Shown: positions 1 through 64,000 of the stretch, one piece after another | How positions within the stretch are numbered: position 1 is the first letter of the stretch | How the letters are laid out: every line of letters begins with the position of its first letter | Assembly: GCA_964483665.1 (NCBI GenBank) | Contig: CAZACP010000005.1 | Location: 1,910 to 65,909, forward strand | Reading direction: 5' to 3' | Length of the DNA: 64,000 nucleotides | Source of the DNA: an uncultured Candidatus Saccharibacteria bacterium | GTDB taxonomy: Bacteria > Patescibacteriota > Doudnabacteria > UBA920 | Notes under the pieces: model-generated | The model's input: only the letters and a program-made list of their open reading frames with translations | Database searches by the model: none | What the model was told of the DNA's origin: nothing | Translations under genes and position numbers: made by a program

Positions 1-588
1 CTATATTTCTTTTTTAACTAAATATCTGTTTATAGCCCAGAGACCGGCTACAATAAATGCCACCAACAGAACAATAAACACAATTCGGAATGGTTTTGCC
101 ACAAGCGTATAAATGTTGCCAAAGAAGTACCCGAGCAGCATAAGCAGCGCTGTCCAAATAAAGCCCCCGGCTAAATTTAATAGCGCGTATTTTTTAACCG
201 GTACCTTAAGCATGCCGGCTACAAGCAAAGTAGCCAGGGCAAAACCAAAGCCCATGGTTATTTTGGAAATAAACAGAATTCGCGCGTGGTAGGTGTGAAA
301 GCGTTTTTCTATTTTTCCAATTATTTCCGGGGTAATGTTAAAGAAGTGTCCGTATTTGTCTATAAGTTTTCGCGCGCCGTGTCTGCCTATAGCGTACCAT
401 ACCATATCTGCGGTAAAGTCACCGGCCATAAGCGTCAAATAGGCGGGGAGGAGTTCTAGTTGCCCCAGGCGCAGAAAAAAGCCTGAGGTAAGCATTAAAA
501 CCGGCCCTTCCACTATAGCGCCTAAAAACAGGAGAATGTAGCGGGAGGAATGTACAAAATCTAGCAGTGAGTAAAAAACAGCAGGCAT
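1..588 (-). CDS. DedA/SNARE-associated (TVP38/TMEM64) family inner-membrane protein
   Basis: Complete 195-aa ORF, multi-TM, DedA-like motifs (GxxxVEG...G at N-terminus, conserved R/G-rich loop); start ATG abuts stop of upstream gene. Confidence 0.6.
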   Translation of the reverse strand: MPAVFYSLLDFVHSSRYILLFLGAIVEGPVLMLTSGFFLRLGQLELLPAYLTLMAGDFTADMVWYAIGRHGARKLIDKYGHFFNITPEIIGKIEKRFHTYHARILFISKITMGFGFALATLLVAGMLKVPVKKYALLNLAGGFIWTALLMLLGYFFGNIYTLVAKPFRIVFIVLLVAFIVAGLWAINRYLVKKEI

Positions 589-1200
589 TTAGGCTGTGTG
601 GTGTTCGTGAGTATGGTCGTGGCTGGCAAAGTTTTTTTGCATCCATTTTGCCAGCATTAAAGACCAAATGTAGCTGACTATTAAAACCAGCAATAAGGCA
701 ACCCCGGCGCCTTTGGTTAAGAGGCTAATTTTTTTGTCGGTTTCGCTTAAGCTTCTGGCTGTAAGAATAAAGCCGTTTTGTTTTCCGGTGTAGTGTTTAA
801 GCACGGCAGCAAAGCGCTGGCCGGTTTTAGGCTGCCAGGTAAAGCGGTTGTCTGGCATTTTTCTTGCCGCTGCAAAAGCTCCGGCCGGAAGCTGGGGGAG
901 TTCGCCGTTTAGGTAGCCATTGCCAACAACCGGCTTGCCGGTGTCATCATATACCACTAAAAACGGGTTGGAAGTTTGAGTAATATCTGTTTGGCCTAAA
1001 CTGCCGCCAATTAAGCTTAAATCGTCCACCTGGCTTAAGTCTTTTATAGCTTCTGTTGCCATTTGCGCTTGCGGATCGTTGGCACTAAGCCTGTAGTTTT
1101 GCTGAACTGACCAGTAGCTAAAGCCTGTAAGTAAAATGGCGGTTAAGGCTATGGGCAGCCAGAGGCCAAGAGCTAAACTTGAGATTTTTGATTTAGTCAT
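589..1200 (-). CDS. hypothetical membrane-anchored protein with His-rich C-terminus (HDHTHEHH)
   Basis: 203-aa ORF, N-terminal TM/signal segment, C-terminal TM plus histidine-rich tail; no recognisable family. Confidence 0.35.
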   Translation of the reverse strand: MTKSKISSLALGLWLPIALTAILLTGFSYWSVQQNYRLSANDPQAQMATEAIKDLSQVDDLSLIGGSLGQTDITQTSNPFLVVYDDTGKPVVGNGYLNGELPQLPAGAFAAARKMPDNRFTWQPKTGQRFAAVLKHYTGKQNGFILTARSLSETDKKISLLTKGAGVALLLVLIVSYIWSLMLAKWMQKNFASHDHTHEHHTA

Positions 1201-1245
1201 ATTTATTGGTTACTTAGGACTAAAGTCCTATTACTATATTAATGG

Positions 1246-1509
1246 TTAATTTATTATACCAGATATCTTAGCTTTGTTAAGCAACTCGACTTTTTTGCTT
1301 TTCGGCCATTTTTTGACCTCGATTTCGCGTTTGAGGGCCTTACTTTTATTTCTAAATTTTTCCGAGTAGACAATTTTGCCTCCGCCGCGGCTGCGCACGT
1401 ACTTAGAGCCTTTGCCTTGATTATGCAAAGCTTCGCGCTTCTCTAAATTGTCGGTATAACCGCAGTAAAGGCTTTTGTCTTTGCATTTTAAAATGTAAAA
1501 GTAATGCAT
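1246..1509 (-). CDS. GIY-YIG nuclease family protein (small, URI-domain only)
   Basis: YxYILKC...LYCGYT...L..R...H motif typical of GIY-YIG catalytic domain; 87 aa. Confidence 0.6.
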   Translation of the reverse strand: MHYFYILKCKDKSLYCGYTDNLEKREALHNQGKGSKYVRSRGGGKIVYSEKFRNKSKALKREIEVKKWPKSKKVELLNKAKISGIIN

Positions 1510-1513
1510 ACAA

Positions 1514-2200
1514 TTATTTTAAAATAGCCAAAGGGTCAAGCCAATTGCTAAGCTGCTCTTTGTTTTGTACATAGCCTAACAAGCTTATGTTTTCGCCTTT
1601 ATGAATGCTTAAGTGAAGGTGTTTTCTTTCAAAGTCGGTTTCCTTGGTATAACCTTTTCCTAAAACACCAATTATATTGCCGGCTTTTAATTCATAACTT
1701 CCGCCGGCTGGCGGATTATTTTTTACGCTGTCTATGTTTAGGTGGCCGTACAGCACTGTAACATTTTGTCCTTCCAGCTGGCAGCCTTGAATTACAACTC
1801 CGCCATAGCCTGAGACCCATTTTTTTTGTAAAATTTTGCCGCTGCAAACAGCGGTTATGTAAACCTCGGTATTTTGTTCTTCTGCCGCTGCCTCAAAGTC
1901 CACACCTGTGTGATAACCATAAAAGCGCTCTGGACTTACAGGGGAATTTTCCTTGGTAATATATATGCCAAAAGGTTTTTTAGTCACCCTATTTTTTGCT
2001 TCTGAAATCGGGAATTGCCATTCTATATTTGTAGTAGGCGTGGGCGTGGGTTCTTCTGTTTTTGTGGGGGAGGGAGTAGGTGTGTTTTCTGTTAATGTAA
2101 CAGGTTTAGGCTGAATATTTTCCTCGCGTTTAAGCTGGTAAGTATACAAACCATACAAAAGCAAGATGCAAATTATACTTCCGGCTATTTTTTTAAGCAT
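1514..2200 (-). CDS. M23/LytM family metallopeptidase with Pro/Thr-rich linker
   Basis: N-terminal TM, PT-rich linker, C-terminal HxGxD...LYGH...HLH motifs of M23 peptidases. Confidence 0.6.
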   Translation of the reverse strand: MLKKIAGSIICILLLYGLYTYQLKREENIQPKPVTLTENTPTPSPTKTEEPTPTPTTNIEWQFPISEAKNRVTKKPFGIYITKENSPVSPERFYGYHTGVDFEAAAEEQNTEVYITAVCSGKILQKKWVSGYGGVVIQGCQLEGQNVTVLYGHLNIDSVKNNPPAGGSYELKAGNIIGVLGKGYTKETDFERKHLHLSIHKGENISLLGYVQNKEQLSNWLDPLAILK

Positions 2201-2267
2201 ACGGTTATTATAGCAAAAACCCTTGAAAAAATAAGGTGAATATGGTAGAATACGTAAAGTTTTACGA

Positions 2268-2342
2268 GGCGCTATCGTCTAATGGTTAGGACAAGTGGTT
2301 TTCATCCACTAAATCGGAGTTCGATTCTCCGTAGCGCTACCA
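2268..2342 (+). tRNA. tRNA-Glu (anticodon UUC)
   Basis: Cloverleaf with acceptor GGCGCTA/TAGCGCT, D-arm TCGTCTAATGG, anticodon loop TTTTCAT, T-loop GGAGTTCGATTCTCC, encoded CCA; similar to bacterial tRNA-Glu. Confidence 0.8.
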
Positions 2343-3835
2343 AAGTTAACTTTCACTCTGTCGGCAATTACACGAAATTCATTTTTCCAAATAACCGCAA
2401 TAGTTTTATCGCTCTCCGAAGATTGCCAAGACAGGTTTTCCACTAAAGAACGAATAAGCAAACGTTTTTTCTCATCAGAAGCCATCCGATAAGCCAGGGA
2501 TGGCTTTTTGAGTAGTTTTCCAATTTTAGCAATGTGGTTCATAGTTTCTGTATCGGCCTTCTCCAAAGACATCCTTCGTTCACATAATTCTTTGTCCTTG
2601 TTAACCAAATTGGAGCTTGCATGTTTATATTCTTCTTCTGGTATGGTTCCGTTTAGACAAAGAGTTAACAATTTATCTTTTTCCAATCTAATTTTGGACA
2701 ATTCTAAGTCAACCGCTTTAATTTGAGTTAAGCGGTTTAAAGATAAGTCTGCCCTAAACTTAGCTACAGCCCTTAAAAATACAGTAGTTTCCTTTTCAGT
2801 AAACTCAATGTCGCATAAGGATTTAAAAAACTGGTCTTCTATAAACTCTTCTTTTATATTGCACTTGCAGCCAAACCTGCAGTTATAGTATTTGTACCTA
2901 TCACGTGCCGATATAGACCTTAGCTTTTTACCACAAAACGGACACGCCATTAAACCACCAAAAATATAAACAAATTTACGCTGGTGCTTGTAGCTTCTGC
3001 CGTCTAATACTTTTTGGACTTGGTCAAATAAGGCTTTGGTTATTATTGGCTGGTGTGAGCCGCGCTTGAGTGCTTTTTTAAATTTAAATACACCATAATA
3101 GAATGGATTGCGTAGTGTTTTGTATAGCGCCTTAGGATTTAGCGGTTTGGCCGGGTTAGTTTTAGTTCCTTTAGTCATTAAACCCATTTTGGTTAACTGT
3201 TTATGTAAGGCATCAATGCTGTAATTGCCAGTTGAGTAAATTTCAAATGCTCGTTTAACAATGCCGCTCATGACAGGATCTGGTTCTTTAACTCCTTTGC
3301 CTTTGTCCAAATAACCAATAGGTGCTCGTGTAGGACATCTACCGTCTTCCACCATGCCGTTTATGCCTTTATGAATTTCGTGCCGTAAGTTGTCTACGTA
3401 AAATTTTGCAAAACCTACCTGAATGGAAAACAACCGCCAATTTTCATTTTTACTGCTAATACCATCTGAAACAAAATGAATTTCAAAACCTTCCTTGGCC
3501 AAGTCTTCCAAAATTATTGCATCTTTAAAATTCCTTGTAGAACGGTCAATTTTGTGAAAGATTAAGCCTTTGCCTTTGTTTTCTCTTAAGTCTTTTACCA
3601 TTTCTTTAAAAATTTTTCTGTCATCACTTTTAGCGCTTTCAGTTTCTCGGTAAAATGGCTCTTTAATTTGTAAATTATTCCGGCGAGCGTAATCTTTTAA
3701 TTGACGCGCTTGTTCGTTAAGGCTTTCGCCTTCCGCCTGTTCCTTACTGGAAACTCTTACGTAGCAGTAGTAAATATTTTGGTTATTTTCTTTTTGCATA
3801 TATTTTTGACTGCTTGGCAAATTCTGTTCTGGCAA
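2309..3835 (-). CDS. large serine recombinase (resolvase/invertase N-terminal catalytic domain + recombinase domain + zinc ribbon + coiled coil)
   Basis: N-terminal YCYVRVSSKEQ catalytic Ser motif, central recombinase domain, CPFCG...CRFGC zinc ribbon, coiled-coil C-terminus; 3' end of gene overlaps 3' end of tRNA-Glu by 34 nt. Confidence 0.8.
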   Translation of the reverse strand: MPEQNLPSSQKYMQKENNQNIYYCYVRVSSKEQAEGESLNEQARQLKDYARRNNLQIKEPFYRETESAKSDDRKIFKEMVKDLRENKGKGLIFHKIDRSTRNFKDAIILEDLAKEGFEIHFVSDGISSKNENWRLFSIQVGFAKFYVDNLRHEIHKGINGMVEDGRCPTRAPIGYLDKGKGVKEPDPVMSGIVKRAFEIYSTGNYSIDALHKQLTKMGLMTKGTKTNPAKPLNPKALYKTLRNPFYYGVFKFKKALKRGSHQPIITKALFDQVQKVLDGRSYKHQRKFVYIFGGLMACPFCGKKLRSISARDRYKYYNCRFGCKCNIKEEFIEDQFFKSLCDIEFTEKETTVFLRAVAKFRADLSLNRLTQIKAVDLELSKIRLEKDKLLTLCLNGTIPEEEYKHASSNLVNKDKELCERRMSLEKADTETMNHIAKIGKLLKKPSLAYRMASDEKKRLLIRSLVENLSWQSSESDKTIAVIWKNEFRVIADRVKVNFGSATENRTPI

Positions 3836-4028
3836 ACTTTATTCCTTTTAGCAAACTATGCGCCTTTTCAAACTCGCCTGACATAATGCAGGTTTTACGC
3901 TCCTGCTCCATTTGTCGAATTTGACCAGCCGCCGCTTTTAACCACTCCATGCGCTCGGCTCTTGAGGCAAACTTCATAAGTACCAAAATTAAAACGCCAG
4001 ACCTGAAACTGCTTTTGTTGCTACACAA
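3783..4028 (-). CDS. small hypothetical protein upstream of and overlapping recombinase gene (possible directionality factor)
   Basis: 81-aa ORF, start codon lies within 15-bp inverted repeat; no family recognised. Confidence 0.25.
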   Translation of the reverse strand: MCSNKSSFRSGVLILVLMKFASRAERMEWLKAAAGQIRQMEQERKTCIMSGEFEKAHSLLKGIKFARTEFAKQSKIYAKRK

Positions 4029-4168
4029 ACACAGTGGTCTGACGTTTAATTTAGAATACTCTAAACTAATGGCCGTTTCAAGCCGTGTTTGTGTAGCAAA
4101 TTAATTATAATATACGGTGCACCGGTGTACATAGCTGAAATTTTGTGTTGGTTTTACTAGTTATAATT

Positions 4169-4195
4169 GTTAACCTCGTTAACCTAGTTAACTTA
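4169..4195. repeat. three tandem 9-bp direct repeats GTTAACCTC/GTTAACCTA/GTTAACTTA (iteron-like)
   Basis: Read directly; third copy overlaps stop codon of P-loop gene. Confidence 0.6.
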
Positions 4196-5647
4196 AGGGA
4201 GTAGCGGTGTTTGGTCTTCCATTTCCTCTTTTTCTGTACCTAACATGGTTTTTGTTATGCCGTAATACTCTGCTAAATCATGAATTCGTTTATACTCTGA
4301 TGCAGGAACGCTGAATCCTGTTGAATCTCTAAACTTCTTTATGCCTAGCTTGGAAATTATCGTGCCAATCCTTTTGGCCGAAACTACGTAATTCTGGCTA
4401 ACAAGCATTTGTCCGGTTTCTTCGCTTTTGTAATGGGAGTCCGGACGGTCGTTATATTCGTTGTAGAATTTACGGCTATACCAATCAGCAACTTCCTTTA
4501 TACGAATTTTTTTGACGTATGCTTGGTTTTTATCTTTAGCTAACATCTCTTGTAGACAAATAAGTACTTCCGTTTCAAAAGAGTTGTGCAACTGAGACTT
4601 CAATTCGTTGTCTGCTTTAATGCCAAATTCCAAAACTTTATTAACCACGTCTTCGCCTATCAATGCCGCTACTGTTAACATTGCGCTAAAGGTTTGTTTC
4701 ACTCTTGGGGTTTTTATTTTGTCTGTGTATTGCTCAGTAATTTCAACCTTGCCATAATTACTAAATCTGAAAGCAAGAAGCATCCTGCGTAGAAATGCAG
4801 CTATGTCCTCGTTGTCCTTAGACATTGTAATTGGGAAGCCATTTGCTTTGCCGTGATACAGCCACTGTGTTATACAACGACTCTCAAGTGCTTGGTCTCC
4901 AAAGCGTTCTCGTGATGCTAAAATTTTCGGACCAAAAACATCAAAGACTACCGTCTTAAAAGTGCCATCTTTTTTAGGCTCCATTCTCAGGACCGGAAAA
5001 TTCTTTATGTGCCCAGCGTTTAGAATTTTTACGATAATTGACCACATATCCGAATTTTTAAAGTCTGTTTCGTCAAAAACCATAGTACCTTTAATTTGGT
5101 TTAAAGTTCGGAATATTGCCGAATTAGAAGCGGGTCCGCCAAAAAACATAGCCTTATAACAAAGACTACCGACTACTTCTAAAAATCTGGTTTTACCGCT
5201 TCCGAAACCTCCTATAACTCGGAGATAAGGCACAACAGGAAACTTGTCATAAACCCAAGTCATCATTATGTATATGGCCGCTATGGTATAAAATTCTTCG
5301 GGTAAAAATATCCACTTTTTTAAGTGCATCTTAATCGCGGCAAATAACCTATGGTTATCTCCGTAACCTTCAATGTCATTTGGCAATTTCAGAAAGCCGG
5401 ATTTTAACATTTGGTCTGTAGGTGGCCAGGGCAAAATTTTATCCTGCTCGGTATTAATAAGTTCTACGAATTTCACTTCCTCTAAATTTGCTGATTGTCC
5501 GTTTGAAACCACAAATCCGGTTGTGTTAGATTCGGGCTTGTAAAACATTTCCACTAACGAACCATCACTTAAGATGTCTGAAATTTTATAGACATCAGGG
5601 ATTGTTTTGTCCATGTTTAATATCTCCTTTCGCAGCAGCCAGCTCAT
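4193..5647 (-). CDS. P-loop NTPase, putative replication/primase-helicase-associated protein of integrated element
   Basis: Walker A GGFGSGKT and Walker B VVFDETD; 484 aa; context next to recombinase; family not resolved. Confidence 0.5.
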   Translation of the reverse strand: MSWLLRKEILNMDKTIPDVYKISDILSDGSLVEMFYKPESNTTGFVVSNGQSANLEEVKFVELINTEQDKILPWPPTDQMLKSGFLKLPNDIEGYGDNHRLFAAIKMHLKKWIFLPEEFYTIAAIYIMMTWVYDKFPVVPYLRVIGGFGSGKTRFLEVVGSLCYKAMFFGGPASNSAIFRTLNQIKGTMVFDETDFKNSDMWSIIVKILNAGHIKNFPVLRMEPKKDGTFKTVVFDVFGPKILASRERFGDQALESRCITQWLYHGKANGFPITMSKDNEDIAAFLRRMLLAFRFSNYGKVEITEQYTDKIKTPRVKQTFSAMLTVAALIGEDVVNKVLEFGIKADNELKSQLHNSFETEVLICLQEMLAKDKNQAYVKKIRIKEVADWYSRKFYNEYNDRPDSHYKSEETGQMLVSQNYVVSAKRIGTIISKLGIKKFRDSTGFSVPASEYKRIHDLAEYYGITKTMLGTEKEEMEDQTPLLP

Positions 5648-5846
5648 CGTAAATTTCCAAAATACTGCGCGTGTATCCTAGAAGAGTTTCCGAAAGTTGG
5701 CTGCTGTCATTAATTATTTCTTCCGCAGAATCTGCAGAATTTTTAAAGTTTTCTTCTCGCATAAGTTGTGGACGCAAAAAAAGACCTAAGAGCTATGCAC
5801 ACCAAAGGTGCATATAACTCTTAGGTCTCTAATACCTACCCGTTAT

Positions 5847-5876
5847 TTGGGATTTACAGCTGACACCTAGTATAAT
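5847..5876 (+). promoter_or_regulatory. sigma70-like promoter (TTGGGA-N18-TATAAT, alternative TTTACA -35)
   Basis: Consensus -10 TATAAT at 5871-5876 with plausible -35; lies in noncoding ori-like region. Confidence 0.35.
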
Positions 5877-5882
5877 TTCTTA

Positions 5883-6017
5883 CCTAGATGTTCGATGCCG
5901 GTTTGCACCGGTAAACAAGCTAACTGCTTGTAAGATGAACGGTGGATTCCCGTTCGCCACTTATGGCTTTTAAAGCCACAAGATTCCAACAACTGTAAAT
6001 TTTCTATTTTTATTATA
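5883..6017 (+). ncRNA. candidate small RNA: four consecutive stem-loops followed by U-rich tract
   Basis: Hairpins CCGGTttgcACCGG, ACAAGCtaactGCTTGT, GAACGGtggattcCCGTTC, TGGCTTTTAAAGCCA then TTTTCTATTTTTATT; downstream of promoter. Confidence 0.25.
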
Positions 6018-6451
6018 CTCCATCGGTTTAGAGTGTCAAGTTTTTTTGCAAATTTATAAAAATTTTATTAACTTGGTGAACATTGTTAACTTCTAAACAC
6101 TTATAGCAGCCACCATAGGTAGAAATCCTAACGCTTAATATAAATCTATACTGTGCTAAATAAAAATGTACCGAGACTGTCCTGGTGCTTCCGGCAATGC
6201 CGTAAACTGTAAGCCGGTGGTGAATATTTACAAAATGGCCTATTTTTAATACAATATAGCTACAACAAAGCCTAAACCAACAGCTAAAAACTGATGGCAT
6301 GGCGCAATAAAGGTTAATCACCGTGAAGCACAATGACAGCCATCTGTCTTGCCTTTACGCTTCACGGTGTAGCCAGGGAAACCTGGTTTGGCAAGCGGGT
6401 GGCCCTTTTTGTTAGCCACTAGCTTGCAGCATTACAATTAACAATAATAAA

Positions 6452-6775
6452 ATGCTCACAAGCTTTTTGTTAATAGCAACAGCTATTATATTAGTTTCCG
6501 CAAAACTAATTAAAAATGTGGTTATAAAATATAAATTAAAAAATTCTAAACTTGTGCAAAATAAAGAAAACCTGCAGTGCCAGGCATGCGGTTTAGAATT
6601 TCATAAAGATAAATTTTTAGCTCACGTGTTAGATACTGCGACTTTTGATGAAATGGAAATAAAAGAATCTCCGCTTATAAATTTACTTTCTCTAAATAAA
6701 CATAAATATTATATTGGTAAAGCGATTGCTGAAACACAAAAAGCTGGTGGCAACTTGCAGGCTATTAGCGATTAG
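6452..6775 (+). CDS. hypothetical small protein with CxxC
   Basis: 107-aa ORF, N-terminal TM; no family. Confidence 0.3.
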   Translation: MLTSFLLIATAIILVSAKLIKNVVIKYKLKNSKLVQNKENLQCQACGLEFHKDKFLAHVLDTATFDEMEIKESPLINLLSLNKHKYYIGKAIAETQKAGGNLQAISD

Positions 6776-7091
6776 TTGCCTGACTGTTTCTGGCTTTGAT
6801 ATTATTGATAATTTCTTTAAGTTGCGAACTCTGCTCCTGCAGTTTTTGTCGTTCCTGCTGATCGCTAATTTCCAAAAAAGCATTCGCCTTGCCAAATATC
6901 CTGTCCAGCAGTTCCTTTACGGCCGGAATATTGCCTTCGGATGCCTGTTTAATTAAAGCGGCCACTATTGGCCCTTTATTTTTTATAGTTTCTTCAATTA
7001 TATGTTGCCTCAGCGCTTCAGCCTCCAAAGTGTGAGCCGCTTTGCTTCCTTGTGGCCTGCCTGCACCGGTGCGCTTTCCGCCATGTGCCAT
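6765..7091 (-). CDS. phage-associated small protein with N-terminal GGKRxGAGRPxG motif
   Basis: MAHGGKRTGAGRPQGSK N-terminus typical of small phage/mobile-element proteins; divergent from XRE gene. Confidence 0.4.
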   Translation of the reverse strand: MAHGGKRTGAGRPQGSKAAHTLEAEALRQHIIEETIKNKGPIVAALIKQASEGNIPAVKELLDRIFGKANAFLEISDQQERQKLQEQSSQLKEIINNIKARNSQATNR

Positions 7092-7268
7092 AAACTTGAG
7101 TAAAGAATCAAATAATCAAGTTTATCCTATTATTAAGGTTAAAAATTGTACAATTTATAGCTTTTGCACCTGTGGATATTTAAGTGTAAGCTTTTAAATA
7201 TCCTTGATTTTATTGGAAAAAATAAATTATTTGACATAAAATATTCCTTCAGGCATACTAATATTGCT

Positions 7269-7604
7269 ATGAGAAACATAAGCGACCTAGTAAAAAATCA
7301 ACGCACCAAGTTAGGCTTAACAATGGAAGAGGTAGGGGAAAAAGCGAAGCTATCACAAGGATTTGTGTCTAAATTAGAAAAAGGAGACTATAGCGCGGAA
7401 AGTTTGTCCTTGGACACAATAATTCGCCTTGCCGATGCTCTTAAATTAAAGGTTAAAGATTTTCTTGATGACCTTAAAGTTATCGAGTCCGACCAAGCCC
7501 CCTCATTAAATGTATATTTACGACAAAAGTACGACATCCAAAATACGAAAGATGTCCAAATGATTGAAGATATAATTAATAGGTTTATTAATAATAAGCA
7601 ATGA
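7269..7604 (+). CDS. XRE-family helix-turn-helix transcriptional regulator (Cro/CI-type)
   Basis: LVKNQRTKLGLTMEEVGEKAKLSQGFVSKLEKG HTH_3 motif; ORF track start is upstream, first plausible Met at 7269. Confidence 0.7.
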   Translation: MRNISDLVKNQRTKLGLTMEEVGEKAKLSQGFVSKLEKGDYSAESLSLDTIIRLADALKLKVKDFLDDLKVIESDQAPSLNVYLRQKYDIQNTKDVQMIEDIINRFINNKQ

Positions 7605-8113
7605 AGTTTTCGCAGGTCAACCAAAAAGCGGAGCAAACCGCCGCATCAATAATATCAGCCATTGGCAAAGACGAACCGTCCTTGGCTGATTTAATTGCTT
7701 GGTTAACTGAAAATTTTGGAATAAAATTTGAAATTTCTAAAATGGATTTATCCAACCACCCTGTATGCGGTTTGGTATTTCAAAATCCGGCCACGCGAGC
7801 TCATAAAGTAGTTGTTGACCGAAACGATTCAGCAGAAAGGCAGAGGTTTAGCGTATGTCACGAACTCGCTCATATACTGCGGGAAAAGGAATTAGTTTTT
7901 GGTTTTTTTAATGGGGATTTACAAAATCAAGACTATGAAGAACGATTTTGCAACCGCTTTGCCGCGGCTTACCTGATGCCTGAAAAATCTTTTCGGGCAA
8001 AATGGGCATCAACTTCAGAAAACTTTTTAATCAAACGCTACGCAATAGCAGAGTATTTTGGTGTATCAAAAGAAACAGTAATGTACCGAGCATTAGAACT
8101 TGGGCTCCAATAA
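7601..8113 (+). CDS. ImmA/IrrE family metallopeptidase
   Basis: HELAH zinc-binding HExxH motif in conserved context, translationally coupled (ATGA overlap) to XRE gene; classic ImmR/ImmA arrangement. Confidence 0.65.
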   Translation: MKFSQVNQKAEQTAASIISAIGKDEPSLADLIAWLTENFGIKFEISKMDLSNHPVCGLVFQNPATRAHKVVVDRNDSAERQRFSVCHELAHILREKELVFGFFNGDLQNQDYEERFCNRFAAAYLMPEKSFRAKWASTSENFLIKRYAIAEYFGVSKETVMYRALELGLQ

Positions 8114-8204
8114 AACTTCTATGAATAAAACTAACATAAATAATACACTTTTAATTATCTGTTTGAACGGTAAAGCCGATGTTTTTACCAATATTTTAAA
8201 AGTC

Positions 8205-8237
8205 AAAAAAAGCCGCTAAAATTTAGCGGATTTTTTG
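8205..8237 (+). terminator. rho-independent terminator
   Basis: GCCGCTAAA/TTTAGCGG stem followed by TTTTTT. Confidence 0.5.
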
Positions 8238-8387
8238 GGCGTTTAAATCGGAGAAGGGGCTATCCTTCCCGAAAAACCCTGATCGATTTCTTCGAAAAGC
8301 TAGCTATGCAAGAGAAAGCTGTGATATGTTTTACTCTATCATATCTGACGCCTTTAAGCAACTAATTCCTACAGGACCAACTCTTAT

Positions 8388-8528
8388 ATGAGCGAATCCA
8401 AAACCAGCCTTCGTGGCCGGGACGCAAAGACGGGAGAATTCACTACTGTGGAGGAAGCACGCCGCTACCCCACTACTCACGTCGTTGAGCGCGTTCCCAA
8501 GCCCGGTTATGGCGACACAAAAGATTAA
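8388..8528 (+). CDS. candidate 46-aa ORF in GC-rich patch (MSESKTSLRGRDAKTGEFTTVEEARRYPTTHVVERVPKPGYGDTKD)
   Basis: Below ORF-track size cutoff; non-random charged composition, followed by hairpin GCCGCCTT/AAGGCGGC. Confidence 0.3.
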   Translation: MSESKTSLRGRDAKTGEFTTVEEARRYPTTHVVERVPKPGYGDTKD

Positions 8529-8552
8529 TCTGGTATAGCTATTAGTACCAAG

Positions 8553-8580
8553 GCCGCCTTTGGGAAGGAAGGCGGCTTTA
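8553..8580 (+). terminator. stem-loop, weak terminator
   Basis: GCCGCCTT tgggaagg AAGGCGGC then TTTA. Confidence 0.35.
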
Positions 8581-8599
8581 AAAACGGTATTTAGATTAT

Positions 8600-8791
8600 A
8601 TGAATAGCATTTCTTCACCACACAAATTAATAGGGAGCTTAACCCATTGGACTTTCCGACTCCTAATTATTTTAGTTTGCAAACTTTTTGGTATTGAAAT
8701 GTCGCAATGGTTGGAAAGAAAGCTGGCCTATGCCTTAACAGGAATATTTTTGGTTTCCATTGGTGCATGGTCGTATATTAAGTGGTTATAA
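8600..8791 (+). CDS. small two-TM membrane protein
   Basis: 63-aa ORF with two hydrophobic segments. Confidence 0.3.
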   Translation: MNSISSPHKLIGSLTHWTFRLLIILVCKLFGIEMSQWLERKLAYALTGIFLVSIGAWSYIKWL

Positions 8792-8797
8792 CAGATA

Positions 8798-9271
8798 ATG
8801 ACTAAAGACGAACTAATCAAAAAAATAGAAGACAATCCTGAATTTACAGAAGAACAATGGGAGTCTGAAATGCAATCACCTGGAATACAAGTAGAACTTA
8901 CCAGCGGTCCTTTTTCATTTGGCAAGTCACTACCTTGTCCGGTTTGCGAAGTGGTAGGATTCTATGGGCCACGAGTAGCCGGTCAGAGGAAATATAGGGC
9001 TTGTAAGTTCTGCGGTTTTTGGCAGGAAGTACCTAAAGAGCCGCTAACGATTTGGGGTAATAAAGGATATCGCTGTACCCATATTTATTGCCCAAACGGA
9101 CATGAATATGATTGGGTACATCCAAATATAAATGAGTTCAGAAATTGCAAGACATGCAACGCTAAATTGGAAAAAACGGACTGGGCTTCGGATAATCCAA
9201 ATCATCCTTTCCAAAATATAAAGTTAGTAATTACCAATTTTTTAAAAACCCAAACAGCAGCTAATGAATAG
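8798..9271 (+). CDS. Cys-rich zinc-ribbon protein (four CxxC-like pairs)
   Basis: CPVC, CKFC, CTHIYC, CKTC motifs; 157 aa; 8-nt overlap with next gene. Confidence 0.45.
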   Translation: MTKDELIKKIEDNPEFTEEQWESEMQSPGIQVELTSGPFSFGKSLPCPVCEVVGFYGPRVAGQRKYRACKFCGFWQEVPKEPLTIWGNKGYRCTHIYCPNGHEYDWVHPNINEFRNCKTCNAKLEKTDWASDNPNHPFQNIKLVITNFLKTQTAANE

Positions 9272-10082
9272 AAGTGAGTATTTAAAAAATTTTGGCACAT
9301 TAGAAAAGAAAGATAAACGTTATTATCTTTTTAGAGCATTTTTGTTATGCCTAAACGTACAAGAAACTCGTGACCTCATCCAAATAGATTTTTCGCAAGA
9401 TATTCTGACCCGTTTTTTAATAACTAAAAAAATCATAGACGATTTAAAGGTCGGACAAAATAAAAACTTAACAAAATTAGTTGAAGAGATTTTGGAAAGA
9501 ATAGCAACACTTACTTCCTATCATAAAAAACAAGCAGCCTCCAAATTTTTAACTGAAATTTTTGATTTTTTGGAGCCTGAATACCAGGATACGGTAATGG
9601 CCTACTTATTTAATTCACCATATATTAATGACCGAAAGAGGTCTTACGGTCTATTAATGAAAAAGTTTGACGAAAGTTATACTGAAAAATTATTAGAACA
9701 TTTAAATCAATACGATGGTGATTATCCATTAGCCGTAATAGTTAGCTGTTGCCAGCCTAAGGTCTTAAATGAAAATTTTGATTTGATAAATAAATATTTT
9801 GAAGACGACTTAATACAGTACGATTGGCAACTTTTAAAAATCCGTACCAAATTTTATGCTAGGTTGTTAAATTTAAGACCTAAATTTATTAATCAACTAA
9901 AACAGAAAGACCCCATTTCTTACATGTATGTCATGAAAGAGACTGGTAAAAAAATAGATTCGGACATGGCGTGGAAAGCTTTTATGGCAAATCCGAACCG
10001 TAGTAGCTTATTTAGGTTATTTAGTGATTTAAAGCTTTGGGATGTTCTTATAAAAATTGACAGATATCAAAAATCGCATTAA
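9264..10082 (+). CDS. hypothetical all-alpha protein, operonic with Zn-ribbon protein
   Basis: 272-aa ORF, no family recognised. Confidence 0.45.
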   Translation: MNRSEYLKNFGTLEKKDKRYYLFRAFLLCLNVQETRDLIQIDFSQDILTRFLITKKIIDDLKVGQNKNLTKLVEEILERIATLTSYHKKQAASKFLTEIFDFLEPEYQDTVMAYLFNSPYINDRKRSYGLLMKKFDESYTEKLLEHLNQYDGDYPLAVIVSCCQPKVLNENFDLINKYFEDDLIQYDWQLLKIRTKFYARLLNLRPKFINQLKQKDPISYMYVMKETGKKIDSDMAWKAFMANPNRSSLFRLFSDLKLWDVLIKIDRYQKSH

Positions 10083-10312
10083 TAAAAGAGTTTTCCAAAA
10101 GCCCATTGCTCACCCAACAGCACCTCGGCGAACACCCAAAGGCGAATTTGGAAAACTAATTCGGCAGTAATAAAAGAGTTTTCCAAAAGCCTCTTGCTCA
10201 TCCAACAACACCTCGGCGAACACCCAAAGGAGAATTTGGAAAACTAATCTGGCTTAAATTTAAAGGTTTTCCAAATGCACCTTGCTCAAGCAAGTGAACC
10301 TGGAAAACTTTT
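10080..10312. repeat. tandem 88-bp direct repeats (2 full + 1 divergent copy), each an internal inverted repeat AGTTTTCCAAA...TTTGGAAAACT
   Basis: Read directly: copies start 10080 and 10168, third copy 10256-10312 ends in T-tract. Confidence 0.7.
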
Positions 10313-10394
10313 TTGTTTTAAACATAAACAAAATCAGCTATAATATAATAAAGATCGTTATTTTTTAGCTTTTTATAAAGATCAAAGCCATATT

Positions 10395-12767
10395 ATGAGA
10401 GAAAGAAGCATACCCGAATCCCATTTTGAAACCAAGTCTGTCCATAAAAAAAAGACTGAACTCCAACAAGAGCGAGGTGATTTAATGACAGCCAAACAAG
10501 AGCAGCTGGATTATGTTAAGGATGCCTGTATGGAAATTTTTGGAAGCGAACGCCTGCCTAAAGAGATGGTTCAGGAGTTGGTAGACATACGCAAACAAAT
10601 TGCGTCAAAGGTAGAAGAATCGGAATATCTTGAAGAAGTAGAAGTTTTTACTCAGCAACAAATTGCCCAACTTGCAGTAAAAATTGCAAATTATAAAAAT
10701 GCGCGGGGTGTTGAACGTGCGGCGATTGATAATAAAGGGCAAATTTCAGTAGTAACTGCGGATAGCCGCTTACGACCATTGTCTGAAAATGAGGAAGTCT
10801 TAGTCAATTCCTTGGAACTTTACTTTGATACTTACCGGATGGCTCAAAATTCTTTTAGATTTGCAAAAAATGTTAAAGCAGCTGAGGGAGAAATTATACA
10901 TGAAAATGCTAATCGCAAATTAAATTTTTATGCAGAAGGTGATAAAAGAAAAGCTGTAGTCGAGCGTATCCAAGAAAAATATTTAAGTGCAGGATTTACC
11001 AATGGTGAATTAACGGAACTTGTTGAAACTTGTAGCTTGCCCGATTTGGACAAACTCACTATTCACGACCTTAAGGTACTTGTAAAAATTAGAGAGATAT
11101 TTCAAAAATTCATGGGAGGTGACAAAACTAAGTATGTTGCCTTATCAGCCGGGTTACTAGTCCCTGCATTTATAAACGGCTATGCTCCTATGGTGCTTGC
11201 CGATGCCTTTAAAGGTGGTAACATTGATGTAACACAGGTAGGGCTTTATGCATTGCTTTCTTCGGCTTCTGCTGGCAGCTCCATGATTGTTGAAAAACAA
11301 TTCATGAATTTTCTTAATAAGAATTTTAGTAAGGAAAAAGGTATTGGGCAGAGCATTGCAACAAATGTCGCAGAACTACCAGCGGATCAAATTGCCAGCT
11401 TTGGTGTTGATGATATTAAGGTTAATATTTCCGAGGCTAAAGATAGTTATGAAGATATATACAGATTAATCAGCTTTGATATTTTACCCGCTGTTGTTAC
11501 TTTGACTACCAGCGCAGCCATGCTGTATGAAAAAAGCCCCGTGTTAGCTGGTGCTACAGCAATTGGTACAGGGGTGATGATGGCTTTAGATAAATACCTG
11601 GAGAAAGCTACAGCATGGCACAGTAAGAGGAGAGCGGCAAAACAACAGGCTCAGGATGTTTCAAGCCAAATGACTGAGCAATTAAATGCTCATTTAGAGA
11701 TAATTCTTTCTGGAATGAAAGACGAGTTGGCTACAAGAATGGAAGCTTTGCTCACTAAAGAAAGACTGGCTAATTCTGATAAAAAATTCTCGGATACTCT
11801 TAGAGATAATGTTAGAGAATTTTCTGGCTCATTAAATTTAATTATTGCTGGAATTGTAAGTTATCTCACTGGGGCAACTACAGACAAATTTTTTGCTACG
11901 CTGATTTATTCTGGCAACTTTCAAGGAGCAGTATCTAAAATGCTTCACTCAAAAAGTCAGCTACTCGGAGCATTTCGAGAGATTCAAGAGATGGATTTAA
12001 TGTTTAATGGCTATGCGGCCGAAGAGGCAGAAAAGGAAAAAACTCGTGTTGGTGTTGATACAGTACAGAACAGCGATATTGATTTAAAAAATGTTGAAGT
12101 CGCATTTGAGGGTAAAAAAATCATAGAAATTCCTGAACTTCATATCCCTCAAGGTTCAATGGCAAATCTAAGCGGAGCAAGTGGAGCGGGTAAAACCACG
12201 TTAATGAAAGTTATTTCTGGTTATTACCGCCCAACCTCTGGCACAGTTGAGTTCGGCCATGTTGATATGGATCAAATTAAAAAAAGCGGTCCAGACTCAA
12301 TTTATGCGAGGATTAGCTACCTACCTCAATTTCCTTATATACTTGAAGACACAGTCAGAAAAAATATAATTTTTGGTCTTAAAGAAGAAGTGGGTGATGA
12401 CAAAATTTCAGATGTTTTGAAAGAGGTTGGCCTTGCTGAAAGATTCAAAAATTTGAATGAGCCGTTAAAAGGTGGTAGAGGTGATATGGGCACAGCCTCT
12501 GGAGGAGAGGCTTCCAGAATTGGCTTGGCTCGTATACTGCTTAAAATACGTAATGCCAATTCTAGATTAGTATTTTTAGATGAGCCAACGGCCTCGGTAG
12601 ATGAAAAGACAAAAAATGAAATTGCAAACATTATTAATGCTGAAAAAGCAGCAAGACCTCAGGTAACTTTTGTAGTTATTAGCCACGACAAGGACTTTGT
12701 AAGCAAATTGAACTGTGACGTCGAAGTAAGGATGGAAAAGGGCAAGGTCGTAAACGAGAATTCTTAA
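10395..12767 (+). CDS. ABC transporter, fused permease/ATP-binding protein (exporter type) with extra ~230-aa N-terminal domain
   Basis: C-terminal Walker A GASGAGKTT, signature SGGEASRIGLAR, Walker B LVFLDEPT, H-loop ISHD; ~6 TM segments in middle; N-terminal 230 aa soluble, unassigned. Confidence 0.7.
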   Translation: MRERSIPESHFETKSVHKKKTELQQERGDLMTAKQEQLDYVKDACMEIFGSERLPKEMVQELVDIRKQIASKVEESEYLEEVEVFTQQQIAQLAVKIANYKNARGVERAAIDNKGQISVVTADSRLRPLSENEEVLVNSLELYFDTYRMAQNSFRFAKNVKAAEGEIIHENANRKLNFYAEGDKRKAVVERIQEKYLSAGFTNGELTELVETCSLPDLDKLTIHDLKVLVKIREIFQKFMGGDKTKYVALSAGLLVPAFINGYAPMVLADAFKGGNIDVTQVGLYALLSSASAGSSMIVEKQFMNFLNKNFSKEKGIGQSIATNVAELPADQIASFGVDDIKVNISEAKDSYEDIYRLISFDILPAVVTLTTSAAMLYEKSPVLAGATAIGTGVMMALDKYLEKATAWHSKRRAAKQQAQDVSSQMTEQLNAHLEIILSGMKDELATRMEALLTKERLANSDKKFSDTLRDNVREFSGSLNLIIAGIVSYLTGATTDKFFATLIYSGNFQGAVSKMLHSKSQLLGAFREIQEMDLMFNGYAAEEAEKEKTRVGVDTVQNSDIDLKNVEVAFEGKKIIEIPELHIPQGSMANLSGASGAGKTTLMKVISGYYRPTSGTVEFGHVDMDQIKKSGPDSIYARISYLPQFPYILEDTVRKNIIFGLKEEVGDDKISDVLKEVGLAERFKNLNEPLKGGRGDMGTASGGEASRIGLARILLKIRNANSRLVFLDEPTASVDEKTKNEIANIINAEKAARPQVTFVVISHDKDFVSKLNCDVEVRMEKGKVVNENS

Positions 12768-12852
12768 CTTACGTTGTCCAAAACCGGAAGCCGGGTTAAG
12801 TTGAGGTAAATCTCTCTCACCAAAGCCAGAAAAGTTTTCCACCTGTCTCGAC

Positions 12853-12951
12853 TTGGTCTACCACGGCACCATTCGGTGCGTGGCTTGACGCCGTTTTTGG
12901 ATCAAGCCATCACTGAATAAAATAAATTATAGACACGGAATGGTGCCGTGG
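12853..12951. repeat. 14-bp perfect inverted repeat CCACGGCACCATTC / GAATGGTGCCGTGG separated by 71 nt
   Basis: Read directly; lies just upstream of GIY-YIG gene. Confidence 0.6.
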
Positions 12952-12991
12952 TAATCCCGTACCGTATGGTACTGGGATACCAAAATCTTAT

Positions 12992-13243
12992 ATGTATTAT
13001 GTATATATCCTAAGGAACCAAGATGGCCGTTTGTACATAGGTTACACCGAAGATTTACGAAGAAGATTTGAAGAACATAATGATGGATTATCCACCGCAA
13101 CAAAACCATACCGTCCTTGGTTGTTAATTTTTTACGAAGCATATGTTTCAAAAAGAGATGCAAAGCGACGCGAAATGTACTTAAAAACTTCTAAAGGTAG
13201 AACAACAATTAAAACTATGCTTTCAGATACCTTAAATTCATAA
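12992..13243 (+). CDS. GIY-YIG nuclease family protein (second copy in window)
   Basis: YVYILRN..GRLYIGYT..L..R..EH motif; 83 aa. Confidence 0.6.
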   Translation: MYYVYILRNQDGRLYIGYTEDLRRRFEEHNDGLSTATKPYRPWLLIFYEAYVSKRDAKRREMYLKTSKGRTTIKTMLSDTLNS

Positions 13244-13250
13244 TAGCACC

Positions 13251-13280
13251 CGAAAGGGTGTTTTTGATTTGGTTTTATTG
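13251..13280. repeat. 30-bp segment CGAAAGGGTGTTTTTGATTTGGTTTTATTG (copy 1; with CACCC 5' arm forms terminator hairpin)
   Basis: Exact second copy at 13860-13889. Confidence 0.7.
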
Positions 13281-13368
13281 ATGAAGGAATGGTTTTCCAA
13301 AATTTTGGTGTGTAGAAACTTTTTACAAATAAGCGTATAATTAAGACAAATTAGTTTTCAACCATTAG

Positions 13369-13710
13369 TTGGTGCCGAATAAAGAAAATATGAATAATAA
13401 AGAAAGCATTGAATCACAGGACAGCGAGTTTAAGAGTAAGATGGGTGTATCAAAGAAAGTTCATCTTATAAGTCTTTTTGGAACAATAATATCCATAGTT
13501 ATTTTTTTTATTGCATTAGAAAATAAAGATCATATTCAAGGTTGGGCGATATTAACTTATCCCGTGATACTTTTTGCTGCCTCATTCTTTGTCGGTTACT
13601 GGTATACGGGAAAAGCTAGAGATGGCTTTTATTCGATGTTAAAATTTCTTTATTTTTTAATAGCAGCAGTAGTATTAGGACTCTTGGTCAGATTTTTTAA
13701 ACTACATTAA
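13369..13710 (+). CDS. hypothetical membrane protein
   Basis: 113-aa ORF with 3 hydrophobic segments. Confidence 0.4.
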   Translation: MVPNKENMNNKESIESQDSEFKSKMGVSKKVHLISLFGTIISIVIFFIALENKDHIQGWAILTYPVILFAASFFVGYWYTGKARDGFYSMLKFLYFLIAAVVLGLLVRFFKLH

Positions 13711-13859
13711 TAATTTCTGCTTTACAAAGGTACTGATAAACTTCCCTTACCAAAGCCAAATAAGTTTTCCAGCCGTACAGAGCGGGTCTACCAAAGAAAA
13801 ATACCGAAATAAGTTTTCGGTATTTTTCTTTGCCCTGAGCGAAGTCGAAGGGTTAATAA

Positions 13860-13889
13860 CGAAAGGGTGTTTTTGATTTGGTTTTATTG
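13860..13889. repeat. 30-bp segment, exact copy 2 of 13251-13280
   Basis: Exact match; preceded by 18-bp perfect hairpin CAAAGAAAAATACCGAAA/TTTCGGTATTTTTCTTTG at 13790-13832. Confidence 0.7.
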
Positions 13890-13969
13890 TCCAAAGAAAA
13901 ATTTTACAATATAGGGCATTTTAAGTATAAAATATGGTAAACTAAAGAATAATAATAATTTCATAAAAT

Positions 13970-14404
13970 ATGGCTATAGAAACAGCGCCCGGGGTAGCCG
14001 AGTTTAAAGAAGCCGGGCAAAATAAAACAATCGAAACAGTATTGGCGCCAACCCCCGAAGATGTTGAGAGGGCTTTAAAAGCAGGAGCTGACGTTTGTGT
14101 GGCTTTCGGCTATGAAACTCGAATGGTGGAAGATCAGGATTTTGGCAAGATTTACGCTCAACATTCAAACCCTATAAAAAAGGCCTTTGTTGCCGCAAAA
14201 CCTGAGGTTTTTAAAAAGCTTTTTGAAGCTGGTTTGTTTGGGCCGGGTTGGGAAGTTTCTGAAAAAATTTACGCGCCTTTTCCGTGTTTTATTAGTAAAG
14301 ATACCGCTACTAGGAGTGAGGTAAATAAAATACTAAAACAGGTTTTTCCGGAAATGAAATTGTCCGATGCCGATGATTTTGTTTGGAAACAAAAAAATAA
14401 ATGA
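13970..14404 (+). CDS. hypothetical protein
   Basis: 144-aa ORF, no family. Confidence 0.4.
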   Translation: MAIETAPGVAEFKEAGQNKTIETVLAPTPEDVERALKAGADVCVAFGYETRMVEDQDFGKIYAQHSNPIKKAFVAAKPEVFKKLFEAGLFGPGWEVSEKIYAPFPCFISKDTATRSEVNKILKQVFPEMKLSDADDFVWKQKNK

Positions 14405-14425
14405 ATTAGGTTAATTTTATTAATT

Positions 14426-15340
14426 ATGTTTAGCGACATAAAAAAAGTAAAAAGGGTTATAAAAATAACCAGCAGAACCACTGTCAGGCCTTTAAGTTCA
14501 AGTGAAATGAAAGTTTTAAGGCCAAAAACGGTAATACATAGAGCAAAAATCAGTAAAAAGCACTTAGCAGATAGCGGTAACAGAACCGTAACAAAAAAAC
14601 CCCAAACATTTAAGCCGGCTGTTAGTTACAGAACAAAATTAGCAGAAAAAAGGGTTTGGGCTATGCCTAAAATTTTGCCTAGCCGCTATGTATTGGGTGT
14701 CGGGCTGTCTATTTTTCTTTTGCTTTCTACTTATTTGAGCGGCATATGGACAGGTGTCTATACCAGCAGAAGTTACGCTGAATTTGTTTTTTCCGAAAGC
14801 CCGCCCGCCTTACAAAACCAGCAGCCTGCCGTGTTACAAGTTGCCGCCCTAAACGGCCTTGGACAAATTACCCTAAGCAGTTCAGACGAAAATTTGTTCG
14901 CCATGTCCATTGACCAGCTGGAAAATGTGTTTGAAAGAAAAAGAATTCAAATGACCGAAAAGCTGTACGATCAAAGGGCGGAAAAAATTAAGGAGTATTT
15001 AACAGGCAAAAAAGCTCCTTTTGCCGAATACGCCGGCACCATTGCCAGGCAGCCGCATTGGCAGCTAATTCTAGCCATTAGTTTTGCGGAAAGCAGCTGG
15101 GGCAAGAATTGCGTGGACAACAACTGCAGCAATATAGGGGTTAAGCCCGGGCATGAACTTTGGAGAGATTACGACAATTATGGCGAGTGGATAGTGGACT
15201 TTAACAGGCTGCTTGAAAGGCGCTATAAAGACTGGACCTTAAAAGAAATGTGCGGCGTGTATGTTAAGCCCTGCAACAAAAACTGGCTTTTGGCTACCAC
15301 TCAGGTCTTAGGGGAGCTAAAAGAAAACGGTATAAATTGA
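14426..15340 (+). CDS. putative peptidoglycan hydrolase (glucosaminidase-like domain) with N-terminal TM
   Basis: AISFAESSWGKN resembles the glucosaminidase/FlgJ active-site region (ALESGWG); weak. Confidence 0.35.
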   Translation: MFSDIKKVKRVIKITSRTTVRPLSSSEMKVLRPKTVIHRAKISKKHLADSGNRTVTKKPQTFKPAVSYRTKLAEKRVWAMPKILPSRYVLGVGLSIFLLLSTYLSGIWTGVYTSRSYAEFVFSESPPALQNQQPAVLQVAALNGLGQITLSSSDENLFAMSIDQLENVFERKRIQMTEKLYDQRAEKIKEYLTGKKAPFAEYAGTIARQPHWQLILAISFAESSWGKNCVDNNCSNIGVKPGHELWRDYDNYGEWIVDFNRLLERRYKDWTLKEMCGVYVKPCNKNWLLATTQVLGELKENGIN

Positions 15341-15431
15341 AAAGATTTAAAAGAATTAAAAGATTGACAAGATTTGATGTAAGAAATCATTTAAATTTTG
15401 TTCAATCATGTCAATCATTTAAATAAATTCT

Positions 15432-16505
15432 ATGAATTACAAAAGCGTTTTAAAGACCTCTCTGCCGTTTTTTGTGGGGGCTATGATTGCGGTTTCGACC
15501 CATGCGGTTGGCCAAAATATAAAACTAAATCCTATAAAGCCCGGCTCTAACAAAGTCATAACCGACGAACAACAGGCTATATTGGCAGTCAGGAAAATTA
15601 AAGCCAGCGTGGTAAATATTATTGGGGATATAAAACCGACTCAAGGCGAAGCTATAAAACTGCAGGCCGGAGAAGTTTCCGGGACAGGGTTTATATGGTC
15701 AAAAGACGGTTATATTGTTACTAACCAACACGTGGTAGAAAACGAGCAAGGCCAATTTTCCGCGGTCTTTTCCGACGGCACAAGTTTTCCGGCTAAAGTT
15801 ATTGGCCGGGACAAGTATAGCGATGTCGCGCTTTTAAAAATTGAAGCCAGTAATTTAACCCCGGCGGTTTTGGGCGACTCAAACGGACTTGAAACCGGGC
15901 AGAGCGTATTTGCCATAGGCAACTCCGTGGGCAAATACCAAAACACGGTTACAAGGGGGGTAGTGTCCGGACTTTCGCGTGCAATTTCTGTTAACGCGCA
16001 GGGCACCTCGGCTCCGCGCTTGCAAAATTTAATTCAGACAGATGCCTCCATAAACCCGGGCAATAGCGGCGGCCCGTTAATAAACATGGCCGGAGAAGTG
16101 GTGGGCATGAACACAGCTATAGACACTACCGCTCAAGGCATAGGGTTTGCCGTACCCGTGAATGTTGTAAAAGCTTCGGTTGAACAAATAAGAACTTTGG
16201 GTAAGGTTAGCCACCCGTACTTGGGAGTAAGTTTTTTAAGCCTTACTAAAAGCATTCAGGAGTGGAATGGGCTGCCTTTAAACGAAGGCGCATTTATTTC
16301 AGAAGTTGTGGCTAAAGGACCGGCCTTTTTTGCAGGCATAAAGCCCGGCGACATAATTACTGCGGTGGACAGGCAAAAAATTACCCAGTATAACGAACTC
16401 GATTCAATGCTGCTTAAATACCAGGCAGGCAATCAAATTTTAGTCAGCCTACTTAGGGACGGTCAAAATTTAGATTTGCCGGTTATACTCGGAGAATATA
16501 AATAA
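15432..16505 (+). CDS. htrA: HtrA/DegP-family trypsin-like serine protease with PDZ domain
   Basis: Catalytic triad context TNQHVV, DVALLKI, GNSGGPL; C-terminal PDZ-like region; signal peptide. Confidence 0.8.
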   Translation: MNYKSVLKTSLPFFVGAMIAVSTHAVGQNIKLNPIKPGSNKVITDEQQAILAVRKIKASVVNIIGDIKPTQGEAIKLQAGEVSGTGFIWSKDGYIVTNQHVVENEQGQFSAVFSDGTSFPAKVIGRDKYSDVALLKIEASNLTPAVLGDSNGLETGQSVFAIGNSVGKYQNTVTRGVVSGLSRAISVNAQGTSAPRLQNLIQTDASINPGNSGGPLINMAGEVVGMNTAIDTTAQGIGFAVPVNVVKASVEQIRTLGKVSHPYLGVSFLSLTKSIQEWNGLPLNEGAFISEVVAKGPAFFAGIKPGDIITAVDRQKITQYNELDSMLLKYQAGNQILVSLLRDGQNLDLPVILGEYK

Positions 16506-16642
16506 ATGACAAGAATAAAAGACAGGCTGTCATCCCGGAATTTTTACGTCTAGGGTTATATCGGACCGTAAAAAATATCTGGAATCCAGTTAATAATAAT
16601 TGATGTTTGTTAATTAATAATTGATAACAAAAAGACAAGAGA

Positions 16643-16682
16643 AAAGGCCGCGGATCACAAATGTGATACACGCGGCCTTTTA
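16643..16682. terminator. bidirectional rho-independent terminator
   Basis: AAAAGGCCGCG...CGCGGCCTTTT between convergent genes. Confidence 0.5.
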
Positions 16683-16728
16683 AACCAGAAACTTTTGAGT
16701 GAAAGTTATTCAATCCGCGGCAGCGGAC

Positions 16729-16995
16729 TCAATGAAGTTCACTTTCTGTTCCTGATTTCGTCGCCACAATTATTGCGAGCAGCATTATGGCGGCGCTTAT
16801 GTGGACTATGTCCACATGCTCAACTGTCCTTACAAGCTCTGACAGTTGGGCGGTCATTACCAGAGTGGTAATGGCCTTGGGCACTACTTGCTTTTTTGGC
16901 AGCCTTTTTTCCAAAAAGCCGTGTAGCTTTTGGCTGTGGCCTATGCTTACAAGCAAGGCCACTAAGGCAAGCGTGCCTATCAGGAACAGATTCAT
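16729..16995 (-). CDS. small hydrophobic hypothetical protein
   Basis: 88-aa ORF, 2 TM; overlapped by other-frame ORFs; weak. Confidence 0.25.
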   Translation of the reverse strand: MNLFLIGTLALVALLVSIGHSQKLHGFLEKRLPKKQVVPKAITTLVMTAQLSELVRTVEHVDIVHISAAIMLLAIIVATKSGTESELH

Positions 16996-17152
16996 AAGTT
17001 TCCTTTCTTACCCGTAGTTTATACGAGTATGAATAATCTGTCCCTCCTATTTTGTTTCCCCTGTACAGGCGCAGACTTGGCTGCAACTGCAAGAGGACTT
17101 GCCATTATAAGCCTTTTAGAACTAGTTGTCAAGAGGCTTTAAAGTTGATAAA

Positions 17153-17181
17153 ATAAATTTAATTAGCTTCATCTTTGGTCC
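17153..17181 (+). promoter_or_regulatory. candidate promoter TTGTCA-N17-TAAAAT upstream of trxB
   Basis: Read directly. Confidence 0.3.
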
Positions 17182-17238
17182 TTTATGTTCGGCCTAAGAA
17201 GGTTTATGAAATAAAATAAAGGATTAAGGATATTTTTT

Positions 17239-18183
17239 ATGACAAATCAAGAAATACACAATGTAATTATAATCGGTTCAGGACCTGCCGGCCTTACCGC
17301 AGCCTTATATACCGCCAGAGCGGAATTAAAGCCTTTGGTTATTGCGGGTTTAAATCCGGGTGGCCAGCTTATGCAGACAACCGAGGTGGAGAATTTCCCG
17401 GGCTTTGTAAACGGCATAATGGGTCCTGAGTTAATGGATAATATGATGAAGCAGGTAGAAAGGTTTGGCACGGTTATAAAGCAGGAAAATGTAACCGGAG
17501 TGGATTTTAGCAAAAAGCCTTTTGTTGTTAGAACCGAACAGAATGAATATTTGGCCAAAAGCATAATAATCGCAACCGGAGCAGATGCTAACTGGCTTAA
17601 TTTACCAAACGAGCAAAGGCTTAGGGGTAAAGGCGTTTCGGCGTGCGCGACTTGCGACGGTTTTTTCTTTAAAGGCAAGGACTTGGTTGTAGCCGGCGGC
17701 GGAGACAGCGCCATGGAAGAAGCTAGCTTTTTAACCCGCTTTGCGACAAAAGTGACTTTAATCCATCGTCGGCCGGAGTTTAAAGCTTCTAAAATTATGC
17801 TTAATCGGGTAAAAGAAAACCCAAAAATTAAAATTATTGCGGATGCGATTATTACAGATATTTTAGGCCAGGACAAAGTTGAGGGGGTTAAAATTAAACA
17901 CAACCAAACCGGGCAGGAAGAGGTAATCCAGGCCGGCGGGTTTTTTGTGGCTATTGGCCATACGCCAAACGGGAAAATTTTTGCAGAGGCAGGCGTAGAA
18001 GTTGACCAAAAGGGTTATATAAATGTTTCGCACAATACCCATACTAATATAGAGGGAGTCTTTGTAGCCGGCGATGTGAATGATCCGCGTTATAGGCAGG
18101 CCATAACCGCAGCCGGAATGGGCTGTATGGCGGCACTCGACGTAGAGAAATATTTGGCAGAACATGAGGAAAGTAGTAAGTAG
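17239..18183 (+). CDS. trxB: thioredoxin-disulfide reductase
   Basis: GSGPAG FAD motif, CATC redox-active disulfide, GGGDSA NADPH motif; 314 aa. Confidence 0.85.
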   Translation: MTNQEIHNVIIIGSGPAGLTAALYTARAELKPLVIAGLNPGGQLMQTTEVENFPGFVNGIMGPELMDNMMKQVERFGTVIKQENVTGVDFSKKPFVVRTEQNEYLAKSIIIATGADANWLNLPNEQRLRGKGVSACATCDGFFFKGKDLVVAGGGDSAMEEASFLTRFATKVTLIHRRPEFKASKIMLNRVKENPKIKIIADAIITDILGQDKVEGVKIKHNQTGQEEVIQAGGFFVAIGHTPNGKIFAEAGVEVDQKGYINVSHNTHTNIEGVFVAGDVNDPRYRQAITAAGMGCMAALDVEKYLAEHEESSK

Positions 18184-18207
18184 TATGTAGTATGTAGCAA
18201 AATCCTA

Positions 18208-18636
18208 ATGAACAAGATCTACCAACTACCAACTACCAACTACCAACTAACCGGCAAAGTTATTCGTGGTGACGGTTATGGCAGGAAGCTAGGTTTTCCC
18301 ACGGCCAATATAGACCGCAGGCAGTATGTAAAAGATAAATTGAAGGTCAAATTGGGAATTTGGGCAGGAGCTGTGAGTTATCAGTCATCAATTAACAATT
18401 ATCAATCACGTCCCGCAGCTATAGTAATCGGTCCTGTTGATCGTCGTGGTTTACCTAAGCTCGAAGCGCACTTAATAGGCTTTAAAGGCAATTTATATGG
18501 AAAAAAATTAAGTATATACCTGGGTATATACTTAAGGCCGTTTAAAAAGTTTAAAAGTGAATTGGAATTAATAGAGCAAATACATAGGGATATAAAAAAC
18601 ATTTTAAATTTAAAGAAAAAAATATGGCAGAGTTAG
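18208..18636 (+). CDS. riboflavin kinase (monofunctional, RibF C-terminal-domain-like)
   Basis: GxVxxGxGxGRKLGFPTANI motif; first 15 codons encoded by CTACCAA heptad repeat. Confidence 0.6.
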   Translation: MNKIYQLPTTNYQLTGKVIRGDGYGRKLGFPTANIDRRQYVKDKLKVKLGIWAGAVSYQSSINNYQSRPAAIVIGPVDRRGLPKLEAHLIGFKGNLYGKKLSIYLGIYLRPFKKFKSELELIEQIHRDIKNILNLKKKIWQS

Positions 18637-19385
18637 AGGCGTCAGGAGGGCGGGAACTATTATTGGCACAACGAACGGAATTAAGGGAAAAGTGGGATAC
18701 GCAATTTGCCGGTGCCGCGCATTTTGTTATTGACGCTTTGCTAGAGTTTCCTTCTGAAGAAAGAAATGTTCAGCTTATAAAATTAAAAAAAAGGATTGAT
18801 GATTGGGTAAGAGCAAAAAAAGACAAAACCGCAGGGGATTACGAATCACAAGAGTTAACTACAGATATTTTTAGAGAAATTATTTACCGTGTTATTGCAA
18901 GACTTCCTGGCAGAGAAATCATTACAAAAGAAGAGTTGGTAAATATGTACAAGCAGTTGGATTCTGAAGTTTATACCCACTGTCCGCCCGTTAACTGGGG
19001 ATTAATAGGCTCATTGAATTCTGGGGAGCAAAATGATCAAACAGCTTTATATTTAGACCAAATAACTAAAATATGTGATGTTTTAGTAAAAGCTGATGTA
19101 AACGACAAAGACCAGCGTGAAATAATGGAACAAATTATTTATAAGCCCGCAACAGTAAGGGGGACAGAAATAGGTTTTAAGATTGAAGATGCAAGAAAAT
19201 TAAGAATATTCCAAGATTTAATACTTAATTTAATAAATCGACTATCTATAAAAACTGGCGAAACAAAACAAGATTGGCTAAGAACCCTTGAAAAAAATTA
19301 TTTACCCGGTTTGAATGCTACTAAGGTTGAGTTATATAATACTGGTAATCAGATAGAAAAACTATCAAGGTCAACAATATTTTAG
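18624..19385 (+). CDS. hypothetical protein
   Basis: 253-aa ORF, no family. Confidence 0.4.
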   Translation: MAELEASGGRELLLAQRTELREKWDTQFAGAAHFVIDALLEFPSEERNVQLIKLKKRIDDWVRAKKDKTAGDYESQELTTDIFREIIYRVIARLPGREIITKEELVNMYKQLDSEVYTHCPPVNWGLIGSLNSGEQNDQTALYLDQITKICDVLVKADVNDKDQREIMEQIIYKPATVRGTEIGFKIEDARKLRIFQDLILNLINRLSIKTGETKQDWLRTLEKNYLPGLNATKVELYNTGNQIEKLSRSTIF

Positions 19386-19424
19386 TAGTAAAATTATAGT
19401 ATATAAATTTCTAATTCTATCTAT

Positions 19425-20366
19425 ATGCGCAAATACGGAACATACTTTATTTTTATTGCGGCTATGCTGTGGGCGACAGACGCGCCCTTTCGGGCTCATT
19501 TAACCCAAGGGCTTTCCAGTAATTTTATAGTTTTGGTAGAGCATTTTTTTGACGTTTTGGTCGTACTGCCAATTTTGTTGTTAAATTTAAAAGATCTTAA
19601 GCATCTAACAAAGAAAGAGTGGGGGGCTGTATTGTTTATTGCCATTGGCGGCAGCGCTTTAGCCAGTATAGCTTTTACCCAAGCTTTTCATTATGTTAAT
19701 CCTTCCGTGGCTATACTGCTGCAAAAACTCCAGCCTTTAATAGCCATTGGCCTGGCTGCCAGCCTGCTAGGCGAAAGAAGAAACAAAAATTTTTGGATTT
19801 GGGCGACTATTGCCTTAATAGGAGCTTACTTTATAAGTTTTGGTGGCCTTAAGCCGGAACTTTTTCCGGGCGAAAAGCTAAATCCGAATGTAATGGGAGT
19901 TTTGCTTGCCTTAGTCGCCGCATTTTTTTGGGGTGGCAGCACAGTTATGGGCCGTTATATGCTTTCCAGCGTGAATTTTAAAGTTATGACAGCTTTAAGG
20001 TTTTCCGCGGCGTTTGTATTTTTGCTAATTTTAAATTTTTGGCAAAAAAGCATTCCGCCCCTTGCTAGTGTTACCGGCAAAGACTGGCTGTTTTTGTTTA
20101 TTATTGCTATTACTTCCGGCGTAGTTTCGTTGTTTGTATATTACAAAGGTCTGCAGACTACCAAAGCTTCGGTGGCAACAATAGCAGAACTGGGTTTTCC
20201 TTTGGCTGCGGTTTTGGTCAACTATGTTTCTTTTAAAATGGGCTGGATTACCCAAAATACCTCTTTAAATATGGTTCAATTGCTGGGTATGGCAATTTTA
20301 TTATTCTCAGTGTATAATCTTTCAAGGGTAAATGAGCAAATAACCCAGAAATCTAAATTAATATAA
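19425..20366 (+). CDS. DMT-superfamily (EamA-like) transporter
   Basis: ~10 TM segments arranged as two EamA-type halves. Confidence 0.6.
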   Translation: MRKYGTYFIFIAAMLWATDAPFRAHLTQGLSSNFIVLVEHFFDVLVVLPILLLNLKDLKHLTKKEWGAVLFIAIGGSALASIAFTQAFHYVNPSVAILLQKLQPLIAIGLAASLLGERRNKNFWIWATIALIGAYFISFGGLKPELFPGEKLNPNVMGVLLALVAAFFWGGSTVMGRYMLSSVNFKVMTALRFSAAFVFLLILNFWQKSIPPLASVTGKDWLFLFIIAITSGVVSLFVYYKGLQTTKASVATIAELGFPLAAVLVNYVSFKMGWITQNTSLNMVQLLGMAILLFSVYNLSRVNEQITQKSKLI

Positions 20367-20373
20367 TATTTTT

Positions 20374-21597
20374 ATGGTGAATCCTTTTGATAGCGCAAGA
20401 AAGCAGTTAAGCCAGGCGGCAGAAATTGCCAGTTTGGAAAAAAATAAAATCGAACAGCTTATGTCACCGGATAGATACGTAGAAGTAAGCATACCGGTTT
20501 TAATGGACAACGGGCAGCAGAAAATTTTTAAGGGTTTTAGAAGTCAGCACAACAACGCGCGCGGCCCCTATAAAGGCGGTATTCGTTACCACCAAGACGT
20601 AAATTTAGACGAAGTGCGCGCTCTAAGCTTTTGGATGTCGTTTAAGAACGCGGTAGTTAACGTGCCTTTTGGCGGAGGCAAAGGCGGAATTATTGTTAAC
20701 CCAAAAGAACTGTCAGAAAGCGAGCTGGAAAAATTGTCCCGCGGATGGGTTAAAAAAATGTATCCGGTTTTGGGACCCGAGTTCGATGTGCCGGCTCCGG
20801 ACGTAAATACCAACGGGCAAATAATGAACTGGATGGTGGACGAATACAGAAAAATTACAAAAAACGAAAAATCTGAAGCCGTGTTTACGGGTAAGCCCGT
20901 GGGCAAGGGCGGCAGCGAAGGCAGGGAAGAAGCTACCGGTTTTGGAGGCTTTTACGTGTTTGAAGAAGTCGCTAAAAAGCTAAATGTAGCTTTGGGCGCG
21001 AGCATTGCCATACAGGGTTTGGGAAACGTAGCCACTTTTTTTGCTAAAATGGCTGCGCAAAAAGGCTATAAAGTCGTCGCGCTTTCCGATTCTAAGGGCG
21101 GAATTTATAACGAATCCGGTTTAGATGTAGAAAGTGTTTTAGCTTTTAAAAAGCAAAACGGTTCTTTAAAAGATTTTGCAGGCAGTAAAAATATTACAAA
21201 TGCCGAGCTTTTGGAATTGCCGGTAGAAGTACTGGTTCCAGCCGCTTTGGAAAATGTCTTAACAGCGGACAATGCGGGCAAAGTTCAGGCTAAATTTATA
21301 ATCGAAATGGCAAACGGTCCTACCACCCCGGAAGCGGATGAAATTTTTGCAAAAAATAATGTAGCCGTTATTCCCGACATTTTGGCTAACAGCGGGGGAG
21401 TTTGCGTATCGTACTTTGAGTGGTATCAGAATATGAACTCGGAAGTTTGGGGCAAAGAACAGGTTTTAGAGAAATTGTCTAAACAAATTAAGCAAGCTTT
21501 TGCCGATGTGCTGGAAAAGAAAGAAAAATACAACACAACTTTCCGCAACGCAGCATACATTTTAGCCGCGGAGAGAATTATGGAAAAAATGCAGTAG
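20374..21597 (+). CDS. gdh: Glu/Leu/Phe/Val dehydrogenase family (likely glutamate dehydrogenase)
   Basis: KGGIRYHQDV...VNVPFGGGKGG signature; C-terminal NAD(P) Rossmann GxGNVA. Confidence 0.85.
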   Translation: MVNPFDSARKQLSQAAEIASLEKNKIEQLMSPDRYVEVSIPVLMDNGQQKIFKGFRSQHNNARGPYKGGIRYHQDVNLDEVRALSFWMSFKNAVVNVPFGGGKGGIIVNPKELSESELEKLSRGWVKKMYPVLGPEFDVPAPDVNTNGQIMNWMVDEYRKITKNEKSEAVFTGKPVGKGGSEGREEATGFGGFYVFEEVAKKLNVALGASIAIQGLGNVATFFAKMAAQKGYKVVALSDSKGGIYNESGLDVESVLAFKKQNGSLKDFAGSKNITNAELLELPVEVLVPAALENVLTADNAGKVQAKFIIEMANGPTTPEADEIFAKNNVAVIPDILANSGGVCVSYFEWYQNMNSEVWGKEQVLEKLSKQIKQAFADVLEKKEKYNTTFRNAAYILAAERIMEKMQ

Positions 21598-21618
21598 TTT
21601 TTGGTAAGTCAGTGCAAT

Positions 21619-21648
21619 AAAAAAACCCGGGCAAGCCCGGGTTTTTTG
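21619..21648 (+). terminator. rho-independent terminator
   Basis: CCCGGGCAAGCCCGGG + TTTTTTG. Confidence 0.6.
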
Positions 21649-21709
21649 TTTGATGTTATAATTTAGATGTGTTTGGCTACCAACTATTTATTACCAACTA
21701 CTCACTATT

Positions 21710-22207
21710 ATGTACGATGTAATTATTATTGGGGCAGGGCCTGGCGGGATGGCCGCCGCCGCGGCTGCGGCAGAGGCTAGCCTTAAAATTTTAGTAGTGA
21801 CCAAAAACATTTACGAACCAAAGTCCGAGCAGGAAATATTAGGATTTTTTAGCCTGAAGAATTTGGCAAAAAAATTTCAGCAATTAGTTAAAAATAATTT
21901 AATTGAGGTAAAAGACAAAACGGAAATTATAAATTTAGAAAAAAATATTGTTAGTTTTAGTGCGGAGGCTAAGAACGGGAGTCTTTATTACGCTAAAAAT
22001 GTAGTTATTGCTACAGGTAAAAGCAGTTTGGAATTTGATGCAATAACCCAAAAAATGCAAAACGGAAAAATAAAAATAGATGGCGACCAAAAAAGTTCCA
22101 TGCCCGGAGTTTTTGCTATTGGCGAATCTTGCGGTAATTTTTCTAAAAATGCTTTGGTGGAAATAGGTGAAGGGGTGAAAAGTATTTTGGTTTTATTAAA
22201 TCGTTAG
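21710..22207 (+). CDS. truncated FAD-dependent pyridine nucleotide-disulfide oxidoreductase-like protein (165 aa, about half a domain set)
   Basis: IIGAGPGG FAD motif and C-terminal GVFAIGE motif but central NAD(P)H domain missing; possible gene relic. Confidence 0.4.
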   Translation: MYDVIIIGAGPGGMAAAAAAAEASLKILVVTKNIYEPKSEQEILGFFSLKNLAKKFQQLVKNNLIEVKDKTEIINLEKNIVSFSAEAKNGSLYYAKNVVIATGKSSLEFDAITQKMQNGKIKIDGDQKSSMPGVFAIGESCGNFSKNALVEIGEGVKSILVLLNR

Positions 22208-22287
22208 GCTAAAAAAACTTGATAAACATTGACAACTCTGGTTTTTGGAGCCATAATATAATGCTATTAAATATTAATTTTAAATAT

Positions 22288-24639
22288 ATGAAATACTTCA
22301 AAATTGGCTTGTTTACAGCAATTTTTGCATTACTAGGGGCTAATTTTGCAACTCCGGTTTCTGCCCAATATTACTATGGCCGAACGCCTTCGTTGTCCGT
22401 TTCCGGGCAGAGCGGAAGCAATTTAACCTTTAATGTATCTAACGCTGATCCGAATTCCAGAGTTATTTTATATGCCAGAAGCGCCGGAGGCAGCTTGTGG
22501 TCAACTTCTATAGACAGCATTGGCCAGACAGACAGCAGCGGTTATTTGAACACCTCCTTAAACCCCGGAATTAACGGAAACGCTGAGTTTAAAGTTACAG
22601 TTAATGGTTTAGATTCCAATATAGCCCAGTTAGGTTATAATTCTTGCGGCTACGGCCAAAATTGCGTGGGCGGAATTACTTTTAGTCCAGCAAACCCAAG
22701 CCTAAGCGTAGGCCAGACTGTTTCAGTGTCTATTTACCAGCCTTATTTTTATTACGGCAGCTATTATGTGTCCAATAACTCGAATTCTTCGGTTGTTTCA
22801 GCTACCATTTCCGGCAGCAGCTTAAGCCTTTACGGCCTAGCTAATGGGTCAAGCACAATCACAGTTTGCCAAAGCGGCGGTTCTAGTGCTTGCGGTTATG
22901 TCTATGTAACTGTAAGCGGCGGCTCTTATAGCGGCAATATTTGGTTTAGTCCGAGCAGTCCTAGTATGTACGTAGGCCAGAGTTTGGCTGTTTCCATAAA
23001 TAGCAGCGCGTATGCCACCGGCTTGTACGGCTCAAGCAGTTACTATATTTCTTCCAATTCCAACTCAAACGTAGTCTCGGCCTCTGTTTCCGGTACAGTT
23101 ATGAACTTGTACGCCAATCAAACCGGCAGTGCAACAATCGTAGTATGTCATAATTCTTTAAGTTTTTGCGGAAATTTGTATGTAACTGTTTCCGGCAATT
23201 CCGCCTCAGGTAATTTATGGCTAAGTCAATCTTCTGTTAATGTAAGTGTTTCCAATGCACAAAATATAAATATTTATAGCAACAACTCAGCTTTAGGTGC
23301 TTACTATATTTCGTCTAATAGTAATTACAACAATGTACAAGCAAGTATTTCCGGCAGTTTGCTAACCGTGACCGGTATGTCGGTAGGGAGCAGTACCGTA
23401 TTAGTTTGCCAATACAACACCAGTTCCTGTGTAAACTTGTATGTTACAGTCGGTTCGTCTAATTACAACAATATTTGGTTTAGTCCCAGCAGTGTAAATA
23501 TGACCTCAGGACAAACCACCAATGTAAATATTTACAGTTCAGGCGGGTATTATAGTGGGTATTATGTTTCCAGTAACAGTAATTCTTTTGTGGCTGGCGC
23601 AACCATTAACGGCAGCCAGTTAACTATAACAGCTCAAAACAGCGGCAATACCACCGTAATGGTTTGCCAAACCGGCAATAGTTCAGTGTGCGGAAATATT
23701 TCTGTAACCGTCAGCGGCTACGGCGGAAGCGCAATTACTTTTAGTCAGAATTATTTAAATTTAACTTCCGGACAAAGTACAACGGTTACTGTTTATGGCA
23801 ATGGTTCTTATTATATTTCCAGCAACAGCAACTCTTCAGTTGTGTCGGCAAATCTTTCTTCCAATATTCTTAATTTGTATGCCTATAACCAGGGGACCAG
23901 CGCTATTGTAGTTTGCCAAAATAGTCCGTACGGGTGCGGTACTTTGACTGTAAATGTAAGTGGCGGGTATTATGGCGGCGGCAACTTGTATTTTAATTCA
24001 ACTAATTTGCCCAACTTGGTAATTGGGCAATACTATAATTACCAATTGCAGGTTTCAGGCGGGCAAGCGCCGTACAATTTCCAAGTTACAAGCGGGCAGT
24101 TGCCAAGCGGGCTGTATTTAAGTACCGGCGGACTTTTGTATGGAACACCGCAAAATAGCAGTTACTCAAGCTTTACTGTTAGAGTGTCCGACACTTATGG
24201 CCGTAACTCAAGCGCCAACTTTACCATAGGCGGAAGCGGTGGAGTGTTGGGGATTAGTACTTACCCAAACGGCCAGCTTATAAAAGAAAACGGAACCGTG
24301 TATATAGTTTACCGCGGGCAAAAAAGCGGCTTTGCTTCAGCTTCTGCGTTTACTGGCTTAGGCTTTAAATTCAGCAATGTTTTAACTACCGGCTATACCG
24401 GTCTTTCAGACAGCGGTTATGTAGTTAACAGCGCAAACACTTCACACCCGTGGGGCAGTTGGGTACAAAGTGGCCAGGCAATATATTTTGTTCATCAGGA
24501 CGGACTAATACCCGTGCCAACCTGGGATGTGTTTATAAACAACAGGGGACAAAGCAGCTTTGTTGTTCCGGCCAACCTATTTGATTTTCAAAGACCTATT
24601 TTAAGCCAAATGGTGAGTAATGACTCAAGGCTATATTAG
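22288..24639 (+). CDS. secreted cell-surface protein with ~8 tandem Ig-like (BIG2-like) repeats and C-terminal cadherin-like/putative-Ig region
   Basis: Signal peptide MKYFKIGLFTAIFALLGANFATPVSA; repeated SSNSNSxVVSAxISGxxLxLYxxxxGSxTIxVCQ units; QAPYNFQVTSGQLPSGLYLS. Confidence 0.55.
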   Translation: MKYFKIGLFTAIFALLGANFATPVSAQYYYGRTPSLSVSGQSGSNLTFNVSNADPNSRVILYARSAGGSLWSTSIDSIGQTDSSGYLNTSLNPGINGNAEFKVTVNGLDSNIAQLGYNSCGYGQNCVGGITFSPANPSLSVGQTVSVSIYQPYFYYGSYYVSNNSNSSVVSATISGSSLSLYGLANGSSTITVCQSGGSSACGYVYVTVSGGSYSGNIWFSPSSPSMYVGQSLAVSINSSAYATGLYGSSSYYISSNSNSNVVSASVSGTVMNLYANQTGSATIVVCHNSLSFCGNLYVTVSGNSASGNLWLSQSSVNVSVSNAQNINIYSNNSALGAYYISSNSNYNNVQASISGSLLTVTGMSVGSSTVLVCQYNTSSCVNLYVTVGSSNYNNIWFSPSSVNMTSGQTTNVNIYSSGGYYSGYYVSSNSNSFVAGATINGSQLTITAQNSGNTTVMVCQTGNSSVCGNISVTVSGYGGSAITFSQNYLNLTSGQSTTVTVYGNGSYYISSNSNSSVVSANLSSNILNLYAYNQGTSAIVVCQNSPYGCGTLTVNVSGGYYGGGNLYFNSTNLPNLVIGQYYNYQLQVSGGQAPYNFQVTSGQLPSGLYLSTGGLLYGTPQNSSYSSFTVRVSDTYGRNSSANFTIGGSGGVLGISTYPNGQLIKENGTVYIVYRGQKSGFASASAFTGLGFKFSNVLTTGYTGLSDSGYVVNSANTSHPWGSWVQSGQAIYFVHQDGLIPVPTWDVFINNRGQSSFVVPANLFDFQRPILSQMVSNDSRLY

Positions 24640-24781
24640 TAGAACTAAATACTACAAAAACCCTTCCCTTGCGGGAAGGGTTTTTGTATCCCGTTAGAAA
24701 TAATTTGGTACTAGATTTTATTTCTTAATTTGTTATATACTAAAATAAATATAATTTAAAAGTAAATAAATTTCTAACGGG

Positions 24782-25588
24782 ATGATTATTAAGTATATTA
24801 ATTTGAATATTTGGATGGGGGAGCTTTTTAAAAGTACCCTGCAATTTTTAAAAGAACAAAAAGCTGACATTGTGGTTTTGCAGGAAGTAATGCACCATGA
24901 GAATGCGGAAAAATTGTCTTTAAAGCATCAGACTAAAGTTATTTTAGAAAGAGAGTTGGGTTTAAAATACAGCGAGTATTTTCCTTTAGTTTTAGACAAA
25001 AGGTTTAATCCGCCCGCGCTATTTGGCAACCTGATTTTGTCTAGGTTTCCTATAGAAAATAGCAAGAAAGTTTTTTTTGACCGCCCGTTTCGGGAATGGG
25101 ACAACAGTTTGCCAAATGAGGAATTTACTCGCGGTCTTTTGGTTTGTGAAATTAATGTAAATAATACTTTGCTAACCGTGGGAAACATTCACGGTATATG
25201 GGGCAAACATGGGGCAGATACCGACAGAAGGCTGAATATGATAGATATTGTGCTTAAAGAGTTAAAGGGTCAAGAGCGGGTAATTTTGTCAGGCGACTTT
25301 AATTTAAATGAAAGGGTGTATCCGGAAATTAACGGTAAAGCGGATTTGTCTAAACCGCAAAGAACAAAATCGGTGGCTTTGCTTGAAGAAAAATTTGTAA
25401 ATATTTTTAAGGACGAACGCATAACTTCTTTTAATCCAAATTATAAAGATTTTGTTACTACAGGTTACGCACACGCTGTAGTTGATATGGTTTTTGTAAC
25501 GCCAAATATTAAAATTTTGTCGCACATACAGCCCGATGTTGACGTTTCTGATCACATGCCGCAAATTGTTGAACTGGAAATAAACTAA
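24782..25588 (+). CDS. endonuclease/exonuclease/phosphatase (EEP) family protein
   Basis: DIVVLQEV, GNIHG, SGDFNL, SDHMP motifs. Confidence 0.55.
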   Translation: MIIKYINLNIWMGELFKSTLQFLKEQKADIVVLQEVMHHENAEKLSLKHQTKVILERELGLKYSEYFPLVLDKRFNPPALFGNLILSRFPIENSKKVFFDRPFREWDNSLPNEEFTRGLLVCEINVNNTLLTVGNIHGIWGKHGADTDRRLNMIDIVLKELKGQERVILSGDFNLNERVYPEINGKADLSKPQRTKSVALLEEKFVNIFKDERITSFNPNYKDFVTTGYAHAVVDMVFVTPNIKILSHIQPDVDVSDHMPQIVELEIN

Positions 25589-25664
25589 CGACCACGGATA
25601 TTTACAGAAAAACACGGAGTTTAGATCCGTGTTAGTCTGTTTTTGTGTCCGTGTTGATCGGTTT

Positions 25665-26222
25665 TTATTGCGCTACCCTTTCCACGTACTGGCCGTCTCT
25701 TGTGTCTACTTTTAATATGTCGCCTTCTTTTATAAACATTGGTACGTCTACCACGTGGCCGGTTTCTAAGGTTACAGGTTTAGTTACATTGCCGCCGCTG
25801 TTGCCTTTGGTGTCGGGGGGAGCCTGGGTAACTTTGAGCTCAACTTTTATAGGCAGTTCTATTGAAACGGGGTTGCCGTTAAATTTTAGAATGGAAACTT
25901 CCATGCCTTCTTTTAAGAATTTTTCCTGCTCCTCTGTTACGTCTTTATTTATGTCTACCTGTTCAAAGGTGGTTTGGTTCATAAAGTGCGTACCTTCTGA
26001 ATCTGCGTAAAGAAAGCTGGCTTTTTCCCTTTCAACGTCTGCCTCTTCAATGCTTTCGCCAAATTTGAAGGAGTATTCGTAAACTTTTCCGGTAATTACG
26101 TTTTTTAATTTGGTCTGCATAACCGGTTTTCTTTGCGCTGTGCGCATGCGGTTAGACCAAATAACCTGCACCGGCTGGTTTTCCCATAAGATTATGGTGC
26201 CGATTTTTAAGTCGTTTAAATC
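25665..26222 (-). CDS. efp: elongation factor P
   Basis: MDLNDLKIGTII...KPVMQTKLKNV; ORF-track N-terminal extension rejected, start at MDLNDLK. Confidence 0.85.
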   Translation of the reverse strand, partial: DLNDLKIGTIILWENQPVQVIWSNRMRTAQRKPVMQTKLKNVITGKVYEYSFKFGESIEEADVEREKASFLYADSEGTHFMNQTTFEQVDINKDVTEEQEKFLKEGMEVSILKFNGNPVSIELPIKVELKVTQAPPDTKGNSGGNVTKPVTLETGHVVDVPMFIKEGDILKVDTRDGQYVERVAQ

Positions 26223-26327
26223 CATAAGTGAAATGACAAAAATGACATAATTGACAAAAATGAGCAAAAATTGCTGTATCAAAATTTTGTCAATTTTGAT
26301 TAATTTTATTTAATTTTTTTCAGTAAA

Positions 26328-26588
26328 TTAGGCGCTTACAAACGGCAAGAGCGCCATGTGTCTGGCGTGTTTAAGTGCCAAAGTCACCATTCTTTGGTGT
26401 TTTGGGCAAGATCCGGTTCTGTTGTGACCCATAATTTTTGCATGAGGGGTCATAAAGCGTCTTAATACCGCTGTATCTTTGTAGTCTACAGTGGTCATTT
26501 TGTTGGAGCAAAAATAACACTGTTTTTTAACCGCAGGCTGGGAATCCCTGCTGTTTCGATTGTTGTAATGGTTGTTGTTAGGGCGCAT
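26328..26588 (-). CDS. rpsR: 30S ribosomal protein S18
   Basis: CYFC...VDYKD...RFMT..KI...RTG.C.KHQR...A.K.AR..ALLP pattern. Confidence 0.8.
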   Translation of the reverse strand: MRPNNNHYNNRNSRDSQPAVKKQCYFCSNKMTTVDYKDTAVLRRFMTPHAKIMGHNRTGSCPKHQRMVTLALKHARHMALLPFVSA

Positions 26589-26697
26589 AAATGAATTTAA
26601 TAATTGATCAAAATTAAGTAAAATTAAATAAAATTGAAATACAAAAATGCAGTTTAATTTTACTTAATTAATAAATTTTACTTAATTTTATTTAATT

Positions 26698-27216
26698 CTA
26701 AAATGGAATGTCTTCTACTCTTACTCCTTCGTCGCTGCCTTGGTCTATGGTCGGCAGTTCTTCCTCCTTCGCTAAAGCTCCGAAGGATGAATTGGTAGGC
26801 ATTGGGGCTGCGGCAGGGGAAGCGGCCGCAAATGCGGGTTTAGCAGCAGCCGGAGCAAAAGAACCAGAAGGAGCTGATCCTGCCGGGCGGTCGCCCAGCA
26901 TTATCATGTTATCGGCTACTATTTCGGTTCTGTAGCGTTTTTGCCCGTCCTGCCCGTCCCAGGAACGAGTTTGAAGGCGCCCTTCAATGTAAACCCTGGC
27001 GCCTTTTTTTAAATACTGAGCCGCAATTTCACCCAGCTTTCGCCAGAGGACCACGTTATGAAATTCAGTAGATTCAACTTTCTGGCCGGTTTGCTGGTTG
27101 GTATAAACGTAGCCGGTCGCTACGCCCATTTGGCAGACACTGGCGCCGGAAGGGATGGTTCTAAGTTCAGGGTCGCGTGTTAAGCGGCCTATTATCATAA
27201 CTTTGTTTAAGTCCAT
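26698..27216 (-). CDS. ssb: single-stranded DNA-binding protein
   Basis: OB-fold N-terminus MDLNKVMIIGRLTRDPELR, Gly/Ala-rich linker, acidic DIPF tail. Confidence 0.85.
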   Translation of the reverse strand: MDLNKVMIIGRLTRDPELRTIPSGASVCQMGVATGYVYTNQQTGQKVESTEFHNVVLWRKLGEIAAQYLKKGARVYIEGRLQTRSWDGQDGQKRYRTEIVADNMIMLGDRPAGSAPSGSFAPAAAKPAFAAASPAAAPMPTNSSFGALAKEEELPTIDQGSDEGVRVEDIPF

Positions 27217-27284
27217 AAGTTTTAGAAATTTTTAATTATCAATTTTTAATTTTTAAATAATTTACAAAATTAAAAATTTAAAAA

Positions 27285-27773
27285 TTATTTCGTTAAGTCC
27301 TCAGTTAACGCTTCTTCGATTTTTTTGTCCAAAGCCGCGTCGTCTATGTCTTCAAGTTTTAATGCAGGCTTTTCTTCTTTAACTTTTTCTATAGGCATAG
27401 CCTTTGCCACTTCCGCGTTAGTTTCGACGGTGCGTTTTGAAAGCTTGGCTTGCGCGACTTTGTCTTTAGCCAGGCGTTTAATATGCTCGTCTTGGTTAAC
27501 TAAAATGTAACGAATAATGTCGTGTTCTTGGGTGCGAATACGGGCATCGAGTTCGTTAACTTTTTTGCCGTCCATATTAAAATTCACCACAACATATACG
27601 CCGTTGCGGGTTTTTTTAATTGGGTAGGCTAGTTTTTTCTTACCTAAGTTTTCTTCCTTGACGTCTGTGCCTTGGAAGTCCGAAATATGTTTTAGTACTC
27701 TCTGGGAAATAGCCGGCACGTCTGTGTCAGCTACATGTGACCCTAAAAGGTACATAAGTTCATACTTTGGCAT
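27285..27773 (-). CDS. rpsF: 30S ribosomal protein S6 with acidic C-terminal extension
   Basis: MPKYELMYLL start, conserved rpsF-ssb-rpsR order. Confidence 0.8.
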   Translation of the reverse strand: MPKYELMYLLGSHVADTDVPAISQRVLKHISDFQGTDVKEENLGKKKLAYPIKKTRNGVYVVVNFNMDGKKVNELDARIRTQEHDIIRYILVNQDEHIKRLAKDKVAQAKLSKRTVETNAEVAKAMPIEKVKEEKPALKLEDIDDAALDKKIEEALTEDLTK

Positions 27774-27910
27774 AGAAAGATTTCCTTTCTATCCCTGCCC
27801 AGAATAGGGTAGGGAATATGATTAATTGTTTACAAATTATAGCAATTATAGGGGGTTTTGTCTATTGACTTTTTTATTTAAATATGATTTAATACACCTT
27901 AATTACAAGG

Positions 27911-28240
27911 ATGAATAAACTACTATGCTTAGTTTTCCTGGTTCTGAGCCAATTTGGCTCAGGGCAGGCACCAACAACTCTCTCCAAGGCGTGCGTGGCT
28001 GAGTTTGAAAATTCTTTGGAGATTTACTTCGAGGAGCATGTCTGGGCTCCGGAAGGAGTAAAAACCGTCAAACAGACAGCACAGCTCCGCCTTGGCTACG
28101 TAGCCGGAAAGACGGCGGTCTGTTGGGATGACCGTTGCGGTCCGGCCGCAGAAGATTATCGTATCACGGTAACAACCGTTAGTACGAGAAAGTTGTTACG
28201 CTTCACTGTCATGGGGAATAAGTGGATTCGTAATAAGTAG
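27911..28240 (+). CDS. hypothetical secreted protein in GC-rich island
   Basis: Signal peptide, Cys-containing; local GC ~50% vs ~38% background. Confidence 0.35.
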   Translation: MNKLLCLVFLVLSQFGSGQAPTTLSKACVAEFENSLEIYFEEHVWAPEGVKTVKQTAQLRLGYVAGKTAVCWDDRCGPAAEDYRITVTTVSTRKLLRFTVMGNKWIRNK

Positions 28241-28416
28241 TCAATCGAGTAGAAATACTCGAATTCTTTTGGTGTGTACAATGGGCTGTGCACACCAATT
28301 TTTTTGTCTATAGACAAAAATTGGCATTTAATTTAAACTTTTCCTAGGAGTATTCGACCCCGTTCTGACGACGGGGTTAGATTTTTGGTGGAGTAAAATG
28401 AGAAGGAGGTTTCTTT

Positions 28417-28857
28417 GTGGATACGTTGAATACGTTTGGTTGGCTTCCGCTCTGTGTCGTGGTGTGTGGACTGGTGGCAGGCTGGTTATTTTTTCAGAAC
28501 ACAATCAAGAAAGACGATCCAGGTAAGGATGTAATAAGGACTTTGGCTGGCGCCCTGCTGTGCTTTGCGCCTTTTGTTTGGCGTCAGATGTCTGGCGGCA
28601 CTAGTATGGAGTATTCGCTCCTGCTGCTCTGTTTTACCGGGGGATTTTCCTTTTTGATCTTCCAAGGCCTGCTTACACAAAGTAAGCACGTGGGTAAAGA
28701 CAGAGATCATGGGCTGATGCCTGTGTCCGTGCTAAGTCTTGTCATGTGCTCATTTCTGGTGCTTGGCTATGGTTTTTTGAGCTGGTACGACCAGCATCAG
28801 ATCGCGCGCGCGTCTTCAGTGGGCAAATCCGCACCACCAACACCATTCAAGAAGTGA
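28417..28857 (+). CDS. hypothetical 4-TM membrane protein in GC-rich island
   Basis: 146-aa ORF, hydrophobic; GC-rich. Confidence 0.35.
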   Translation: MDTLNTFGWLPLCVVVCGLVAGWLFFQNTIKKDDPGKDVIRTLAGALLCFAPFVWRQMSGGTSMEYSLLLLCFTGGFSFLIFQGLLTQSKHVGKDRDHGLMPVSVLSLVMCSFLVLGYGFLSWYDQHQIARASSVGKSAPPTPFKK

Positions 28858-28872
28858 GTCAACTATAGCAGA

Positions 28873-28919
28873 GACCCCCCAGGGTTCATTATGAATTTTG
28901 GGGGGTCGTGTGTTTTTTG
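28873..28919 (+). terminator. rho-independent terminator
   Basis: GACCCCCCAGGG...TGGGGGGTC stem then TTTTTT. Confidence 0.5.
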
Positions 28920-29100
28920 TTAATTAAACGTTAAACAGAAAATGCACTACATCACCATCTTCTCGTCAGACTTGCTTCCGCCCGTTCGTTTTGGCTTTTA
29001 GCCAAAAATCACAGGCTTCAGAAGTCTTCCTCTTCCCAAAAATCCGTGCTCGTCACGCCAAGTATTGGCGGAGGACTCGGGCTCCTAATTTTCGGGAGCC

Positions 29101-30261
29101 CTAAGTATTGAAGCGAAAGTGTACCACATCGCCATCTTGTATTATATATTCTTTACCTTCAACTCTTAACCATCCTTTATCTCTTGCACCCGCGTACCCT
29201 TTCGCTTCAAGGAGCTTGTCCCATTGTATAACTTCTGCGCGTATGAAGCCTTTTTCAAAGTCAGTGTGGATTTTGCCCGCCGCTTGAGGCGCCTTTGAGC
29301 CGGCAGTACATGTCCAGGCTTTGCTTTCTTTTGGCCCGGCGGTTATGAACGTTATAAGGCCTAAAGTTTTGTAGGCCTGTTTAATTATTTTGTCTAACCC
29401 TGACTCGGGTAGTCCGAGTTCTTTTAAATATTGCTGTCTATCGGCGTCATCGAGTTCGGCGAGTTCAGATTCTAATTGAGCGTCGATGATAATCATACCG
29501 GCGTCATCCTGAACGCCGAGGCTTTGCGAGGCGTGAAGGATCCCTTCCTTGCTTTTAAGAGATTCTTCGGCCTCGGATGCACTCGGCCTCAGAATGACGT
29601 CATTGGAGGCGTAGTTTTTTTTATCTAAATCAAACTTTTCATTCGCCACAAACATTATAGGTTTGGTAGTAAGCAGCTGAATGTCTTTACTGTGTTCTTT
29701 TTCTTCATCGGTCAGGGTAACTGTATTGGCCATTTCGCCTTTTTCAAGCGCGGCTTTATATTTTTCCAAAATTCCTTTTTTAATTACAGCTTCGCGCTCG
29801 CCGCTCTTTACCTGGCGGGCGAGTGTGCTAAGTCTGTTTTCTATGTTTTGCAAGTCTGCCAATTGCAGTTCTATGCCAATAGTTTCCATATCGCGCTTTG
29901 GGTCAACCGAGCCGTTTACGTGAATAATGTCTTTACTTTCAAAAAAGCGTACTACTTCCATTATGGCGTCTACTTCACGAATATGAGAAAGAAATTTGTT
30001 GCCCAAGCCTTCGCCCGTGCTTGCGCCTTTAACCAAGCCTGCTATGTCTACGAATTCTATGGTGGTTGGCACAACTTTTTCTGATTTTTCCAATTCAGCT
30101 AGCTTGGCTAGCCTTTTGTCGGGCACGGCAACCACGCCTACGTTTGGGTCTATGGTGGCAAACGGGTAGTTAGCGGCTTCGACTTTACTTTTGGTAATGG
30201 CGTTAAAGAGGGTGCTTTTGCCTACGTTTGGCAAGCCCACAATGCCGATTTTAAAACTCAT
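29101..30261 (-). CDS. ychF: ribosome-binding ATPase YchF (Obg-family GTPase)
   Basis: G1 GLPNVGKST, TGS C-terminal domain; 386 aa with an internal insertion. Confidence 0.85.
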   Translation of the reverse strand: MSFKIGIVGLPNVGKSTLFNAITKSKVEAANYPFATIDPNVGVVAVPDKRLAKLAELEKSEKVVPTTIEFVDIAGLVKGASTGEGLGNKFLSHIREVDAIMEVVRFFESKDIIHVNGSVDPKRDMETIGIELQLADLQNIENRLSTLARQVKSGEREAVIKKGILEKYKAALEKGEMANTVTLTDEEKEHSKDIQLLTTKPIMFVANEKFDLDKKNYASNDVILRPSASEAEESLKSKEGILHASQSLGVQDDAGMIIIDAQLESELAELDDADRQQYLKELGLPESGLDKIIKQAYKTLGLITFITAGPKESKAWTCTAGSKAPQAAGKIHTDFEKGFIRAEVIQWDKLLEAKGYAGARDKGWLRVEGKEYIIQDGDVVHFRFNT

Positions 30262-30579
30262 AAACTTTACGGGTTACAAATAAATACGGATATACAGATA
30301 ACTACACGTTCTGTAGGCATCTGTAGTGTTTCCACCGTAGAGTATTGTAGAGGAATTTTGGGTTTTAGGAAAGAGTGATTTGACTAAAAATATTACGGGT
30401 GTATGCTTAAAGCAAAGAAAGCTACGGGGCTAAAAACCCCCTGCGCAAACTTTGGACCAAGGCCATCCTCTCACCGGAAGAAACGGTATCCTTAAAGCAC
30501 TGAGCGCCAAGAGGAGTATAGAGGTGGAACAGCTGGTCTTAAGTGGGCATCTTTAAAACCTGTTAGGAGGGTTAAGAAG

Positions 30580-31353
30580 ATGTTCGAAAATGAGGTTCGT
30601 TTTAAAACCGGCAGCCGGTGGAGTTTTCCAATGGCTGTGGTAGTGGTAATGGCTGTTTTGGCGTTGTTGGTTTTGGCCAGCAGCGTCAAGGGCGGGGTTA
30701 AAACCGTAAGGCAGAAAGAAAAAATTTACTTGCCCATTGAGCTGAAGCAGTTGCCGGCAAAACAGCCGGCTACTGTGGAGCAAAATAGGGCAGGGATTTC
30801 TAAAGCTTCCGAGCAGCCTTGGGTGGTTGTTAGTAAGCCGACTAAGGTGTTTCGGGCTCCGTCAAGAATTCCCGCGCAGGTGGCGGAAATAAATGACAGA
30901 GATCTCGGGGCGCCGGAAGTGGCTTATGGACATACCGATAATCCAGGTAGTGGTAAGCCCGGGGACAGAGGTTGCCCTGCAGAAGTTTGCGGAAATGTTG
31001 TCAACGTTTCGCCGCCGCCTGTTACCGAAGCAAAGCCAGAGCCAAAAGCTGAACCTTCCGAGCCCGTAAGGGTAAGAAGGGGAGGTGAGGTAATGGCTGC
31101 GCAATTGGTTCGTCAGCCAAAGCCAGTTTACCCGCAGCTAGCCAAAGCGAGTCGGGTTTCGGGATTAGTGCGTCTTACGGCAGTCATTCGCCGTGATGGC
31201 ACTATTTCGGAACTAAGGCTTGTGTCAGGTCATGCGTTGCTGGTGCCCGCTGCCATAGATGCTGTAAAGCAGTGGGTTTACCGCCCAACGCTCCTTAACG
31301 GGGAAGCGGTTGAGGTGGTTACGCAAATAGACGTGCATTTTACGCTTTTGTAG
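30580..31353 (+). CDS. TonB C-terminal-domain protein (N-terminal TM, Pro-rich spacer, TonB_C)
   Basis: PVYPQLAKASRVSGLVRLTAVIRRDGTISELRLVSGHALLVPAAIDAVKQWVYRPTLLNGEAVEV matches the TonB C-terminal fold; GC-rich (~55%). Confidence 0.55.
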   Translation: MFENEVRFKTGSRWSFPMAVVVVMAVLALLVLASSVKGGVKTVRQKEKIYLPIELKQLPAKQPATVEQNRAGISKASEQPWVVVSKPTKVFRAPSRIPAQVAEINDRDLGAPEVAYGHTDNPGSGKPGDRGCPAEVCGNVVNVSPPPVTEAKPEPKAEPSEPVRVRRGGEVMAAQLVRQPKPVYPQLAKASRVSGLVRLTAVIRRDGTISELRLVSGHALLVPAAIDAVKQWVYRPTLLNGEAVEVVTQIDVHFTLL

Positions 31354-31519
31354 TTTGGGTGAATGCGAGGCGTAAATAAGCGTCTGCCAGGATGCTATAG
31401 AGGGGCGGTTCTGAGTGAAGAACTCAGGGCCGCCCAAAATTTAAGCCGTATAGGGCTTTTTATTTCAAACAAGGTTACTTAAAATATTTAAGTTTTTTGG
31501 CGCCTAGACAAAATCTAGC

Positions 31520-31900
31520 TTGTTTTTTTATGCTAAAATAATAAATATGAATAAATTTGAACAAAATCAAAATGGATTTTTAGGGGAAAAACCTATAAAT
31601 AACAACATTTCTTTAGCCAGAATTGAAAATGTGCCGTTTGAAACACTGGAGAGGCTGCATTCAACATTGCGTAAAGCAGGTTTGCTTATAAACAAAGAGC
31701 ATAACCCTAAGACCCCAATTGGGTTTTTATCCCAAAGACTGAATGCTTTAGGTATAACAACTGAGTTAGAAGAAGGAAATGCATTAAAAATTATATTTCC
31801 TACAAAAAATAATAAACTTAGTTCAAGCGTTAAAGGAACATCGGAACAAATTTACAAAGCGTATCTTCATTACGAAAATATTATGAAGAAAAGAAAATAA
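31520..31900 (+). CDS. hypothetical protein
   Basis: 126-aa ORF (possible start at MNKFEQ). Confidence 0.3.
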   Translation: MFFYAKIINMNKFEQNQNGFLGEKPINNNISLARIENVPFETLERLHSTLRKAGLLINKEHNPKTPIGFLSQRLNALGITTELEEGNALKIIFPTKNNKLSSSVKGTSEQIYKAYLHYENIMKKRK

Positions 31901-31903
31901 TTT

Positions 31904-32677
31904 ATGAATTTATATTCAAAAAAACTTATAGTCTTTGATTTAGACGGTACACTTGCGCCGACTAAGGCACAAATGGACGCAGAAATGGCAGAGTTAGTTA
32001 AGCGTTTATTGGAGGTAAAAAAAGTCGCCATAATCGGCGGCGGGAAATTGCAATTATTTAAACACCAATTTTTAAGCCAGTTAAAAATCCCAAAAAATTT
32101 ATACCATAATCTTTTTTTGTTTCCGACTACGGCCACAACCTTTTTAAAATATCAGAAAGGCTGGAAAAAAGTCTACGCGCATAATTTAACCAAGGCGGAA
32201 GTAAAAAAAATCCGCGAAGCTTTTAAAAAAGTATATAAAGAAATAAATTATAAAAATCCGGAAAAAACTTACGGCAAGGTCATAGAAAACCGCGGCAGCC
32301 AGGTGACCTGGTCGGCTTTAGGGCAGGACGTGGTTAAGGCATTGGGTAAAAAGGGGATAGAGCTAAAAAATCAGTGGCGCGACAAAAATACGTCGCTTAA
32401 ATTAAAAATTGCCCAACATTTAAAAAAATACGTGGGTAATTTGGAAGTCCATGCGGCAGGGCATACATCTATAGACGTAACCAAAAAAGGCATAGACAAG
32501 GGTTATGGCCTTCACCAAATAGAAAAATATTTAGGCGTGAAAATTCAAGATATGCTGTTTGTTGGGGACGCTATATTTCCGGGAGGCAATGACTACGCGG
32601 TAGTAAAGACCGGGGTAGATTATAAAAAAGTTAAAGACCCGGAAGAAACCAAAAAAATTATAAAAAGCTTAATATAA
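31904..32677 (+). CDS. HAD-superfamily hydrolase (HAD-IIB/Cof-like)
   Basis: Motif I VFDLDGTL, motif IV GDAIFPGGND. Confidence 0.65.
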   Translation: MNLYSKKLIVFDLDGTLAPTKAQMDAEMAELVKRLLEVKKVAIIGGGKLQLFKHQFLSQLKIPKNLYHNLFLFPTTATTFLKYQKGWKKVYAHNLTKAEVKKIREAFKKVYKEINYKNPEKTYGKVIENRGSQVTWSALGQDVVKALGKKGIELKNQWRDKNTSLKLKIAQHLKKYVGNLEVHAAGHTSIDVTKKGIDKGYGLHQIEKYLGVKIQDMLFVGDAIFPGGNDYAVVKTGVDYKKVKDPEETKKIIKSLI

Positions 32678-32714
32678 AAAAAGAGAGATGGCAGTCGTGG
32701 GGTACGACTGCCGC

Positions 32715-33369
32715 CTAAATGCGTGCTTGCCGGCAAGCTGCCGAGGGGTACACCAGCAGAGGCGTTGGGTCGCTCATAGCCTCTTGTAAATGCCAGGTGT
32801 TGTGTAAGCGTACCGCTTGAGCGTCCAATACCCACCAGTTGATGCGTGTTTGGTGCAGGTTTTGAATCGTAAAGTACACCTTTGCGAAAACTCTGCTATC
32901 CTTGACTGTAACGCGAGCTCTGGAGAGAAGGCGAAATACCGTCCACGGTTTTTTCATCTTCACAACGTCTTCAATGGAGGTAGCCAGTAGATTTGCGTCT
33001 TCTGGGGAACAGGTTACTATCTCCAAAATCCAAACTTCCTTCCAGGGTATTACTTTAGTTAGCATTGCGATCCCCTTGCTTATTTCGGTACTTTTGTTTC
33101 TTTTTGAGCAAGTTGGTCACCCATGCGGGATTTTGGTTTTCCACCAGTTCGCAACTTTTGACTCCCGAGTTTTTTCCGCTACCTTCGGGCATTCTAAGCT
33201 GTCCGTCCATCACTGCGATCAAAAGCGTGTTGCCTTCAAGAATGCTTCTGGCTGTTGGGTGTGGGGTTAGGCCAAAATTTGTTGGCCAGTTGAGGTTGTT
33301 TCTGTACGCGCCGGCTTGGGCGCGGTTGTGGAATGTAACCACCAAAACATGTGTCGCGCAAACCGACAT
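32715..33369 (-). pseudogene. two adjacent same-strand ORFs in different frames (104 aa + 116 aa) in GC-rich patch; probable frameshifted gene
   Basis: ORFs 33055..33369 and 32715..33065 overlap by 11 nt in different frames; GC ~50%. Confidence 0.3.
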
Positions 33370-33424
33370 TTAAGCCTCCTTTCTCTTGTAAACAAAAACC
33401 CCCGCATAAAGCAGGGGCAAATGT

Positions 33425-34402
33425 TTATAAAAGACCAATTTTTTGTTTAACTTCAAGCAGGGTAGCAGAGGCGACTTCGCGGGCGCTGCGCGCGCCATCG
33501 CCTAGGACTTGGGCTAAGTAGTCTGTACGCGATAGTAATTCAGCTTTCTTTTCCCTAAATTCCGCAAAGTAGTTAGTTATATCTTCCGCAAGTTTGGTTT
33601 TTAGCTCGCTGTATTGCAGGTTGCCAAATTCCTGTTTTTCTTTAAAGTATTTTATTTCCGGCGCCTTGCCAAAATGCTCTAGTAAGTACATAAGGTTTTC
33701 CGCGCCTGGGTTTTTGCCGTCTGGGGAAGAACCGGTTACGGCTTTTTTTAGTTTACGCGCTATTTCTTCGGGTGAATCATCTAACAGCAATGCTTCATCT
33801 CCGGTCTTGCTCATTTTTTTGTTTGGATCTGAAAGGGACATTATTCTTAACGGTTTCCTAAGGTAAGTTTTCGGTTCCGGAAAAGTTTGGCCGAATTTGT
33901 TGTTAAATTTTCTGGCTACAACTCTGGCTAGTTCTACATGCTGTATTTGGTCCTCGCCTACGGGAATACTGCTTGGTTTATAAAGCAATATATCGGCCGC
34001 CATTAAAGCAGGGTAGGTTAGAAGCCCGGCATTTATATTTTGTTTATGCTGTTTAGCCTTGTCTTTGTACTGAGTCATTCTTTCAAGTTCCGAAAGGGGG
34101 GTAATGCAATTAAAAATCCAGGCTAAGTAAGCATGCTCCATAACCTGGTTTTGAGCAAAAAATACGGTTTTGTTTGGGTCTATGCCGAGAGCCAAATAAC
34201 TTGCCGCAACCTCTAAGGTATTTTGAGTTAATTCTTTTGGCTCGAAAGGAGTAGTTAAAGCGTGAAGGTCTGCAATAAAATAAAAGCGTTGTAAATTTTC
34301 TGTTTCTTGAGTTTTAAGCAAGTCTTTGACCAAGCCTAAATAATTGCCAATATGTAATTTTCCGCTGGCTCTGCAGCCGGCTACGTAGGTTTCTTTATGC
34401 AT
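33425..34402 (-). CDS. trpS: tryptophan--tRNA ligase
   Basis: HIGN (GKLHIGNYLG) and KMSKT class-I motifs; start set at MHKETY. Confidence 0.8.
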   Translation of the reverse strand: MHKETYVAGCRASGKLHIGNYLGLVKDLLKTQETENLQRFYFIADLHALTTPFEPKELTQNTLEVAASYLALGIDPNKTVFFAQNQVMEHAYLAWIFNCITPLSELERMTQYKDKAKQHKQNINAGLLTYPALMAADILLYKPSSIPVGEDQIQHVELARVVARKFNNKFGQTFPEPKTYLRKPLRIMSLSDPNKKMSKTGDEALLLDDSPEEIARKLKKAVTGSSPDGKNPGAENLMYLLEHFGKAPEIKYFKEKQEFGNLQYSELKTKLAEDITNYFAEFREKKAELLSRTDYLAQVLGDGARSAREVASATLLEVKQKIGLL

Positions 34403-34436
34403 AAAATTATTATAGCAAGAATCAAAATACTTGCAA

Positions 34437-34454
34437 AACGCACGGCCGTGCGTT
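34437..34454. promoter_or_regulatory. 18-bp perfect GC-rich palindrome AACGCACGGCCGTGCGTT in divergent promoter region
   Basis: Identical core recurs at 34999-35016. Confidence 0.6.
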
Positions 34455-34472
34455 ATTATAGTAGGGTAATGT

Positions 34473-34997
34473 ATGCCTAAAAAGATAAATACATTTGTCA
34501 ATAATTTTTTATTTTTTTTGGAAGAAGCTTCTAAACTTTTACCCTTGCCTTTTGAAACTCCATATGAATGGACAAAAAAGCAAAGAGGTTTTAGCAATAA
34601 GGGTTACGCGTCTATGTTGTCTAACCTGGGCAAACAAGGGACAATAAAAGTTTTTTCAAAAAATGGCGAGAAATTTTTACAGCTTACTAATAAAGGACAG
34701 TTAGAAGTTTTACTGGCAAAAGCAGCTTTAATTGAGCAAAATAAGTGGGATGGTAAGTGGAGATTGTTTATGTTCGACATTCCTGAAGACCAGCGCGATA
34801 AGCGTGACAAGCTCAGGCGTCTTTTAAAACGAAATAATTTTATTAAGCTTCAGGCTAGTGTGTTTATTAGCCCTTATGCTTTAAACAAACAAGCAATAGA
34901 GTACTTAAAGGAAACAGGACTAGATGAATATATAAGAATATTAAGGGTAGATGCAATTGATAAAGACGAAGATTTAAAAAAGAAATTCAAACTCTAA
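34473..34997 (+). CDS. Cas2-like / PaaX-C-like fold protein, function unknown
   Basis: C-terminal WRLFMFDIPEDQRDKRDKLRRLLKRNNFIKLQASVF resembles Cas2/PaaX_C; no CRISPR array or other cas genes in window. Confidence 0.35.
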   Translation: MPKKINTFVNNFLFFLEEASKLLPLPFETPYEWTKKQRGFSNKGYASMLSNLGKQGTIKVFSKNGEKFLQLTNKGQLEVLLAKAALIEQNKWDGKWRLFMFDIPEDQRDKRDKLRRLLKRNNFIKLQASVFISPYALNKQAIEYLKETGLDEYIRILRVDAIDKDEDLKKKFKL

Positions 34998-35023
34998 AAA
35001 CGCACGGCCGTGCGTTTTTAGAG
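34994..35023. terminator. 30-bp perfect palindrome TCTAAAAACGCACGGCCGTGCGTTTTTAGA (bidirectional terminator between convergent genes)
   Basis: Stem flanked by A/T tracts on both sides. Confidence 0.55.
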
Positions 35024-35093
35024 TAAGGTGATATTCTACAAATTTGTAATATTTTTAAACTAAAACACCCCAAATTTTGGGGTGTTTTGCTGT

Positions 35094-36932
35094 CTATATT
35101 TCAATAATGACCGGCAAGACCATTGGGCGTCTTTCCGTTTTTTGGTAAAGGTATTCGCCGACTTCGTCGCGAATTACATTTCTAAGGTAAGCGTAATTAG
35201 GTTCTAATTTTTCTTTACCCTTAGTTTCCACCAACTTTCTTACTTCGTGTTTAACTTCCCTTATTAAGTCGTCATTTCCTTTCATGTAAATAAAGCCGCG
35301 GGAAATTATGTCGGGTTGGTTAACCAGCTTGCCGTCTCTTCGGTTTAAGGTAATTATAATCACAAACATACCGTCCTGCGCCATAACCTGGCGGTCTCTT
35401 ATAACCACTTCACCCACGTCGCCAACTCCCAGACCATCTATGAACACATAGCCGGAAGCTATTTTTTCGTCGGTAGTGGCTTTGGCTACGCGGTCACTGC
35501 CTACTTCCAGAATTTGGCCGTTGTCTAAAGTAAATATATTGTCGGCCGGAATGCCCATAGTTTTTGCCAATTCCGCGTGTGCCACTATCATATGGTGTTC
35601 GCCGTGGATGGGCATAAAGTATTTGGGCTTGGTCAAAGCTATCATTAGCTTTAACTCTTCCTGGTGCGCGTGGCCGGAAGTATGGATGTCTAAAGTTTTG
35701 TTGTAAATAACATGGCTGCCTAAGCGGGTCAGGTTAGAAAGCATTGCGGAAATAGCCCGTTCATTGCCCGGAATAGGGGAGGCGGAGACAATAGTGGTGT
35801 CGCCCTTTTTAATTTTCACGGTTTTGTGGTCGCCGCGCGCAATTCTGGCAAGTCCGGCCGCTTCTTCGCCTTGGGCGCCGGTAGTTAAAATAACTATTTG
35901 GTTGTCCGGGAATTTTTTAGACTGCTCGGACTTAATAATTATTTTTGGCTGGATTTTTAAGTAACCCAAAGACAAAGCAATTTCAATGTTATTGACCAAG
36001 CTTCTGCCGGTGACTATGACTTTTCTGTTGTATTTTGCGGCAGCGTCAAACACTTGCTGAATACGGGCGATGTTAGTAGAAAAGTTGGCAAAAATAATTC
36101 TACCTTTTATATCCGCAAAAGTTCGGTCTATAGTAATGCCAATCTCCCTTTCGCTAATACAGTAACCGGGCTTAACCGCGTTGGTGGAGTCGGACATTAA
36201 AAGCAATACGCCTTCTGCGCCGAATTTGGCAATTTTGTCGAATTCTGTCGGTTTGCCGTCGGCCGGAGTGTGGTCGAATTTCCAGTCAGTGGCATAAATA
36301 ATTTGCCCGACCGGAGTGGTAATGCATAAACCCATACCGTCCGGAATGCTGTGGTTAGTGCGGAAAAAGCGAATTTTAAAATTACCCAAAGGCAAAACAT
36401 CGTCTTTGGTTAAGACATTTATTTTGCTGCGGCCTAAAAGGCCAAATTCTTCCAAACGTTTTTTTATAAAGCCCGCAGTCAGCGCCATGGTATACACCGG
36501 AGGGTCGCCAAGCTTGGGTAGTATGTAAGGCACCGCGCCAATGTGGTCTAAGTGGCCGTGAGTAATAACTACGCCCCTTATGCGGCGCTTATTTTCTTCC
36601 AGCCACTTGGTGTCGGGAATAATATAGTCTATGCCCGGCATGGTGTCGTCCGGAAAAGCAAGACCCATATCTATGACTATAATGTCATCGCCAAATTCTA
36701 TGGCTGTCATATTTTCACCGACTTCTTCAACGCCACCCATTGGGATAATGCGTAAATTTTGTCTAGAAGCGGTGTATTTGCTGGTTTGGCCAAGGCCGGA
36801 AACCAAGCTGGTGGCCTTGTTAATAAGCATATCTAAACGGTCTGGTTTTTCACCTGTCTTGTTTGCAGGGGAAGAGGACGGAGTCGGCCGATTATGTTGG
36901 CCAAACCGCCTTGGATGTGTTTTTTTTATCAT
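35094..36932 (-). CDS. rnj: ribonuclease J (MBL-fold, beta-CASP) with ~60-aa low-complexity N-terminal extension
   Basis: HxHxDH motif VITHGHLDHIG, beta-CASP motifs, RNase J C-terminal domain. Confidence 0.8.
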   Translation of the reverse strand: MIKKTHPRRFGQHNRPTPSSSPANKTGEKPDRLDMLINKATSLVSGLGQTSKYTASRQNLRIIPMGGVEEVGENMTAIEFGDDIIVIDMGLAFPDDTMPGIDYIIPDTKWLEENKRRIRGVVITHGHLDHIGAVPYILPKLGDPPVYTMALTAGFIKKRLEEFGLLGRSKINVLTKDDVLPLGNFKIRFFRTNHSIPDGMGLCITTPVGQIIYATDWKFDHTPADGKPTEFDKIAKFGAEGVLLLMSDSTNAVKPGYCISEREIGITIDRTFADIKGRIIFANFSTNIARIQQVFDAAAKYNRKVIVTGRSLVNNIEIALSLGYLKIQPKIIIKSEQSKKFPDNQIVILTTGAQGEEAAGLARIARGDHKTVKIKKGDTTIVSASPIPGNERAISAMLSNLTRLGSHVIYNKTLDIHTSGHAHQEELKLMIALTKPKYFMPIHGEHHMIVAHAELAKTMGIPADNIFTLDNGQILEVGSDRVAKATTDEKIASGYVFIDGLGVGDVGEVVIRDRQVMAQDGMFVIIITLNRRDGKLVNQPDIISRGFIYMKGNDDLIREVKHEVRKLVETKGKEKLEPNYAYLRNVIRDEVGEYLYQKTERRPMVLPVIIEI

Positions 36933-37325
36933 AATAATAAAACAATAAAAATTTTCAGATCTATTGCGCTTAGATCTTAAATATTAAATCATCGGCAAGA
37001 AAAAACTTGTTGATGAATCTGAACTTAGTGGCTTATGCAGCCGGGCCAAACTCAGACTTGCTCGCAATTAGCAAACAATAGACCGCAGATACGCAGATCT
37101 AAACAGATCATGCAGATAAATACAAACTATGGTTTGGTAACTGACTTTGGTTTCAAATAAACTAACTAATTTAATACATTATAGCACAGCGGGTGTTGCT
37201 TGTCAACAAGTTTTTTATACAAAAGTCCTTAGGTAAATTACTGGTGCCGCTGAAGAGACCCCGGTACCAGTCACTACGACCCCTAAAGGGGGCGGTTCCG
37301 GTACGGGGCAGGTTTGAACTTAGAA

Positions 37326-37414
37326 TGGTGCTCGAGGTGGGACTTGAACCCACACGGGATTGCTCCCACACGTACCTGAAACGTGCGCGTATGCCAGTTC
37401 CGCCACTCGAGCGC
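37326..37414 (-). tRNA. tRNA-Leu (anticodon CAG), type II with long variable arm
   Basis: Minus-strand GCGCTCGAGTGGCGGAACTGGCA...TTTCAGG...GGGTTCAAGTCCCACCTCGAGCACCA; close to bacterial tRNA-Leu(CAG). Confidence 0.8.
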
Positions 37415-37567
37415 AATTAATGTTTTGTTTGTGTCTGCCAGCTTGCCCCGTAGCGTACCGAGTGCATCCGAGGGACTGCTACTGGGGTTTCGCCACCGCG
37501 GCATGAAGATAGTATAAAGTATTTATTATAAGGTATAAAGGTTTAACTATCTACACATCTGTGGATT

Positions 37568-39361
37568 CTATTTCCAGACTCTTTTAGTATTTATGTACCA
37601 GTTAGGCAGGTCGTAAAAACGGTAAGAGGTGTCGTTTAAACTTGTTAAATTTATATTTTGAACTTTTGAATTTATAAAATAAAAATACTGGTTTTGGTTG
37701 AGCAATATAACAGCATATTTGCCAGAAATGACTTTTCCTAATTCCGAATACTTTGCTAAACGGGCTTCTTGGTTAGTTGTGTTCCGTGCGTCTGTTAATA
37801 GCTTGTCTAAATTTCCGTCGGAAAGTCCGGTTAGGTTAAGACCCGGGTCTTTGCTTTGGCTGGAATGCCAAAAAAAGAACGGATCCGGATCTGCACCGAA
37901 TTTTTGTGAATAAATTAAAACTTGAAATTTACGGGGGCGTAAAGTTTCGTCCATTAACTGTTTGGAAGGTTTTATATCCACATTTATTTCTAAGCCAAGT
38001 TTTTCCCACTGGCTTTTTAAGTTTTGTGCTGTTTCTTTGGCAGAAACTGAATCGCTCGCGGTTATAGTAAGCCCGAGTTTTTGATCTTTTTTCTGCCGTA
38101 TGTTTTCTTGTCCTAATGTCCAACCGGCTTGGTCTAAAATTTTTGCGGCCTCAGGCATATTTGCCGTGTCCGAAATTACTTGCTTGGTTAAAGGGTCGAG
38201 CGGAAGCTGTCTTTCAGATAAATACACCTCGTCTATAATAGCCTGCTTATTGGTAGCTAAATTTAGGCTTTTACGAATAAATTCTTGCGAGGTCAAGCCT
38301 TCATTTAAATTAAAAAATGCGGTTTGATATTGGGGTAAGGGAAGTTTTATCAGCTTGTAATTAGAACTAATGTCGGAAAGGTCTTCTCCGGCAGCCGGTA
38401 AGGAGCCGGCTAAGTCTATTTCTTTTCCTCTTAAGCCGTTTATTATATCCTCAGCCGAATCGTAGAACTTTATATTGAAGGTTTCAATGTTTGGACGGCT
38501 TTTGTAGAAATCATTAAAACTTTTTAAAGTTATAGATTCAATTTTACCGTTGGGAAGCTTTTTTATTTGTGAAATGGCGTAAGGCCCGCTACCCACGGCT
38601 TCTAAATTGGTTTTGTTGAGCAAAAAACCGGAAGCATCAACTTTTTGCCAAATATTTTTCGGCAGAATGGGTAAAGTTAAATTAAAAATAAAAGGTCCGG
38701 AAATGTCTTTATTTATAAATTTGATCTGATTATCGGAAATTTTTTCAACTCTGGTGTTTAGCCAAAAACCGCGCAAAGGACTTTTAAACTCCGGGTTTTT
38801 TAAGGTTTCTACTGTAAAAATTATGTCTTCCACCGTTACCGGGGTATTATTATGCCAAACCGCGTTCTTTTTTAAGGTAATTATGTAGTTTTTTTGGTCA
38901 TCGGAAATTTCAGGCAAATTTTCGGCTAGATCCGGAATTAATTCGCCGTTTGGACCGTATTTATAAAGTCCTGAAAAAATTAATCTTGTTAAGCTTTGAT
39001 CGGTATCTGAAATTGCTAAGAGGGGATTTATGTATTGGGGTTGGCCCAGTAAACCTTCGGTCAACTGTCCGCCAAAAGCCGGAACTATTTTTGTATTACT
39101 AATGTAAAAATTTTTTTCTGACACAAGCAGGCTTATGAGCGCGGCCAAAGTTAGAGCCAAAAGCGCAATTTTTTCGTTTTTGCCCATTAATGAAAAAACT
39201 TTCCGAAGGTCGGAAAGATGGAAGTTTTTTAAGGCTTTAAAACCGCTAACAATTTGCCTTAAGCTTGATATTGGGTTGTGGGAATAACCGTTCATGTTCA
39301 CAGATACACAGATGCCGCAGGTTGCACAGATTCGGATTAAGTAAATCTTATTCAGAATCAA
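37568..39361 (-). CDS. ABC transporter substrate-binding protein, family 5 (peptide/nickel type), membrane-anchored
   Basis: Size and motif pattern of SBP_bac_5; N-terminal TM anchor. Confidence 0.55.
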   Translation of the reverse strand: MILNKIYLIRICATCGICVSVNMNGYSHNPISSLRQIVSGFKALKNFHLSDLRKVFSLMGKNEKIALLALTLAALISLLVSEKNFYISNTKIVPAFGGQLTEGLLGQPQYINPLLAISDTDQSLTRLIFSGLYKYGPNGELIPDLAENLPEISDDQKNYIITLKKNAVWHNNTPVTVEDIIFTVETLKNPEFKSPLRGFWLNTRVEKISDNQIKFINKDISGPFIFNLTLPILPKNIWQKVDASGFLLNKTNLEAVGSGPYAISQIKKLPNGKIESITLKSFNDFYKSRPNIETFNIKFYDSAEDIINGLRGKEIDLAGSLPAAGEDLSDISSNYKLIKLPLPQYQTAFFNLNEGLTSQEFIRKSLNLATNKQAIIDEVYLSERQLPLDPLTKQVISDTANMPEAAKILDQAGWTLGQENIRQKKDQKLGLTITASDSVSAKETAQNLKSQWEKLGLEINVDIKPSKQLMDETLRPRKFQVLIYSQKFGADPDPFFFWHSSQSKDPGLNLTGLSDGNLDKLLTDARNTTNQEARLAKYSELGKVISGKYAVILLNQNQYFYFINSKVQNINLTSLNDTSYRFYDLPNWYINTKRVWK

Positions 39362-39391
39362 GTTTTGTAGTAACCGGCGTCTATTTGGATA

Positions 39392-39610
39392 TCATTTTAG
39401 AAACAGGAAACCTATATTAATTACAACAAATAAAATACCAATTATTATTGTCGCGTAAAAAAGCCATTTATCAAAGCCTCGTCTGGTAGCTACTATGTTG
39501 CCTGCGCCCCCAAAAACATTGGACAAACCGGAAGATTTGTTCTGAAGGGAAATAACAATTATTAATATTACCATTACCAATATGTCAATAAATTGCAGTA
39601 TTTGGCGCAT
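39392..39610 (-). CDS. secG: preprotein translocase subunit SecG
   Basis: 72 aa, two TM, LQ..KSSGLSNVFGG....RRG motif. Confidence 0.7.
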   Translation of the reverse strand: MRQILQFIDILVMVILIIVISLQNKSSGLSNVFGGAGNIVATRRGFDKWLFYATIIIGILFVVINIGFLFLK

Positions 39611-39773
39611 ATTTTATATATTTTAACTTAACTCAACTGGCTTATTGTACAAAGTTTATAAGGCAAAGTCAAGAAGGGGGTTTGAACTGACAAAAATGAC
39701 AAAATCGAGGTAATTGACAAAATTATTTATGCATATTTGATGCCTAAATTATGATTATGTCAATTTTCATCAA

Positions 39774-41675
39774 CTATAATTTCAGCTTAATCATATTGGC
39801 TAGTTTTTTTCCAACCACTTTTTCCAATTCCTCAAAACTTGCTAGCTTAATAGTTGCGACTGTGCCGAATTTTTCTTTTAAGAGTTTTTTGGTTTTGGGT
39901 CCAATGCCTGAAATATCATCTAGCGCAGATTTTACCGCCTGCTTGCTCCTTAAGTTTCTGTGGAAAGTTATGCCAAAACGGTGGGCTTCGTCCCTAAGTC
40001 TTTGAAGTAGCTGCAAGGCCGGCTGGTCGTGGCCAAGTATAATTGGGTTTGGATTATTGGGGAGGAAAATTTCCTCAATCCTTTTAGCTAAACCAACGAC
40101 TGGAATTATGAATTTGGAATTATGAATTATGGATACGGCGACACTAAGTTGGCCTTTGCCGCCATCAATTACTATTAAATCCGGTAGTGGCCATTTATCT
40201 TTTTCCATAATTCCAGACTCCTGATTTGTAATTCTACTGAGTCTTCGACTTAACATTTCTCTCATCATGGCGAAATCGTCGGGGGTTTGCTGGCCGCGAA
40301 TTTTAAACTTGCGATACTGCGATTTTAAAGGCTTGCCGTCAACAAAAACCACCATGCTTCCAACCGGGTTGGTTCCTTGAGTGTTTGAAATATCGTAACA
40401 TTCTATTCTTTTTGGCACTTGAGGCAATTTTAAAACTTCTTTTAGCTGGTTAAGCGCGGAATTAATTTTGTCTATTTCGCCGGCTTTTTGAGAAAGGCTC
40501 TGTTTTAAATATTCACCCGCGTTTTGTTCAGCCATATTTAAGAGCCGTAAAGGCTCTTTTTGAGTGGCTTTTATTATGGAGGTTTTTTTGTGAAAGCGGT
40601 TTTTTAACAGCTGTTCTATAAGCGGCTTATTTTCAGGATTGTCTTTTACATAAATTTTGTCAGGCCTGTCAGAAGTTTCTATATAGTAGTCTTCTAAAAA
40701 TTTTTGCAGAATCTCATTCTTTCCGTAGGTATCTGTAGGCGCATTTATTTCTGTGGTTGTGTAGATAAAGTTTTCCTTGTCTATTAATTTTCCTCCGCGG
40801 ACTTTAAACAAATTAATGCAGGTATTTTCGTCTTGTGAAAACAGACCTATTAAGTCCCAATTAACTTTTTTTGGAATTATTACACTTTGTTTTTGTTCTA
40901 CCATTAAAAGGCCCCTAAGCTGGTTTCTTAAGCGCGCGGCTTTTTCAAAGAGCTTTTTGCTTGACGCAATTTTCATTTCTTTTTCTATGTCTTTTTTTAC
41001 GGTTTTAAAATCGCCCTTTAAAAACAGTTTAATTTTTTCTAAATGATCTTTATATTCATTAAGCGGCATAACGCCAATGCATACTCCCGGACAGCGGTGC
41101 AAATGATAGTAAAAACATGGATTGCTTGAAACCTTTGTGTTTGTGCAGTAGGGGAATATGTAGCGTATGGTTTTTAAAACTTCTCTGACTTTGTAGGCAG
41201 CGGTGTAAGGGCCGAAATAATCAGATTTTAGATTTAAGATTTTAGATTTTAGATTTGTTTCATCCCAAAAACGGCGTTTTTCAAAAGCTTGATCCGCGAT
41301 TTTTCGTGTAAGCAGAATTTGCGGTATTTCTGTTGTATAGTCAAAAGCTATAAAGGTGTAGCTTTTGTCGTCGCGCAAAAGAATATTGTATTTGGGCGTG
41401 TGTTTTTGTATTAAAGTGCGTTCTAAATAAAGGCTTTCAAGTTCATTTGAAACTAAAGTGTATTCTAAGTCCGTTGCCTCCTGCATTAAAAACGGGATTT
41501 GCGGACGGTCGTCGTGATTTTGAAAATACTGCTTAACGCGGGCTTTTAAGTTTTTAGCTTTGCCAATATAAAGAATCTTCCCTGTTTTGTCTTTATATAT
41601 ATAGACACCGGGAGTAATAGGAAGAGCAGATATTTTTGATTTTAGATATTGGGATATTGGTTCAGACATATACAA
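39774..41675 (-). CDS. uvrC: excinuclease ABC subunit C
   Basis: N-terminal GIY-YIG, UvrBC-interacting region, endonuclease V-like domain, C-terminal (HhH)2 ISGIGPKTKKLL. Confidence 0.9.
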   Translation of the reverse strand: MYMSEPISQYLKSKISALPITPGVYIYKDKTGKILYIGKAKNLKARVKQYFQNHDDRPQIPFLMQEATDLEYTLVSNELESLYLERTLIQKHTPKYNILLRDDKSYTFIAFDYTTEIPQILLTRKIADQAFEKRRFWDETNLKSKILNLKSDYFGPYTAAYKVREVLKTIRYIFPYCTNTKVSSNPCFYYHLHRCPGVCIGVMPLNEYKDHLEKIKLFLKGDFKTVKKDIEKEMKIASSKKLFEKAARLRNQLRGLLMVEQKQSVIIPKKVNWDLIGLFSQDENTCINLFKVRGGKLIDKENFIYTTTEINAPTDTYGKNEILQKFLEDYYIETSDRPDKIYVKDNPENKPLIEQLLKNRFHKKTSIIKATQKEPLRLLNMAEQNAGEYLKQSLSQKAGEIDKINSALNQLKEVLKLPQVPKRIECYDISNTQGTNPVGSMVVFVDGKPLKSQYRKFKIRGQQTPDDFAMMREMLSRRLSRITNQESGIMEKDKWPLPDLIVIDGGKGQLSVAVSIIHNSKFIIPVVGLAKRIEEIFLPNNPNPIILGHDQPALQLLQRLRDEAHRFGITFHRNLRSKQAVKSALDDISGIGPKTKKLLKEKFGTVATIKLASFEELEKVVGKKLANMIKLKL

Positions 41676-41863
41676 ATTATATCGGCTGTTTGAAAGAGTG
41701 TCTATTTAGCCTTAAAGACTTGTTAATTCTTGACTTCTATGGTAGAATTGCAACTAAGTTTGCAAATTTACGAAATACGAATCGGTACGAATATACTAAT
41801 GAGAATTCCAACGAGTCGTATATTAGTATCCGCCAGCTGGCGGAATTAGTATTTGGTAAAGTT

Positions 41864-44722
41864 ATGAATAATATTATTTCAATTCGCGGGGCGAGAATGC
41901 ACAACCTAAAAGGGGTTGATTTAGACATACCGCGCAATAAGTTAATAGTATTTACAGGTTTGTCCGGCTCGGGCAAATCTTCTTTGGCGTTTGATACTTT
42001 ATATGCCGAAGGACAGCGTCGTTATGTAGAAAGCTTATCGGCTTACGCCAGGCAGTTCATTGGCCTTATGGACAAGCCGGATGTAGATAAAATAGAGGGG
42101 CTTTCGCCAGCCATCTCAATCGATCAAAAAAGTGCAAGCCATAATCCTCGTTCTACTGTTGGGACAGTAACGGAAATTTATGATTATATGAGACTGCTTT
42201 GGGCGCGTGTGGGTGTGCCTCATTGTCCGGAGTGCGGAAAAAAAATTGAAGGCCAGACCATAAGAGCCATGACTGACCAGCTTTTAGCCTTGCCTCAGGG
42301 CACAAAACTTATGCTGCTTGCGCCATTGGTAAAAGACCAGAAAGGCGAGCATCGTCATGTTTTTGAGCACATTAAAAAAGCCGGTTTTGCCAGAGTCAGG
42401 TTAGATGGCACGGTTATGGATTTAAATGAAGCGCAAAATATAACTTTAGACAAACAAAAAAAACATTCCGTTGAAGTTGTGGTGGACAGGATAGTTGTAG
42501 AGGATTCGGAAAAAGGCAGAATAAGCGAAAGTTTGGAAAAAGCTCTGGATTTAGGCGACGGCATAGTCTATGCAGCAAGGATGGCCACGGAAAAAAATAC
42601 GGAAGATCACGGAAAGGATGTTATTTTGTCCCAACACTTTGCCTGTCCGGACGGCCACGTGCAGCTTTCCGAGCTTGACCCAAGAGACTTTTCTTTTAAC
42701 AGCCCGCACGGCGCTTGCGGCGAATGCAAAGGCCTTGGAACCAAGCTAACAGTTGAGCCGGATTTGGTTATTCCCAACCAAAAACTAACTCTAGCAGAAG
42801 GCGCAATTAGGCCTTGGAGCAAAACCGCTGCCAGGCAGGGCTGGTATTTTAATATGCTTTCGGCAGTCAGCAGGGAATATGGGTTTTCTTTAAATACGCC
42901 AGTTAAAGATTTGCCGAAAAAATTTATAGACGTAGTTTTGTACGGAACCGGCGAGAGAAAAATAAAAGTGGCGGGCGAATTTTCCAGCCGGGACGGCGGC
43001 TACGAAATGAATACGGTTTTTGAAGGGGTAATTCCAAACTTAGAACGGCGCTATAAAGAAACTGACTCCGACTATATTCGCGGAGAAATAGAAGCCTATA
43101 TGCGCGTTCGCAAATGCGATTCCTGCAAAGGCTTAAGGCTCAGGCGGGAAGTTTTAGGCGTCACTATTGCCAAAAAAAATATTGTGGAGGTTTCTGCTAT
43201 GACCATTGAGTCAGCGGAAAAGTACTTTAAAGATTTAAGCAAAACGCTTTCGCAAAAAGATTTAATTATTGGCAAGCAGGTTTTAAAAGAAATAAACGCG
43301 AGGCTTTCATTTTTATTAAATGTCGGTCTTTCGTATTTGTCACTCGATAGAACCGCCGACACGCTCTCCGGCGGGGAAGCCCAGCGTATCCGCTTGGCTA
43401 CCCAAATCGGCAGTGGCCTTACCGGTGTTTTGTATATTTTAGACGAGCCAAGTATTGGTTTACACCAGAGAGACAATGGACGTTTGTTAGAAACGCTTAA
43501 AAATCTGCGCGACTTGGGCAATACCGTAATTGTTGTTGAGCACGACGAAGAAACTATAAGAGAAGCCGATTGGGTGGTAGACATAGGTCCGGGCGCGGGC
43601 AAGCATGGGGGCGAAGTGGTGGGTGAAGGCACGCCTTCGCAAATTGAGAAAAATCAAAAAAGCATTACCGGGCATTATTTAAGCGGCAAAGAATTTATAG
43701 CCGTGCCAAAAAGGCGCAGAGCCGGCAACGGCAAGAAACTGCAAATTTTTGGCGCCAGTGAATTTAATTTGAGGGATTTAAACGTGGAAATTCCGCTGGC
43801 TAAATTTGTTTGTGTAACCGGCGTTTCCGGCAGCGGCAAATCTACCTTGTTTAATGACATTTTGGCCAGGGCGCTTTCCAAGTATTTTTATAACAGCAAG
43901 GAAGAGCCGGGCGCGCATAAAAAAATATTGGGTATGGACCATATAGACAAAGTTATAAATATTGACCAAAGCCCAATCGGCCGAACGCCCCGTTCTAACC
44001 CTTCTACTTACACCGGACTTTTTACGCCTATTCGCGAACTTTTCGCGGAAACTAAAGAAGCAAAAATGCGCGGCTATCAGGCCGGGCGCTTTAGCTTTAA
44101 CGTTAAGGGCGGCAGGTGCGAAAAGTGCGCGGGTGACGGCGTTATTCAAGTAGAAATGAATTTTTTGCCGGACGTATATATAACCTGCGAAGACTGCAAT
44201 GGCAAACGTTACAACAGGGAGGCTTTGGAAATTCATTACAAGGAAAAAACTATTTCCGATGTTTTGGAAATGACTGTAGACGAAGCCAAGCATTTTTTTG
44301 CCAGTATCCCAATTATTCACAAGAAATTGGAAACTTTAAGCGAGGTAGGCTTAGGATATATGCGGCTTGGCCAAAATGCCACAACTTTGTCCGGCGGTGA
44401 GGCGCAGCGCATAAAATTAGCAACCGAACTTTCAAGGGCTAGTACAGGCAGAACTTTGTATCTTTTAGACGAGCCAACAACAGGTTTACATTTTGCCGAT
44501 GTAAAGAGACTTATACATGTGTTGAATAAATTGGTAGAAAAGGGTAATAGCGTGGTAGTTATAGAACACAACTTAGATATGATTAAAACTGCTGACTGGC
44601 TTATAGATTTAGGCCCTGAAGGCGGGGACAAGGGCGGAATGCTGGTTGCGGCCGGCACGCCCGAAGACGTAGCCAAGGTAAAGAGCAGTTTTACCGGCCA
44701 ATATTTAAAGAAAATTTTGTAA
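41864..44722 (+). CDS. uvrA: excinuclease ABC subunit A
   Basis: Two ABC ATPase modules (GLSGSGKSS, GVSGSGKST), zinc fingers CPECG, CEKCAGDG; start set at MNNIISIRGA. Confidence 0.9.
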   Translation: MNNIISIRGARMHNLKGVDLDIPRNKLIVFTGLSGSGKSSLAFDTLYAEGQRRYVESLSAYARQFIGLMDKPDVDKIEGLSPAISIDQKSASHNPRSTVGTVTEIYDYMRLLWARVGVPHCPECGKKIEGQTIRAMTDQLLALPQGTKLMLLAPLVKDQKGEHRHVFEHIKKAGFARVRLDGTVMDLNEAQNITLDKQKKHSVEVVVDRIVVEDSEKGRISESLEKALDLGDGIVYAARMATEKNTEDHGKDVILSQHFACPDGHVQLSELDPRDFSFNSPHGACGECKGLGTKLTVEPDLVIPNQKLTLAEGAIRPWSKTAARQGWYFNMLSAVSREYGFSLNTPVKDLPKKFIDVVLYGTGERKIKVAGEFSSRDGGYEMNTVFEGVIPNLERRYKETDSDYIRGEIEAYMRVRKCDSCKGLRLRREVLGVTIAKKNIVEVSAMTIESAEKYFKDLSKTLSQKDLIIGKQVLKEINARLSFLLNVGLSYLSLDRTADTLSGGEAQRIRLATQIGSGLTGVLYILDEPSIGLHQRDNGRLLETLKNLRDLGNTVIVVEHDEETIREADWVVDIGPGAGKHGGEVVGEGTPSQIEKNQKSITGHYLSGKEFIAVPKRRRAGNGKKLQIFGASEFNLRDLNVEIPLAKFVCVTGVSGSGKSTLFNDILARALSKYFYNSKEEPGAHKKILGMDHIDKVINIDQSPIGRTPRSNPSTYTGLFTPIRELFAETKEAKMRGYQAGRFSFNVKGGRCEKCAGDGVIQVEMNFLPDVYITCEDCNGKRYNREALEIHYKEKTISDVLEMTVDEAKHFFASIPIIHKKLETLSEVGLGYMRLGQNATTLSGGEAQRIKLATELSRASTGRTLYLLDEPTTGLHFADVKRLIHVLNKLVEKGNSVVVIEHNLDMIKTADWLIDLGPEGGDKGGMLVAAGTPEDVAKVKSSFTGQYLKKIL

Positions 44723-44728
44723 AAACAT

Positions 44729-44765
44729 AAAAACCACCTTTCGACAGCCTCAGGGTGGTTTTTAT
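44729..44765 (+). terminator. rho-independent terminator
   Basis: AAACCACC...GGTGGTTT + TTTAT. Confidence 0.5.
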
Positions 44766-44806
44766 GTTATAATTAGTTTAAGTTTACACCTAAAAATAAA
44801 AAGTTT

Positions 44807-47365
44807 ATGGGCTTAGGATTTTTAAACAGGCTAAAATTTGGCGGGGAAGAAGCCGCTATAACTAATAAAGATTTTTCAGTTTCCACTACGGAAAATAAGG
44901 AAAAAAAAGAAAAAAGCCTAGTTCTTGATATTGGCAACAGTGTGTCAATGTCAGAAAAATCCCAAAATCAAGAAAGCGGTGACCAGGCTTTGGTTGTTAA
45001 AGCTTCCAAAAATTCACCGGTCACTGTACTGGGCGTTTTTGATACAGTTAACGAAAATAAAACCGGACCACAACCTGCAAAGATAGCGAAAAATTTTTTT
45101 AAAAATAATTTTGCTAAAATTTTCTCTGGGAAAGAAAAGCCTAAAACCGACGAAGATTTGCCGAATTACAAATCAGAAATGACAACTTTGTTTAGTGAAG
45201 CGGCAAAAAATGGAGCAGAGCAAAATCCTCCCAAAGGTTCAAGAACTACCGCGACAGTTTTGGGATTAACGGAAAATGTGGAAGGTAAAGATATGACAGC
45301 CGTTGTTGGCAATGTTGGTGATAGCGCTGTTTTTGTTTTAGAGGATGGAGAATTGAAAAAAATAACCCAAGAAAAGCACAAAAGTGTTATAACTTTGCCG
45401 GGCGGAAGAACTCAAACTGAGTTTAGTAAGATATTGTCTTTTTCAAAATCAAATACTATGCGTTCAGCCGGAATGTCTGTTCCTGAAGTAGCGACTTTCA
45501 AAGTTAAGCCCGGGAGTGTAATTTTGCTTGCTACAGACGGAATAGCGGAAAAATTATCTTTGGACCAAATAAAGGAATTACTCGCTTCTAGCGAAAATTC
45601 ACAACAAATTGCAGAAAAATTTATTGAAGCAGGTTATCAGAATGCTGACAGGGCTGCTGTTGTGGTAAAAATAAAAAATCCCGAATATACGGTGCCGGCA
45701 AAAAATAATGCACCTGCTGATACGGTTTTGGAAAATTTACCTTCAGTACAGGAAAGTAAAGTGCAAGAAGCTGAGCCTGAAATAACTAAGGAAGAAAAAC
45801 AAAAGTGGTACAGTGTGGTTAAAAATACGCTTAAAGAGGCAAAAAACTATTTACCGTCATTACCCAAAGTAAAGATGCCGAGTTTTAGCATGCCAAAGGT
45901 AAGTATGCCGAATGTGAAAATACCGGAAATGCCCAAGTTAAGTATGCCTGAATTTAACATGCCTAAGTTGCCTAATGTAAAAATGTCGGAAGTTAAAATG
46001 CCCAAGTTTGAAAGGCCCGGATTTTTAAAAAGAAATAAAACTGAGCAGTCCACAGAGCCCGAAAAACAGCCGGTGGAAGTAAATGTAGAAAAAGAGCTGC
46101 AAAAACCCGCGGTGGAAAGAAAAATTGGGGAAAGGGTTATGGCGCAGTTAAAAAATTTAAGGCCTATTGGTCTGAAGGAAATTGCGCTTTCGGCCGGGGC
46201 GGGAGCCGCGGTTAGAATTGGGGCAAAACTCACCATGGAAACCTTAAGTTTTGGAGCAAAAACTGCTGTGGCAGCCGCGGCAGGAGGCGTAACCTCAGGG
46301 GTTAGGGAATATTTTAAGCAAAGAAGAGAAGCAGACGAGCATATAAACAAATTTGTGGAAGAATTAAGCAGTAAGGGGATGCCGGACATAAAAAGCGGGA
46401 ATGCCCAAATGTTTAAAGTCCCTGAAACTTTAGTTGAATTGGCTGAAAAAAAACAAAGAGGCGAAAAAATGACAGTTAAAGATTTTAAAGAATTTTTAAA
46501 AGTAGATATGCACGCAGCTTTAGAGTTGTCCGACAAAGATGCTGAAGTTAGAAATAAAATTTTAGAAGAAATAGAAAAGTTGAAAATAGACAAAATGAAA
46601 ATCGCAGTAGCGGCTGCACAAGGCGCGGTAGCAGGCGCGATTGGCAGTATGGTAGTGGGCGAAATTATAGAATTCGGCAGCTCCCATAACTGGTTTAATG
46701 TGGACGAAAAAGCCAAAGATTTTATAGCCTGGGCGAAAAAAGGATTAAGCGGTTTTGGCGAACCGCATAATACTGCGGTAGCCGGATCAGTAGGCAAGGA
46801 AATTATTAAACAACAAATGCCAGGTTTAGAACAAGCTCCTGAATTAAAAATTCCGGATGAAATAATGCCGGATATTCTTCAAAATAAAGATTCGGCTTTT
46901 GAATATCAGGAAGTTGTTAAACAAAAACTGTATCAGTTTAATTCGGAAAGGGTGGAAAGTTTGACCAAAGCCTCAAGGGGTTTAATTCATGACTATTTGA
47001 ACAACGAAACATTGCTTAAAACATCTTTAGGCAAAGAAAATTTGTCTATTGAGAAAATGGTTTATGCGGAAGACTATTTAAGGAAGGCTTTGGAAAAAAT
47101 GCAAATTTCAGGGGGCAAACAAGTTGCGATTCCCGGAAATGTTATAGCCGAAGCCGTGGAAAAAGCCAGGCACTTAACCCAAGGACAGCTCGATAATTTA
47201 AAACAGCTTATAAATTCACCGGAACATAAGCTTGGTCAGGCTGCAAAAAACTTTATGGAATCGCAAGATTATGCCGAGAAAGCAAATGATACTAGAAAAT
47301 TTTTTGGCACTAAAGCCGACGGTTCAAAAATTGCGGGTTTATTAATTGTTGACGCAGTAAAATAA
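44807..47365 (+). CDS. large hypothetical protein with N-terminal PP2C-like (SpoIIE-type) phosphatase-like region and internal MPxxx pentapeptide tandem repeats
   Basis: TATVLGL...AVVGNVGDSAVFVLEDG...LLATDGIAEKL resembles PP2C motifs; 9 tandem 15-bp repeats at 45870-46010. Confidence 0.45.
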   Translation: MGLGFLNRLKFGGEEAAITNKDFSVSTTENKEKKEKSLVLDIGNSVSMSEKSQNQESGDQALVVKASKNSPVTVLGVFDTVNENKTGPQPAKIAKNFFKNNFAKIFSGKEKPKTDEDLPNYKSEMTTLFSEAAKNGAEQNPPKGSRTTATVLGLTENVEGKDMTAVVGNVGDSAVFVLEDGELKKITQEKHKSVITLPGGRTQTEFSKILSFSKSNTMRSAGMSVPEVATFKVKPGSVILLATDGIAEKLSLDQIKELLASSENSQQIAEKFIEAGYQNADRAAVVVKIKNPEYTVPAKNNAPADTVLENLPSVQESKVQEAEPEITKEEKQKWYSVVKNTLKEAKNYLPSLPKVKMPSFSMPKVSMPNVKIPEMPKLSMPEFNMPKLPNVKMSEVKMPKFERPGFLKRNKTEQSTEPEKQPVEVNVEKELQKPAVERKIGERVMAQLKNLRPIGLKEIALSAGAGAAVRIGAKLTMETLSFGAKTAVAAAAGGVTSGVREYFKQRREADEHINKFVEELSSKGMPDIKSGNAQMFKVPETLVELAEKKQRGEKMTVKDFKEFLKVDMHAALELSDKDAEVRNKILEEIEKLKIDKMKIAVAAAQGAVAGAIGSMVVGEIIEFGSSHNWFNVDEKAKDFIAWAKKGLSGFGEPHNTAVAGSVGKEIIKQQMPGLEQAPELKIPDEIMPDILQNKDSAFEYQEVVKQKLYQFNSERVESLTKASRGLIHDYLNNETLLKTSLGKENLSIEKMVYAEDYLRKALEKMQISGGKQVAIPGNVIAEAVEKARHLTQGQLDNLKQLINSPEHKLGQAAKNFMESQDYAEKANDTRKFFGTKADGSKIAGLLIVDAVK

Positions 47366-47369
47366 ATAT

Positions 47370-47678
47370 ATGATTAATTTAGACCAAACATTAAACAGCC
47401 TAATTCAGGAATTAGATTTAGAGGGGAGCGAGCAGGAAGTTTTAGAAGTAAAAGCCGAGTTAAAAGACAAATTTTATAAAGTGGTTATAGACACTCTTGT
47501 AAATAATTTAACTCCAGAGCAAAAACAGGAGTTTTTGCGTATTCTTAAAGAACAGCAGGATCCGAGTGTAGAAATAGAAAAGCTGGCAGCAAGCGTGCCC
47601 GGCCTTTTAGGCCAAATAACCGACGCCTTAGACAGAGAACTAAAGCTAATAAGGTCGTTTTTTGGTAAAAATCAATAA
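47370..47678 (+). CDS. hypothetical coiled-coil protein
   Basis: 102-aa ORF. Confidence 0.3.
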   Translation: MINLDQTLNSLIQELDLEGSEQEVLEVKAELKDKFYKVVIDTLVNNLTPEQKQEFLRILKEQQDPSVEIEKLAASVPGLLGQITDALDRELKLIRSFFGKNQ

Positions 47679-47692
47679 ACTATATAAAGAGA

Positions 47693-47727
47693 AAAGACCG
47701 GAGCTTTGCGGGCGTCCGGTCTTTTTT
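47693..47727 (+). terminator. rho-independent terminator
   Basis: AAGACCGGAG...TCCGGTCTTTTTT. Confidence 0.5.
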
Positions 47728-47758
47728 GGTTGTGAAGCGAAATCTGGCCGCTCTTATC

Positions 47759-48505
47759 TTATGGCCGGGAGCGGCGGAGAAGAGCGATGGCGGCGAGGCT
47801 GATGCCTATGAGCCCTAACGTGGTTGGTTCAGGGACGTCGGACTCGAAGTCGAATTTCGTGTTTGCATCACGGGTGTTAATCGTGAAGTTGTCCACGTTA
47901 CCTACAAACCCTGTCCAGCCACCGCCAGCTTTGAACTGTGTTACGCCGCCAGCACGGACACCGGCGTTGGGGAACGCAGTCAACACTTGGGCCCAGGTGC
48001 ACGGACTGCCAATGGAGCAAGCGGCGTTTCCGGGTGCGCCGGAAAACCACCAATTGGCGCCAGTGGCCATGGTATCCCAGGTTTGCCAAGTGTTGTCGGC
48101 AACGGCTTGGGTGTAATAGGCTTCGTATACCAGCCTTCCCATCCATGCGTTGTTGGTGTCCGTCAGATCGGTGTCTATATCGAATTGCAGCGACGGGGCG
48201 AGCGCCGGCCCGCCAGCTGAACGGTACGTGCTGTACGACAGCGTGGAAATGGCAGCAAGAGGCATGAGCTGGTACGCGAGTGTGCCGAGCAACATCCTGT
48301 CGCCGGCGGCGTCAACGCTGAGTTGCGCAGAGCCTGTGCCGAGCGGGGGAGTACCGGGTCCTTCCATTATTGTGCCGGATGCACCGGAACCACTCTCCAC
48401 GACAAATGCCCACCCGTTCATGTTGGACGGGTTTACCACGATGGTTGCGGCGCTGACTGTGAGGCCGAGCGCGAGAAACGCAATAAAGGCGGTTGCCTTC
48501 ATCAT
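47759..48505 (-). CDS. PEP-CTERM sorting-domain secreted protein
   Basis: Signal peptide, C-terminal VPEPTTLGLIGISLAAIALLRRSRP (PEP + TM + basic tail); ~60% GC. Confidence 0.65.
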   Translation of the reverse strand: MMKATAFIAFLALGLTVSAATIVVNPSNMNGWAFVVESGSGASGTIMEGPGTPPLGTGSAQLSVDAAGDRMLLGTLAYQLMPLAAISTLSYSTYRSAGGPALAPSLQFDIDTDLTDTNNAWMGRLVYEAYYTQAVADNTWQTWDTMATGANWWFSGAPGNAACSIGSPCTWAQVLTAFPNAGVRAGGVTQFKAGGGWTGFVGNVDNFTINTRDANTKFDFESDVPEPTTLGLIGISLAAIALLRRSRP

Positions 48506-48583
48506 AATAATTCACTCCTGTTTGTGTAGTGACAAAAAAAGAGGGCTCTAGATTTCGCTAGGATCCTCCTTAATTGACATAAA

Positions 48584-48612
48584 AGTATATCTTTTATTAG
48601 GGTTTTTGTCAA
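48584..48612 (-). promoter_or_regulatory. consensus sigma70 promoter TTGACA-N17-TATACT for PEP-CTERM gene
   Basis: Minus-strand TTGACAAAAACCCTAATAAAAGATATACT. Confidence 0.45.
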
Positions 48613-48725
48613 TTAAATGGTGAAGCCTGATTCCTGCGGCCTCTTTCATTTCGGTGACGGAGGCTGCTTTTTATATTCAAATTATTTATTTTAAAGGCTC
48701 ATCTCCGCCAGCCGGCGGATGAGCC

Positions 48726-48771
48726 TTTAAAAAATGTTTATAAACAAATTAAAAACCCCCTAAAGGGGGTT
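48726..48771 (-). terminator. rho-independent terminator downstream of tRNA-Ala
   Basis: AACCCCCTTTAGGGGGTT followed (minus strand) by T-rich tract; second 15-bp-stem hairpin at 48693-48728. Confidence 0.45.
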
Positions 48772-48781
48772 AAATTTTCTC

Positions 48782-48855
48782 TGGTGGACCTTGGGAGAAT
48801 CGAACTCCCGCATGCCGGATGCAAACCGGCCGCACTACCACTATGCTAAAGGCCC
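48782..48855 (-). tRNA. tRNA-Ala (anticodon UGC)
   Basis: GGGCCTTTAGCATAGTGGTAG...TTTGCAT...GGGAGTTCGATTCTCCCAAGGTCCACCA; G3:U70 pair present. Confidence 0.8.
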
Positions 48856-48912
48856 TTTAAAAGATTTTGGATTGCTGATTTGAGATTTTAGATTTAAAAA
48901 CGGACAATTAGA

Positions 48913-49155
48913 TTAAACAGTAGAGCCCAAGCCCCCAACTCCGGTAGGGAGCATATTAAATAGCCATAAAACAGACAAAATACACATAAGTAAACCAAAC
49001 AGTTTCCACCAGGTATAAGTGCCGGCACCAACGCCGGTACCTAGGTATTTTTCCGCTAAATCTATTTTACCTGAGAATTGGTCGGTTATCTGAACGGAAT
49101 ATTTCATTATTAACACTCCGGCAACAAACAAAAAGGGAGCAAATATAAAGCGCAT
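48913..49155 (-). CDS. small hydrophobic hypothetical protein
   Basis: 80-aa, 2-3 TM. Confidence 0.3.
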   Translation of the reverse strand: MRFIFAPFLFVAGVLIMKYSVQITDQFSGKIDLAEKYLGTGVGAGTYTWWKLFGLLMCILSVLWLFNMLPTGVGGLGSTV

Positions 49156-49411
49156 TTGGTTTTGTTTTAAGGTTTTATTATTGTCCTACTTCGCTCCGCT
49201 ACCGCGGGAGCTTCGAAGGACACTTCTTCGCGATGTATGTTTATCGGATAGCTCTATATTTAGAGGTTATCTACTATCCGTGCTCGCACTTCGCAGCCTT
49301 GGCGAAGAAGTGGTGGGCGTGCCAAGAATCGAACCCCAGTATTAGAAGCCAAAGGCTTCACTACGGGGCGCGCTTGGGACCTAGTCATTACGTGCCCTGT
49401 AGTAAATTTTA

Positions 49412-49486
49412 TGGTGGGTGCGGGAAGGATCGAACTTCCGACCCCGTCATTATCAGTGACGTGCTCTACCACTGAGCTACGCACCC
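49412..49486 (-). tRNA. tRNA-Ile (anticodon GAU)
   Basis: GGGTGCGTAGCTCAGTGGTAGAGCACGTCACTGATAATGACGGGGTCGGAAGTTCGATCCTTCCCGCACCCACCA. Confidence 0.8.
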
Positions 49487-49728
49487 AGGTATAAAAATTT
49501 TACTTCAGGGTCAGTGACCCCGATACCAGAAACGCTTGTTGCGTTTTGGTACGGGGCACGGCTCGCTTCCTGTCTGCCAAAAGGCAGGAAACCATCTGCT
49601 TGTCCGCCATAGCTTTAGCGACGGCGGAAGCTACACGCCCTTTATACTATATAAATAGCTTTTTTCTACCCAATACAACATATTTTAACATAAAGACTCT
49701 TACTTTGACAACCATATAGGAATATAGT

Positions 49729-50805
49729 ATGCTGAAATTAAGAAAATCAACGGTAGAAACAAAAATCTTTGAAAATTGTAAAATGCTTTTCGATAAATTT
49801 TTTGCAAAAAAAACTTCGGTTTTAGGTGTGGATATAGGCACTTCGAATATTAAAATTGCCCAAATTTCTCACCAAGCATCCCCGGTTTTAGAAACTTACG
49901 GCATGGTAAATTCTCCGTACCAGTTTTCCGGCAAGCAAGACTCAGAAGCAGTAAAAAAAACTTCCGATATTCTTAAAAAATTAATAGATAAAGCCGGAGT
50001 TACGACCAACGCTTGCGTTATTAGTTTCCCAAATAGCTCGGTTTTTACCTCTGTTTTAGAACTGCCGCAAATGAATGAGGTGGAAATGAAGTCTGCGGTG
50101 GAATTTGAAGCAAAAAAATATGTCCCGCTAGCTCTTTCTGACATTGACCTGTCTTGGACTGTGCTTTCAGTAGACCCACTTTCAGGTAAAACGGTCAAAA
50201 TACTGCTAACTGCGGTGCCTAAACAAATTACCCAAAACTATTTGGCTATTTTGGAAAATTTAGGCTTAAAGGCCCAAGCCGGGGAAATTGAGGCTTTGGC
50301 TTTAATTCGCTCGTTAATAGGTGGGGATAATATAAATTGTGTTATAATAGATATAGGTGCAAAGTCTACCAGTTTGAATATTGTTGAAAATGGATTTTTA
50401 AGACTCAGTCGAAATTTAAATATCGGTGGAGATACAATTACCCAAAAAATCGCGGAAAGTTTAAGGCTCTCTTTTCCGCGGGCAGAACAATTTAAGAAAG
50501 ATTTTGGGGTAAGCGGCTCGACTTTTATTCCAGAAACTATAAAACCCGTATTGAATATTGTAAAAAATGAGGTTAAACAGCTGTTGATGATATACCAGTC
50601 GCAGAATGTAAAAGTAGACAAGCTGGTGTTGGTGGGGGGCGGAGCTATGCTTCCCGGGATCAGCGACTACTTTTCTGACTTAAAGGTGGGCGTTGAATTA
50701 GGAAACCCTCTAAAATTAGTGGCTTATTCTAAAGAGCTGGAGCCACTAATAAAAAGATATACATTAAATTTAGCAGTGGCTATAGGGTTAGGTTTAAGGA
50801 AATAA
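49729..50805 (+). CDS. pilM: type IV pilus assembly protein PilM (actin-like ATPase fold)
   Basis: VLGVDIGTSNIKIAQ N-terminal motif, size, position at head of pil operon; start may be internal Met at ~49786. Confidence 0.75.
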   Translation: MLKLRKSTVETKIFENCKMLFDKFFAKKTSVLGVDIGTSNIKIAQISHQASPVLETYGMVNSPYQFSGKQDSEAVKKTSDILKKLIDKAGVTTNACVISFPNSSVFTSVLELPQMNEVEMKSAVEFEAKKYVPLALSDIDLSWTVLSVDPLSGKTVKILLTAVPKQITQNYLAILENLGLKAQAGEIEALALIRSLIGGDNINCVIIDIGAKSTSLNIVENGFLRLSRNLNIGGDTITQKIAESLRLSFPRAEQFKKDFGVSGSTFIPETIKPVLNIVKNEVKQLLMIYQSQNVKVDKLVLVGGGAMLPGISDYFSDLKVGVELGNPLKLVAYSKELEPLIKRYTLNLAVAIGLGLRK

Positions 50806-50879
50806 AAATTTTTTAAACTGTAATATAAAAATAAATAATTTTACTTACTTAGATTTTAGCTAAGGCTACTAAAATAAAT

Positions 50880-51443
50880 ATGGCGGAAATAAATTTATTA
50901 AAAACCCCTGGGTCTGAGCGAAATATTTTTCAAGACTTGTCTAGTTGGCTGGTAAAAATTTTAGTTGTGTTGGCTTTGGCTGTAATCGGCTATTACGGGT
51001 ATGTTTTTTTCAAGGTTAAGGCTACTACTAAAGAAATTGGGGAAATTCAGCAAGATATTGAAAAAAACAAAGTTGAAGCTTTGTCCCTGCCGGGCAGAGA
51101 CGAATTTTTGTTAAGACAGTCTCAGTTAAAAGACTTTGCGGCCTTAACAGGGGCGCACATTTATTATTCGAAACTTATTCCGGCGTTGGCAAAGGTCACA
51201 TATAAATTAGCTAACTATAGCGGTATAAACGTAACCACACAAGGAAAAATTACAATGCAGGCTACTGTGCCTAGTTTGGCTGATTTAGACAAATTTTTAC
51301 AGGTTTTTGATGATTCTGAAGTTAGTAAAAATTTTTACAATGTACGCGTGGGTGGTTTTAGTCAAATTGAGGTTTCCGACGGGAAAGCTTATATTTTTAC
51401 AGTCCAAATGGATTATAATCCCGCAATTTTAGCAGCTAACTAA
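50880..51443 (+). CDS. pilN: PilN-like type IV pilus assembly protein (single N-terminal TM)
   Basis: Topology and position after pilM. Confidence 0.5.
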   Translation: MAEINLLKTPGSERNIFQDLSSWLVKILVVLALAVIGYYGYVFFKVKATTKEIGEIQQDIEKNKVEALSLPGRDEFLLRQSQLKDFAALTGAHIYYSKLIPALAKVTYKLANYSGINVTTQGKITMQATVPSLADLDKFLQVFDDSEVSKNFYNVRVGGFSQIEVSDGKAYIFTVQMDYNPAILAAN

Positions 51444-51449
51444 ATTTTT

Positions 51450-52070
51450 ATGAACGAACTTCCAAAAACTTTTGCTAAAATTCAACTGCCCCCGATTAAT
51501 AAGCAAAACCAGGTAAGTATGATAGAAATGTTTTTATTGGTAGTTATTATTACACTTTTTTATTTTTTTGTTATTTCCCCTAAAAAGGCAGAGCTTGTTA
51601 GTTTAAATACAAAAGCCGAAGCTTTAAGAGCAGAACAAGGCAAAATACAAACTCAAAAAAAGGATTTAGAGAATTTTATTAGCAATATGAAGGCAAGTCC
51701 GGATTTAATAACTAAATTAGACGAAGCTCTTCCACTAAATGGGAAAGTTATGACACTCCATTTAATAATGGATAAGCTGGTAAGCGAGGCGGGTGTTAGT
51801 GCTGACAGTATTTCGTTTAGCGGAAGTTCAGAATCACCCCTTGCTGGCAATAGAGATTTAATTTTAAATCCGTATGGTACTAAACGGTCTCTAAAAAAAA
51901 TATTGGGTAGCCTTAGTGTTAAAGGTACATTTGAACAAATACAAATTTTTTTAAAAAAACTCGAGGAGAGTGGCAGACTTTTTGACTTAAGTGATATGCA
52001 AATGAATATAGATGCAATGGGATTAGTCCATTTAAATTCCACTTTATCAACTTATTACTTTGCGCCTTAA
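51450..52070 (+). CDS. pilO: PilO-like type IV pilus assembly protein
   Basis: Single TM + coiled coil + periplasmic domain; position. Confidence 0.45.
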   Translation: MNELPKTFAKIQLPPINKQNQVSMIEMFLLVVIITLFYFFVISPKKAELVSLNTKAEALRAEQGKIQTQKKDLENFISNMKASPDLITKLDEALPLNGKVMTLHLIMDKLVSEAGVSADSISFSGSSESPLAGNRDLILNPYGTKRSLKKILGSLSVKGTFEQIQIFLKKLEESGRLFDLSDMQMNIDAMGLVHLNSTLSTYYFAP

Positions 52071-52087
52071 GAATTAAGACTAAACGG

Positions 52088-52414
52088 ATGAACAAAAAAA
52101 ATTTGGTTCAGATAGTTATAATATTTGCTTGTTTTTCGGCGAGCGGTGTTGTTATTTATAATAATTTTCTTAAAAAAGCCGATCTACCTTCTGAACTAAC
52201 AGGACAAGTAATTAAACCTGGAGTACAGCCGGACGCACCTATTTTGCCAGGAGGAGCCTCTTTTGATTTAGATGTAATTTCTAAGGCTAAATTTAGATTT
52301 AATTTATTAGATTACCCTAAACTTAAGCCTGAAAGCGAAGTTGGCGTAGAAGAGCAAAATGTTTTAAAGCCTTTGGTTCAATCTCAATCAGGAACTAACA
52401 CAACAAAAAATTAA
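52088..52414 (+). CDS. small membrane-anchored protein (possible PilP-like)
   Basis: 108 aa, N-terminal TM; position between pilO and pilB. Confidence 0.3.
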   Translation: MNKKNLVQIVIIFACFSASGVVIYNNFLKKADLPSELTGQVIKPGVQPDAPILPGGASFDLDVISKAKFRFNLLDYPKLKPESEVGVEEQNVLKPLVQSQSGTNTTKN

Positions 52415-52417
52415 GTT

Positions 52418-54172
52418 ATGGCTACAACTAATAGAACCGCAGTAGATGATGGCCAGACTTTTGCTAAATTTTTAGCTCAGAATGGTTTTGTGCCAGAGCA
52501 AGTTGTGCAGCAGCTAGAAACAGTCAGGCAAAAAACCGGCCAAGATTTAACACAGCTACTAATTGCCAGGAATATTTTGCAGGAAGAGGACGCCACTAAA
52601 GCAAAAGCGGCTTTTTTCAACATTCCTTATGTCGATTTAAGACAGTTGCAAATTCCTCCCCAAGTAACGACCTTAATACCCCAAGAATCAATTAATTTTT
52701 ATAATTTTGTTCCATTTGAATTAAAAGGAAATTTACTTAAGGTTGCAATTACTGACCCTGGAAATTTGTCCGCTTTACAGGCATTGGAATTTTTAGGTCA
52801 AAAACAAAATTTGCAAGTACAACTCTATTTGGCCTCTGAAACTTCGGTGGGTATTGTCAGTGGAAAAAGGCAAAATTTAAAAAAAGTGGTTGGGCAGGCT
52901 TTAAAAGACATACAAACAAAGGAAGATGTTGAACAAAAGCCCATTTTGGAGCAAAAAGAAGCCAAGCCCCAAGTAATTGAAGACGCCCCTATAATCAAAA
53001 TTGTTGAGGTTATCCTTAGCAACGCTATTGAGGCGAATGCTTCAGATATCCACGTTGAGCCTTCAGAAAAGGATGTGAGAGTTCGCTATAGAATAGACGG
53101 TATTTTACATACCTCGTTGGTGTTACCCAGAAATGTGCTTTCTGCTATTGTTACCCGCGTAAAAATCTTGTCGAATTTAAAAATAGACGAATCGCGTCTT
53201 CCGCAAGACGGCAGATTTCATATGGAGGTAGGAAAAAAATCGGTTGATTTGCGTGTTTCGATTTTGCCCTTAATATATGGCGAAAAGATAGTGATGCGTA
53301 TTTTGGACAAGACCGGGTCGGTGCCAACACTTGAACAGCTTGGGCTTAGGGGGATTGCGCTCAAATGGGTGCAGGAAAATATAAAAAAGACCCATGGAAT
53401 TTTTCTTATTACCGGACCTACGGGTAGCGGTAAATCAACAACTTTATATGCAATTTTGTCTATTTTAAATACCCCCAGTGTCAACATTATTACTTTGGAG
53501 GATCCGGTTGAATACTTTATGGAAGGGGTAAACCAGAGCCAGGTTAATTCGGAAATTGGTTTAACTTTTGCGGCTGGACTCCGTTCTATTTTGCGTCAAG
53601 ACCCTAATATCGTTATGGTTGGTGAAATTCGAGACAAGGAAACCGCGGAAATCGCCGTTCATGCAGCCTTAACGGGGCACTTACTTTTTTCGACCCTTCA
53701 CACTAATAATGCAATTGGCGCTATGCCGAGAATGATAGATATGGGCATAGAACCGTTTTTGCTAACCGCTTCTGTCAATGTAGTTATGGCTCAGCGTTTA
53801 GTTAGAAAGATTTGCCCGCACTGCAAGAAAGAAGCAGAAATCCAACCCGCGTTTTTAGAGGAAATTAAAAAAGATTTATTAACTGTGCCTAAGGAGTATT
53901 TAGAAGGATTAGATCAAAGTAATTTAAAGGTATATAAAGGAGCCGGCTGCGAGAAATGCGGCCATACCGGTTATACAAGCCGGTTTGGAATTTTTGAAGT
54001 TTTGGCGGTTACCAATGAAATTCAGGACATGGTTCTTTCGAAAGCCTCTACTCATAAAATTTACGAAGCAGGGGCAAAAATGGGCATGATAACAATGAAA
54101 CAAGATGGGTATTTAAAAGCATTACGAGGAGAAACCACAATAGATGAAATAATTAGGGTGACGACGGAATAA
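52418..54172 (+). CDS. pilB: type IV pilus assembly ATPase PilB (GspE family)
   Basis: N-terminal GSPII_E_N domain, Walker A GPTGSGKST, Asp/His boxes, tetracysteine CPHC...CEKCGH. Confidence 0.85.
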   Translation: MATTNRTAVDDGQTFAKFLAQNGFVPEQVVQQLETVRQKTGQDLTQLLIARNILQEEDATKAKAAFFNIPYVDLRQLQIPPQVTTLIPQESINFYNFVPFELKGNLLKVAITDPGNLSALQALEFLGQKQNLQVQLYLASETSVGIVSGKRQNLKKVVGQALKDIQTKEDVEQKPILEQKEAKPQVIEDAPIIKIVEVILSNAIEANASDIHVEPSEKDVRVRYRIDGILHTSLVLPRNVLSAIVTRVKILSNLKIDESRLPQDGRFHMEVGKKSVDLRVSILPLIYGEKIVMRILDKTGSVPTLEQLGLRGIALKWVQENIKKTHGIFLITGPTGSGKSTTLYAILSILNTPSVNIITLEDPVEYFMEGVNQSQVNSEIGLTFAAGLRSILRQDPNIVMVGEIRDKETAEIAVHAALTGHLLFSTLHTNNAIGAMPRMIDMGIEPFLLTASVNVVMAQRLVRKICPHCKKEAEIQPAFLEEIKKDLLTVPKEYLEGLDQSNLKVYKGAGCEKCGHTGYTSRFGIFEVLAVTNEIQDMVLSKASTHKIYEAGAKMGMITMKQDGYLKALRGETTIDEIIRVTTE

Positions 54173-54255
54173 AATAAATGACAAAAATTAAAAAAATGAT
54201 AAAAATTAAGTGCAGAAATACAGGAATATTTTTGCCATTTATGTTCATTTAAATT

Positions 54256-54678
54256 ATGGCTTATTTTGAAAAACAAAAATTTAATATTTTAGAGTTAGTT
54301 TTAAGAAAAGATTCGCCAAGGAAAATTTTGTTGGTAGAACCCGAGTATTATTTGCGGGTACTGTTAAAAAATTTATTGGAAAAAGAAAATTTTTTGGTTG
54401 CCAGCGCAGAAAAGATATCCGAAAGCAAGTTAATTTTAGAATTTTTTGAGCCAGATATTGCTGTTATCAGCCCGCATTCTGAAAAAGATCTGCAAGTTTT
54501 TTTATTAGGGCTTTCTGATTTAAGAAAGCAGTACCAAACTTTACGTATCTTAACTGTAGGGCACCGTTTACCGGTTGAAGCAATGAAGAAAATTATGGAT
54601 TTAGGAGTGTCTTCTCATTTGGAAAGAGCCTTAACAAGACCGCATGATATTGCTGCGGTAATAAAAACTTTATTTTAG
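54256..54678 (+). CDS. receiver-domain-like protein lacking canonical phospho-acceptor residues
   Basis: CheY-like alternating pattern KILLVEPE...DIAVISP but the acidic pocket DD and phospho-Asp appear replaced. Confidence 0.35.
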   Translation: MAYFEKQKFNILELVLRKDSPRKILLVEPEYYLRVLLKNLLEKENFLVASAEKISESKLILEFFEPDIAVISPHSEKDLQVFLLGLSDLRKQYQTLRILTVGHRLPVEAMKKIMDLGVSSHLERALTRPHDIAAVIKTLF

Positions 54679-54719
54679 AAAATGAAGTCATGGTGAATTT
54701 TAAAAATTAATAAATTCAT

Positions 54720-55790
54720 ATGTATAAAGTTAGCGAACTTGAGTTAAATAAGCTTTTGTCTTTGCTATTAGAGCGCGATGCCTCGGATTTGCATTTAATG
54801 GTAGGCGAACCGCCTATTATTCGTGTTGATACCCAGTTAATCCGCTTAGACACTTACCAGGCATTGAGTTCAGATAGTATAAAAGATTTATTAAATGTTT
54901 TACTCAAGCCGCAACAAAAAAAGATTTTTGAAGACAGGCTTCAAGTAGATTTTTCATACGCCTTTAAAGAAAATATAAGATTCCGTGTTAATGCGTATTT
55001 ACACAAGGGAATGCCGGCTATTGCGATGCGCGTAATTCCTACTCATATTAAAACTTTGGAAGAGTTAAATTTGCCCGGTATTTTAAAAAAATTCACCGAC
55101 AGGAAACAGGGTCTGGTATTGATGGTGGGTCCTACAGGACATGGAAAATCTACTGCCCTGGCCTCTTTAATAAATGAAATAAATAATACAAGATCTGAAC
55201 ATATTTTAACTATTGAAGATCCGGTGGAATTTATGTTTACTGCAAATAAATCTATTATTAGCCAAAGGGAAGTGCTTTTGGATACACCGGATTTTGCCAG
55301 TGCCTTAAGGTCAGCATTGCGCGAAGACATTAATGTTGTATTGGTTGGTGAAATGCGGGACTTAGAATCAATTTCTAGCGCTTTGACAATCGCTGAAACA
55401 GGCCACCTGGTTTTTGCCACCTTGCATACCAATGATGCAGCTCAAAGCATTGACCGTATAGTAGACGTTTTTCCGCCCGGCCAGCAAGGTCAAATAAGAA
55501 GTCAATTAGCCAGCGTTTTGGTGGGTGTGGTTAGTTTGCGCCTTTTGCCGAAAGTGGGGGGCGGGCGAGTACCGGCTTACGAAATTTTAGTCACTAATCA
55601 CGCAGTTAGGAATGTTATCCGCGATAATAAAGTTTATGAAATTCCTAATATTATTCACACTTCCATGGAAGAGGGTATGATACCTTTAGACAAAACCTTA
55701 GCTTTGCTTGTTAAGCAGGGTGTTGTTGAGCTTGAGACTGCGCAGAATTTTGTTTTAGACAATGAGTATTTTTTGTCATTAATATCTTGA
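54720..55790 (+). CDS. pilT: twitching motility ATPase PilT
   Basis: Walker A GPTGHGKST, HLVFATLHTN, size 356 aa. Confidence 0.85.
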   Translation: MYKVSELELNKLLSLLLERDASDLHLMVGEPPIIRVDTQLIRLDTYQALSSDSIKDLLNVLLKPQQKKIFEDRLQVDFSYAFKENIRFRVNAYLHKGMPAIAMRVIPTHIKTLEELNLPGILKKFTDRKQGLVLMVGPTGHGKSTALASLINEINNTRSEHILTIEDPVEFMFTANKSIISQREVLLDTPDFASALRSALREDINVVLVGEMRDLESISSALTIAETGHLVFATLHTNDAAQSIDRIVDVFPPGQQGQIRSQLASVLVGVVSLRLLPKVGGGRVPAYEILVTNHAVRNVIRDNKVYEIPNIIHTSMEEGMIPLDKTLALLVKQGVVELETAQNFVLDNEYFLSLIS

Positions 55791-55868
55791 AGGCTACGAA
55801 AGTGCTAAAATTACGAAAATACTAAAATCATTTTTCGTACTTTAGTGCCTTTCGTACTTTAGTAGCCT

Positions 55869-57074
55869 ATGAAATTTCAATACAAAGCCAGAAGCAAAGA
55901 TGGTCCAATAAAATCAGGATTGGTTGTCGCCGCAGACCAAGAAAGAGCCGAGCAGCTTTTGAGCGAGAACGGTTTAATTATTATTTCTTTAGAACAAGAA
56001 AAGGAAAGTCTTTTTGCGCGCATAAATCCGTTTGGTAAATCAGTAAGTAATAAAGATATAGTCTTATTTTCCAGGCAATTGGCAACTTTGGTTTCCGCAA
56101 GAGTTCCGATCTTACAGGCCTTAAGAATTCTTGAAGAGCAAATTTCTAATCAATATTTAATTACAATCGTTCAGGATTTGATCAAATCCGTAGAAAATGG
56201 AGAGTCGTTGTCGCTTGCTATGAATAAGCATGAAAAAGTTTTTAGCAGCGTTTATGTGAGTTTAGTTAAGTCTGGCGAGGTTTCGGGCAGTTTAGACAAG
56301 TCCTTAAGCTATTTGGCTGATCAGCAGGAAAAAGATTATGAGCTTAGGGCTAAGGTTAAAAGCGCCATGACTTACCCTGGGTTTGTGTTGGGAGCTTTAG
56401 GTGTTGTGGGTGTTTTAATGTTTAAATTTGTATTGCCCAAATTAACCTCTGTTTTAGAAGAACAAGGCGGCGAGTTACCGGTAATTTCTAAAGGTCTTAT
56501 TGCTTTTACCCATTTTTTTGACAAATTCTGGTGGATGGTAATTTTACTGTTTGCTTGTTTAGTGGTTGCCGTGCGTTTTTATGTTTCAACTGAAAAAGGC
56601 CGCTATAACTGGGATAGTCTAAAAATTAGGCTGCCTATTGTTGGAGATATTTTTAAAAAAATCTATCTAGCTAGATTTGCAAGAAATCTTTCTACTTTAG
56701 TTATTGGAGGCATACCTATTATTAAGGCTTTGCAAATTGTGGCGGATGTTATAAACAACGTAGTTTATAGGGAAATTGTTTTGGAGTCTGTAACAAAAAT
56801 TTCAGCTGGCAAAAGCATAAGCGAAGGGCTTTCGGGGCACCCGGAGTTTCCGAATATTGTTACCCAGATGGTTAAGGTTGGGGAGCAGACAGCTCAATTG
56901 GACGAAATTATGAATAAGTTAGCATTATTTTACGAAAAGGAAGTGGATACGAAAGTTGCAACGTTATCCACTTTGCTGGAGCCAATTATTATGATAATTT
57001 TAGGCCTAGGAGTAGGCTTGTTGGTAGCCGGTGTATTGATGCCGATTTATAATTTAGCCAGTACTATCCAATAG
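55869..57074 (+). CDS. pilC: type IV pilus platform protein PilC (GspF family)
   Basis: Two T2SSF repeats, 3 TM topology, 401 aa. Confidence 0.8.
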   Translation: MKFQYKARSKDGPIKSGLVVAADQERAEQLLSENGLIIISLEQEKESLFARINPFGKSVSNKDIVLFSRQLATLVSARVPILQALRILEEQISNQYLITIVQDLIKSVENGESLSLAMNKHEKVFSSVYVSLVKSGEVSGSLDKSLSYLADQQEKDYELRAKVKSAMTYPGFVLGALGVVGVLMFKFVLPKLTSVLEEQGGELPVISKGLIAFTHFFDKFWWMVILLFACLVVAVRFYVSTEKGRYNWDSLKIRLPIVGDIFKKIYLARFARNLSTLVIGGIPIIKALQIVADVINNVVYREIVLESVTKISAGKSISEGLSGHPEFPNIVTQMVKVGEQTAQLDEIMNKLALFYEKEVDTKVATLSTLLEPIIMIILGLGVGLLVAGVLMPIYNLASTIQ

Positions 57075-57199
57075 GCAAACTTGGCTTAGTCCACTCGCTG
57101 TTGATAAGTATTTTGCTAAATTATTGATTTTTTGCTTTAATAATATTAATAAGTTGAATTGCCAGAAGGTAACTTTTTGCAATCTCATCCACATTAAGA

Positions 57200-57664
57200 T
57201 TGGGGGTGAAAACTTTGAGAAACAAAAACGAAAAAGGTTTTACTTTAATTGAATTATTGGTGGTTATTGCGATTATCGGTCTTTTAGCGTCCGTGGTCTT
57301 GTTGGCCTTAAATTCGGCTCGAGCCAAATCCAGAGACGCCAAGAGATTAGCGGACGTTAGACAGATGGCATCTGCCCTTGAATTATATTTCAATGATGTC
57401 AGCTCTTATCCGACTTCGAACGGCGCAACTGTTACCTTAATAACAGGTCAGCCAACTCTAACCCCTACTTATTTAGGATTAATACCAACAGCTCCTTCAC
57501 CAGCAGATGGTAGCTGTGATGCAACCTCTAATGGATATCGTTATTTAGCAGGTGTGGCCAGTCAAAACATAACTGGAACCTATAGTCTAGGCTTTTGTCT
57601 TGGTGCGGCAACCGGCGGTTACTCGGCAGGACAACACACTTTAACTCCTGCTGGTATACAATAG
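57200..57664 (+). CDS. type IV pilin (major pilin candidate)
   Basis: Prepilin leader ...KG/FTLIELLVVIAIIGLLA (G-1, F+1, E+5). Confidence 0.7.
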   Translation: MGVKTLRNKNEKGFTLIELLVVIAIIGLLASVVLLALNSARAKSRDAKRLADVRQMASALELYFNDVSSYPTSNGATVTLITGQPTLTPTYLGLIPTAPSPADGSCDATSNGYRYLAGVASQNITGTYSLGFCLGAATGGYSAGQHTLTPAGIQ

Positions 57665-57752
57665 TTCGATATTTACAAAAGGATGCTTTTCTTTAGAAAA
57701 GCATCCTTTTTTGCTATAATATAGACAATATTAGGAAGCTTTTTTAAAAATA

Positions 57753-58142
57753 ATGGATTTATATATTTCTTCGAACATTCGAAACAGTTTAATAATAGTT
57801 ATTTTGGCTATAGTGGTGTTGGTATTGGTTTTTGTTGGTATTTCCGACGGAAAGAGACAGGCTAAAAGCGCTTTAATTTTAAATTGGGCATCGGAAGAAA
57901 CTTTAGCCTTAGAATATTTTTACAGGGACAATAATCGTTTTCCCACAGCAGATGAATTTGCCAGGCCTGAAGTAATGGGAAATTATTTTGTTAAAGCCCC
58001 GGAAGGAGTAAATATTCAAACAGAGCAGTGCCCGGAAATTTTAAAGTATACTAGGCCTAGGTCAGAAAGTTATGAACTGTACTTTTGCCTGCCAAGGGCG
58101 CAAGACGGCTATAATCTTGGCTTAAATCAATTTGTCAGGTAG
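57753..58142 (+). CDS. hypothetical TM protein
   Basis: 129 aa, N-terminal TM, no prepilin motif. Confidence 0.3.
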   Translation: MDLYISSNIRNSLIIVILAIVVLVLVFVGISDGKRQAKSALILNWASEETLALEYFYRDNNRFPTADEFARPEVMGNYFVKAPEGVNIQTEQCPEILKYTRPRSESYELYFCLPRAQDGYNLGLNQFVR

Positions 58143-58188
58143 GTTTTATAATTATAAAGTAGCTAATAAAGTTCCTAATTAATTTATT

Positions 58189-60153
58189 ATGATTTCATTG
58201 CCAAGGCTGCCGTACAGAGAAGATAAGCTATTTTCAGTTCTCGTTCTGCTGGTTTTAGTTGTTCCGTTAGCTTTTTCTTGGGAATTTTATGAAAAATTTG
58301 AAACAATAAAATTAGTATTATGGGCAGTATTACTTTCGGCATGTTTGGTTTTACTGAGTGTTAAAAAAGAGATTTACCAAATTAATCGGGTAGTCGTGTT
58401 TTTGTTCGGCGGGCTTTTATTTTTTGGTCTTTTTGCCGCGCTACTTGCGCCAAATATTAGTAACGGTTTTTTGGGCAGTTACCCCCGGTTTACCAGTAGT
58501 TTTTTATTTTATTTTTTACTTATTTTTACACTTTGGTTATTTTCTGCAAATCTTGATATAAAAAAATGGAAATTTTTGCTTTGGGTTGTATATTTTGATG
58601 CCGTGGTTGTTGCTCTTGTGGGTATAATGCAGAGTTATGGCGTGGGGTACTATACCGGCATCGAGCAGACACAGATTTCACGCGCCCCCGGTCTTTTGGG
58701 CAACCCTAATTTTTCTAGTATGTTTTTGGTGGCGGTAATGCCTTTTACCTTGCCTTTTTTTTATTACGCAAGAAATTTTGCCGCCAAAATGTATTATTTA
58801 GTTTCTGGAATTTTAATGCTTTTTGCAGTTATACTTTTTTCTAGCCGGGGATCTTGGCTTGCGCTGGCAGCTGGTCTTGGCAGCCTTCTTTTAATACTGT
58901 TGTTGTCTAGGCTCCCCAAAAAATTTTTTTTGAGCTTATTATTAGTAACTTTTATAATATTTGCTTTTATAGGCTTCTTTGAGAAATTTGCCCGGCCAGG
59001 AACCTTAAAAGCTACTTTTCGGCTTTCAGAAACAAATATTGACTATAGGTTATATGCTTGGGATTTGGCCCGTAAGGCGATATCTGAGCACCCCGTGCTG
59101 GGTTTTGGCCCGGGCAGTACCCAAATATATTTTGAGCGTTTTAGAGATTCCAATTTAATGCAAGGCGCTGGAATATTTGACGATGTTCATAACCTGCCGC
59201 TTCAAATGGCTGTAAGCGCCGGGCTGCCTTTTATGCTTTGTTTTTTAGGAATTTGGGCGATAGTTTTTTGGCAATCGTATAAAAAGTTAAAAGTTGACCC
59301 AAGGGATTTTTGGACTATTGCCCAGGTGGTTTCTTTAGTGGCATGGTTTGCGGCCAGCTGTTTTAATCCGGTTTCAACTGCTAATTTTTTATTGTTGGCG
59401 GTTGTGTTTTCAGGTTCTTTAATTAACGGCAGTGAAAATATTAAGTTAAGTATTTGGACGAAGCCAGCTTTTTTACTTGCGGCTCTGAGCCTGGCTATTT
59501 TTGGCTTTAGTTTGGCTTTTGGTGAATTTTTCTTTTACCAGTCAGTTAAAAATTACCAAAGTCAAAATTTTGAAAAATGCCAAAAAAATGCTCGATTGGC
59601 TAGGTACGCTAATCCAACCAATCAGCTCTATTATGTATATGAAACTGCTTGTAAAATTATAATTAACCCAGACCCGGAAACTTTAAAACAAGATTTAAAA
59701 CATATTACGAGTTTACAGGCTCAAAGCGCAAAGACAGAAGTTTTAGCCTCAAATTTGTCTTATTTGATGTATATCCGTACAAATGACTCAACATTTTTAG
59801 ATTTAGCAATAAATTATATTCAAAAATCCTTAGAAAAAGATAAAAGTTATGCTCCCCGCTATACTCACGCAGCCTTTTATTTAGCTGAAAATAACCAATT
59901 ACTTGAATCTAAAGAATATTTAAAAGTTTCTCTTTCAATAGACAAAACAAGCTTGCCGGCTTGGTTATTGCTTGCCAGAGTCTATCAGTTGCTCGATAGG
60001 CCGGAGCAAATGAGGTACGCTCTTAATGAAGCGTTTAAACTGAGTCCGCTGGACTCAAATTTAAATCGCTTAAATCAGGCGGCAAAAAATGAAAAGGAAA
60101 TTAAAAATTTAAATATTCCGGCATTAATTAATTTTTTACAAATTGAGTCTTAG
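58189..60153 (+). CDS. O-antigen ligase (Wzy_C) family polytopic membrane protein with C-terminal TPR repeats; candidate pilin O-oligosaccharyltransferase
   Basis: ~12 TM with FSSRGSWLALAAGLGS loop motif typical of the Wzy_C/WaaL/PglL family; C-terminal TPR-like helical repeats; sits between pilin and pilD. Confidence 0.5.
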   Translation: MISLPRLPYREDKLFSVLVLLVLVVPLAFSWEFYEKFETIKLVLWAVLLSACLVLLSVKKEIYQINRVVVFLFGGLLFFGLFAALLAPNISNGFLGSYPRFTSSFLFYFLLIFTLWLFSANLDIKKWKFLLWVVYFDAVVVALVGIMQSYGVGYYTGIEQTQISRAPGLLGNPNFSSMFLVAVMPFTLPFFYYARNFAAKMYYLVSGILMLFAVILFSSRGSWLALAAGLGSLLLILLLSRLPKKFFLSLLLVTFIIFAFIGFFEKFARPGTLKATFRLSETNIDYRLYAWDLARKAISEHPVLGFGPGSTQIYFERFRDSNLMQGAGIFDDVHNLPLQMAVSAGLPFMLCFLGIWAIVFWQSYKKLKVDPRDFWTIAQVVSLVAWFAASCFNPVSTANFLLLAVVFSGSLINGSENIKLSIWTKPAFLLAALSLAIFGFSLAFGEFFFYQSVKNYQSQNFEKCQKNARLARYANPTNQLYYVYETACKIIINPDPETLKQDLKHITSLQAQSAKTEVLASNLSYLMYIRTNDSTFLDLAINYIQKSLEKDKSYAPRYTHAAFYLAENNQLLESKEYLKVSLSIDKTSLPAWLLLARVYQLLDRPEQMRYALNEAFKLSPLDSNLNRLNQAAKNEKEIKNLNIPALINFLQIES

Positions 60154-60952
60154 TACACTAGCTACAATTTTAGTTTTTATTTTTGGCGCCTGCATGGGAA
60201 GCTTTTTAAACGTTGTCGTCTGGCGGCTGCCCAGGGGAGAAAAGCTAACAGGAAGGTCTATGTGCCCGCACTGCGGGCATACGTTAGACCCGGTTGATTT
60301 GGTGCCGTTTTTAAGTTTTGCTCTGCTTAAGGCCAAGTGCCGGAATTGCCAAAAAAAAATTTCTCCTCGTTACCCACTAGTCGAGTTAACGGTCGGCGTT
60401 TTATTCGTTTTTACCTTTTTATTTTTAATGCCTGGGACTGTTTTGGAGTGGATTTTTTTTGCTCGGACAATTATATTGGTTTTTTTCTTAACGGCTATTT
60501 TTATTATTGACTTAGAGCATTTTTTAATTTTAGACAGCATAATACTGGTTGGATCAGTAATTTTGACAGTTCTAAATTTGGTGCTTGATTTTTATTCAGG
60601 AGCAAAAGTTTTTAGTCTCGCATCTTTTGGTGTTGGGGGGATTTTTGCCGGCTTGCTTGCCGCATTACCATTTTTTGCGATTTGGTTTTTTTCAAAAGGG
60701 CTGTATATGGGTTTTGGAGACGTAAAGTTAGCTATATTTTTAGGTATTGCCCTTGGTTTGAAGCTGGTTTGGGTGGCGGTTTTTTTAGGGGTTTTACTAG
60801 GGGGAATTGTCAGCATATTTTTGCTGTTTGGTTATAAAAAAGACTTAAAGACAAAGTTGCCGTTCGGAACTTTTTTGGCTTTGGGGGCATTTATCGCAAT
60901 CTTTTATGGTTCGCCGCTGTTAAAATGGTATTTAGCCATCTTGGGAATTTAA
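60143..60952 (+). CDS. pilD: prepilin peptidase (A24 family)
   Basis: N-terminal CxxC...CxxC zinc motif (CPHCGH...CRNC), polytopic, catalytic Asp region FGDVKL. Confidence 0.8.
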   Translation: MSLSTLATILVFIFGACMGSFLNVVVWRLPRGEKLTGRSMCPHCGHTLDPVDLVPFLSFALLKAKCRNCQKKISPRYPLVELTVGVLFVFTFLFLMPGTVLEWIFFARTIILVFFLTAIFIIDLEHFLILDSIILVGSVILTVLNLVLDFYSGAKVFSLASFGVGGIFAGLLAALPFFAIWFFSKGLYMGFGDVKLAIFLGIALGLKLVWVAVFLGVLLGGIVSIFLLFGYKKDLKTKLPFGTFLALGAFIAIFYGSPLLKWYLAILGI

Positions 60953-61131
60953 TGGTATAATATTCACACCTGCCCGCAATGCCTACTCAAATAATCTAAG
61001 CAAATTTTGTGTGTTTGGTTATTTTGTTAATTCATCAGTACTTTGAAATTATATAGAGGTAGGCAGGCGGGGATACGCAGATAATATAGCAGATTACACA
61101 GACAGGAGTACTAAAACTTGACGAAACAAAA

Positions 61132-61887
61132 ATGTCTTCAAGGCCTCAAATATCAAATATCAAATATCAAATACCCGAAAAAGGTTTTACTGTTGTTGAA
61201 CTAATGGTTGTTTTGGTAATATTTGCAACAATTACCGGGATTGTCCTGGCTAATTACGCCGGCCTTAGGACTGCCCGTAATTTGAAAATTGCCCAGAATG
61301 AATTAGTAACCAATTTAAGAAAAATTTCCAGCTATACACTCTCTTCTAGAGCTATAAACGGTTCTCAGGCTGTTCAATTTTATTTACTAAAGTTAGATAC
61401 TCAAGCACCGGGAAAATATACTATAGAAGCAATTTACGATGTAACTACTTCTCCTAAACTTGCAGCCGAAATCGAAACAATATATTTGCCGCAGGGAATA
61501 CAATTTTCAAGCATAGCGCCTTTTGTTATAGACAGACCTGATCCGAATATCGACTTTCCGAACACTATTCCGCCTACAGGTTCTTTAGATGTTTCGGCTC
61601 TAAATGGTAATATCAGTTCTTGCGCTTTAGTAGCGTACAAACTTCCGTTTGGAAACATAATTGTAAATTCCGGACGCGATAATTTAAATACTTCTAACAC
61701 CGGCTGCACTTTTAACAATTTTAGCAATGACGATTACGTAAAAATCAAGAATTTTGTGGCCAACAGCCCGACTAATACGGCGGTCAACAATTCTGTTTTA
61801 ATTATAACTTTAAGCTCAACTGATGGGACGCTAACTAAAACCGTGACTGTAAACGGCTTAACCGGCGCAATAACTTTTAGTCCTTAA
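61132..61887 (+). CDS. type IV pilin-like (minor pilin)
   Basis: Leader ...EKG/FTVVELMVVLVIFA. Confidence 0.55.
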   Translation: MSSRPQISNIKYQIPEKGFTVVELMVVLVIFATITGIVLANYAGLRTARNLKIAQNELVTNLRKISSYTLSSRAINGSQAVQFYLLKLDTQAPGKYTIEAIYDVTTSPKLAAEIETIYLPQGIQFSSIAPFVIDRPDPNIDFPNTIPPTGSLDVSALNGNISSCALVAYKLPFGNIIVNSGRDNLNTSNTGCTFNNFSNDDYVKIKNFVANSPTNTAVNNSVLIITLSSTDGTLTKTVTVNGLTGAITFSP

Positions 61888-61888
61888 T

Positions 61889-62611
61889 ATGAAATTTTCT
61901 CTGAAAGAAAACAAAAAATATCAGCTGGGTCAGACCTTAATAGAAACTGTGGTCGCGGTGTTTATTTTAGTTATGGGAATAGTCGCGGCTTTGGGACTGG
62001 CTATTTACGCGCTTAATGCTTCAAGTAATGTATCTAAACAAATTATTGGCATTGGTCTTGCCAGGGAGGGAATAGAAGCTGTAAAAAATATGCGCGATAC
62101 AAATTGGCTTAAATCAAGTGTTTCAACTAATTGTTATAATTATTCTTCAGGTTCAAATAATGCAAGTTGTTATGATAAGTGGCTAGGAGACTCCGGCTGT
62201 GGGGGAACAGGGAATGACAAAGGTTTTTGTATTTTTAACACCGGAAGCGGAACAAAAAGTTTTCGTTTAAGCGTTCAGCCAAATATTGCGGATAAATTTT
62301 GGGCTTTTGACGAAGAAAATCAAAATGAATTTGGTTTAAATTTGGATTCAAATGTTTCAAATAGTAGCTTTGTTGGTTTTTATGTTTCAGCCAATGGTTT
62401 GTCGAATGGTAGCTCCGATTTTTATAGAGAAATAGTTTTAACTAAAGACACTTCCGGAGCATTTACCCAAAATAATATGGAAAGACTTCAGGTGAAAGCT
62501 CGTGTTTGGTGGGTGGATAAAAAGTGTCCAAGAGTTGTTGCCTTCAGTTCAGCTAAAGTAACCTGTAGAATTGAACTTCAATCGTACTTAACTAATTGGA
62601 AAAACTGGTAA
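61889..62611 (+). CDS. type IV pilin-like (minor pilin)
   Basis: Leader ...QLG/QTLIETVVAVFIL (E+5). Confidence 0.5.
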   Translation: MKFSLKENKKYQLGQTLIETVVAVFILVMGIVAALGLAIYALNASSNVSKQIIGIGLAREGIEAVKNMRDTNWLKSSVSTNCYNYSSGSNNASCYDKWLGDSGCGGTGNDKGFCIFNTGSGTKSFRLSVQPNIADKFWAFDEENQNEFGLNLDSNVSNSSFVGFYVSANGLSNGSSDFYREIVLTKDTSGAFTQNNMERLQVKARVWWVDKKCPRVVAFSSAKVTCRIELQSYLTNWKNW

Positions 62612-62659
62612 AATAAACCAAAAAGCGGTTTACCCCGCACCACTTTTATTAATTAAAGT

Positions 62660-63409
62660 ATGAGAAAATTTATCTTTATACAACAAAAAAAAAATCTAAA
62701 TAAACCCTCATTTTCTAAAAATGGTGCCGGGTTTACTTTAATGGAAATAGTGGTGGCTACCACCATTTTCGCGCTGGTGGGAACGGCTATGATGGGGCTT
62801 TTTAACTACACTTTAAAAATAAACCGTAGAACCGAAGCCTTAAGGCAGGCAACGCAAGGTATGAGAACTTTTGTTGAAGGTTTGGTTAAGCAGGTTAGAA
62901 ATGGACAGGTGTATTATGGACTGGATAATTCTTTTAGTCCGCCAACCCCGGCAGTAGACAACAGCACAGTGTGCGGAGCTGGTGCGGCATATAACAGGTA
63001 TTATCAGGACATAGAAAACAGGCTTAGGATTACTGATACTGACGGAGCTGATGTTTGTTTTTATTTAGCTAATAGTTCAGGAGCTTACGTGAACGCAGGA
63101 AATTTTAGCGGCAGCCAGTTAATAATGGAAAAAAATGTTGGCAGTGGTTATGTAAAACAGGTTTTAAGCCCTTCCAATTTTTATGTCGACAACCTTGTCT
63201 TTTTTGTTCGTCCTGTTTGCGACCCGTATAATCATTGTGATGCGGCTTCCGGTAATATTTATTCGCCTGGTCAGCCGCCTAAAATTCAACCTTCAGTCAG
63301 TATATTTTTAAAACTCAGGGTTTTACTTGCTACCGGTGAAACAGTAAGAATAAATTACCAAACTTCAGTTTCCAGCAATAAATATGATATACCAAATGTC
63401 TATCCATAA
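62660..63409 (+). CDS. type IV pilin-like (minor pilin, PilW/V-like)
   Basis: Leader ...NGAG/FTLMEIVVATTIFA. Confidence 0.55.
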   Translation: MRKFIFIQQKKNLNKPSFSKNGAGFTLMEIVVATTIFALVGTAMMGLFNYTLKINRRTEALRQATQGMRTFVEGLVKQVRNGQVYYGLDNSFSPPTPAVDNSTVCGAGAAYNRYYQDIENRLRITDTDGADVCFYLANSSGAYVNAGNFSGSQLIMEKNVGSGYVKQVLSPSNFYVDNLVFFVRPVCDPYNHCDAASGNIYSPGQPPKIQPSVSIFLKLRVLLATGETVRINYQTSVSSNKYDIPNVYP

Positions 63410-64000
63410 ATTTTCAAGTAAAAAATCTCAGTCGGGTGTTACTTTAATGCTGTCTATTTTGGTCTTGGCTGCTATTTTGTCTATAGCTTTTTCTTTGGCT
63501 ACAGTGACTTTTGTAGAAATTAGGTCTTCGGGCGATTTAATTAGAACTGAACCTGCATATTATGCTGCTGACGCACTTTCGGAAGAGGCTTTGTTTAAAA
63601 TTAAACGAAATATTCCGGATAATAATTTTACTTATGATTCCGGCATAGGGAACGTTACTCTAACCTCTCAAAGTAGTTACACTTCGACGGCTATTTTTCG
63701 CACTGTTGTAAAGAAAAGTAGTTACGATTTTGTTTCTACAAAGTCTCATTTTCCTATATATGATACGCGCTGTCCAGCCCCAAATTCCGACTCAACCTTA
63801 CCTTCTCACTGTTTAACTGGTGGAAGCGGTTATGGGCGAATAAAAATCACCTTTTTAGATACAGGGAATAATGATACCTTAAAAGCTTTTTTGTGCCAGT
63901 TTGACCCACAGAAACCCATAAATTCAGCTTCGCTTGACGGCAGTGCATATACGAATGTACCGTGCTCTAATCCGAATGATACATCTAACGGATATTGGCT
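63396..64000 (+). CDS. PilX-like minor pilin, 3'-truncated by window end
   Basis: Not in ORF track (runs off the window); MSIHKFSSKKSQSGVTLMLSILVLAAILSIAF N-terminus typical of PilX. Confidence 0.4.
   Translation, partial: MSIHKFSSKKSQSGVTLMLSILVLAAILSIAFSLATVTFVEIRSSGDLIRTEPAYYAADALSEEALFKIKRNIPDNNFTYDSGIGNVTLTSQSSYTSTAIFRTVVKKSSYDFVSTKSHFPIYDTRCPAPNSDSTLPSHCLTGGSGYGRIKITFLDTGNNDTLKAFLCQFDPQKPINSASLDGSAYTNVPCSNPNDTSNGYW

Follow-up and report, generated by a model that had tools for sequence, protein, structure and literature searches.

The window, by which we mean the whole 64-kb stretch of DNA that was analysed, carried on its minus strand the core module of an integrative element, in which a small ORF, a helicase gene, an 81-aa ORF and the gene of a large serine recombinase followed one another (Table 1). 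The small ORF belonged to a conserved family, and homologues of its small helical protein lay at the same place in relatives. The 473-aa helicase had 2233 homologues, mostly labelled Patescibacteria. The element also encoded a 108-aa DUF5681-like protein and an XRE/M78 pair. Searches of Pfam, PHROGs and PDB sequences with the helicase and the small ORFs gave zero matches, and the fold search alone was informative. The AlphaFold (AF2) model of the 473-aa protein, with a pLDDT of 84, matched MCM, the helicase domain (CTR) of NrS-1, PriRep1, the SCCmec Cch helicase, AAV Rep40 and SV40 LTag in Foldseek. On this predicted fold, 'Rep-like', the name given to the gene in an earlier note on this DNA, is a fair label. 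A single-protein pattern scan of viral and genome contigs returned no close relatives, and alignment-based scans returned 200 loci, all at most 44% identical. No partial duplicate of the tRNA-Glu at the recombinase gene was found that would mark the far end of the element.

Table 1. Features of the leader region, its operon and the neighbouring LOOT RNA, in window coordinates.
Feature	Position	Strand	Remarks
LOOT RNA (RF03000)	6269-6404	+	44.7 bits against a gathering score of 46.4; E about 1e-7
Sigma-70-type promoter TTGACA-N16-TATAAT	6039-6012	-	12/12 match
Predicted 'class A' leader RNA, ~230 nt	6005-5776	-	Predicted start to end of U-run
P1, 5' strand AUUUACAGUUG	5990-6000	-	Pairs with 5852-5862
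Junction J1/2 UUGGAAUCUU	5980-5989	-	Unpaired; identical in all three full-length homologues (alignments)
P2 hairpin, holds TGGCTTTTAAAGCCA	5960-5982	-	Different complementary stem sequences in L164 and L333
P3 hairpin GAACGG/CCGUUC	5937-5955	-	C-G to U-A in L164
P4 hairpin (A)CAAGC/GCUUG(U)	5915-5931	-	Stem invariant in all homologues
P5 hairpin CCGG/CCGG	5897-5912	-	GCUG/CAGC in L164, CGC/GCG in L333
P6 hairpin ACAUCUAG/CUAGGUGU	5863-5891	-	ACAUCU/AGAUGU in L164, ACAUUCCA/UGGAAUGU in L333
P1, 3' strand CAGCUGUAAAU	5852-5862	-	Pairs with 5990-6000
Linker with conserved UAGGUAUUAGAG	5828-5851	-	Sequence conserved in alignments
Predicted intrinsic terminator	5776-5827	-	45-nt hairpin 5783-5827 and U7 5776-5782; -30.8 kcal/mol
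Small ORF, 55 aa from ATG	5595-5762	-	First gene, 14 nt past the U-run; overlaps helicase start
473-aa P-loop protein, SF3/MCM-like helicase ('Rep-like')	4193-5614	-	RBS AAAGGAG; fold matches
Large serine recombinase	3835-2309	-	End overlaps tRNA-Glu 2268-2342

The region before the small ORF was bracketed by two strong signals on the gene-sense strand. Perfect promoter sites occurred 3 times in the 64-kb window, where chance would give 0.05 (60-fold enriched), and the one at the leader was found in register at 12/12 in the homologous locus L333 and at 11/12 upstream in the homologous locus L164. Transcription was predicted to start near 6005. The terminator hairpin and its U-run were kept in all five homologues, and the L333 copy was called by the terminator scan. 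Many G·U pairs within the terminator were valid in the sense orientation only, and the hairpin was more stable on the sense strand, with -30.8 versus -25.7 kcal/mol antisense in the window and -31.1 versus -11.3 kcal/mol in L164. No minus-strand promoter was found by the scan between 6000 and 5600. The promoter and terminator predictions together suggest that the minus strand is transcribed between these bounds.

The minus strand from 6010 to 5765 folded with a minimum free energy of -94.9 kcal/mol and z = -8.5 (fold z-scores are relative to dinucleotide shuffles). The plus strand of the same interval reached -79.7 kcal/mol and z = -6.9, about 15 kcal/mol less stable, and plus-strand 5880-6020 gave z = -4.1. 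The predicted fold was a junction of five hairpins, P2 to P6, closed by an 11-bp long-range stem, P1. Four of these hairpins, spanning 5897-5982, had been pointed out in the earlier note and were present as described: CCGGTttgcACCGG at 5898-5911, ACAAGCtaactGCTTGT at 5915-5931, GAACGGtggattcCCGTTC at 5937-5955 and TGGCTTTTAAAGCCA at 5965-5979, which correspond in coordinate order to P5, P4, P3 and P2. The fifth hairpin, the closing stem P1, the perfect minus-strand promoter and the large minus-strand terminator had been missed. The loop of P3, AUCCACC, was common to the window and L164. The invariance of the P4 stem represented strong sequence conservation and was uninformative for covariation.

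Between the junction and the terminator, folds of truncated transcripts from the window and L164 showed that the linker can form an alternative small hairpin, UAGG(U)-AUUAGAG-(R)CCUA, which overlapped the 5' arm of the terminator. This hairpin was weak (4-5 bp) and conserved in sequence, so that it held no covariation to read. The same folds gave no convincing antiterminator, and no clear case of competition between P1 and an antiterminator was found. A further candidate for an antiterminator or pseudoknot was GUGG/CCAC against GUGC/GCAC. The earlier note had proposed a covariance-model search of Rfam, and no family matched the RNA: with the 4227 models of Rfam 15, including C4 antisense RNA, EAR, riboswitches and T-box, 5776-6005 had no match at gathering score, and the hits at E<=10 were chance matches on the terminator alone (for example sau-5971, 25 bits against 90).

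Homologues of the RNA were found in few loci. L164, whose helicase was 52% identical to that of the window, shared 70% nucleotide identity with the window over an alignment of 5995-5766; no DNA-level alignment of its helicase coding sequence came out of that BLASTN search, which gave just a 19-nt match in the small-ORF region. L165 was the element of the window from another assembly. A search with the small ORF added L333/L334, a third and more diverged full-length copy, and two 5'-truncated variants, L337 and L335. Promoter, fold and terminator were kept in the three diverged and two partial homologues. A covariance model (R1) scored 279 bits in the window, 274 in L164 and 130 in L333, and a scan of about 330 loci with it added none to the class A loci. 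When the loci were searched with the RNA by BLASTN and nhmmer, L164 and L165 alone matched. In viral contigs, scans for exact patterns returned chance matches only for the 14-mer and zero matches for the longer patterns, and BLASTN against phage genomes gave no match.

The paired positions covaried. In the model-based alignment of 58 modelled pairs, 97.8% of the pair cells were paired and 5 cells were non-standard. Compensatory changes were seen in 16 of the 58 pairs, compared with 0-3 when the 3' partners were shifted by 1-3 columns, although these statistics are thin, as they rest on three distinct full-length and two partial sequences in a model-fitted alignment. P1 contributed six compensatory pairs out of nine modelled across the window, L164 and L333, and a two-sequence MAFFT alignment gave 9 compensatory pairs against 0-2 in controls. 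Written as DNA, the P1 stem was TTTACAGTTG/CAGCTGTAAA in the window, TTCTCAGTAT/ATACTGAGAA in L164 and ACGGCAT/ATGCCGT in L333. The P3 stem was GAACGG/CCGTTC in the window and GAATGG/CCATTC in L164, and the P5 stem was CCGG/CCGG, GCTG/CAGC and CGC/GCG in the window, L164 and L333, respectively. The P6 stem was likewise exchanged, from ACATCTAG/CTAGGTGT in the window to ACATCT/AGATGT in L164 and ACATTCCA/TGGAATGT in L333. The hairpins, whose lack of conservation in related elements the earlier note would have counted against itself, were thus conserved and covarying. The homologues also differed by indels of 1, 2, 4 and 9 nt; a coding origin of the hairpin region was rejected on indels that were not multiples of three, in agreement with the earlier view that no ORF explains the stretch. 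The structured RNA is real, conserved and previously undescribed.

The perfect palindromic hairpins fold on either strand, and the strand was therefore read from other features. In the alignment, 29 G·U pair cells were valid on the minus (gene-sense) strand alone and became A·C mismatches on the plus strand. The core domain alone favoured the sense strand in the window (-58.7 sense, -46.6 antisense) and showed no strand preference in L164 (-40.4 sense, -42.2 antisense). On the plus strand, the earlier note had proposed a promoter, TTGGGA-N18-TATAAT at 5847-5876, followed by the hairpins and a terminal U-tract. The promoter-like letters were present, with a 10/12 match that was judged to be chance: sites of at least 9/12 numbered 11 in the 2-kb region against 6.0 +/- 2.7 expected. 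The match was not conserved in L164 and L333. Its -10 TATAAT fell in the variable loop of P6, which contains the complement of that hexamer in the RNA and is 9 nt shorter in L164, where the -10 is deleted. The promoter scan found no antisense promoter in the RNA region of L164 and L333.

The T-rich run TTTTCTATTTTTATT was likewise present at 6000-6014, and it began about 20 nt past the last hairpin. It was the complement of the minus-strand -10 and start site, it was not T-rich in L164, and the terminator scan called no plus-strand terminator-like site between 5880 and 6100. The plus-strand unit of promoter, hairpins and terminator was therefore absent. Because the promoter/terminator bracket is conserved, the G·U pairs are valid in sense only and no plus-strand signal is conserved, the RNA very probably lies on the minus strand with the fold described, sense to the helicase gene. 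What survives of the earlier proposal is a predicted small structured RNA that runs from a promoter to a terminator beside the Rep-like gene; the hairpins are real and conserved, and their strand and role had been misread. The earlier question of whether the leader of the Rep-like mRNA extends through the region was answered in the affirmative, as the hairpins would themselves be that leader, and an sRNA antisense to it is not supported. Palindromic hairpins are silent on the strand, which is told by promoter, terminator, G·U pairs and homologues.

Leaders of other kinds occupied the same slot in related elements. A second type, class B, was found in L003, L005, L012, L067/L086 and L092, with variants in L021 and L085, in the closest helicase clade. 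It was composed of a TTGAC-type promoter, a covarying hairpin, an A/U-rich linker and a 20-bp terminator hairpin with a U-run, lay 190-290 nt before the helicase gene, and had compensatory changes in 14 of its 33 pairs. L029 carried a third leader type. Between -500 and -40, 16 of 171 loci had a strong terminator in the sense orientation, compared with 4 in the antisense orientation; most of the 16 were among the closest relatives and several were more distant family members. The order of promoter, structured RNA, terminator, small ORF, helicase and recombinase, as predicted from these sequences, is a conserved design with interchangeable leaders.

The arrangement in the window was one expected of an attenuator: promoter, RNA and ORFs lay in order on one strand, the structure covaried, and the terminator preceded the coding region. 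Since no other promoter was detectable between the terminator and the operon, expression of the operon would pass through the terminator. We therefore favour, at a probability of about 55%, the reading that the RNA is a new 5' leader or attenuator that gates the replication-recombination operon. In the proposed mechanism, the consensus promoter would start transcription near 6005 and the RNA would fold into the P1-closed five-hairpin junction. By default, transcription would stop at the terminator, so that the replication and recombination genes are silent and an abundant short RNA is made. An effector, which may be a small ligand, an RNA or a protein encoded by either the element or its host, would permit read-through by acting on the junction UUGGAAUCUU or on the linker UAGGUAUUAGAG that overlaps the 5' arm of the terminator. 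We infer both the conditional termination and the effector. It is possible that a promoter of the operon was missed by the scan, as the promoters of the host (probably Patescibacteria) may not all resemble sigma-70.

The strongest alternative, still a rather unlikely one, is a free-standing, trans-acting sRNA of the minus strand with a constitutive terminator, where the operon is expressed by leakage or from an unrecognised promoter. A consensus promoter belonging to the RNA itself, a terminator of great strength and the failure to find a robust antiterminator would all suit such an sRNA, as would the classification of the adjoining LOOT RNA as an sRNA in Rfam. The invariant unpaired 10-mer UUGGAAUCUU could serve as a seed or a protein site; however, its complements were not enriched in the window (9 found, 7.8 expected), and J1/2 as an sRNA seed was rejected on this count. 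Furthermore, the position and orientation of the RNA directly 5' of the same operon were fixed in every homologue, related elements held non-homologous leaders in the same slot, and no promoter separated the terminator from the ORF 14 nt away, which speaks for a leader rather than for an independent RNA.

A less probable reading, which we regard as improbable on balance, places the function in the DNA, with single-stranded or cruciform hairpins forming part of an origin, such as a single-strand origin or a helicase loading site. The region lies in the sole non-coding stretch of appreciable length in the core module, beside the SF3/MCM-like helicase gene, and with DNA parameters the domain folded well on both strands (z of -5.6 and -4.4). 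Single-stranded DNA motifs and RNA motifs are hard to separate by sequence analysis (Weinberg et al. 2017, PMC5737381). However, a DNA element would leave the conserved bracket of promoter and hairpin/U-run terminator unexplained, the strong sense-strand bias of G·U pairs points to RNA, and the unrelated leaders of sister elements share the logic of promoter and terminator. A search of the region turned up no iterons, and repeats in the intergenic region were limited to short two-copy matches.

The original proposal, a plus-strand countertranscript (about 5884-6015) that is antisense to the Rep leader and controls copy number as in pT181, pIP501 and R1, is the least likely of all. In its favour are the 10/12 promoter-like site, the ability of the hairpins to fold on either strand and the sense leader's terminator before a rep-like operon, the target architecture of pT181 and pIP501. 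It is not supported, as the RNA is sense to the Rep-like gene and the 12/12 promoter and strong terminator that flank it are kept in both L164 and L333.

Countertranscripts of the pT181/pIP501 type act on rep leaders that end in a terminator just before the rep gene. Copy-control RNAs of this kind (pT181 RNAI/II, pIP501 RNAIII, R1 CopA, ColE1 RNA I) have a promoter and a terminator of their own on the strand opposite the rep leader or primer, and their target is a leader with an attenuator or a sequestered RBS; here a leader with a terminator was present, as the sense RNA. The pT181 repC and pIP501/pAMbeta1 repR leaders resembled the class A leader in their promoter, their structured leader of a few hundred nucleotides and their terminator directly before a replication gene. 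Termination in those systems is driven by the countertranscript, whereas no conserved antisense promoter or terminator was found here. In addition, the class A element is an integrative element with helicase and serine recombinase, whereas pT181 and pIP501 are rolling-circle or theta plasmids, and the leaders had no sequence or Rfam relationship.

At lambda pR'-6S RNA-tR', a strong constitutive promoter gives a 194-nt terminated RNA, and the operon is read once RNA polymerase is terminator-resistant. The put and EAR elements are structured RNAs upstream of the terminators that they overcome. Lambda pR'-6S-tR', Q/qut, N/nut, HK022 put and Bacillus EAR were like the predicted leader in their layout of promoter, short RNA and terminator. 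Genes resembling Q, N or LoaP were not identified, and Rfam gave no EAR-type match. The operon of the leader serves replication and recombination and holds no late genes, and antitermination would here be a conjectured step.

The P4 CI and P1/P7 c4 immunity RNAs are also small structured RNAs derived from the leader of the operon under their control, in satellite or integrative elements that encode a primase-helicase. These RNAs bring transcription to an early stop and vary from lineage to lineage, and the analogy is attractive because here different leader classes precede one helicase family. Unlike these RNAs, the class A leader had no Rfam match to C4. Pairing of the leader with the downstream mRNA, as in P4/c4, was short and inconsistent: the complementarity was 7-11 nt long, directed to a conserved AUUUACG in the small ORF, and arose from different parts of the leader in different homologues. 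Riboswitches such as the five-helix lysine riboswitch share a P1-closed junction, conserved junction nucleotides and covarying stems followed by a terminator and then genes. Unlike riboswitches, the leader matched no known aptamer, its genes belong to a mobile element instead of metabolism or transport, and it is represented by three sequences. By analogy, the leader would in its working be most like the pT181/pIP501 attenuators, minus the antisense RNA, and the antitermination of lambda pR'-6S-tR' and put/EAR; membership in any of these families was not established.

If the terminator is conditional, the leader would be a control point for the replication and excision of small integrative elements in candidate-phyla-radiation bacteria, about whose gene regulation and mobile-element biology almost nothing is known. 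It would also be a new class of structured RNA with a multi-helix junction, and several unrelated leader RNAs would be seen to serve a single helicase family. A wider proposal, which we put forward as doubtful, is that the helicase and serine-recombinase elements of Patescibacteria-like bacteria gate their replication/excision operon through lineage-specific leaders that act as RNA switches or leader-derived immunity RNAs, together with the divergent LOOT RNA. The leader of class A would then be a new RNA that senses an effector, riboswitch-like or by antitermination. If so, the class A leader would decide the waking of the mobile element, and LOOT would gain its first functional context; the literature on LOOT or on RNAs of CPR elements gave only the discovery paper and Rfam listings.

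LOOT (Weinberg et al. 2017) resembled the leader in its location, as the two share one intergenic region in this element family, and in having a promoter-like site of its own (TTTACA-N17-TACAAT, 6227-6255, plus strand) and a terminal hairpin with a T-run. It is nevertheless a different RNA, which lies on the other strand, is similar to the leader neither in sequence nor in structure and is not consistently complementary to it. LOOT as a trans partner of the leader was rejected, as cognate pairs formed duplexes no more favourable in energy than non-cognate pairs and no complementarity was conserved in position. Of 20 related loci, 11 had LOOT above the gathering score, and related loci scored 58-84 bits at the same place. 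The copies of the window, L165 and L333 were just below the threshold (44.7, 44.4 and 42.6 bits; cutoff 46.4), each with full-length model coverage. Nine of the 11 copies were divergent from the helicase operon and 0.5-1.6 kb upstream; in L008 and L029 LOOT lay on the same strand as the operon and 2-2.6 kb upstream. The arrangement in L164 and L333 was as in the window. The orphan LOOT RNA is thus placed divergent from the operon, at the border of conserved core and variable cargo. Between the host flank and position 6312 the window and L165 were 99.8% identical; above 6312 they were unrelated, with the breakpoint inside LOOT. The L165 copy kept the first hairpin and had different but isostructural downstream hairpins, and the genes beyond LOOT encoded non-homologous small proteins of membrane type.

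In the window, the class A leader, a predicted structured RNA upstream of the helicase gene, was accompanied by a LOOT RNA on the opposite strand, and the two were arranged for divergent transcription. Among 20 related helicase loci, LOOT exceeded the gathering score in 11, and nine of these 11 shared the same divergent layout. Therefore, LOOT seems to be a standard part of the helicase and serine-recombinase element family. In one related element (L166), a reverse-transcriptase gene (RVT_1, 507 aa; 1095–2618, plus strand) was located upstream of the LOOT–helicase region.

LOOT also marks the boundary between the conserved core and the variable part of the element, because the genes beyond it, which encode small membrane-type proteins, were non-homologous from locus to locus. 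When the window was compared with L165, the same element in another assembly, identity was 99.8% between positions 6312 and 193, and the sequences above 6312 were unrelated. The breakpoint (window 6312, L165 737) was inside LOOT. The L165 copy of LOOT kept the first hairpin, and its downstream hairpins differed in sequence and were isostructural.

Features of the window and of related helicase loci (L-numbers)
Feature	Position	Strand	Remark
LOOT RNA (Rfam RF03000)	window 6269–6404	+	44.7 bits, just under the gathering score of 46.4
Promoter-like site of LOOT	window 6227–6255	+	
tRNA-Glu(UUC)	window 2268–2342	+	
Large serine recombinase ORF	window 2309–3835	-	
XRE-type HTH gene	window 7164–7604	+	
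M78 (ImmA/IrrE-like) peptidase gene	window 7601–8113	+	directly after XRE gene
DUF5681-like gene	window 6765–7091	-	108 aa; ~1 kb from leader promoter
Class B leader	L003 780–938		
Class B leader	L005 545–694		
Class B leader	L012 995–1150		
Class B leader	L067 2580–2741		
Class B leader	L092 2590–2752		
Class B variant	L021 ~2610–2819		
Class B variant	L085 ~2610–2817		
Third leader type	L029 ~2590–2825		
GUGG, arm of alternative pairing	window 5959–5956	-	directly 5' of P3
CCAC, arm of alternative pairing	window 5945–5942	-	P3 loop/3' strand
Perfect TTGACA-N16-18-TATAAT site	window 17104–17132	-	
Perfect TTGACA-N16-18-TATAAT site	window 37178–37206	-	
tRNA-Ala(UGC)	window 48782–48855	-	
tRNA-Ile(GAU)	window 49412–49486	-	

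At its 3' end, the large serine recombinase ORF overlapped the 3' part of the tRNA-Glu(UUC) gene, which suggests that the element sits at this tRNA gene or is integrated into it. A search of the rest of the window for a partial copy of tRNA-Glu, which could have marked the far end of the element, gave none.

In sister elements, the slot ahead of the helicase operon was occupied by a distinct conserved leader RNA, class B, characterized by TGATGAACGAGA, a covarying hairpin, CTGCTTTTATAAAATAAAAGTGCCCTCAAT, and a 20-bp terminator with a T-run. It gave no Rfam match at the gathering threshold in the loci carrying it.

The small ORF between the leader and the helicase gene contained a minus-strand 16-mer, UUUUGGAAAUUUACGA (window 5650–5665), which was nucleotide-identical in the window and in L164 and L333, two loci with diverged full-length class A leaders. 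The small proteins diverged around this 16-mer, and its LEIY codons were identical at synonymous sites. The 16-mer was complementary to the leader over 7–11 nt, with a different part of the leader in each locus. An alternative 4-bp pairing that excludes the leader hairpin P3 was possible (window 5942–5959) and covaried once, with GUGC/GCAC in L333 versus GUGG/CCAC in the window and L164. This pairing may point to a switch, or it may be a chance occurrence.

The XRE, M78, and DUF5681-like genes near the leader are candidate regulators of its promoter or terminator. An XRE HTH protein with an M78 peptidase is a classic induction pair of ICEs and prophages, and a syntenic DUF5681-like gene was present in L333.

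The tRNA-Ala(UGC) and tRNA-Ile(GAU) genes were separated by 556 nt. Such a pair is typical of rRNA operon spacers; despite its presence, an Rfam scan at the gathering threshold detected no rRNA anywhere in the window. Perfect TTGACA-N16-18-TATAAT sites numbered three in the window, namely the leader promoter and the two tabulated sites, compared with 0.05 expected, which indicates that, in this genome, sigma-70-type promoters of consensus sequence are real signals.

Follow-up and report, generated by a model that had tools for sequence, protein, structure and literature searches.

The two 88-bp repeats and the shorter third unit at 10076-10320 of the window (the whole 64,000-nucleotide stretch of DNA that was analysed) probably form a variable-number tandem array, which derives from the terminator stem-loop of a gene encoding a 272-aa protein and lies in an integrated island of ~10.5 kb. 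The array adds one more case to two known kinds, the terminator hairpin and the VNTR, here in a mobile island, and is fairly ordinary. Its identification mainly clears a false lead, in that the repeat appears to represent neither a new mobile-element family nor a new small-RNA family. As a VNTR, it has modest worth for marking strains within an uncultivated population of Patescibacteria, and it illustrates how hairpins in these small genomes are hotspots of duplication and loop insertion. The by-products of the analysis may matter more. These are an island-enriched 8-mer, a GIY-YIG cassette that is tRNA-linked and has a conserved structure in its 5' region, and a structured tRNA leader of Saccharibacteria.

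Structure and folding of the tandem array

TRF placed the array at 10076-10288, with a period of 88, 2.4 copies and 86% matches, and a repeat search of the window returned two 88-nt copies, 10076-10163 and 10164-10251, which were 91% identical. The tandem 88-bp repeat of the original prediction is real, and since the phase of the repeat is arbitrary, the starts given there (10080 and 10168) are equivalent to 10076 and 10164. Unit 1 (10076-10163, plus strand) carries inverted arms at 10089-10099 and 10147-10157, and unit 2 (10164-10251, plus strand) carries them at 10177-10187 and 10235-10245. These arms, AGTTTTCCAAA and TTTGGAAAACT, are 11 nt each with 47 nt between them, in agreement with the hairpin-forming arms that had been predicted. 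Unit 3 (10252-10320, plus strand) corresponds to the degenerate third copy ending in a T-tract that had also been noticed. It is shorter, has the 5' part (GTTTTCCAAA.GC.CCTTGCTCA) and the 3' arm in common with the long units, and contains a compact hairpin at 10262-10312, followed by TTTTTTGTTTT at 10309-10319 (U6GU4). In units 1 and 2 the top of the hairpin is swapped for an insert of ~35 nt, and a U-tract was found in unit 3 alone. The array is not a CRISPR, as had been recognised, because the units abut and are repeated over their full 88 bp. The possibility that the repeats ahead of the ABC gene encode an array of peptide or RiPP precursors was considered and rejected, since 88 is not divisible by 3 and the short ORFs were spurious only.

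The array as a whole folded better than shuffled sequences on both strands (z -3.8 on the plus strand and -4.1 on the minus strand), and the hairpin of unit 3 had a folding energy of -19.4 kcal/mol (z -3.4). The plus-strand RNAs of units 1 and 2 folded at -18 and -15 kcal/mol, and the corresponding minus-strand RNAs at -32 and -26 kcal/mol. The far more stable minus-strand folds, which are owing to G-U pairs, and the U-rich stretch after each hairpin on that strand would fit a reading of each 88-bp unit as a minus-strand small RNA, made up of a hairpin and then CUCUUUUAUUA. We regard this as improbable, because a consensus scan detected no minus-strand promoter-like site in or near the array, no Rfam family matched, the relatives lack the long units, and the differences between the units include changes that break pairs. 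At the gathering threshold, the only Rfam matches in the window were 4 tRNAs; the best match within 9900-10500 had an E-value of about 1, and a search at relaxed E-values returned nothing relevant at the array or at the second repeat region. The suggestion that the repeats belong to a family of small structured RNAs was thus borne out neither by Rfam nor by any promoter-like site for independent transcripts.

A predicted terminator behind the 272-aa gene

The 272-aa gene, whose function is unknown, occupies 9264-10082 on the plus strand of the ORF list, and its 3' end and stop codon form the start of unit 1. The surroundings of the stop codon recur in unit 2 (GCATTAATAAAAG and GCAGTAATAAAAG). 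What is repeated is therefore a block of gene end, hairpin and spacer, which indicates tandem duplication and not separate insertions.

Orthologs of the 272-aa protein, at 62% amino acid identity, were found in L072/L073 and L074, which come from other metagenomes. A single hairpin, the arms of which are GTTTTCCA/TGGAAAAC, starts 3-8 nt past the stop codon of each ortholog. The L073 hairpin, TAAATAGTTTTCCAAACACATGTTGGTTGACCAATGCGACCTGGAAAACCATTTTGTGTTATTT, folded at -17.1 kcal/mol and has the U-rich tail ATTTTGTGTTATTT; the L074 hairpin is decayed and no longer folds, with its 3' arm kept. A stable hairpin with a U-rich tail was thus present in two of the three lineages, which suggests that the hairpin is an intrinsic terminator. 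When unit 3 was compared with L073, the inner stems differed in their letters (CTTGCT/AGCAAG versus TTGG/CCAA), and the architecture was unchanged. Unit 3, a stable stem-loop just 3' of the coding region, appears to be the original feature, that is, the ancestral predicted intrinsic terminator of the 272-aa gene. The long units are confined to one strain cluster and have no counterpart in the relatives, and at the closest ABC ortholog locus (89% amino acid identity, L006-L008) the upstream DNA was unrelated and held no such unit. Units 1 and 2 arose by strain-specific duplication, head to tail, of the block of stop codon, hairpin and spacer.

Like known intrinsic terminators, unit 3 combines a stable stem-loop with a U-tract 3' of a gene, at a position that is conserved in orthologous loci, and the array resembles tandem terminators in having several hairpins in series between two genes. 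Unlike intrinsic terminators, units 1 and 2 have a 47-nt insert at the apex and no U-tract. The basal stem of the array is rich in A and U, an unusual composition for a terminator, and this counts against the terminator reading. Conservation also extends to the sequence and is not limited to pairing. The hairpin arms are identical among the orthologs despite ~68% identity of the coding DNA, and this invariance, together with the 3' arm kept in L074, suggests a sequence-specific constraint beyond pairing. The conserved arm letters and the better minus-strand folds of units 1 and 2 both speak against a purely structural role. Unit 3 was not listed by a simple terminator scan, the loop and stem rules of which exclude long hairpins.

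Variation in copy number

A locus from sample ERZ27282891 (L092) has flanks identical to those of the window and an intergenic gap that is 88 bp longer. TRF counted 3.4 copies there versus 2.4 in the window, and the full units numbered three and two, respectively. The number of units therefore changes between co-existing strains. In register, the head of L092 unit a and the tail of unit b together make up unit 1 of the window, and the two alleles are thus one unequal crossover or slippage event apart. The contigs of five other samples were identical across the array. In two of them the assembly breaks within unit 1, as expected of a repeat-induced assembly break.

With head-to-tail units that vary in number between strains and flanks that are identical, the array matches bacterial VNTRs or minisatellites, in which units of tens of bp change in number by unequal crossover or slippage. 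It differs from them in that each unit is itself a long, terminator-derived hairpin.

Transcription from the 272-aa gene would pass the first two units, where a U-tract is missing, and would end at unit 3. The 3' end of the mRNA would then consist of three or four stem-loops, which could slow 3' exonucleases. The array may also insulate the downstream ABC gene, whose putative -35/-10-like site (TTTAAA-16-TATAAT at 10317-10344 on the plus strand, 10/12 matches in a consensus scan) sits just past the U-tract. It is equally possible that the additional units are near-neutral by-products of hairpin-prone DNA.

Search for other copies of the unit

The original prediction had likened the unit to MITE/REP elements, that is, to a mobile hairpin that was inserted here and spread in tandem. 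The unit is small and its 11-nt arms are terminal inverted repeats, and these traits, with hairpin-forming transcripts, are shared with MITEs such as Correia, RUP and ERIC. Related loci also repeat the duplication of hairpins and the insertion into loops, as in an array of four 54-nt units in L086 and in loop insertions in L078. Dispersed copies were looked for by several approaches. BLAST of the 88-bp unit and its interior against the 64-kb window and 0.49 Mb of related loci returned self-matches and chance 10-12-mers only. A search of 185,579 GTDB species genomes with the arm pattern and a variable gap produced 24 loci, 16 of which were unrelated palindromes and 8 of which form a Saccharibacteria family. 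The source genome is absent from the species representatives searched, and its coverage for 88-bp copies is that of the 64-kb window. In JGI metagenomes, the arm pattern with a 35-60-nt gap matched 35 loci, none of which resembled the 88-bp unit, and no copy was found in IMG/VR, phages or plasmids by core-pattern search and BLAST. Outside the locus itself, the count of the unit was therefore zero in the window and in all of these collections.

Target-site duplications, which had been proposed as a check, were likewise missing at the array, where the flanks read ...TAATAAAAG before it and AATTCGGCAG after it. The boundaries take in the stop codon and the 3' end of the flanking gene, as in a tandem duplication and unlike in MITEs, which also differ from the array in having target-site duplications and multiple dispersed copies. 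A tblastn search with a Y1_Tnp protein from L084 identified no RAYT or Y1 transposase in the window. These results largely refute the MITE/REP reading, which we now consider very improbable. The prediction had named as its own counter-evidence a repeat that has no copies elsewhere and can be accounted for as a terminator array, and this is largely the outcome that was obtained.

Some likeness to enterobacterial REP/BIME sequences nevertheless exists. The array is a cluster of imperfect palindromes in a 3' untranslated region, where it could stabilise the upstream mRNA, and its copy number differs among strains. Unlike the array, for which one locus was found and no RAYT gene in the window, REPs are present as hundreds of dispersed copies together with a RAYT; and whereas the orientation of BIMEs alternates, the array units are direct repeats.

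Scattered sites and the GIY-YIG cassette

Fragments of the same motif had been reported further downstream. The sites exist, with the 9-mer AGTTTTCCA at 12833 and 13763 and GTTTTCCA at 13292, but they are not pieces of the 88-bp unit. In a 64-kb search, alignment of the unit to these sites was limited to ~19 nt at 89% identity, in inverted orientation and with an E-value of about 1-3. The sites belong instead to two other duplicated boxes, designated D3 and D4. The D3 copies (12807-12863 and 13737-13793) are 75% identical, and the D4 copies (13251-13303 and 13860-13912) are 83% identical, with 30 nt exact that include the terminator CACCCGAAAGGGTGTTTTT. The AGTTTTCCA sites at 12.8-13.8 kb lie in a separate repeat pair at the borders of the GIY-YIG cassette, and are not copies of the 88-bp unit.

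The first D3 copy (plus strand), which contains AAGTTTTCCACCTGTCTCGA, forms the right end of the putative island, with CTACCA as its last letters. The GIY-YIG cassette (12855-13368, plus strand) shows 76-80% nucleotide identity to L078/L082, and this homology begins exactly at 12855. Folding predicted a long, conserved 5' hairpin at 12859-12953 (plus strand), the base of which takes in the tRNA 3' ACCA, and then a second hairpin. The ORF of 83 aa at 12992-13243 (plus strand) matched Pfam GIY-YIG, and scans of the plus strand placed a terminator at 13245-13268, the first D4 copy overlapping it, and a GTTTTCCA box at 13292-13299. A consensus scan detected a promoter-like TATAAT at 13336-13341 (plus strand), followed by AGTTTTCA. 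A predicted membrane-protein gene of 113 aa (13369-13710 on the plus strand of the ORF list), for which no Pfam family was found, lies between the two D3/D4 pairs. The second pair belongs to an ORF-less partial duplicate of the cassette borders (13737-13912, plus strand). Between its D3 and D4 copies there is only a perfect 18-bp hairpin at 13792-13832, whereas the 83-aa GIY-YIG gene sits between those of the first pair.

Homologs of the GIY-YIG gene lie directly after tRNA genes, namely Glu-UUC in L078-L083 (90% amino acid identity), Glu-CUC in L084/L085 (79%) and Gln-CUG in L086/L087 (69%). At the tRNA/cassette junction of the relatives, ...GGGGCTACCA is joined to CGGCACCATTCGGTGCGTGGC, and the window has GGTCTACCA joined to CGGCACCATTCGGTG at 12855-12877. 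D3-like boxes were also found upstream of a distant GIY-YIG gene (37% amino acid identity) in L073, which has the 272-aa gene as well, and after the ABC ortholog in L006. D3 and D4 are not general flanks of GIY-YIG genes, as the second such gene of the window (1246-1509, minus strand) lacks them. Nor is D3 a decayed tRNA-Glu. Its alignment to three tRNA-Glu genes was no better than that of shuffles (p 0.08-1.0), no tRNA model matched it even at E-values up to 10, and CTACCA alone is shared.

The putative integrated island

A tRNA-Glu(UUC) gene at 2268-2342 (plus strand), identified by ARAGORN and Rfam, marks the left attachment side of the island. It is overlapped by the 3' end of a gene for a large serine recombinase, or integrase (2309-3835, minus strand), which matched Pfam Resolvase, Recombinase and Zn_ribbon_recom and the integrase family phrog_95 (E 2e-76). 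In the relatives L078-L083 the 3' end of tRNA-Glu is joined directly to the GIY-YIG cassette, which represents the uninterrupted state, and in the window homology to this junction resumes at 12855. From the integrase beside a tRNA gene and the uninterrupted site in relatives, we infer that 2343-12854 is an integrated island of ~10.5 kb that splits tRNA-Glu from the GIY-YIG cassette. It contains the integrase, a pair consisting of an Xre-HTH protein (7164-7604) and an ImmA/IrrE-type protease, the 157-aa and 272-aa genes, the array, the ABC gene and the first D3 copy. The ABC gene, a cargo gene for a 790-aa ABC-type ATPase/permease-like protein (10395-12767, plus strand), matched Pfam ABC_tran and the ABC transporter family phrog_2392, and the neighbourhoods of its orthologs were unrelated.

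In its integrase abutting tRNA-Glu, its mosaic cargo and the uninterrupted tRNA-Glu/GIY-YIG junction of relatives, this region resembles tRNA-adjacent serine-recombinase islands. Unlike in such islands, the two junctions have only CTACCA (6 nt) in common, and the att sites are putative. On visual inspection, the presumed attP arms showed no clear inverted symmetry. The earlier view of this stretch as recombinationally active holds, given that copy number varies between samples, that the relatives' neighbourhoods are mosaic, and that the putative integrated island contains or adjoins the stretch. Orthologs of the ABC and GIY-YIG genes are annotated as Candidatus Pacebacteria, Paceibacterota, Doudnabacteria and other Patescibacteria, and the host genome is Paceibacteria-like, within the Patescibacteria.

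Enrichment of an 8-mer in the island

The 8-mer GTTTTCCA occurs 14 times in the window versus 4.6 expected, and none of 100 shuffles reached 14. Twelve of the 14 copies fall within 2343-13912, the 11.6 kb of island and cassette that make up 18% of the window, and the excess holds after duplicated copies are collapsed. The 8-mer is also conserved in orthologous hairpin arms, in D3 boxes and in the 3' flank of the relatives' cassettes. A protein-binding site is the obvious candidate cause of this enrichment, and it gives rise to the main rival of the terminator-derived array. The array would then be a cluster of binding sites at the DNA level, in which three inverted pairs provide six sites ahead of the ABC promoter, and GTTTTCCA would be recognised by an island or host protein such as the serine recombinase or the Xre-type repressor. 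The concentration of copies in the island and cassette favours such a role, as do the arms that are invariant in orthologous hairpins, the 3' arm that the decayed L074 hairpin keeps, and the conserved copies in D3 boxes and cassette flanks. Still, we consider it rather unlikely. The candidate binding protein is only putative, the spacing between paired GTTTTCCA sites (23 or 47 bp) is unlike that of usual operators, several sites are duplicates of each other, and the hairpin potential with compensatory changes in the inner stem fits an RNA or terminator role.

A broader proposal, which we put forward as a speculation with little chance of being correct, is that the GUUUUCCA...UGGAAAAC stem is a sequence-specific RNA or DNA recognition element for a putative protein conserved across candidate-phyla-radiation bacteria. 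If so, the same stem would be used in the island's terminator hairpin, at the island end, at the borders of the GIY-YIG cassette and in the basal helix of the Saccharibacteria tRNA leader, and the tandem array would be an amplified cluster of that site.

A structured element upstream of Saccharibacteria tRNA genes

The 8 Saccharibacteria loci recovered with the arm pattern raised the possibility that the hairpin of the window is a diverged member of the same-armed structured-RNA family, which is located directly 5' of tRNA genes. The 11+11-nt arms were identical in the 8 loci, and the family has covariation support, with compensatory changes in 16 of 40 predicted pairs among 8 sequences. The identity of the arms was, however, imposed by the search pattern itself. 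When the covariance model of the family was applied to the units of the window, the score was 12 bits (E about 0.7), which is non-significant, and the arms alone were aligned. The element is also missing at the tRNAs of the window. Membership of the units in the tRNA-leader family was rejected on these grounds, and we hold it to be extremely improbable.

A literature search found no relevant paper on structured RNAs of Saccharibacteria or on GIY-YIG genes and tRNAs in Patescibacteria. The Saccharibacteria element itself is an uncatalogued structured leader of ~125 nt, located directly 5' of tRNA-Val, Met, Arg, Asp and Lys genes. In the leader model (R1), it is composed of hairpin 1, a GGAAGAAGCGAC box, hairpin 2 and a CUGACGC tail.

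An apparent island separating tRNA-Glu from the GIY-YIG cassette

The segment between tRNA-Glu and the GIY-YIG cassette (window 2343-12854) appears to be an integrated island. It encodes a large serine recombinase, the 3' end of whose gene overlaps the tRNA, together with a 484-aa unknown protein, a DUF5681 protein, an Xre-HTH protein with an ImmA/IrrE protease, unknown proteins of 157 aa and 272 aa, and an ABC ATPase/permease-like protein. The neighbourhoods of the 272-aa and ABC genes were mosaic in relatives. The 8-mer GTTTTCCA was strongly concentrated in the island and cassette, which contained 12 of its 14 window copies (4.6 expected over the whole window). Copies were located at window 2435, 2515, 3424 (-), 10090-10308, 12834, 13292 and 13764, and three of the island/cassette copies lay within the recombinase gene.

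GIY-YIG genes and their 5' hairpins

In this Patescibacteria family, GIY-YIG genes were found directly after tRNA-Glu or tRNA-Gln. A long, highly conserved hairpin (CCACGGCACCAUUCGGUG...CACGGAAUGGUGCCGUGG), the base of which takes in the 3' ACCA of the tRNA, lay 5' of these genes, and after it came a second hairpin, whose loop is GUAU/GAAU. This hairpin region, located at window 12855-12991 and, in two of the loci retrieved for comparison, at L078:1041-1206 and L084:1836-2003, may represent an uncatalogued structured RNA or the end of a homing cassette. In L084, from a MAG labelled Doudnabacteria, an IS200/RAYT-like Y1 transposase gene (L084:2465-3142, -) lay directly downstream of the cassette; no counterpart of this gene was found in the window. 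A second small GIY-YIG gene (window 1246-1509, -), encoding 87 aa and 38% identical to the first, was flanked by a Peptidase_M23 gene on one side and a 203-aa gene on the other, and flanks of the D3/D4 type, the repeat pair bordering the cassette, were absent around it.

Duplications and loop insertions were also observed at hairpins in related loci. Between tRNA-Gln and the GIY-YIG gene of L086 (1769-2000; also in L087), we found about four tandem copies of a 54-nt unit (TCAGTCACCATTCGGTGCGTGGCTAGGCACGAACCGTATGGTTCTGTGCCAGCC), and the 3' end of the tRNA was copied in every unit. This array is a second case of tandem amplification of a gene end plus hairpin. Comparison of L078 with the window revealed GC-rich loop insertions of ~30 nt in two hairpins, the terminator (L078:1453-1500; CACCC[GAATCTCTCGACTTCGCTCGAGACATGCCGA]GGGTG) and the second 5' hairpin (L078:1150-1180), the latter insertion being a partial duplication. 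The 12-mer GAGCGAAGTCGA also occurred in the window (~13842-13853). Hairpin loop insertion seems to be recurrent in this lineage.

A structured element 5' of Saccharibacteria tRNA genes

The arm-pattern search with the arms of the 88-bp unit, which imposes arm identity, also retrieved a conserved structured element of ~125 nt directly 5' of tRNA-Val/Met/Arg/Asp/Lys genes in Saccharibacteria MAGs (L013:4823-4955, -; L014:7343-7469, +; L015:1731-1863, -; L016:4628-4760, -; L025:6455-6600, +; L026:3064-3196, +; L028:51-181, -; L035:4869-5004, -). It consists of hairpin 1 (arms AGUUUUCCAAAC/GUUUGGAAAACU), a GAGAGGAAGAAGCGACUAGAGG box, hairpin 2 and GACCGUCGGUUCUGACGC, directly after which comes tRNA position +1. 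Compensatory changes were detected in 16 of the 40 predicted pairs, and G-U pairs favoured the tRNA-sense strand. The element had no Rfam match, and a literature search found no paper on it.

Other features of the window

Genes for tRNA-Ala(UGC) and tRNA-Ile(GAU), a pair typical of rRNA operon spacers, were located at window 48782-48855 and 49412-49486 (-), ~560 nt apart, and no rRNA was detected in the whole 64-kb window. Two heptanucleotide repeats were present at one gene junction: AAGTAGT (3.9 copies; window 18171-18197) at the 3' end of a thioredoxin-reductase-like gene and CTACCAA (4.4 perfect copies; window 18219-18249) at the 5' end of a flavokinase-like gene. At a 7-nt period within coding sequence, slippage could cause a frameshift.

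Follow-up and report, generated by a model that had tools for sequence, protein, structure and literature searches.

In Neisseria, the paired ends of the Correia elements (CREE/NEMIS) form an RNase III substrate, and the expression of neighbouring genes is altered (PMC2649163, PMC10969869). The element described here is like CREE/NEMIS in belonging to a dispersed class of ~100-150 bp, with inverted ends, found intergenically near gene starts and co-transcribed with the adjacent gene. Features peculiar to CREE are terminal inverted repeats of 26 bp, a duplicated TA target, an IHF site, and promoters that arise at the ends and point outward. Unlike CREE, the present element has arms of tandem 9-bp units, no target duplication that could be found, separate upstream promoters, and a Patescibacterium as host. 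The ERIC sequences exert orientation-dependent effects on mRNA decay (PMC10969869). ERIC/IRU of Enterobacteria and Vibrio (~127 bp) share with the present element an imperfect palindrome in transcribed intergenic regions; unlike it, they are unique-sequence palindromes without internal tandem units, usually located 3' of genes, and unrelated in sequence. Wilson and Sharp reportedly found in 2006 that ERIC is conserved across species beyond the expectation for junk DNA. For REPs, roles in mRNA stabilisation and operon polarity have been proposed, and REPINs are their inverted doublets (PMC3116915, PMC3733652). REP, BIME, and REPIN sequences are also dispersed extragenic palindromes occupying intercistronic spacers, with a length of 20-40 bp, a high G+C content, a GTAG or CGTC tag, and mobilisation by RAYT transposases. 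The present element, unlike REPs, is ~90 bp long, A+T-rich, and untagged, and neither a RAYT nor a Y1 transposase was seen among the scanned proteins of the window (the whole 64,000-nt stretch of DNA analysed in this study); it was not assigned to the REP/REPIN class.

Operator arrays, such as the omega heptads, the MetJ metboxes, the ParR/ParG iterons, and the Fur hexamer arrays, consist of contiguous short units in direct and inverted orientation and in variable number. They lie over or ahead of the promoters of a few operons, and the protein that binds them is known; the present element has instead tens of copies in leaders, 9-bp units, and a putative binder. The TIGR arrays, part of the RNA-guided TIGR-Tas systems of CPR bacteria and phages, have a conserved edge and loop (box C/D), variable 9-nt spacers, and an adjacent Nop-domain tas gene (PMC12045711, 2026 preprint). 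A TIGR array with tas was rejected for the present locus, the units being conserved and not variable, with no Nop-domain protein among the scanned window proteins. DnaA boxes, CtsR, PhoB/PhoP, and Fur/Zur sites, compared with the unit consensus, do not appear to fit in sequence, spacing, or gene set, and the same applies to IHF sites, attC, uptake sequences, and Y-box/Csp sites.

The initial annotation had reported direct-repeat arrays ahead of efp, secG, and a pseudo-receiver gene. The three strings it quoted were verified in the sequence exactly as given, namely TTTTTGCTCATTTTTGTCAATTATGTCATTTTTGTCA on the minus strand at 26271..26234 (site 1, before efp), TTTTGTCAATTACCTCGATTTTGTCATTTTTGTCA on the minus strand at 39724..39688 (site 2, before secG), and ATGACAAAAATTAAAAAAATGATAAAAATTAAG on the plus strand at 54178-54210 (site 3, before a receiver-like gene). 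The arrays are real but only half of the feature, as an inverted array faces each of them across a short centre. The TGACAAAAAT array is thus one arm of a ~90-bp repeated element made of two opposed arrays of 3-5 tandem 9-bp units each, with the unit consensus WAATTGACA on one arm and TGTCAATTW on the other; the centre of ~20 bp usually contains CTGCA or CTGCG. A pattern search found the inverted pair AATTGACA-N20-45-TGTCAATT three times in the window vs. 0 expected. Pfam searches of the window identified EF-P, S18, SSB, S6, SecG, UvrC, a T2SSE/PilB ATPase, and a weak receiver-like domain, which bore out efp and secG as neighbours of the arrays and left the pseudo-receiver gene with that weak domain.

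Copy 1 (site 1; 26234..26321, minus strand) matched profile positions 4-90 of a family profile HMM, built from an alignment of 42 copies and searched with nhmmer (E 7e-12 window-only, 1.8e-10 for all loci), and aligns end to end with 41 other family copies. It fills the spacer between rpsR and efp, both on the minus strand. Its start-proximal arm, the array reported before, covers 26234-26271 with the units TGACAAAAA/TGACATAAT/TGACAAAAA/TGAGCAAAA on the plus strand; the centre (about 26272-26283) contains TTGCTGTATC, and the distal arm covers 26284-26321. A pyrimidine-rich linker (26226..26233, TTTCACTT on the minus strand) without a Shine-Dalgarno core separates the last unit from the efp ATG (first base 26225); the EF-P domains start from residue 4 of the efp ORF.

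Copy 2 (site 2; 39687..39778, minus strand) was delimited by profile positions 16-91 (E 7e-10 window-only) and by alignments. It occupies the spacer from uvrC to secG (both minus strand) and abuts or overlaps the uvrC stop codon; its centre is ~20 nt longer, and one unit is degenerate (AAATCGAGG). The first base of the secG ATG is 39610, and site 2 stands 76 nt from it. A sigma-70-type promoter-like sequence TTGACT-N17-TACAAT with 10 of 12 consensus matches (39644..39672, minus strand) is located between copy 2 and secG. A weaker promoter-like sequence, TAGCCA-N18-TATAGT (39773..39802, minus strand; 9 of 12 matches), has its -10 hexamer ending at the distal edge of copy 2, as is seen elsewhere in the family.

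The degenerate copy 3 (site 3; 54176..54260, plus strand) gave window E-values of 5e-4 on the plus strand and 9e-4 on the minus strand. It fills the spacer from pilB to the receiver-like gene (both on the plus strand; ATG at 54256), with the units TGACAAAAA/TTAAAAAAA/TGATAAAAA, the centre AAGTGCAG, and the opposite arm TTTTTGCCA/TTTATGTTCA/TTTAAATT. It also contains a 9/12 promoter-like match, ATGACA-17-AAAAAT; a reading of site 3 as a plain unrelated promoter was withdrawn, since the profile and Tandem Repeats Finder (TRF) revealed the 9-bp lattice here as well, with TGCAG in the centre and an arm opposite. Copy 4, of the AGATTGACA subfamily (15338..15424, plus strand; nhmmer window E 3e-4, TRF period 9), fills the spacer ahead of an HtrA-like protease gene with its ATG at 15432. 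The next unrelated match of the profile in the window had an E-value of 0.16. An inverted pair AATTGACA…TGTCAATT at 48572..48614 (minus strand) was dropped as a family copy: its nhmmer E-value exceeded 4, and its minus-strand TTGACA is the -35 hexamer of a TTGACA-N17-TATACT promoter-like site (score 11) upstream of the gene at 47759-48505, so that a promoter fits better than the family.

The motif is more frequent than expected by chance, with 14 occurrences of TGACAAAA vs. 4.6 ± 2.2 in dinucleotide shuffles, none of 100 of which reached 14; with up to one mismatch, the 10-mer TGACAAAAAT occurs 30 times in the window against 14.4 expected. Nine of the 14 exact TGACAAAA copies fall within the ~11% of the window outside the ORF map (binomial estimate ~2e-6), six of these nine belonging to sites 1 and 2. 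The proposed spacing of 10-11 bp did not hold. The units start at 26234, 26243, 26252, and 26261 in site 1 and at 39688, 39697, 39706 (degenerate), and 39715 in site 2; TRF reported period 9 with 4.4 copies at 26231-26271, period 9/18 at 54170-54209, and period 9 at 15336-15375. The start-to-start distance is therefore 9 bp, with which the copies do not lie on one face of the helix, contrary to the phasing that had been suggested.

That the sites are related and share a cis element was upheld, as one profile matches all three with the window E-values given above, and the fourth in addition. The three sites and 15338-15424 are thus copies of one dispersed ~90-bp repeat family. The 42-copy consensus of ~92 positions, ATTGAACAAAATTTAAAAAATTGACATAATTGACAAAATT-aaaCTGCAGttt-AATTTTGTCAATTTTGCTCAATTATGTCAATTTTGTCAAT, is A+T-rich and ~90 nt long. 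In total, 49 elements were found across the fetched loci, and four copies lie in 64 kb of the window. Cut in register, the arms contain 3-5 tandem 9-bp units with conservation falling outward; the length of the centre is constant, and length differences amount to whole 9-bp units. A metagenome scan with the pattern AAAATTGACAWAAT-N15-45-TTTTGTCAATT returned 55 loci, ~40 of them with the same architecture and often several per sample. The home of the family is a clade of Ca. Doudnabacteria-like Patescibacteria. The element represents a new family within a general kind of repeat that is already known, and not a classical upstream transcription-factor site.

The relatives L001-L025 were obtained by a GTDB genome scan with EF-P (EF-P identity of 71-94%), which also assigned the window to the Ca. 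Doudnabacteria-like Patescibacteria. The exact 14-mer TGACAAAAATGACA was present in none of 80 EF-P loci, and L001, the closest relative found, contained one AATTGACA-N20-45-TGTCAATT occurrence. In every one of L002-L025, the rpsR-efp spacer (~110 nt upstream of efp) contains opposed arrays of short tandem units, whose sequence is lineage-specific, with unrelated units and periods of ~7-9 bp. The spacers of L013 and L016 have a G+C-rich hairpin in the centre, and in several relatives the rpsR-efp units are common to neighbouring spacers of the same genome. Such differing units in the same architecture argue against one conserved regulator and make a structural or positional role more likely than recognition of TTGACA itself.

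Other tandem repeats were observed in the window. Three A+T-rich spacers (26589-26697, 27217-27284, and 55791-55868) consist of opposed tandem repeats of other units with periods of 10, 7-8, and 17, and two such spacers fold far better than shuffles (ssb-rpsR, z -4.5; pilT-pilC, z -4.7). The same architecture built from other sequences means that several such families coexist in one genome. At 18171-18249, two repeats, (AAGTAGT)x3.9 and then a perfect (CTACCAA)x4.4, stand on either side of the ATG at 18208, which belongs to a riboflavin-kinase-like gene; the 7-bp repeat after this first ATG suggests that the annotated start may be wrong. CTACCAA-like repeats also occur at 21680-21709, before the ATG at 21710, and repeats of this type resemble the CTACTAA array of the L023 rpsR-efp spacer. 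An 88-bp tandem repeat at 10076-10394 (2.4 copies, 86% match, plus a third degenerate copy) has an inverted repeat GTTTTCCAAA…TTTGGAAAAC in each unit. GTTTTCC-type motifs are found again in the next three spacers (12768-12991, 13244-13368, and 13711-13969), which surround genes for a 790-aa ABC/SMC-like ATPase and a small GIY-YIG protein.

The element occupies the 5' leader or the intercistronic spacer, and its end normally lies 5-10 nt before the next start codon. Across the fetched loci, 30 elements are in tandem, 8 in divergent, and 3 in convergent contexts, all three convergent cases depending on doubtful ORF calls. The stop codon of the upstream gene is located within ~20 nt of one element end or inside the first unit. 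At the other side, 40 of the 49 elements have, from -3 to +20 nt of one end, a start codon that opens an ORF of 60 aa or more, compared with 35% of random placements; this adjacency is also found in roomy divergent spacers. Exceptions are L099, L130, L124 4305, and L101, which are not start-adjacent. The distance from the last unit to the ATG is mostly 6-8 nt, with a pyrimidine-rich linker between. Among the genes that follow the element, rpmE was found in four species and that for an SBP_bac_5 transporter protein in three; the others include ssb, efp, rpsR, mreB, gyrA, and htrA. Most of these names were read from translations; Pfam confirmed the window counterparts of ssb, efp, rpsR, SBP, and htrA. 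Relative to the downstream gene, one polarity prevails at 20:8 overall (28 copies) and 7:1 among strong calls. Translation of the arms in frame with the downstream gene was rejected, as the last unit-ATG distances modulo 3 (11:10:9) show no frame preference. Longest-ORF calls often extended ORFs into the AUG-rich arms.

Where no gene abuts the far end of the element, a canonical sigma-70-type promoter ends 1-17 nt before it. Upstream of rpmE, TTGACG-17-TATAAT (L102 and L116) or TTGACT-17-TAAAAT (L126) is followed by the element 2-3 nt later, and in L086, L088, L119, and L135 a TATAAT or TACAAT hexamer abuts the element or lies up to 17 nt upstream. Transcription should therefore start at about the first unit, and the whole element should be transcribed, with starts predicted from promoter consensus matches. 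Site 2, with TTGACT-17-TACAAT between the element and secG, is the exception. These data do not agree with a site upstream of promoters, as the family elements lie downstream of the promoter, in the leader, or between cistrons, nor with the unusual promoter architecture suggested in the initial annotation, as a separate canonical TTGACx-N17-TATAAT is found directly upstream wherever a promoter is needed. With a period of 9 bp and a position downstream of the promoter or between cistrons, the element does not correspond to an upstream activator array of the OmpR/PhoB type. Taken as a whole, the earlier interpretation is partly supported, and it is possible that the 9-bp units are recognised by a putative sequence-specific DNA-binding factor.

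The arms might themselves be overlapping sigma-70 promoter arrays, with TTGACA as the -35 hexamer, TGACAWAAT as an extended -10, 16-17 bp spacers resulting from the 9-bp period, and each arm firing across the centre, so that the element would be a compact bidirectional promoter. TTGACA is the exact -35 consensus, and most family arms match at no less than 9.5 of 13.5 (e.g., TTGAAC-17-TGaCATAAT and TTGACA-16-TGaCAAAAT), with these -10s ending 6-22 nt before the centre; promoter-like matches intrinsic to the repeat are present in many family copies other than those of the window. On the plus strand, ATGACA-17-AAAAAT was found at sites 1 and 3 and ATGACA-16-CAAAAT at site 2. However, at a score of at least 9.5, a promoter-like match is absent from both strands of site 1, and the one within the repeat of site 2 is on the strand pointing away from secG. 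The element was accordingly not classed as a sigma-70 promoter with hexamers 16-18 bp apart directed toward the gene served. In addition, one arm would fire antisense into the upstream gene in the 30 tandem contexts, non-TTGACA units occupy the same layout in relatives, and the separate canonical promoter already stands directly upstream wherever there is no upstream gene. A promoter function of the arms is thus considered very unlikely.

Most copies lie between co-directional genes, and the layout of an A-rich arm, a hairpin, and then a U-rich arm, with G+C-rich central hairpins in some members (e.g., L097), would also suit a weak intrinsic terminator or attenuator tuning read-through between cistrons. 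The organism uses canonical G+C-rich terminators in its convergent spacers, whereas no terminator-like site was listed within sites 1, 2, or 3, where the stems are A-U-rich; a G+C-rich stem with a U tract directly after it is not a property of the element. Moreover, in rpmE, mreB, and other mRNAs the element starts at about +1, a position in which termination would serve little purpose, and robust convergent cases are absent. Attenuation was accordingly given the least credence of the readings considered and appears most improbable. In three other spacers (21598-21709, 44723-44806, and 57665-57752), a canonical G+C-rich terminator hairpin with a T-run passes directly into an extended -10 (TGnTATAAT) for the next gene.

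Folding of the copies was compared with that of dinucleotide shuffles, giving a mean z of -4.0, with 36 of 42 copies below -2; the strong window copies at sites 1 and 2 fold weakly (z -1.5 and -0.7; with flanks, -1.65 and -1.85). Complementarity between arms is lower within elements (0.376) than between elements (0.420), and native arm pairs are less stable than chimeric left/right pairs (-21.6 vs. -24.4 kcal/mol). No covariation between the arms was thus detected by these two comparisons, from which it follows that the pairing potential is real but not kept by compensatory change. A long RNA hairpin maintained by selection was rejected on the same arm-complementarity and chimera-folding data, while the potential to form a hairpin was retained. 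Apart from tRNAs and chance microRNA hits, Rfam gave no match at the gathering score or at E <= 1, and, with neither an Rfam match nor covariation, the element was not classified as a structured cis-regulatory RNA. Two long non-coding stretches, 5648-6027 (380 nt) and 30262-30579 (318 nt), likewise had no Rfam match; the second contains TTGACT-16-TATGCT at 30380-30407, followed by a ~170-nt G+C-richer leader before a TonB_C-domain gene. The tRNA-Ile(GAT) and tRNA-Ala(TGC) genes are usually paired in rRNA spacers. At 48782-49486 of the window, 556 bp separate the two on the minus strand, no rRNA gene is close by, and tRNA-Ala is followed by two to three G+C-rich terminator-like hairpins.

The predicted unpaired probability was 0.54 for the true AUG and 0.65 for the linker, compared with 0.34 for the upstream AUGs in the arms (p = 9e-6). 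A Shine-Dalgarno core is lacking at all 30 starts linked to an element. Window-wide, a core (GGAG, GAGG, or AGGA, 3-20 nt before the first ATG) was found for only 10 of 65 genes (ORFs of at least 80 aa), and most starts are preceded by A/T-rich sequence. Initiation without a Shine-Dalgarno sequence is therefore the norm here, and the element was rejected as a replacement for it, the absence of the core not being peculiar to the element.

We infer that the element acts in cis on mRNA as a co-transcribed leader repeat of the Correia/ERIC/REP kind, an explanation to which an even chance is assigned. The AU-rich arms would pair to form an imperfect hairpin, located at the 5' end of monocistronic mRNAs and between the cistrons of operons. 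This hairpin would bury the AUG-containing arms and leave the pyrimidine-rich linker and the true AUG open, which may allow Shine-Dalgarno-independent initiation. It would probably also set mRNA ends and stability, and the organism encodes an RNase J (35094-36932). Site 2, far from the secG ATG and with its own intervening promoter-like site, counts against a role in leader RNA.

Among four species, the copies in the rpmE leaders share 74-89% identity (86-95% of aligned columns), and random family pairs have a mean identity of 78 ± 5%. The adjacent rpmE genes have 62-72% nucleotide identity, and their 4-fold sites are only 32-41% identical in five of six pairs, i.e., saturated. The likeness of the leaders despite saturated synonymous sites is not neutral decay and indicates purifying selection or continual homogenisation. 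Copies are also exchanged between leaders among close relatives. The htrA leader of the window (15332-15438) and the efp leader of L001 (2546-2649), although not orthologous, share 88.8% identity, and the likeness extends up to the ATG; syntenic genes of the window and L001 share ~77%. In L001, a TTGACA-type copy lies between rpsF and ssb and not in the rpsR-efp spacer. Different subfamilies at the same spacer in close relatives imply turnover, and either mobility or recombination could account for the swap at rpsR-efp between the window and L001.

Such turnover would also be expected of a selfish MITE- or REP-like element that does nothing for the host and is tolerated in what little non-coding DNA a compact genome has. 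The family resembles MITEs in being ~90 bp, non-coding, and present in many dispersed copies in both orientations, and its terminal inverted repeats are inverted arrays of the same unit family. Its two arms are of distinct types, like transposon ends, and only ~38-56% complementary outside the innermost unit. Upstream ORFs often stop inside the first unit, the subfamily differs between relatives at an orthologous spacer, and the families are lineage-specific. Against this, orthologous copies persist at the same loci in 3-4 species with the identity given above for rpmE at saturated synonymous sites, start codons are adjacent even where a divergent spacer is roomy, and few or no copies are found in convergent spacers. 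Direct repeats flanking the ends were no longer than in flanks paired across elements, so no target-site duplication exceeded the control, with fuzzy boundaries and old copies. No transposase was seen in the window except a serine recombinase (2309-3835) in an unrelated island. A purely selfish element is therefore regarded as unlikely. That island (2268-8113), a probable integrated element adjoining tRNA-Glu, contains this large serine recombinase, a DUF5681 protein, and a pair of Xre-type HTH and ImmA/IrrE (Peptidase_M78) genes (7164-8113).

Conservation of orthologues at ~90%, position by position, exceeds what a loose AU hairpin needs and suggests a sequence-specific partner. Together with the lack of covariation, it is poorly explained by a hairpin, which keeps alive a reading of the element as an operator lattice. 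According to it, an oligomerising factor binds the 9-bp units in double-stranded DNA, and the opposed arrays nucleate head-to-head filaments just past the transcription start or between cistrons, acting as a roadblock or global repressor of housekeeping operons; the transcription-factor array of the initial annotation would thus be shifted downstream of the promoter. Ribbon-helix-helix proteins (omega, MetJ, and ParG/ParR) and Fur bind contiguous arrays of short units in both orientations, and the contiguous two-orientation arrays of the element recall these targets. Symmetric recognition of DNA would give rise to inverted arrays that are not selected for pairing, as is the case here, and the nearly position-specific conservation across species, the constant centre with length changes in whole 9-bp units, and the location of site 2, L099, and L130 upstream of promoter-like sites are in agreement. 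On the other hand, a candidate protein was not found, and none is consistently adjacent; the unrelated units in the same layout of close relatives mean that the factor must change specificity fast; and the 5-10 nt coupling to the start codon, the likeness up to the ATG, and the polarity bias are unexpected for a symmetric DNA site. Such a lattice is therefore considered rather unlikely. Its genome-wide form, in which a single putative oligomerising factor would switch tens of housekeeping operons together (those for ribosomal proteins, EF-P, SSB, MreB, GyrA, and transporters), is decidedly unlikely. The switch factor could be a protein or, more speculatively, an RNA-guided effector with 9+9-nt split guides, similar to the TIGR-Tas repressors of CPR bacteria.

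To our knowledge, almost nothing is known about the control of gene expression in Patescibacteria (CPR), whose genomes are tiny with few regulators, and the present genome is mostly without Shine-Dalgarno sequences. If the lattice reading were true, the element would switch growth globally in an organism that has hardly any regulators, and its lineage-specific units would reflect co-evolution of factor and sites. Should the element prove to be no more than a tolerated mobile repeat, a new repeat family and the swapping of leaders in a streamlined genome would still have been recorded. The element may be relevant to the annotation of MAGs of this clade, as ORF calls enter its AUG-rich arms, and the conserved consensus could be tried as a clade marker. 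A conserved ~90-nt element that separates the predicted transcription start of many core genes from their start codon provides a testable handle on the control of gene expression in CPR bacteria.

Follow-up and report, generated by a model that had tools for sequence, protein, structure and literature searches.

The 64-kb stretch of DNA analyzed here in full, which we call the window, is probably a piece of a Candidatus Doudnabacteria chromosome in which intergenic slots gain, replace, and lose cargo of one or two genes, and the GC-rich patches in it are probably such cargo (Table 1). The synonymous codon usage of the genes in these patches is foreign to the genome. Acquired bacterial genes are usually AT-richer, and accessory genes that are GC-richer than the core genome reverse this pattern. 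Two of the genes, one for a TonB-type protein and one for a PEP-CTERM protein, are envelope genes that appear to trace to soil Acidobacteriota. Earlier work has documented that CPR genomes receive genes horizontally in variable slots; the window would be an ordinary case of such transfer that may point to the organism's partner.

Composition and codon usage of the GC-rich islands

Mean GC is 39.75% for the whole window and 39.0% outside the five intervals flagged by a first-pass annotation, which had put the patches at 50 to 60% GC against about 38%. That range holds for one interval, is borderline for two, and is overstated for the other two. GC is not uniform on exact recount, and the islands are real, though weaker than claimed; in 750-bp windows over the 64 kb, the four top GC peaks are exactly the four larger flagged islands. 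The remaining GC-rich patches belong to housekeeping sequence, namely the Ala/Pro-rich SSB tail, tRNA-Leu, tRNA-Ile, and RNase J, YchF, and UvrA (44 to 45%). High GC is limited to the island ORFs, and most flanking intergenic DNA is 29 to 47% GC, with the exception of a 37-bp spacer (57%) that holds the islet-3 terminator hairpin.

Table 1 Flagged intervals, genes, and signals of the window, with GC content and amino-acid-controlled codon z-scores
Feature	Position	Strand	GC (%)	Codon z	Details
tRNA-Glu	2268-2342				Abuts large serine recombinase
Large serine recombinase	2309-3835	-			Resolvase, Recombinase, Zn_ribbon_recom domains
XRE HTH protein and ImmA/IrrE peptidase	7164-8113				Neighbors of islet 5
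Flagged interval	8300-8600		46.8		
Islet 5, 46-aa ORF	8388-8528	+	56	-2.66	Followed by hairpin at ~8553-8578
SSB tail	26698-27216		51.8		Ala/Pro-rich
Flagged interval	27900-28925		46.9		
Islet 1a, 109-aa ORF	27911-28240	+	49	-6.02	Signal-peptide-like N terminus, several Cys
Terminator-like hairpin 3' of islet 1a	28269-28298	+			12-pair stem, then T run
Islet 1b, 146-aa membrane protein	28417-28857	+	50	-6.32	About four hydrophobic segments, judged by eye
Terminator-like hairpin 3' of islet 1b	28873-28907	+			16-pair stem, then T run
Flagged interval	30300-31450		50.5		
Promoter-like site 5' of TonB gene	30380-30407	+			TTGACT-16-TATGCT; consensus match only
Islet 2, 257-aa TonB-type protein	30580-31353	+	52.7	-4.81	N-terminal membrane anchor, Pro-rich spacer, TonB_C domain
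Weak terminator-like hairpin 3' of TonB gene	31443-31458	+			
Terminator-like hairpin ending islet 3 operon	32690-32712	-			
Flagged interval	32700-33400		49.1		
Islet 3, second gene, 116-aa ORF	32715-33065	-		-3.96	11-nt overlap with 104-aa ORF
Islet 3, first gene, 104-aa ORF	33055-33369	-	49.5	-4.13	GGAGG ribosome-binding site upstream
GC-rich hairpin between convergent 102-aa and PEP-CTERM genes	47694-47727	.			Read directly from sequence
Flagged interval	47750-48550		57.9		
Islet 4, 248-aa PEP-CTERM protein	47759-48505	-	59.4	-9.14	Signal peptide, ~200-aa CBM-like beta-sandwich, PEP-CTERM anchor
Spacer upstream of PEP-CTERM gene	48506-48781		36.6		
Promoter-like site of PEP-CTERM gene	48584-48612	-			TTGACA-17-TATACT, 11/12 matches; in AT-rich host-like DNA
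tRNA-Ala(UGC)	48782-48855	-			

We scored codon usage with a z-score that controls for amino-acid composition, taking 59 backbone genes as the reference (mean, -0.11; SD, 1.36; minimum, -3.87). The island ORFs are the most codon-atypical of the window (-9.14 to -3.96), except the 46-aa ORF, whose score lies inside the backbone range. A reading without any transfer would make these genes native, their GC excess arising from secreted proteins rich in Ala, Gly, Pro, Arg, and Trp and from expression-linked C- or G-ending codons. Amino acids alone do give 49 to 50% GC for the TonB and PEP-CTERM genes, and GC3 is 0.46 to 0.51 in S18, SSB, EF-P, and RNase J versus about 0.35 for the genome. Probably highly expressed genes as a group have a GC3 of 0.45 to 0.51, so part of the island signal could be expression-linked. 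For the islet-3 genes, the high-GC3 codon model of the host and the foreign one give about equally good fits, and changes in the TonB gene are nearly balanced (51 GC-to-AT versus 39 AT-to-GC polarized substitutions), the excess being nonsignificant, so that ongoing amelioration is not demonstrable. We nevertheless consider a native origin improbable: the z-scores of the island genes lie beyond every backbone gene, their fit to the high-expression codon model (-1.74 to -1.97) is far poorer than that of the true members of that set (-1.45 to -1.57), they are missing from matching slots in syntenic relatives, and they show phylogenetic affinity with Acidobacteriota.

Apart from a frameshifted ORF pair, the gene content named in the first pass is present: a TonB_C domain (PF03544, E 4.9e-16, residues 180 to 256), a PEP-CTERM motif (PF07589, E 8.9e-6), small secreted or membrane ORFs, and the 46-aa ORF. 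Judged from their sequence, the island genes appear to be real, to look like expressed genes, and to be under purifying selection; they have ribosome-binding sites and terminators, and their promoters are AT-rich like those of the host. The idea that every island has its own promoter or terminator survives in a looser form, in that the genes are bordered by hairpins resembling terminators and by some sites resembling promoters. Structured RNAs are GC-rich in AT-rich genomes, as the window's own tRNAs are, and structured noncoding RNAs or introns would also produce GC-rich patches. This is very improbable here, given that the substitutions are of the coding type and mainly synonymous (dN/dS of 0.05 to 0.19 for the TonB gene and both islet-3 ORFs) and that the patches encode Pfam domains and a confidently predicted protein fold. 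Rfam searches of all islands, run with gathering thresholds and again with relaxed E-values, returned four tRNAs and otherwise chance-level matches only. Pfam, NCBIfam, PHROGs, and PDB sequence searches with the small island ORFs gave nothing significant.

A conserved backbone with variable slots

RNase J of the window clusters at ≥90% identity with NCBI proteins labeled "Candidatus Doudnabacteria." The backbone is syntenic across relatives, running through EF-P, S18, SSB, S6, YchF, a PMM-like hydrolase, TrpRS, RNase J, and tRNA-Leu and continuing through a substrate-binding protein (SBP_bac_5), SecG, UvrC, and UvrA to tRNA-Ala, tRNA-Ile, and a type IV pilus cluster. Each island sits in its own intergenic slot of this backbone, and relatives either lack the island genes or carry different cargo, which bears out the proposal of several separate small acquisitions. 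Two relatives (L093 and L096) share the backbone at 50 to 90% amino-acid identity and have zero island genes; in another (L100), the backbone is about 84% nucleotide-identical and the content of slot 3 is wholly different.

Reads of a high-GC organism joined into a CPR contig during assembly or binning could give islands as short as these, and the GC of the PEP-CTERM ORF matches that of a Solibacteraceae contig. Such a chimera has a negligible chance of being the explanation. Border-spanning DNA is about 100% identical, and the proteins are identical, in at least eight independent assemblies (SPAdes, MEGAHIT, and Logan), with junctions recurring at 99.8 to 100% identity over 4 to 8 kb in assemblies of different samples, which agrees with the first-pass view that no chimeric join is involved. 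Furthermore, the TonB gene has a matching place in diverged relatives, and host-type promoters, ribosome-binding sites, and terminators adjoin the ORFs.

The islets share with classical genomic islands their atypical composition (codon z of -4 to -9) and their absence or replacement in relatives (L093, L096, L100, and L102), and insertion beside a tRNA is seen for the PEP-CTERM islet only. They are 0.3 to 1.2 kb in size with one or two genes and no recombinase, and the size of classical islands (≥10 kb), their integrase or mobility genes, and their flanking direct repeats are not found. Beside the four main islets we found neither an integrase or transposase nor a convincing target duplication, so we infer the insertion mechanism; cargo may enter as DNA that is taken up and then recombined into the chromosome, the conserved genes on either side providing the homology arms. 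Repeats near the islets are short and at chance level only, and this includes a 14-nt pair (13/14 identical) with one copy at 27856 and the other at 28302, on either side of the 109-aa gene.

Horizontal transfer is said to be organized along chromosomes as hotspots between core genes, a picture reportedly drawn by Oliveira and colleagues in 2017. The window resembles such hotspots in that a few intergenic positions with conserved flanks collect unrelated accessory genes across strains, identity jumps at the slot borders, and one slot adjoins a tRNA. It differs in that the genome is of the ~1-Mb CPR class, the cargo is very small, and the four main slots have no integrase or mobile-element genes. 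Transfer into Patescibacteria itself has been documented, with other Patescibacteria and diverse non-CPR bacteria as donors and with possible host links drawn from donor identity (Gios et al. 2025, mSystems, PMC12455944). Streamlined CPR genomes with individually transferred genes and compositionally atypical regions are common to that study and ours. Unlike the cases described there, the units in the window are single-gene islets of 0.3 to 1.2 kb that occupy fixed slots within a backbone that is conserved, their GC content is higher than that of the genome, and the nearest labeled non-CPR relatives are Acidobacteriota, which are absent from that paper's donors; the paper makes no mention of TonB or PEP-CTERM proteins.

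Small cargo genes of islets 1 and 3

The 109-aa gene of islet 1 (GC3, 0.52) has zero matches in Pfam, NCBIfam, and PHROG. It is 100% identical in the strain represented by L104, is missing from the matching slot in L093, L096, L097, and L098, and is confined to the window's species, in which it appears to be a species-specific gain. Its neighbor, the 146-aa membrane gene, had been counted among the new arrivals; this was not borne out. A homologue at 53% identity occupies the matching slot of L097, and strain L104 has at this place only a 27%-identical, 132-aa allele between flanks that are 93 to 99% identical. Identity between the strains shifts from 99.2% to 93.3% exactly at this gene, which seems to be a hypervariable resident of the slot whose alleles are exchanged by recombination.

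The two genes of islet 3 had been taken for a frameshifted ORF pair. They are instead two overlapping genes, each under purifying selection: relative to strain L104, the 104-aa ORF, for which no family or PDB match was found, has five synonymous differences and one nonsynonymous difference, and the 116-aa ORF has seven and two, respectively. Relatives of the 116-aa ORF are few (only three, all weak, among 1.84 billion representatives), and two of the three stand alone at 104 to 107 aa, so that this ORF is not half of a frameshifted gene; the ribosome-binding site of the 104-aa ORF accords with this. The pair appears to be a species-specific gain. A likeness by eye between the 116-aa ORF and a 115-aa ORF in slot 3 of L100 was not confirmed by phmmer.

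An acidobacterial-type TonB in a lineage reported without an outer membrane

The TonB-type protein also matches the TonB family TIGR01352 (29.5 bits versus a cutoff of 27.1). Over its full length it is collinear with Bryobacteraceae TonB, including, by inspection of the alignment, the N-terminal hydrophobic segment and the PPPV...KPEPK spacer, and its C-terminal 98 aa are 67 to 71% identical. Six of the 120 matches listed for it carry an organism name, and all six are Acidobacteriota. The gene is found in the matching slot of L104, L100, L097, and L098 and is absent from L093 and L096, and its carriers with a matching slot span genomes of 43, 44, and 62% GC. Being common to a subclade and in a matching slot, it is an old gain. 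Repeated acquisition, as first proposed, therefore stands as regards several events, and their ages differ greatly, the TonB gene being slot-conserved in relatives of 43 to 62% GC.

Its composition is consistent with this history. Amino-acid content leads one to expect 49.2% GC against 52.7% observed and accounts for about half of the excess over the backbone. In the 62% GC genome the TonB gene has a GC3 of 0.73, below that of the backbone (0.82 to 0.91), and in the 40% GC genome it has a higher GC3 than the backbone, as expected from a donor of about 58 to 60% GC. With a dN/dS of 0.13 to 0.19, the gene has a dS relative to L100 of 0.31, and the neighboring genes have dS values of 0.9 to 2.0; because the TonB block is so much less diverged than its neighbors, it was probably re-exchanged between lineages. 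Taken from these comparisons, the gene appears to encode a complete acidobacterial-type TonB that was acquired by the ancestor of a Doudnabacteria subclade and then inherited in the slot between YchF and the PMM-like hydrolase.

The protein is like the TonB of diderm TonB-ExbB-ExbD systems in its full architecture and in its length, which is near that of Bryobacteraceae TonB. It is unlike that system in its setting: the host is a CPR bacterium, and no ExbB, ExbD, TolQ/TolR, or TonB-dependent receptor or transporter is found among the Pfam and NCBIfam annotations within the 64-kb window. Patescibacteria are reported to be without an outer membrane and generally without TonB (PMC7137472), which, together with the missing partners in the window, makes a classical TonB function doubtful. 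The TonB-like protein may instead be held by its N-terminal anchor on the surface of a cell that has no outer membrane.

A PEP-CTERM gene beside tRNA-Ala

The PEP-CTERM gene is the most atypical of the window (GC3, 0.675), and its best-fitting codon model is that of Solibacteraceae. Synteny with a close relative (L102) breaks about 7 bp past the 3' end of tRNA-Ala, at this islet. The relative has tRNA-Ile, tRNA-Ala, and PilM and is missing the PEP-CTERM gene; homology extends no further than window position 48775, and the gene after tRNA-Ala there is that of GMP synthase. The hairpin between the PEP-CTERM gene and the convergent 102-aa gene has too long a loop for the terminator scan to have listed it; it probably terminates transcription in both directions.

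The protein scores 23 bits against TIGR02595 (cutoff, 16), and its tail, VPEPTTLGLIGISLAAIALLRRSRP, has a PEP motif, a hydrophobic helix, and an Arg/Lys cluster. By inspection, the N terminus, MMKATAFIAFLALGLTVSA/ATIVV, is a signal peptide, and the AF2 model (pLDDT, 91.6) has an ordered fold from residue 20. No sequence-level match to the ~200-aa beta-sandwich domain was found in Pfam or the PDB. The best PDB folds in Foldseek are CBM11, CBM4, CBM30, and phage tailspike glycan-binding domains (E 3e-4 to 1e-2; probability, 0.99 to 1.0; target-normalized TM, 0.45 to 0.53). For the best matches, CBM11 and CBM4, a TM of 0.38 when query-normalized and 0.5 when target-normalized, with an rmsd of 5 to 6 Å, indicates a shared fold class only. 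The modeled domain would thus have the beta-sandwich or jelly-roll fold of CBM11, CBM4, CBM30, CBM22, and the tailspike domains, from which it differs in an identity of only 10 to 14%.

Surface proteins sorted by the PEP-CTERM/exosortase system were reportedly described by Haft and colleagues in 2006. The window protein is like them in its signal peptide, C-terminal PEP motif, hydrophobic helix, and basic tail; unlike them, it is encoded in a presumably monoderm-like host, no exosortase was found within the 64-kb window, and its passenger is an unannotated CBM-like beta-sandwich that occurs with other C-terminal modules elsewhere. PEP-CTERM proteins are treated in connection with floc formation by Gao et al. 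(2018). In the Doudnabacteria cell, the CBM-like protein may be displayed on the surface, held in the membrane by its C-terminal PEP-CTERM helix as a simple anchor.

In a neighbor-joining tree, which has no support values, the window's PEP-CTERM clade adjoins a Solibacteraceae sequence. Members of the family have background GC in high-GC taxa and form an island of +17 to 19 points in low-GC CPR contigs (L013, L016, L042, L108, and L109), and other subfamilies in low-GC contigs are ameliorated. A scan of metagenome contigs with the clade alignment found relatives at ≤54% identity only, which served as an amelioration control, and no closer donor. Neither the viral contigs of IMG/VR nor the plasmids of PLSDB yielded a homologue of the protein. 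The gene appears to be a later, barely ameliorated gain beside tRNA-Ala, in a clade next to a Solibacteraceae gene.

Origin of the cargo

A high-GC donor, conceivably a host bacterium, had been proposed for all of the islands. Two genes do trace to higher-GC diderm Acidobacteriota, the TonB gene to Bryobacteraceae and the PEP-CTERM gene to Solibacteraceae; a single donor was not shown. A search of 5.8 billion proteins gave no donor at >76% identity for any of the island genes, so the donor lineage is read from the nearest labeled relatives and the neighbor-joining tree described above. In the PEP-CTERM clade of the window, the confirmed members are mostly CPR bacteria, and the proximal donor could therefore be another CPR bacterium.

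This leads to an account in which the cargo is a shared CPR pangenome that comes from higher-GC Patescibacteria or Doudnabacteria rather than from a non-CPR host and circulates by recombination in conserved slots, any acidobacterial origin being remote. Syntenic Doudnabacteria relatives do range from 37 to 62% GC, the TonB block is closer between lineages than its flanks, and the 146-aa allele was exchanged between strains; slot-3 gene families are patchily shared among relatives, and, leaving the Solibacteraceae sequence aside, CPR contexts are confirmed for five of the eight members of the window's PEP-CTERM clade. Of the detected transfers into Patescibacteria, 83% came from other Patescibacteria (PMC12455944). 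We take this account seriously and still think it rather unlikely. Among the codon models, that of the Doudnabacteria relative with 62% GC is the poorest fit for every island gene, and the TonB C-terminal domain of each Doudnabacteria member is nearer to Bryobacteraceae than to the orthologue that is most distant within Doudnabacteria. Moreover, the CPR PEP-CTERM copies are 30 to 40% diverged at the protein level, yet all have a GC3 of 0.60 to 0.68 in genomes of GC3 0.25 to 0.40, a contrast that long residence in low-GC CPR genomes should erase.

What the acquired genes do in their slots is suggested by the finding that TonB and PEP-CTERM, hallmarks of the diderm envelope, are under purifying selection in a lineage thought to be without an outer membrane; the domains have then been reused, probably for surface binding. 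Displayed on the surface, the TonB-like and CBM-like proteins would most likely bind glycans or envelope components of neighboring or host cells. A further and more speculative step, which we regard as unlikely on present evidence, is that the islets are envelope genes taken from the bacterium lived on. Soil Doudnabacteria and Saccharibacteria would repeatedly and independently have taken the same PEP-CTERM-anchored glycan-binding surface protein from Bryobacterales-type Acidobacteria, and a Doudnabacteria subclade also an acidobacterial TonB, and would display them to dock onto or embed in host exopolysaccharide or envelope. If this is true, the unameliorated GC in at least five low-GC CPR genomes is a genomic fingerprint of a CPR-host pairing. 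For nearly all CPR bacteria of soil and groundwater, no host is known; if the identity of a donor mirrors a physical association, the two islets, which are independent of each other, point to Bryobacterales-type Acidobacteria as a concrete and testable host candidate for a population of Doudnabacteria.

Islet 5 is an exception to the recombinase-free islets. Its 46-aa ORF has no family match and lies inside a probable integrated element whose large serine recombinase abuts tRNA-Glu. No att repeat was found for this element, nor a copy of the tRNA-Glu 3' end; the neighbors of the ORF encode an XRE HTH protein and an ImmA/IrrE peptidase.

Compositionally distinct cargo in conserved gene order

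The island cargo in this Doudnabacteria window is foreign in composition, specific to its slots (gaps between conserved backbone genes), variable between relatives, and under purifying selection. The first-pass annotation described five patches of 50 to 60% GC; the peaks are real but weaker than stated, ranging from 46.8 to 57.9% GC in a window averaging 39.75% (39.0% outside the five intervals), so that its figure suits the PEP-CTERM island only. Across the 64 kb, the top four GC peaks in 750-bp windows are exactly the four larger islands, and the remaining GC-rich spots are housekeeping sequence (the Ala/Pro-rich tail of SSB, three tRNAs, RNase J, YchF, and UvrA). Because amino acid content alone can lift GC, we scored each gene's synonymous choices against the window's own codon usage (codon z; negative values are atypical). 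The 59 backbone genes scored −0.11 ± 1.36, with a lowest value of −3.87; scores for island ORFs are tabulated. Observed GC compared with that predicted from amino acids alone was 52.7% versus 49.2% for the TonB gene and 59.8% versus 50.4% for the PEP-CTERM gene. The GC excess is limited to island ORFs, most neighboring spacers having 29 to 47% GC; the sole exception is 37 bp with the islet 3 terminator hairpin (57%).

Coordinates and composition of features in the window and, where named, in contigs of relatives
Feature	Position	GC (%)	Codon z
Islet 1 interval	27900-28925	46.9	109-aa ORF, −6.02; 146-aa ORF, −6.32
Islet 2 interval (TonB)	30300-31450	50.5	−4.81
Islet 3 interval	32700-33400	49.1	104-aa ORF, −4.13; 116-aa ORF, −3.96
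Islet 4 interval (PEP-CTERM)	47750-48550	57.9	−9.14
Islet 5 interval	8300-8600	46.8
46-aa ORF	8388-8528		−2.66
Probable integrated element	2268-13300
Large serine recombinase	2309-3835
XRE HTH protein and ImmA/IrrE peptidase	7164-8113
Tandem 88-nt repeats	10076-10251
SMC/ABC-like ATPase	10395-12767
Small GIY-YIG ORFs	1246-1509, 12992-13243
14-nt direct repeat	27856-27869, 28302-28315
99.2% identical to L104	25034-28408
93-94% identical to L104	28959-43022
TonB block aligned to L100	30379-31434
126-aa ORF	31520-31900	29
PaaX_M/Cas2-like protein, 174 aa (slot 4)	34473-34997	34
RNase J	35094-36932
tRNA-Ile/tRNA-Ala region	48856-49411
80-aa hydrophobic ORF (minus strand)	48913-49155
Spacer aligned to L102	48937-49334
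36-nt piece	49280-49315
tRNA-3'-half-like remnant	49311-49342
Type IV pilus cluster	49.7-63.4 kb
L042 PEP-CTERM-type islands	9989-10759, 13972-14859	54-63
L109 69-aa ORF	1296-1505	61

At 90% identity, RNase J clusters with NCBI proteins labeled Candidatus Doudnabacteria, and a Doudnabacteria MAG in GenBank (JAEUSF01) is syntenic with the window. The window also encodes a type IV pilus cluster. Five relatives share the order EF-P, S18, SSB, S6, slot 1, YchF, slot 2, PMM/PGM, slot 3, TrpRS, slot 4, RNase J, tRNA-Leu, SBP_bac_5 (a substrate-binding protein), SecG, UvrC, UvrA, with backbone amino acid identities of 50 to 94%. None of the window's island genes occurs in relatives L093 or L096, whose slots carry His_Phos_1, DUF559, GIY-YIG, an IS200-type transposase, and small ORFs; several of these genes also have 52 to 54% GC in genomes of 40 to 43% GC. 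Relative L100, with a backbone ∼84% nucleotide-identical to the window's, retains TonB, and its slot 3 contents are wholly unlike the window's and GC-rich too. Since those slot 3 families also occur in relatives L097 and L098, the window's 104/116-aa pair is a lineage-specific replacement. The proposal of several small acquisitions is thus borne out by islands that lie in separate slots and are missing or replaced by other cargo in syntenic relatives; the acquisitions are of unequal ages. The first-pass annotation's view that the islands are not a single chimeric join also holds: at least eight contigs assembled independently (SPAdes, MEGAHIT, and Logan; different samples) carry the exact PEP-CTERM and TonB proteins in an unchanged gene neighborhood, with island-spanning DNA 99.8 to 100% identical over 4 to 8 kb.

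Slot 4 holds a low-GC PaaX_M/Cas2-like gene in the window; there, L096 has an IS200-type transposase, L093 has a ClpB-like fragment, and L100 has a 541-aa protein. The syntenic L098 (CAZLPF010000004.1; YchF 68% and RNase J 81% identical to the window's) has 62% GC and a GC3 of 0.8 to 0.9, versus 37 to 44% GC in other relatives, a very wide range for one CPR lineage; its slot genes have lower GC3 than its backbone.

The TonB and PEP-CTERM islets

The islet 2 protein has a TonB_C domain and is collinear over its full length with Bryobacteraceae TonB (MFEQ/N start, membrane anchor, Pro-rich spacer, and C-terminal domain). Its last 98 residues share 67 to 71% identity with sequences from Bryobacteraceae and other Acidobacteria and only 60% with the most distant Doudnabacteria orthologue, that of L098, itself 64 to 71% identical to Bryobacteraceae. 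Same-slot orthologues occur in L104, L100 (91%), L097 (74%; 44% GC genome), and L098 (44%; 62% GC genome). The most economical reading is a single ancient acquisition, from a donor resembling Bryobacterales, by the ancestor of the TonB-bearing Doudnabacteria subclade. Two observations favor it. First, TonB GC3 lies below the backbone in the 62% GC relative (0.73 versus 0.82 to 0.91) and above it in 40% GC genomes, as expected if both converge from a donor of ∼58 to 60% GC. Polarized substitutions gave no significant amelioration signal (51 GC-to-AT versus 39 AT-to-GC). Second, the TonB block is less diverged from L100 than its neighbors (89.8% versus 79 to 84% identity; dS, 0.31 versus 0.9 to 2.0), which suggests later swapping of the cassette between lineages. 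A dN/dS of 0.13 to 0.19 shows maintenance of the gene by purifying selection. In place of the very-low-GC 126-aa ORF that directly follows TonB, L104 has an unrelated ORF of 131 aa and L100 has GC-rich ORFs of 91 and 153 aa, so slot 2 turns over too and its cargo is not always GC-rich.

The 248-aa PEP-CTERM protein comprises a signal peptide, a conserved domain of roughly 200 aa with no sequence match in Pfam or PDB, and a PEP-CTERM tail. Its confident AlphaFold model (55 homologues; pLDDT, 91.6) is a beta-sandwich that, among solved structures, most closely resembles CBM11, CBM4, CBM30, and the glycan-binding domains of phage tailspikes, making surface glycan binding plausible. The domain family spans Chloroflexota, Acidobacteriota, Gemmatimonadota, several CPR groups, and some archaea, with varying C-terminal modules. 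Gene GC equals genomic background in high-GC organisms; the PEP-CTERM-tagged form stands out sharply as a single-gene island in low-GC CPR contigs, namely Doudnabacteria L013 (gene 55% GC, flank 39%) and L109 (59%, 42%; adjoining UvrA), Saccharibacteria L016 (57%, 38%) and L042 (58%, 40.5%; a second PEP-CTERM island 3 kb off), and L108 (58%, 39%). Other subfamilies in low-GC contigs are ameliorated (GC3, 0.18 to 0.40), so high GC is not forced by the amino acid sequence. In a neighbor-joining tree, the window protein falls within a clade of PEP-CTERM forms branching beside a Solibacteraceae sequence, and a Solibacteraceae model fits the gene's codon usage better than both host models. Its promoter-like and ribosome-binding sites lie in AT-rich, host-like DNA. 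The close relative L102 (CAZAED01) has tRNA-Ile, tRNA-Ala, and PilM, with GMP synthase in place of the islet; homology ends 7 bp past the tRNA-Ala 3' end.

Origin and entry

The closest non-CPR relatives of the TonB and PEP-CTERM genes are in Acidobacteriota, and only for these two genes is the suggested high-GC donor inferred. Both islets point to Bryobacterales, and the same PEP-CTERM gene recurs, un-ameliorated, across several CPR lineages; together these keep alive the idea that the genes were taken from a host bacterium, which we nevertheless consider unlikely. Gene transfer into Patescibacteria is already documented, as are proposed donor-host links (PMC12455944), so the islets are a further example of a known phenomenon. 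Cargo probably entered by DNA uptake followed by recombination, with conserved neighbors as homology arms. We found no integrase or convincing target duplication at the four main islets and no PEP-CTERM homologue in IMG/VR viral contigs or PLSDB plasmids. The TonB and PEP-CTERM proteins would be surface displayed, in a cell without an outer membrane: Patescibacteria are reported to lack this membrane and normally TonB (PMC7137472). Genes for ExbB/ExbD, a TonB-dependent receptor, and an exosortase are all missing from the 64-kb window.

Small ORFs and additional features

The islet 3 ORFs, initially taken for a frameshifted pair, are two overlapping genes. A frameshift is ruled out by a GGAGG site upstream of the first (104-aa) gene, by strain differences that are mostly synonymous in each frame (synonymous to nonsynonymous, 5:1 for the 104-aa and 7:2 for the 116-aa ORF), and by stand-alone relatives: when 1.84 billion representatives were searched exhaustively, the 116-aa ORF had no more than three relatives, all weak, and two of these are stand-alone proteins of 104 to 107 aa.

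At the 146-aa locus, L104, a strain otherwise 93 to 99% identical to the window, has a 132-aa allele that is 27% identical, and flank identity changes from 99.2% to 93.3% exactly at this gene, which marks a recombination junction; the locus encodes a hypervariable membrane protein. The wider mosaic between the two strains (RNase J, 99.8%; UvrC, 87.7%) indicates that homologous recombination is frequent in this population. The 109-aa gene is flanked by a 14-nt direct repeat (TTTTGTCTATTGAC and TTTTGTCTATAGAC), for which target duplication and duplication of a −35 region are both conceivable; its frequency is within chance expectation.

The 8.3- to 8.6-kb patch is the 46-aa ORF, inside a probable integrated element that adjoins tRNA-Glu and encodes a large serine recombinase, an XRE HTH protein, and an ImmA/IrrE peptidase; att repeats sought there were not found. 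The element also has an SMC/ABC-like ATPase gene, preceded by two tandem 88-nt units (91% identical), and small GIY-YIG ORFs at both ends. A 272-aa ORF directly upstream runs into the repeats, its stop codon lying a few bases into copy 1.

Rfam searches, relaxed thresholds included, found four tRNAs and otherwise nothing, with no match for the spacer beside the tRNA-Ile/tRNA-Ala pair. This pair adjoins no rRNA. The spacer, 90.2% identical to L102 versus only 75 to 81% for flanking coding genes, contains an 80-aa hydrophobic ORF and a remnant resembling a tRNA 3' half, which shares 72% identity with the 3' end of tRNA-Ala; a 36-nt piece is found again beside tRNA-Leu in L100. In L042 (Saccharibacteria CAZHPR01), both single-gene islands are PEP-CTERM type against ∼40% GC, the first between TypA and a DNA glycosylase. 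In L109, a 69-aa mini PEP-CTERM ORF (GC3, 0.77) lies between the 256-aa PEP-CTERM homologue and UvrA.
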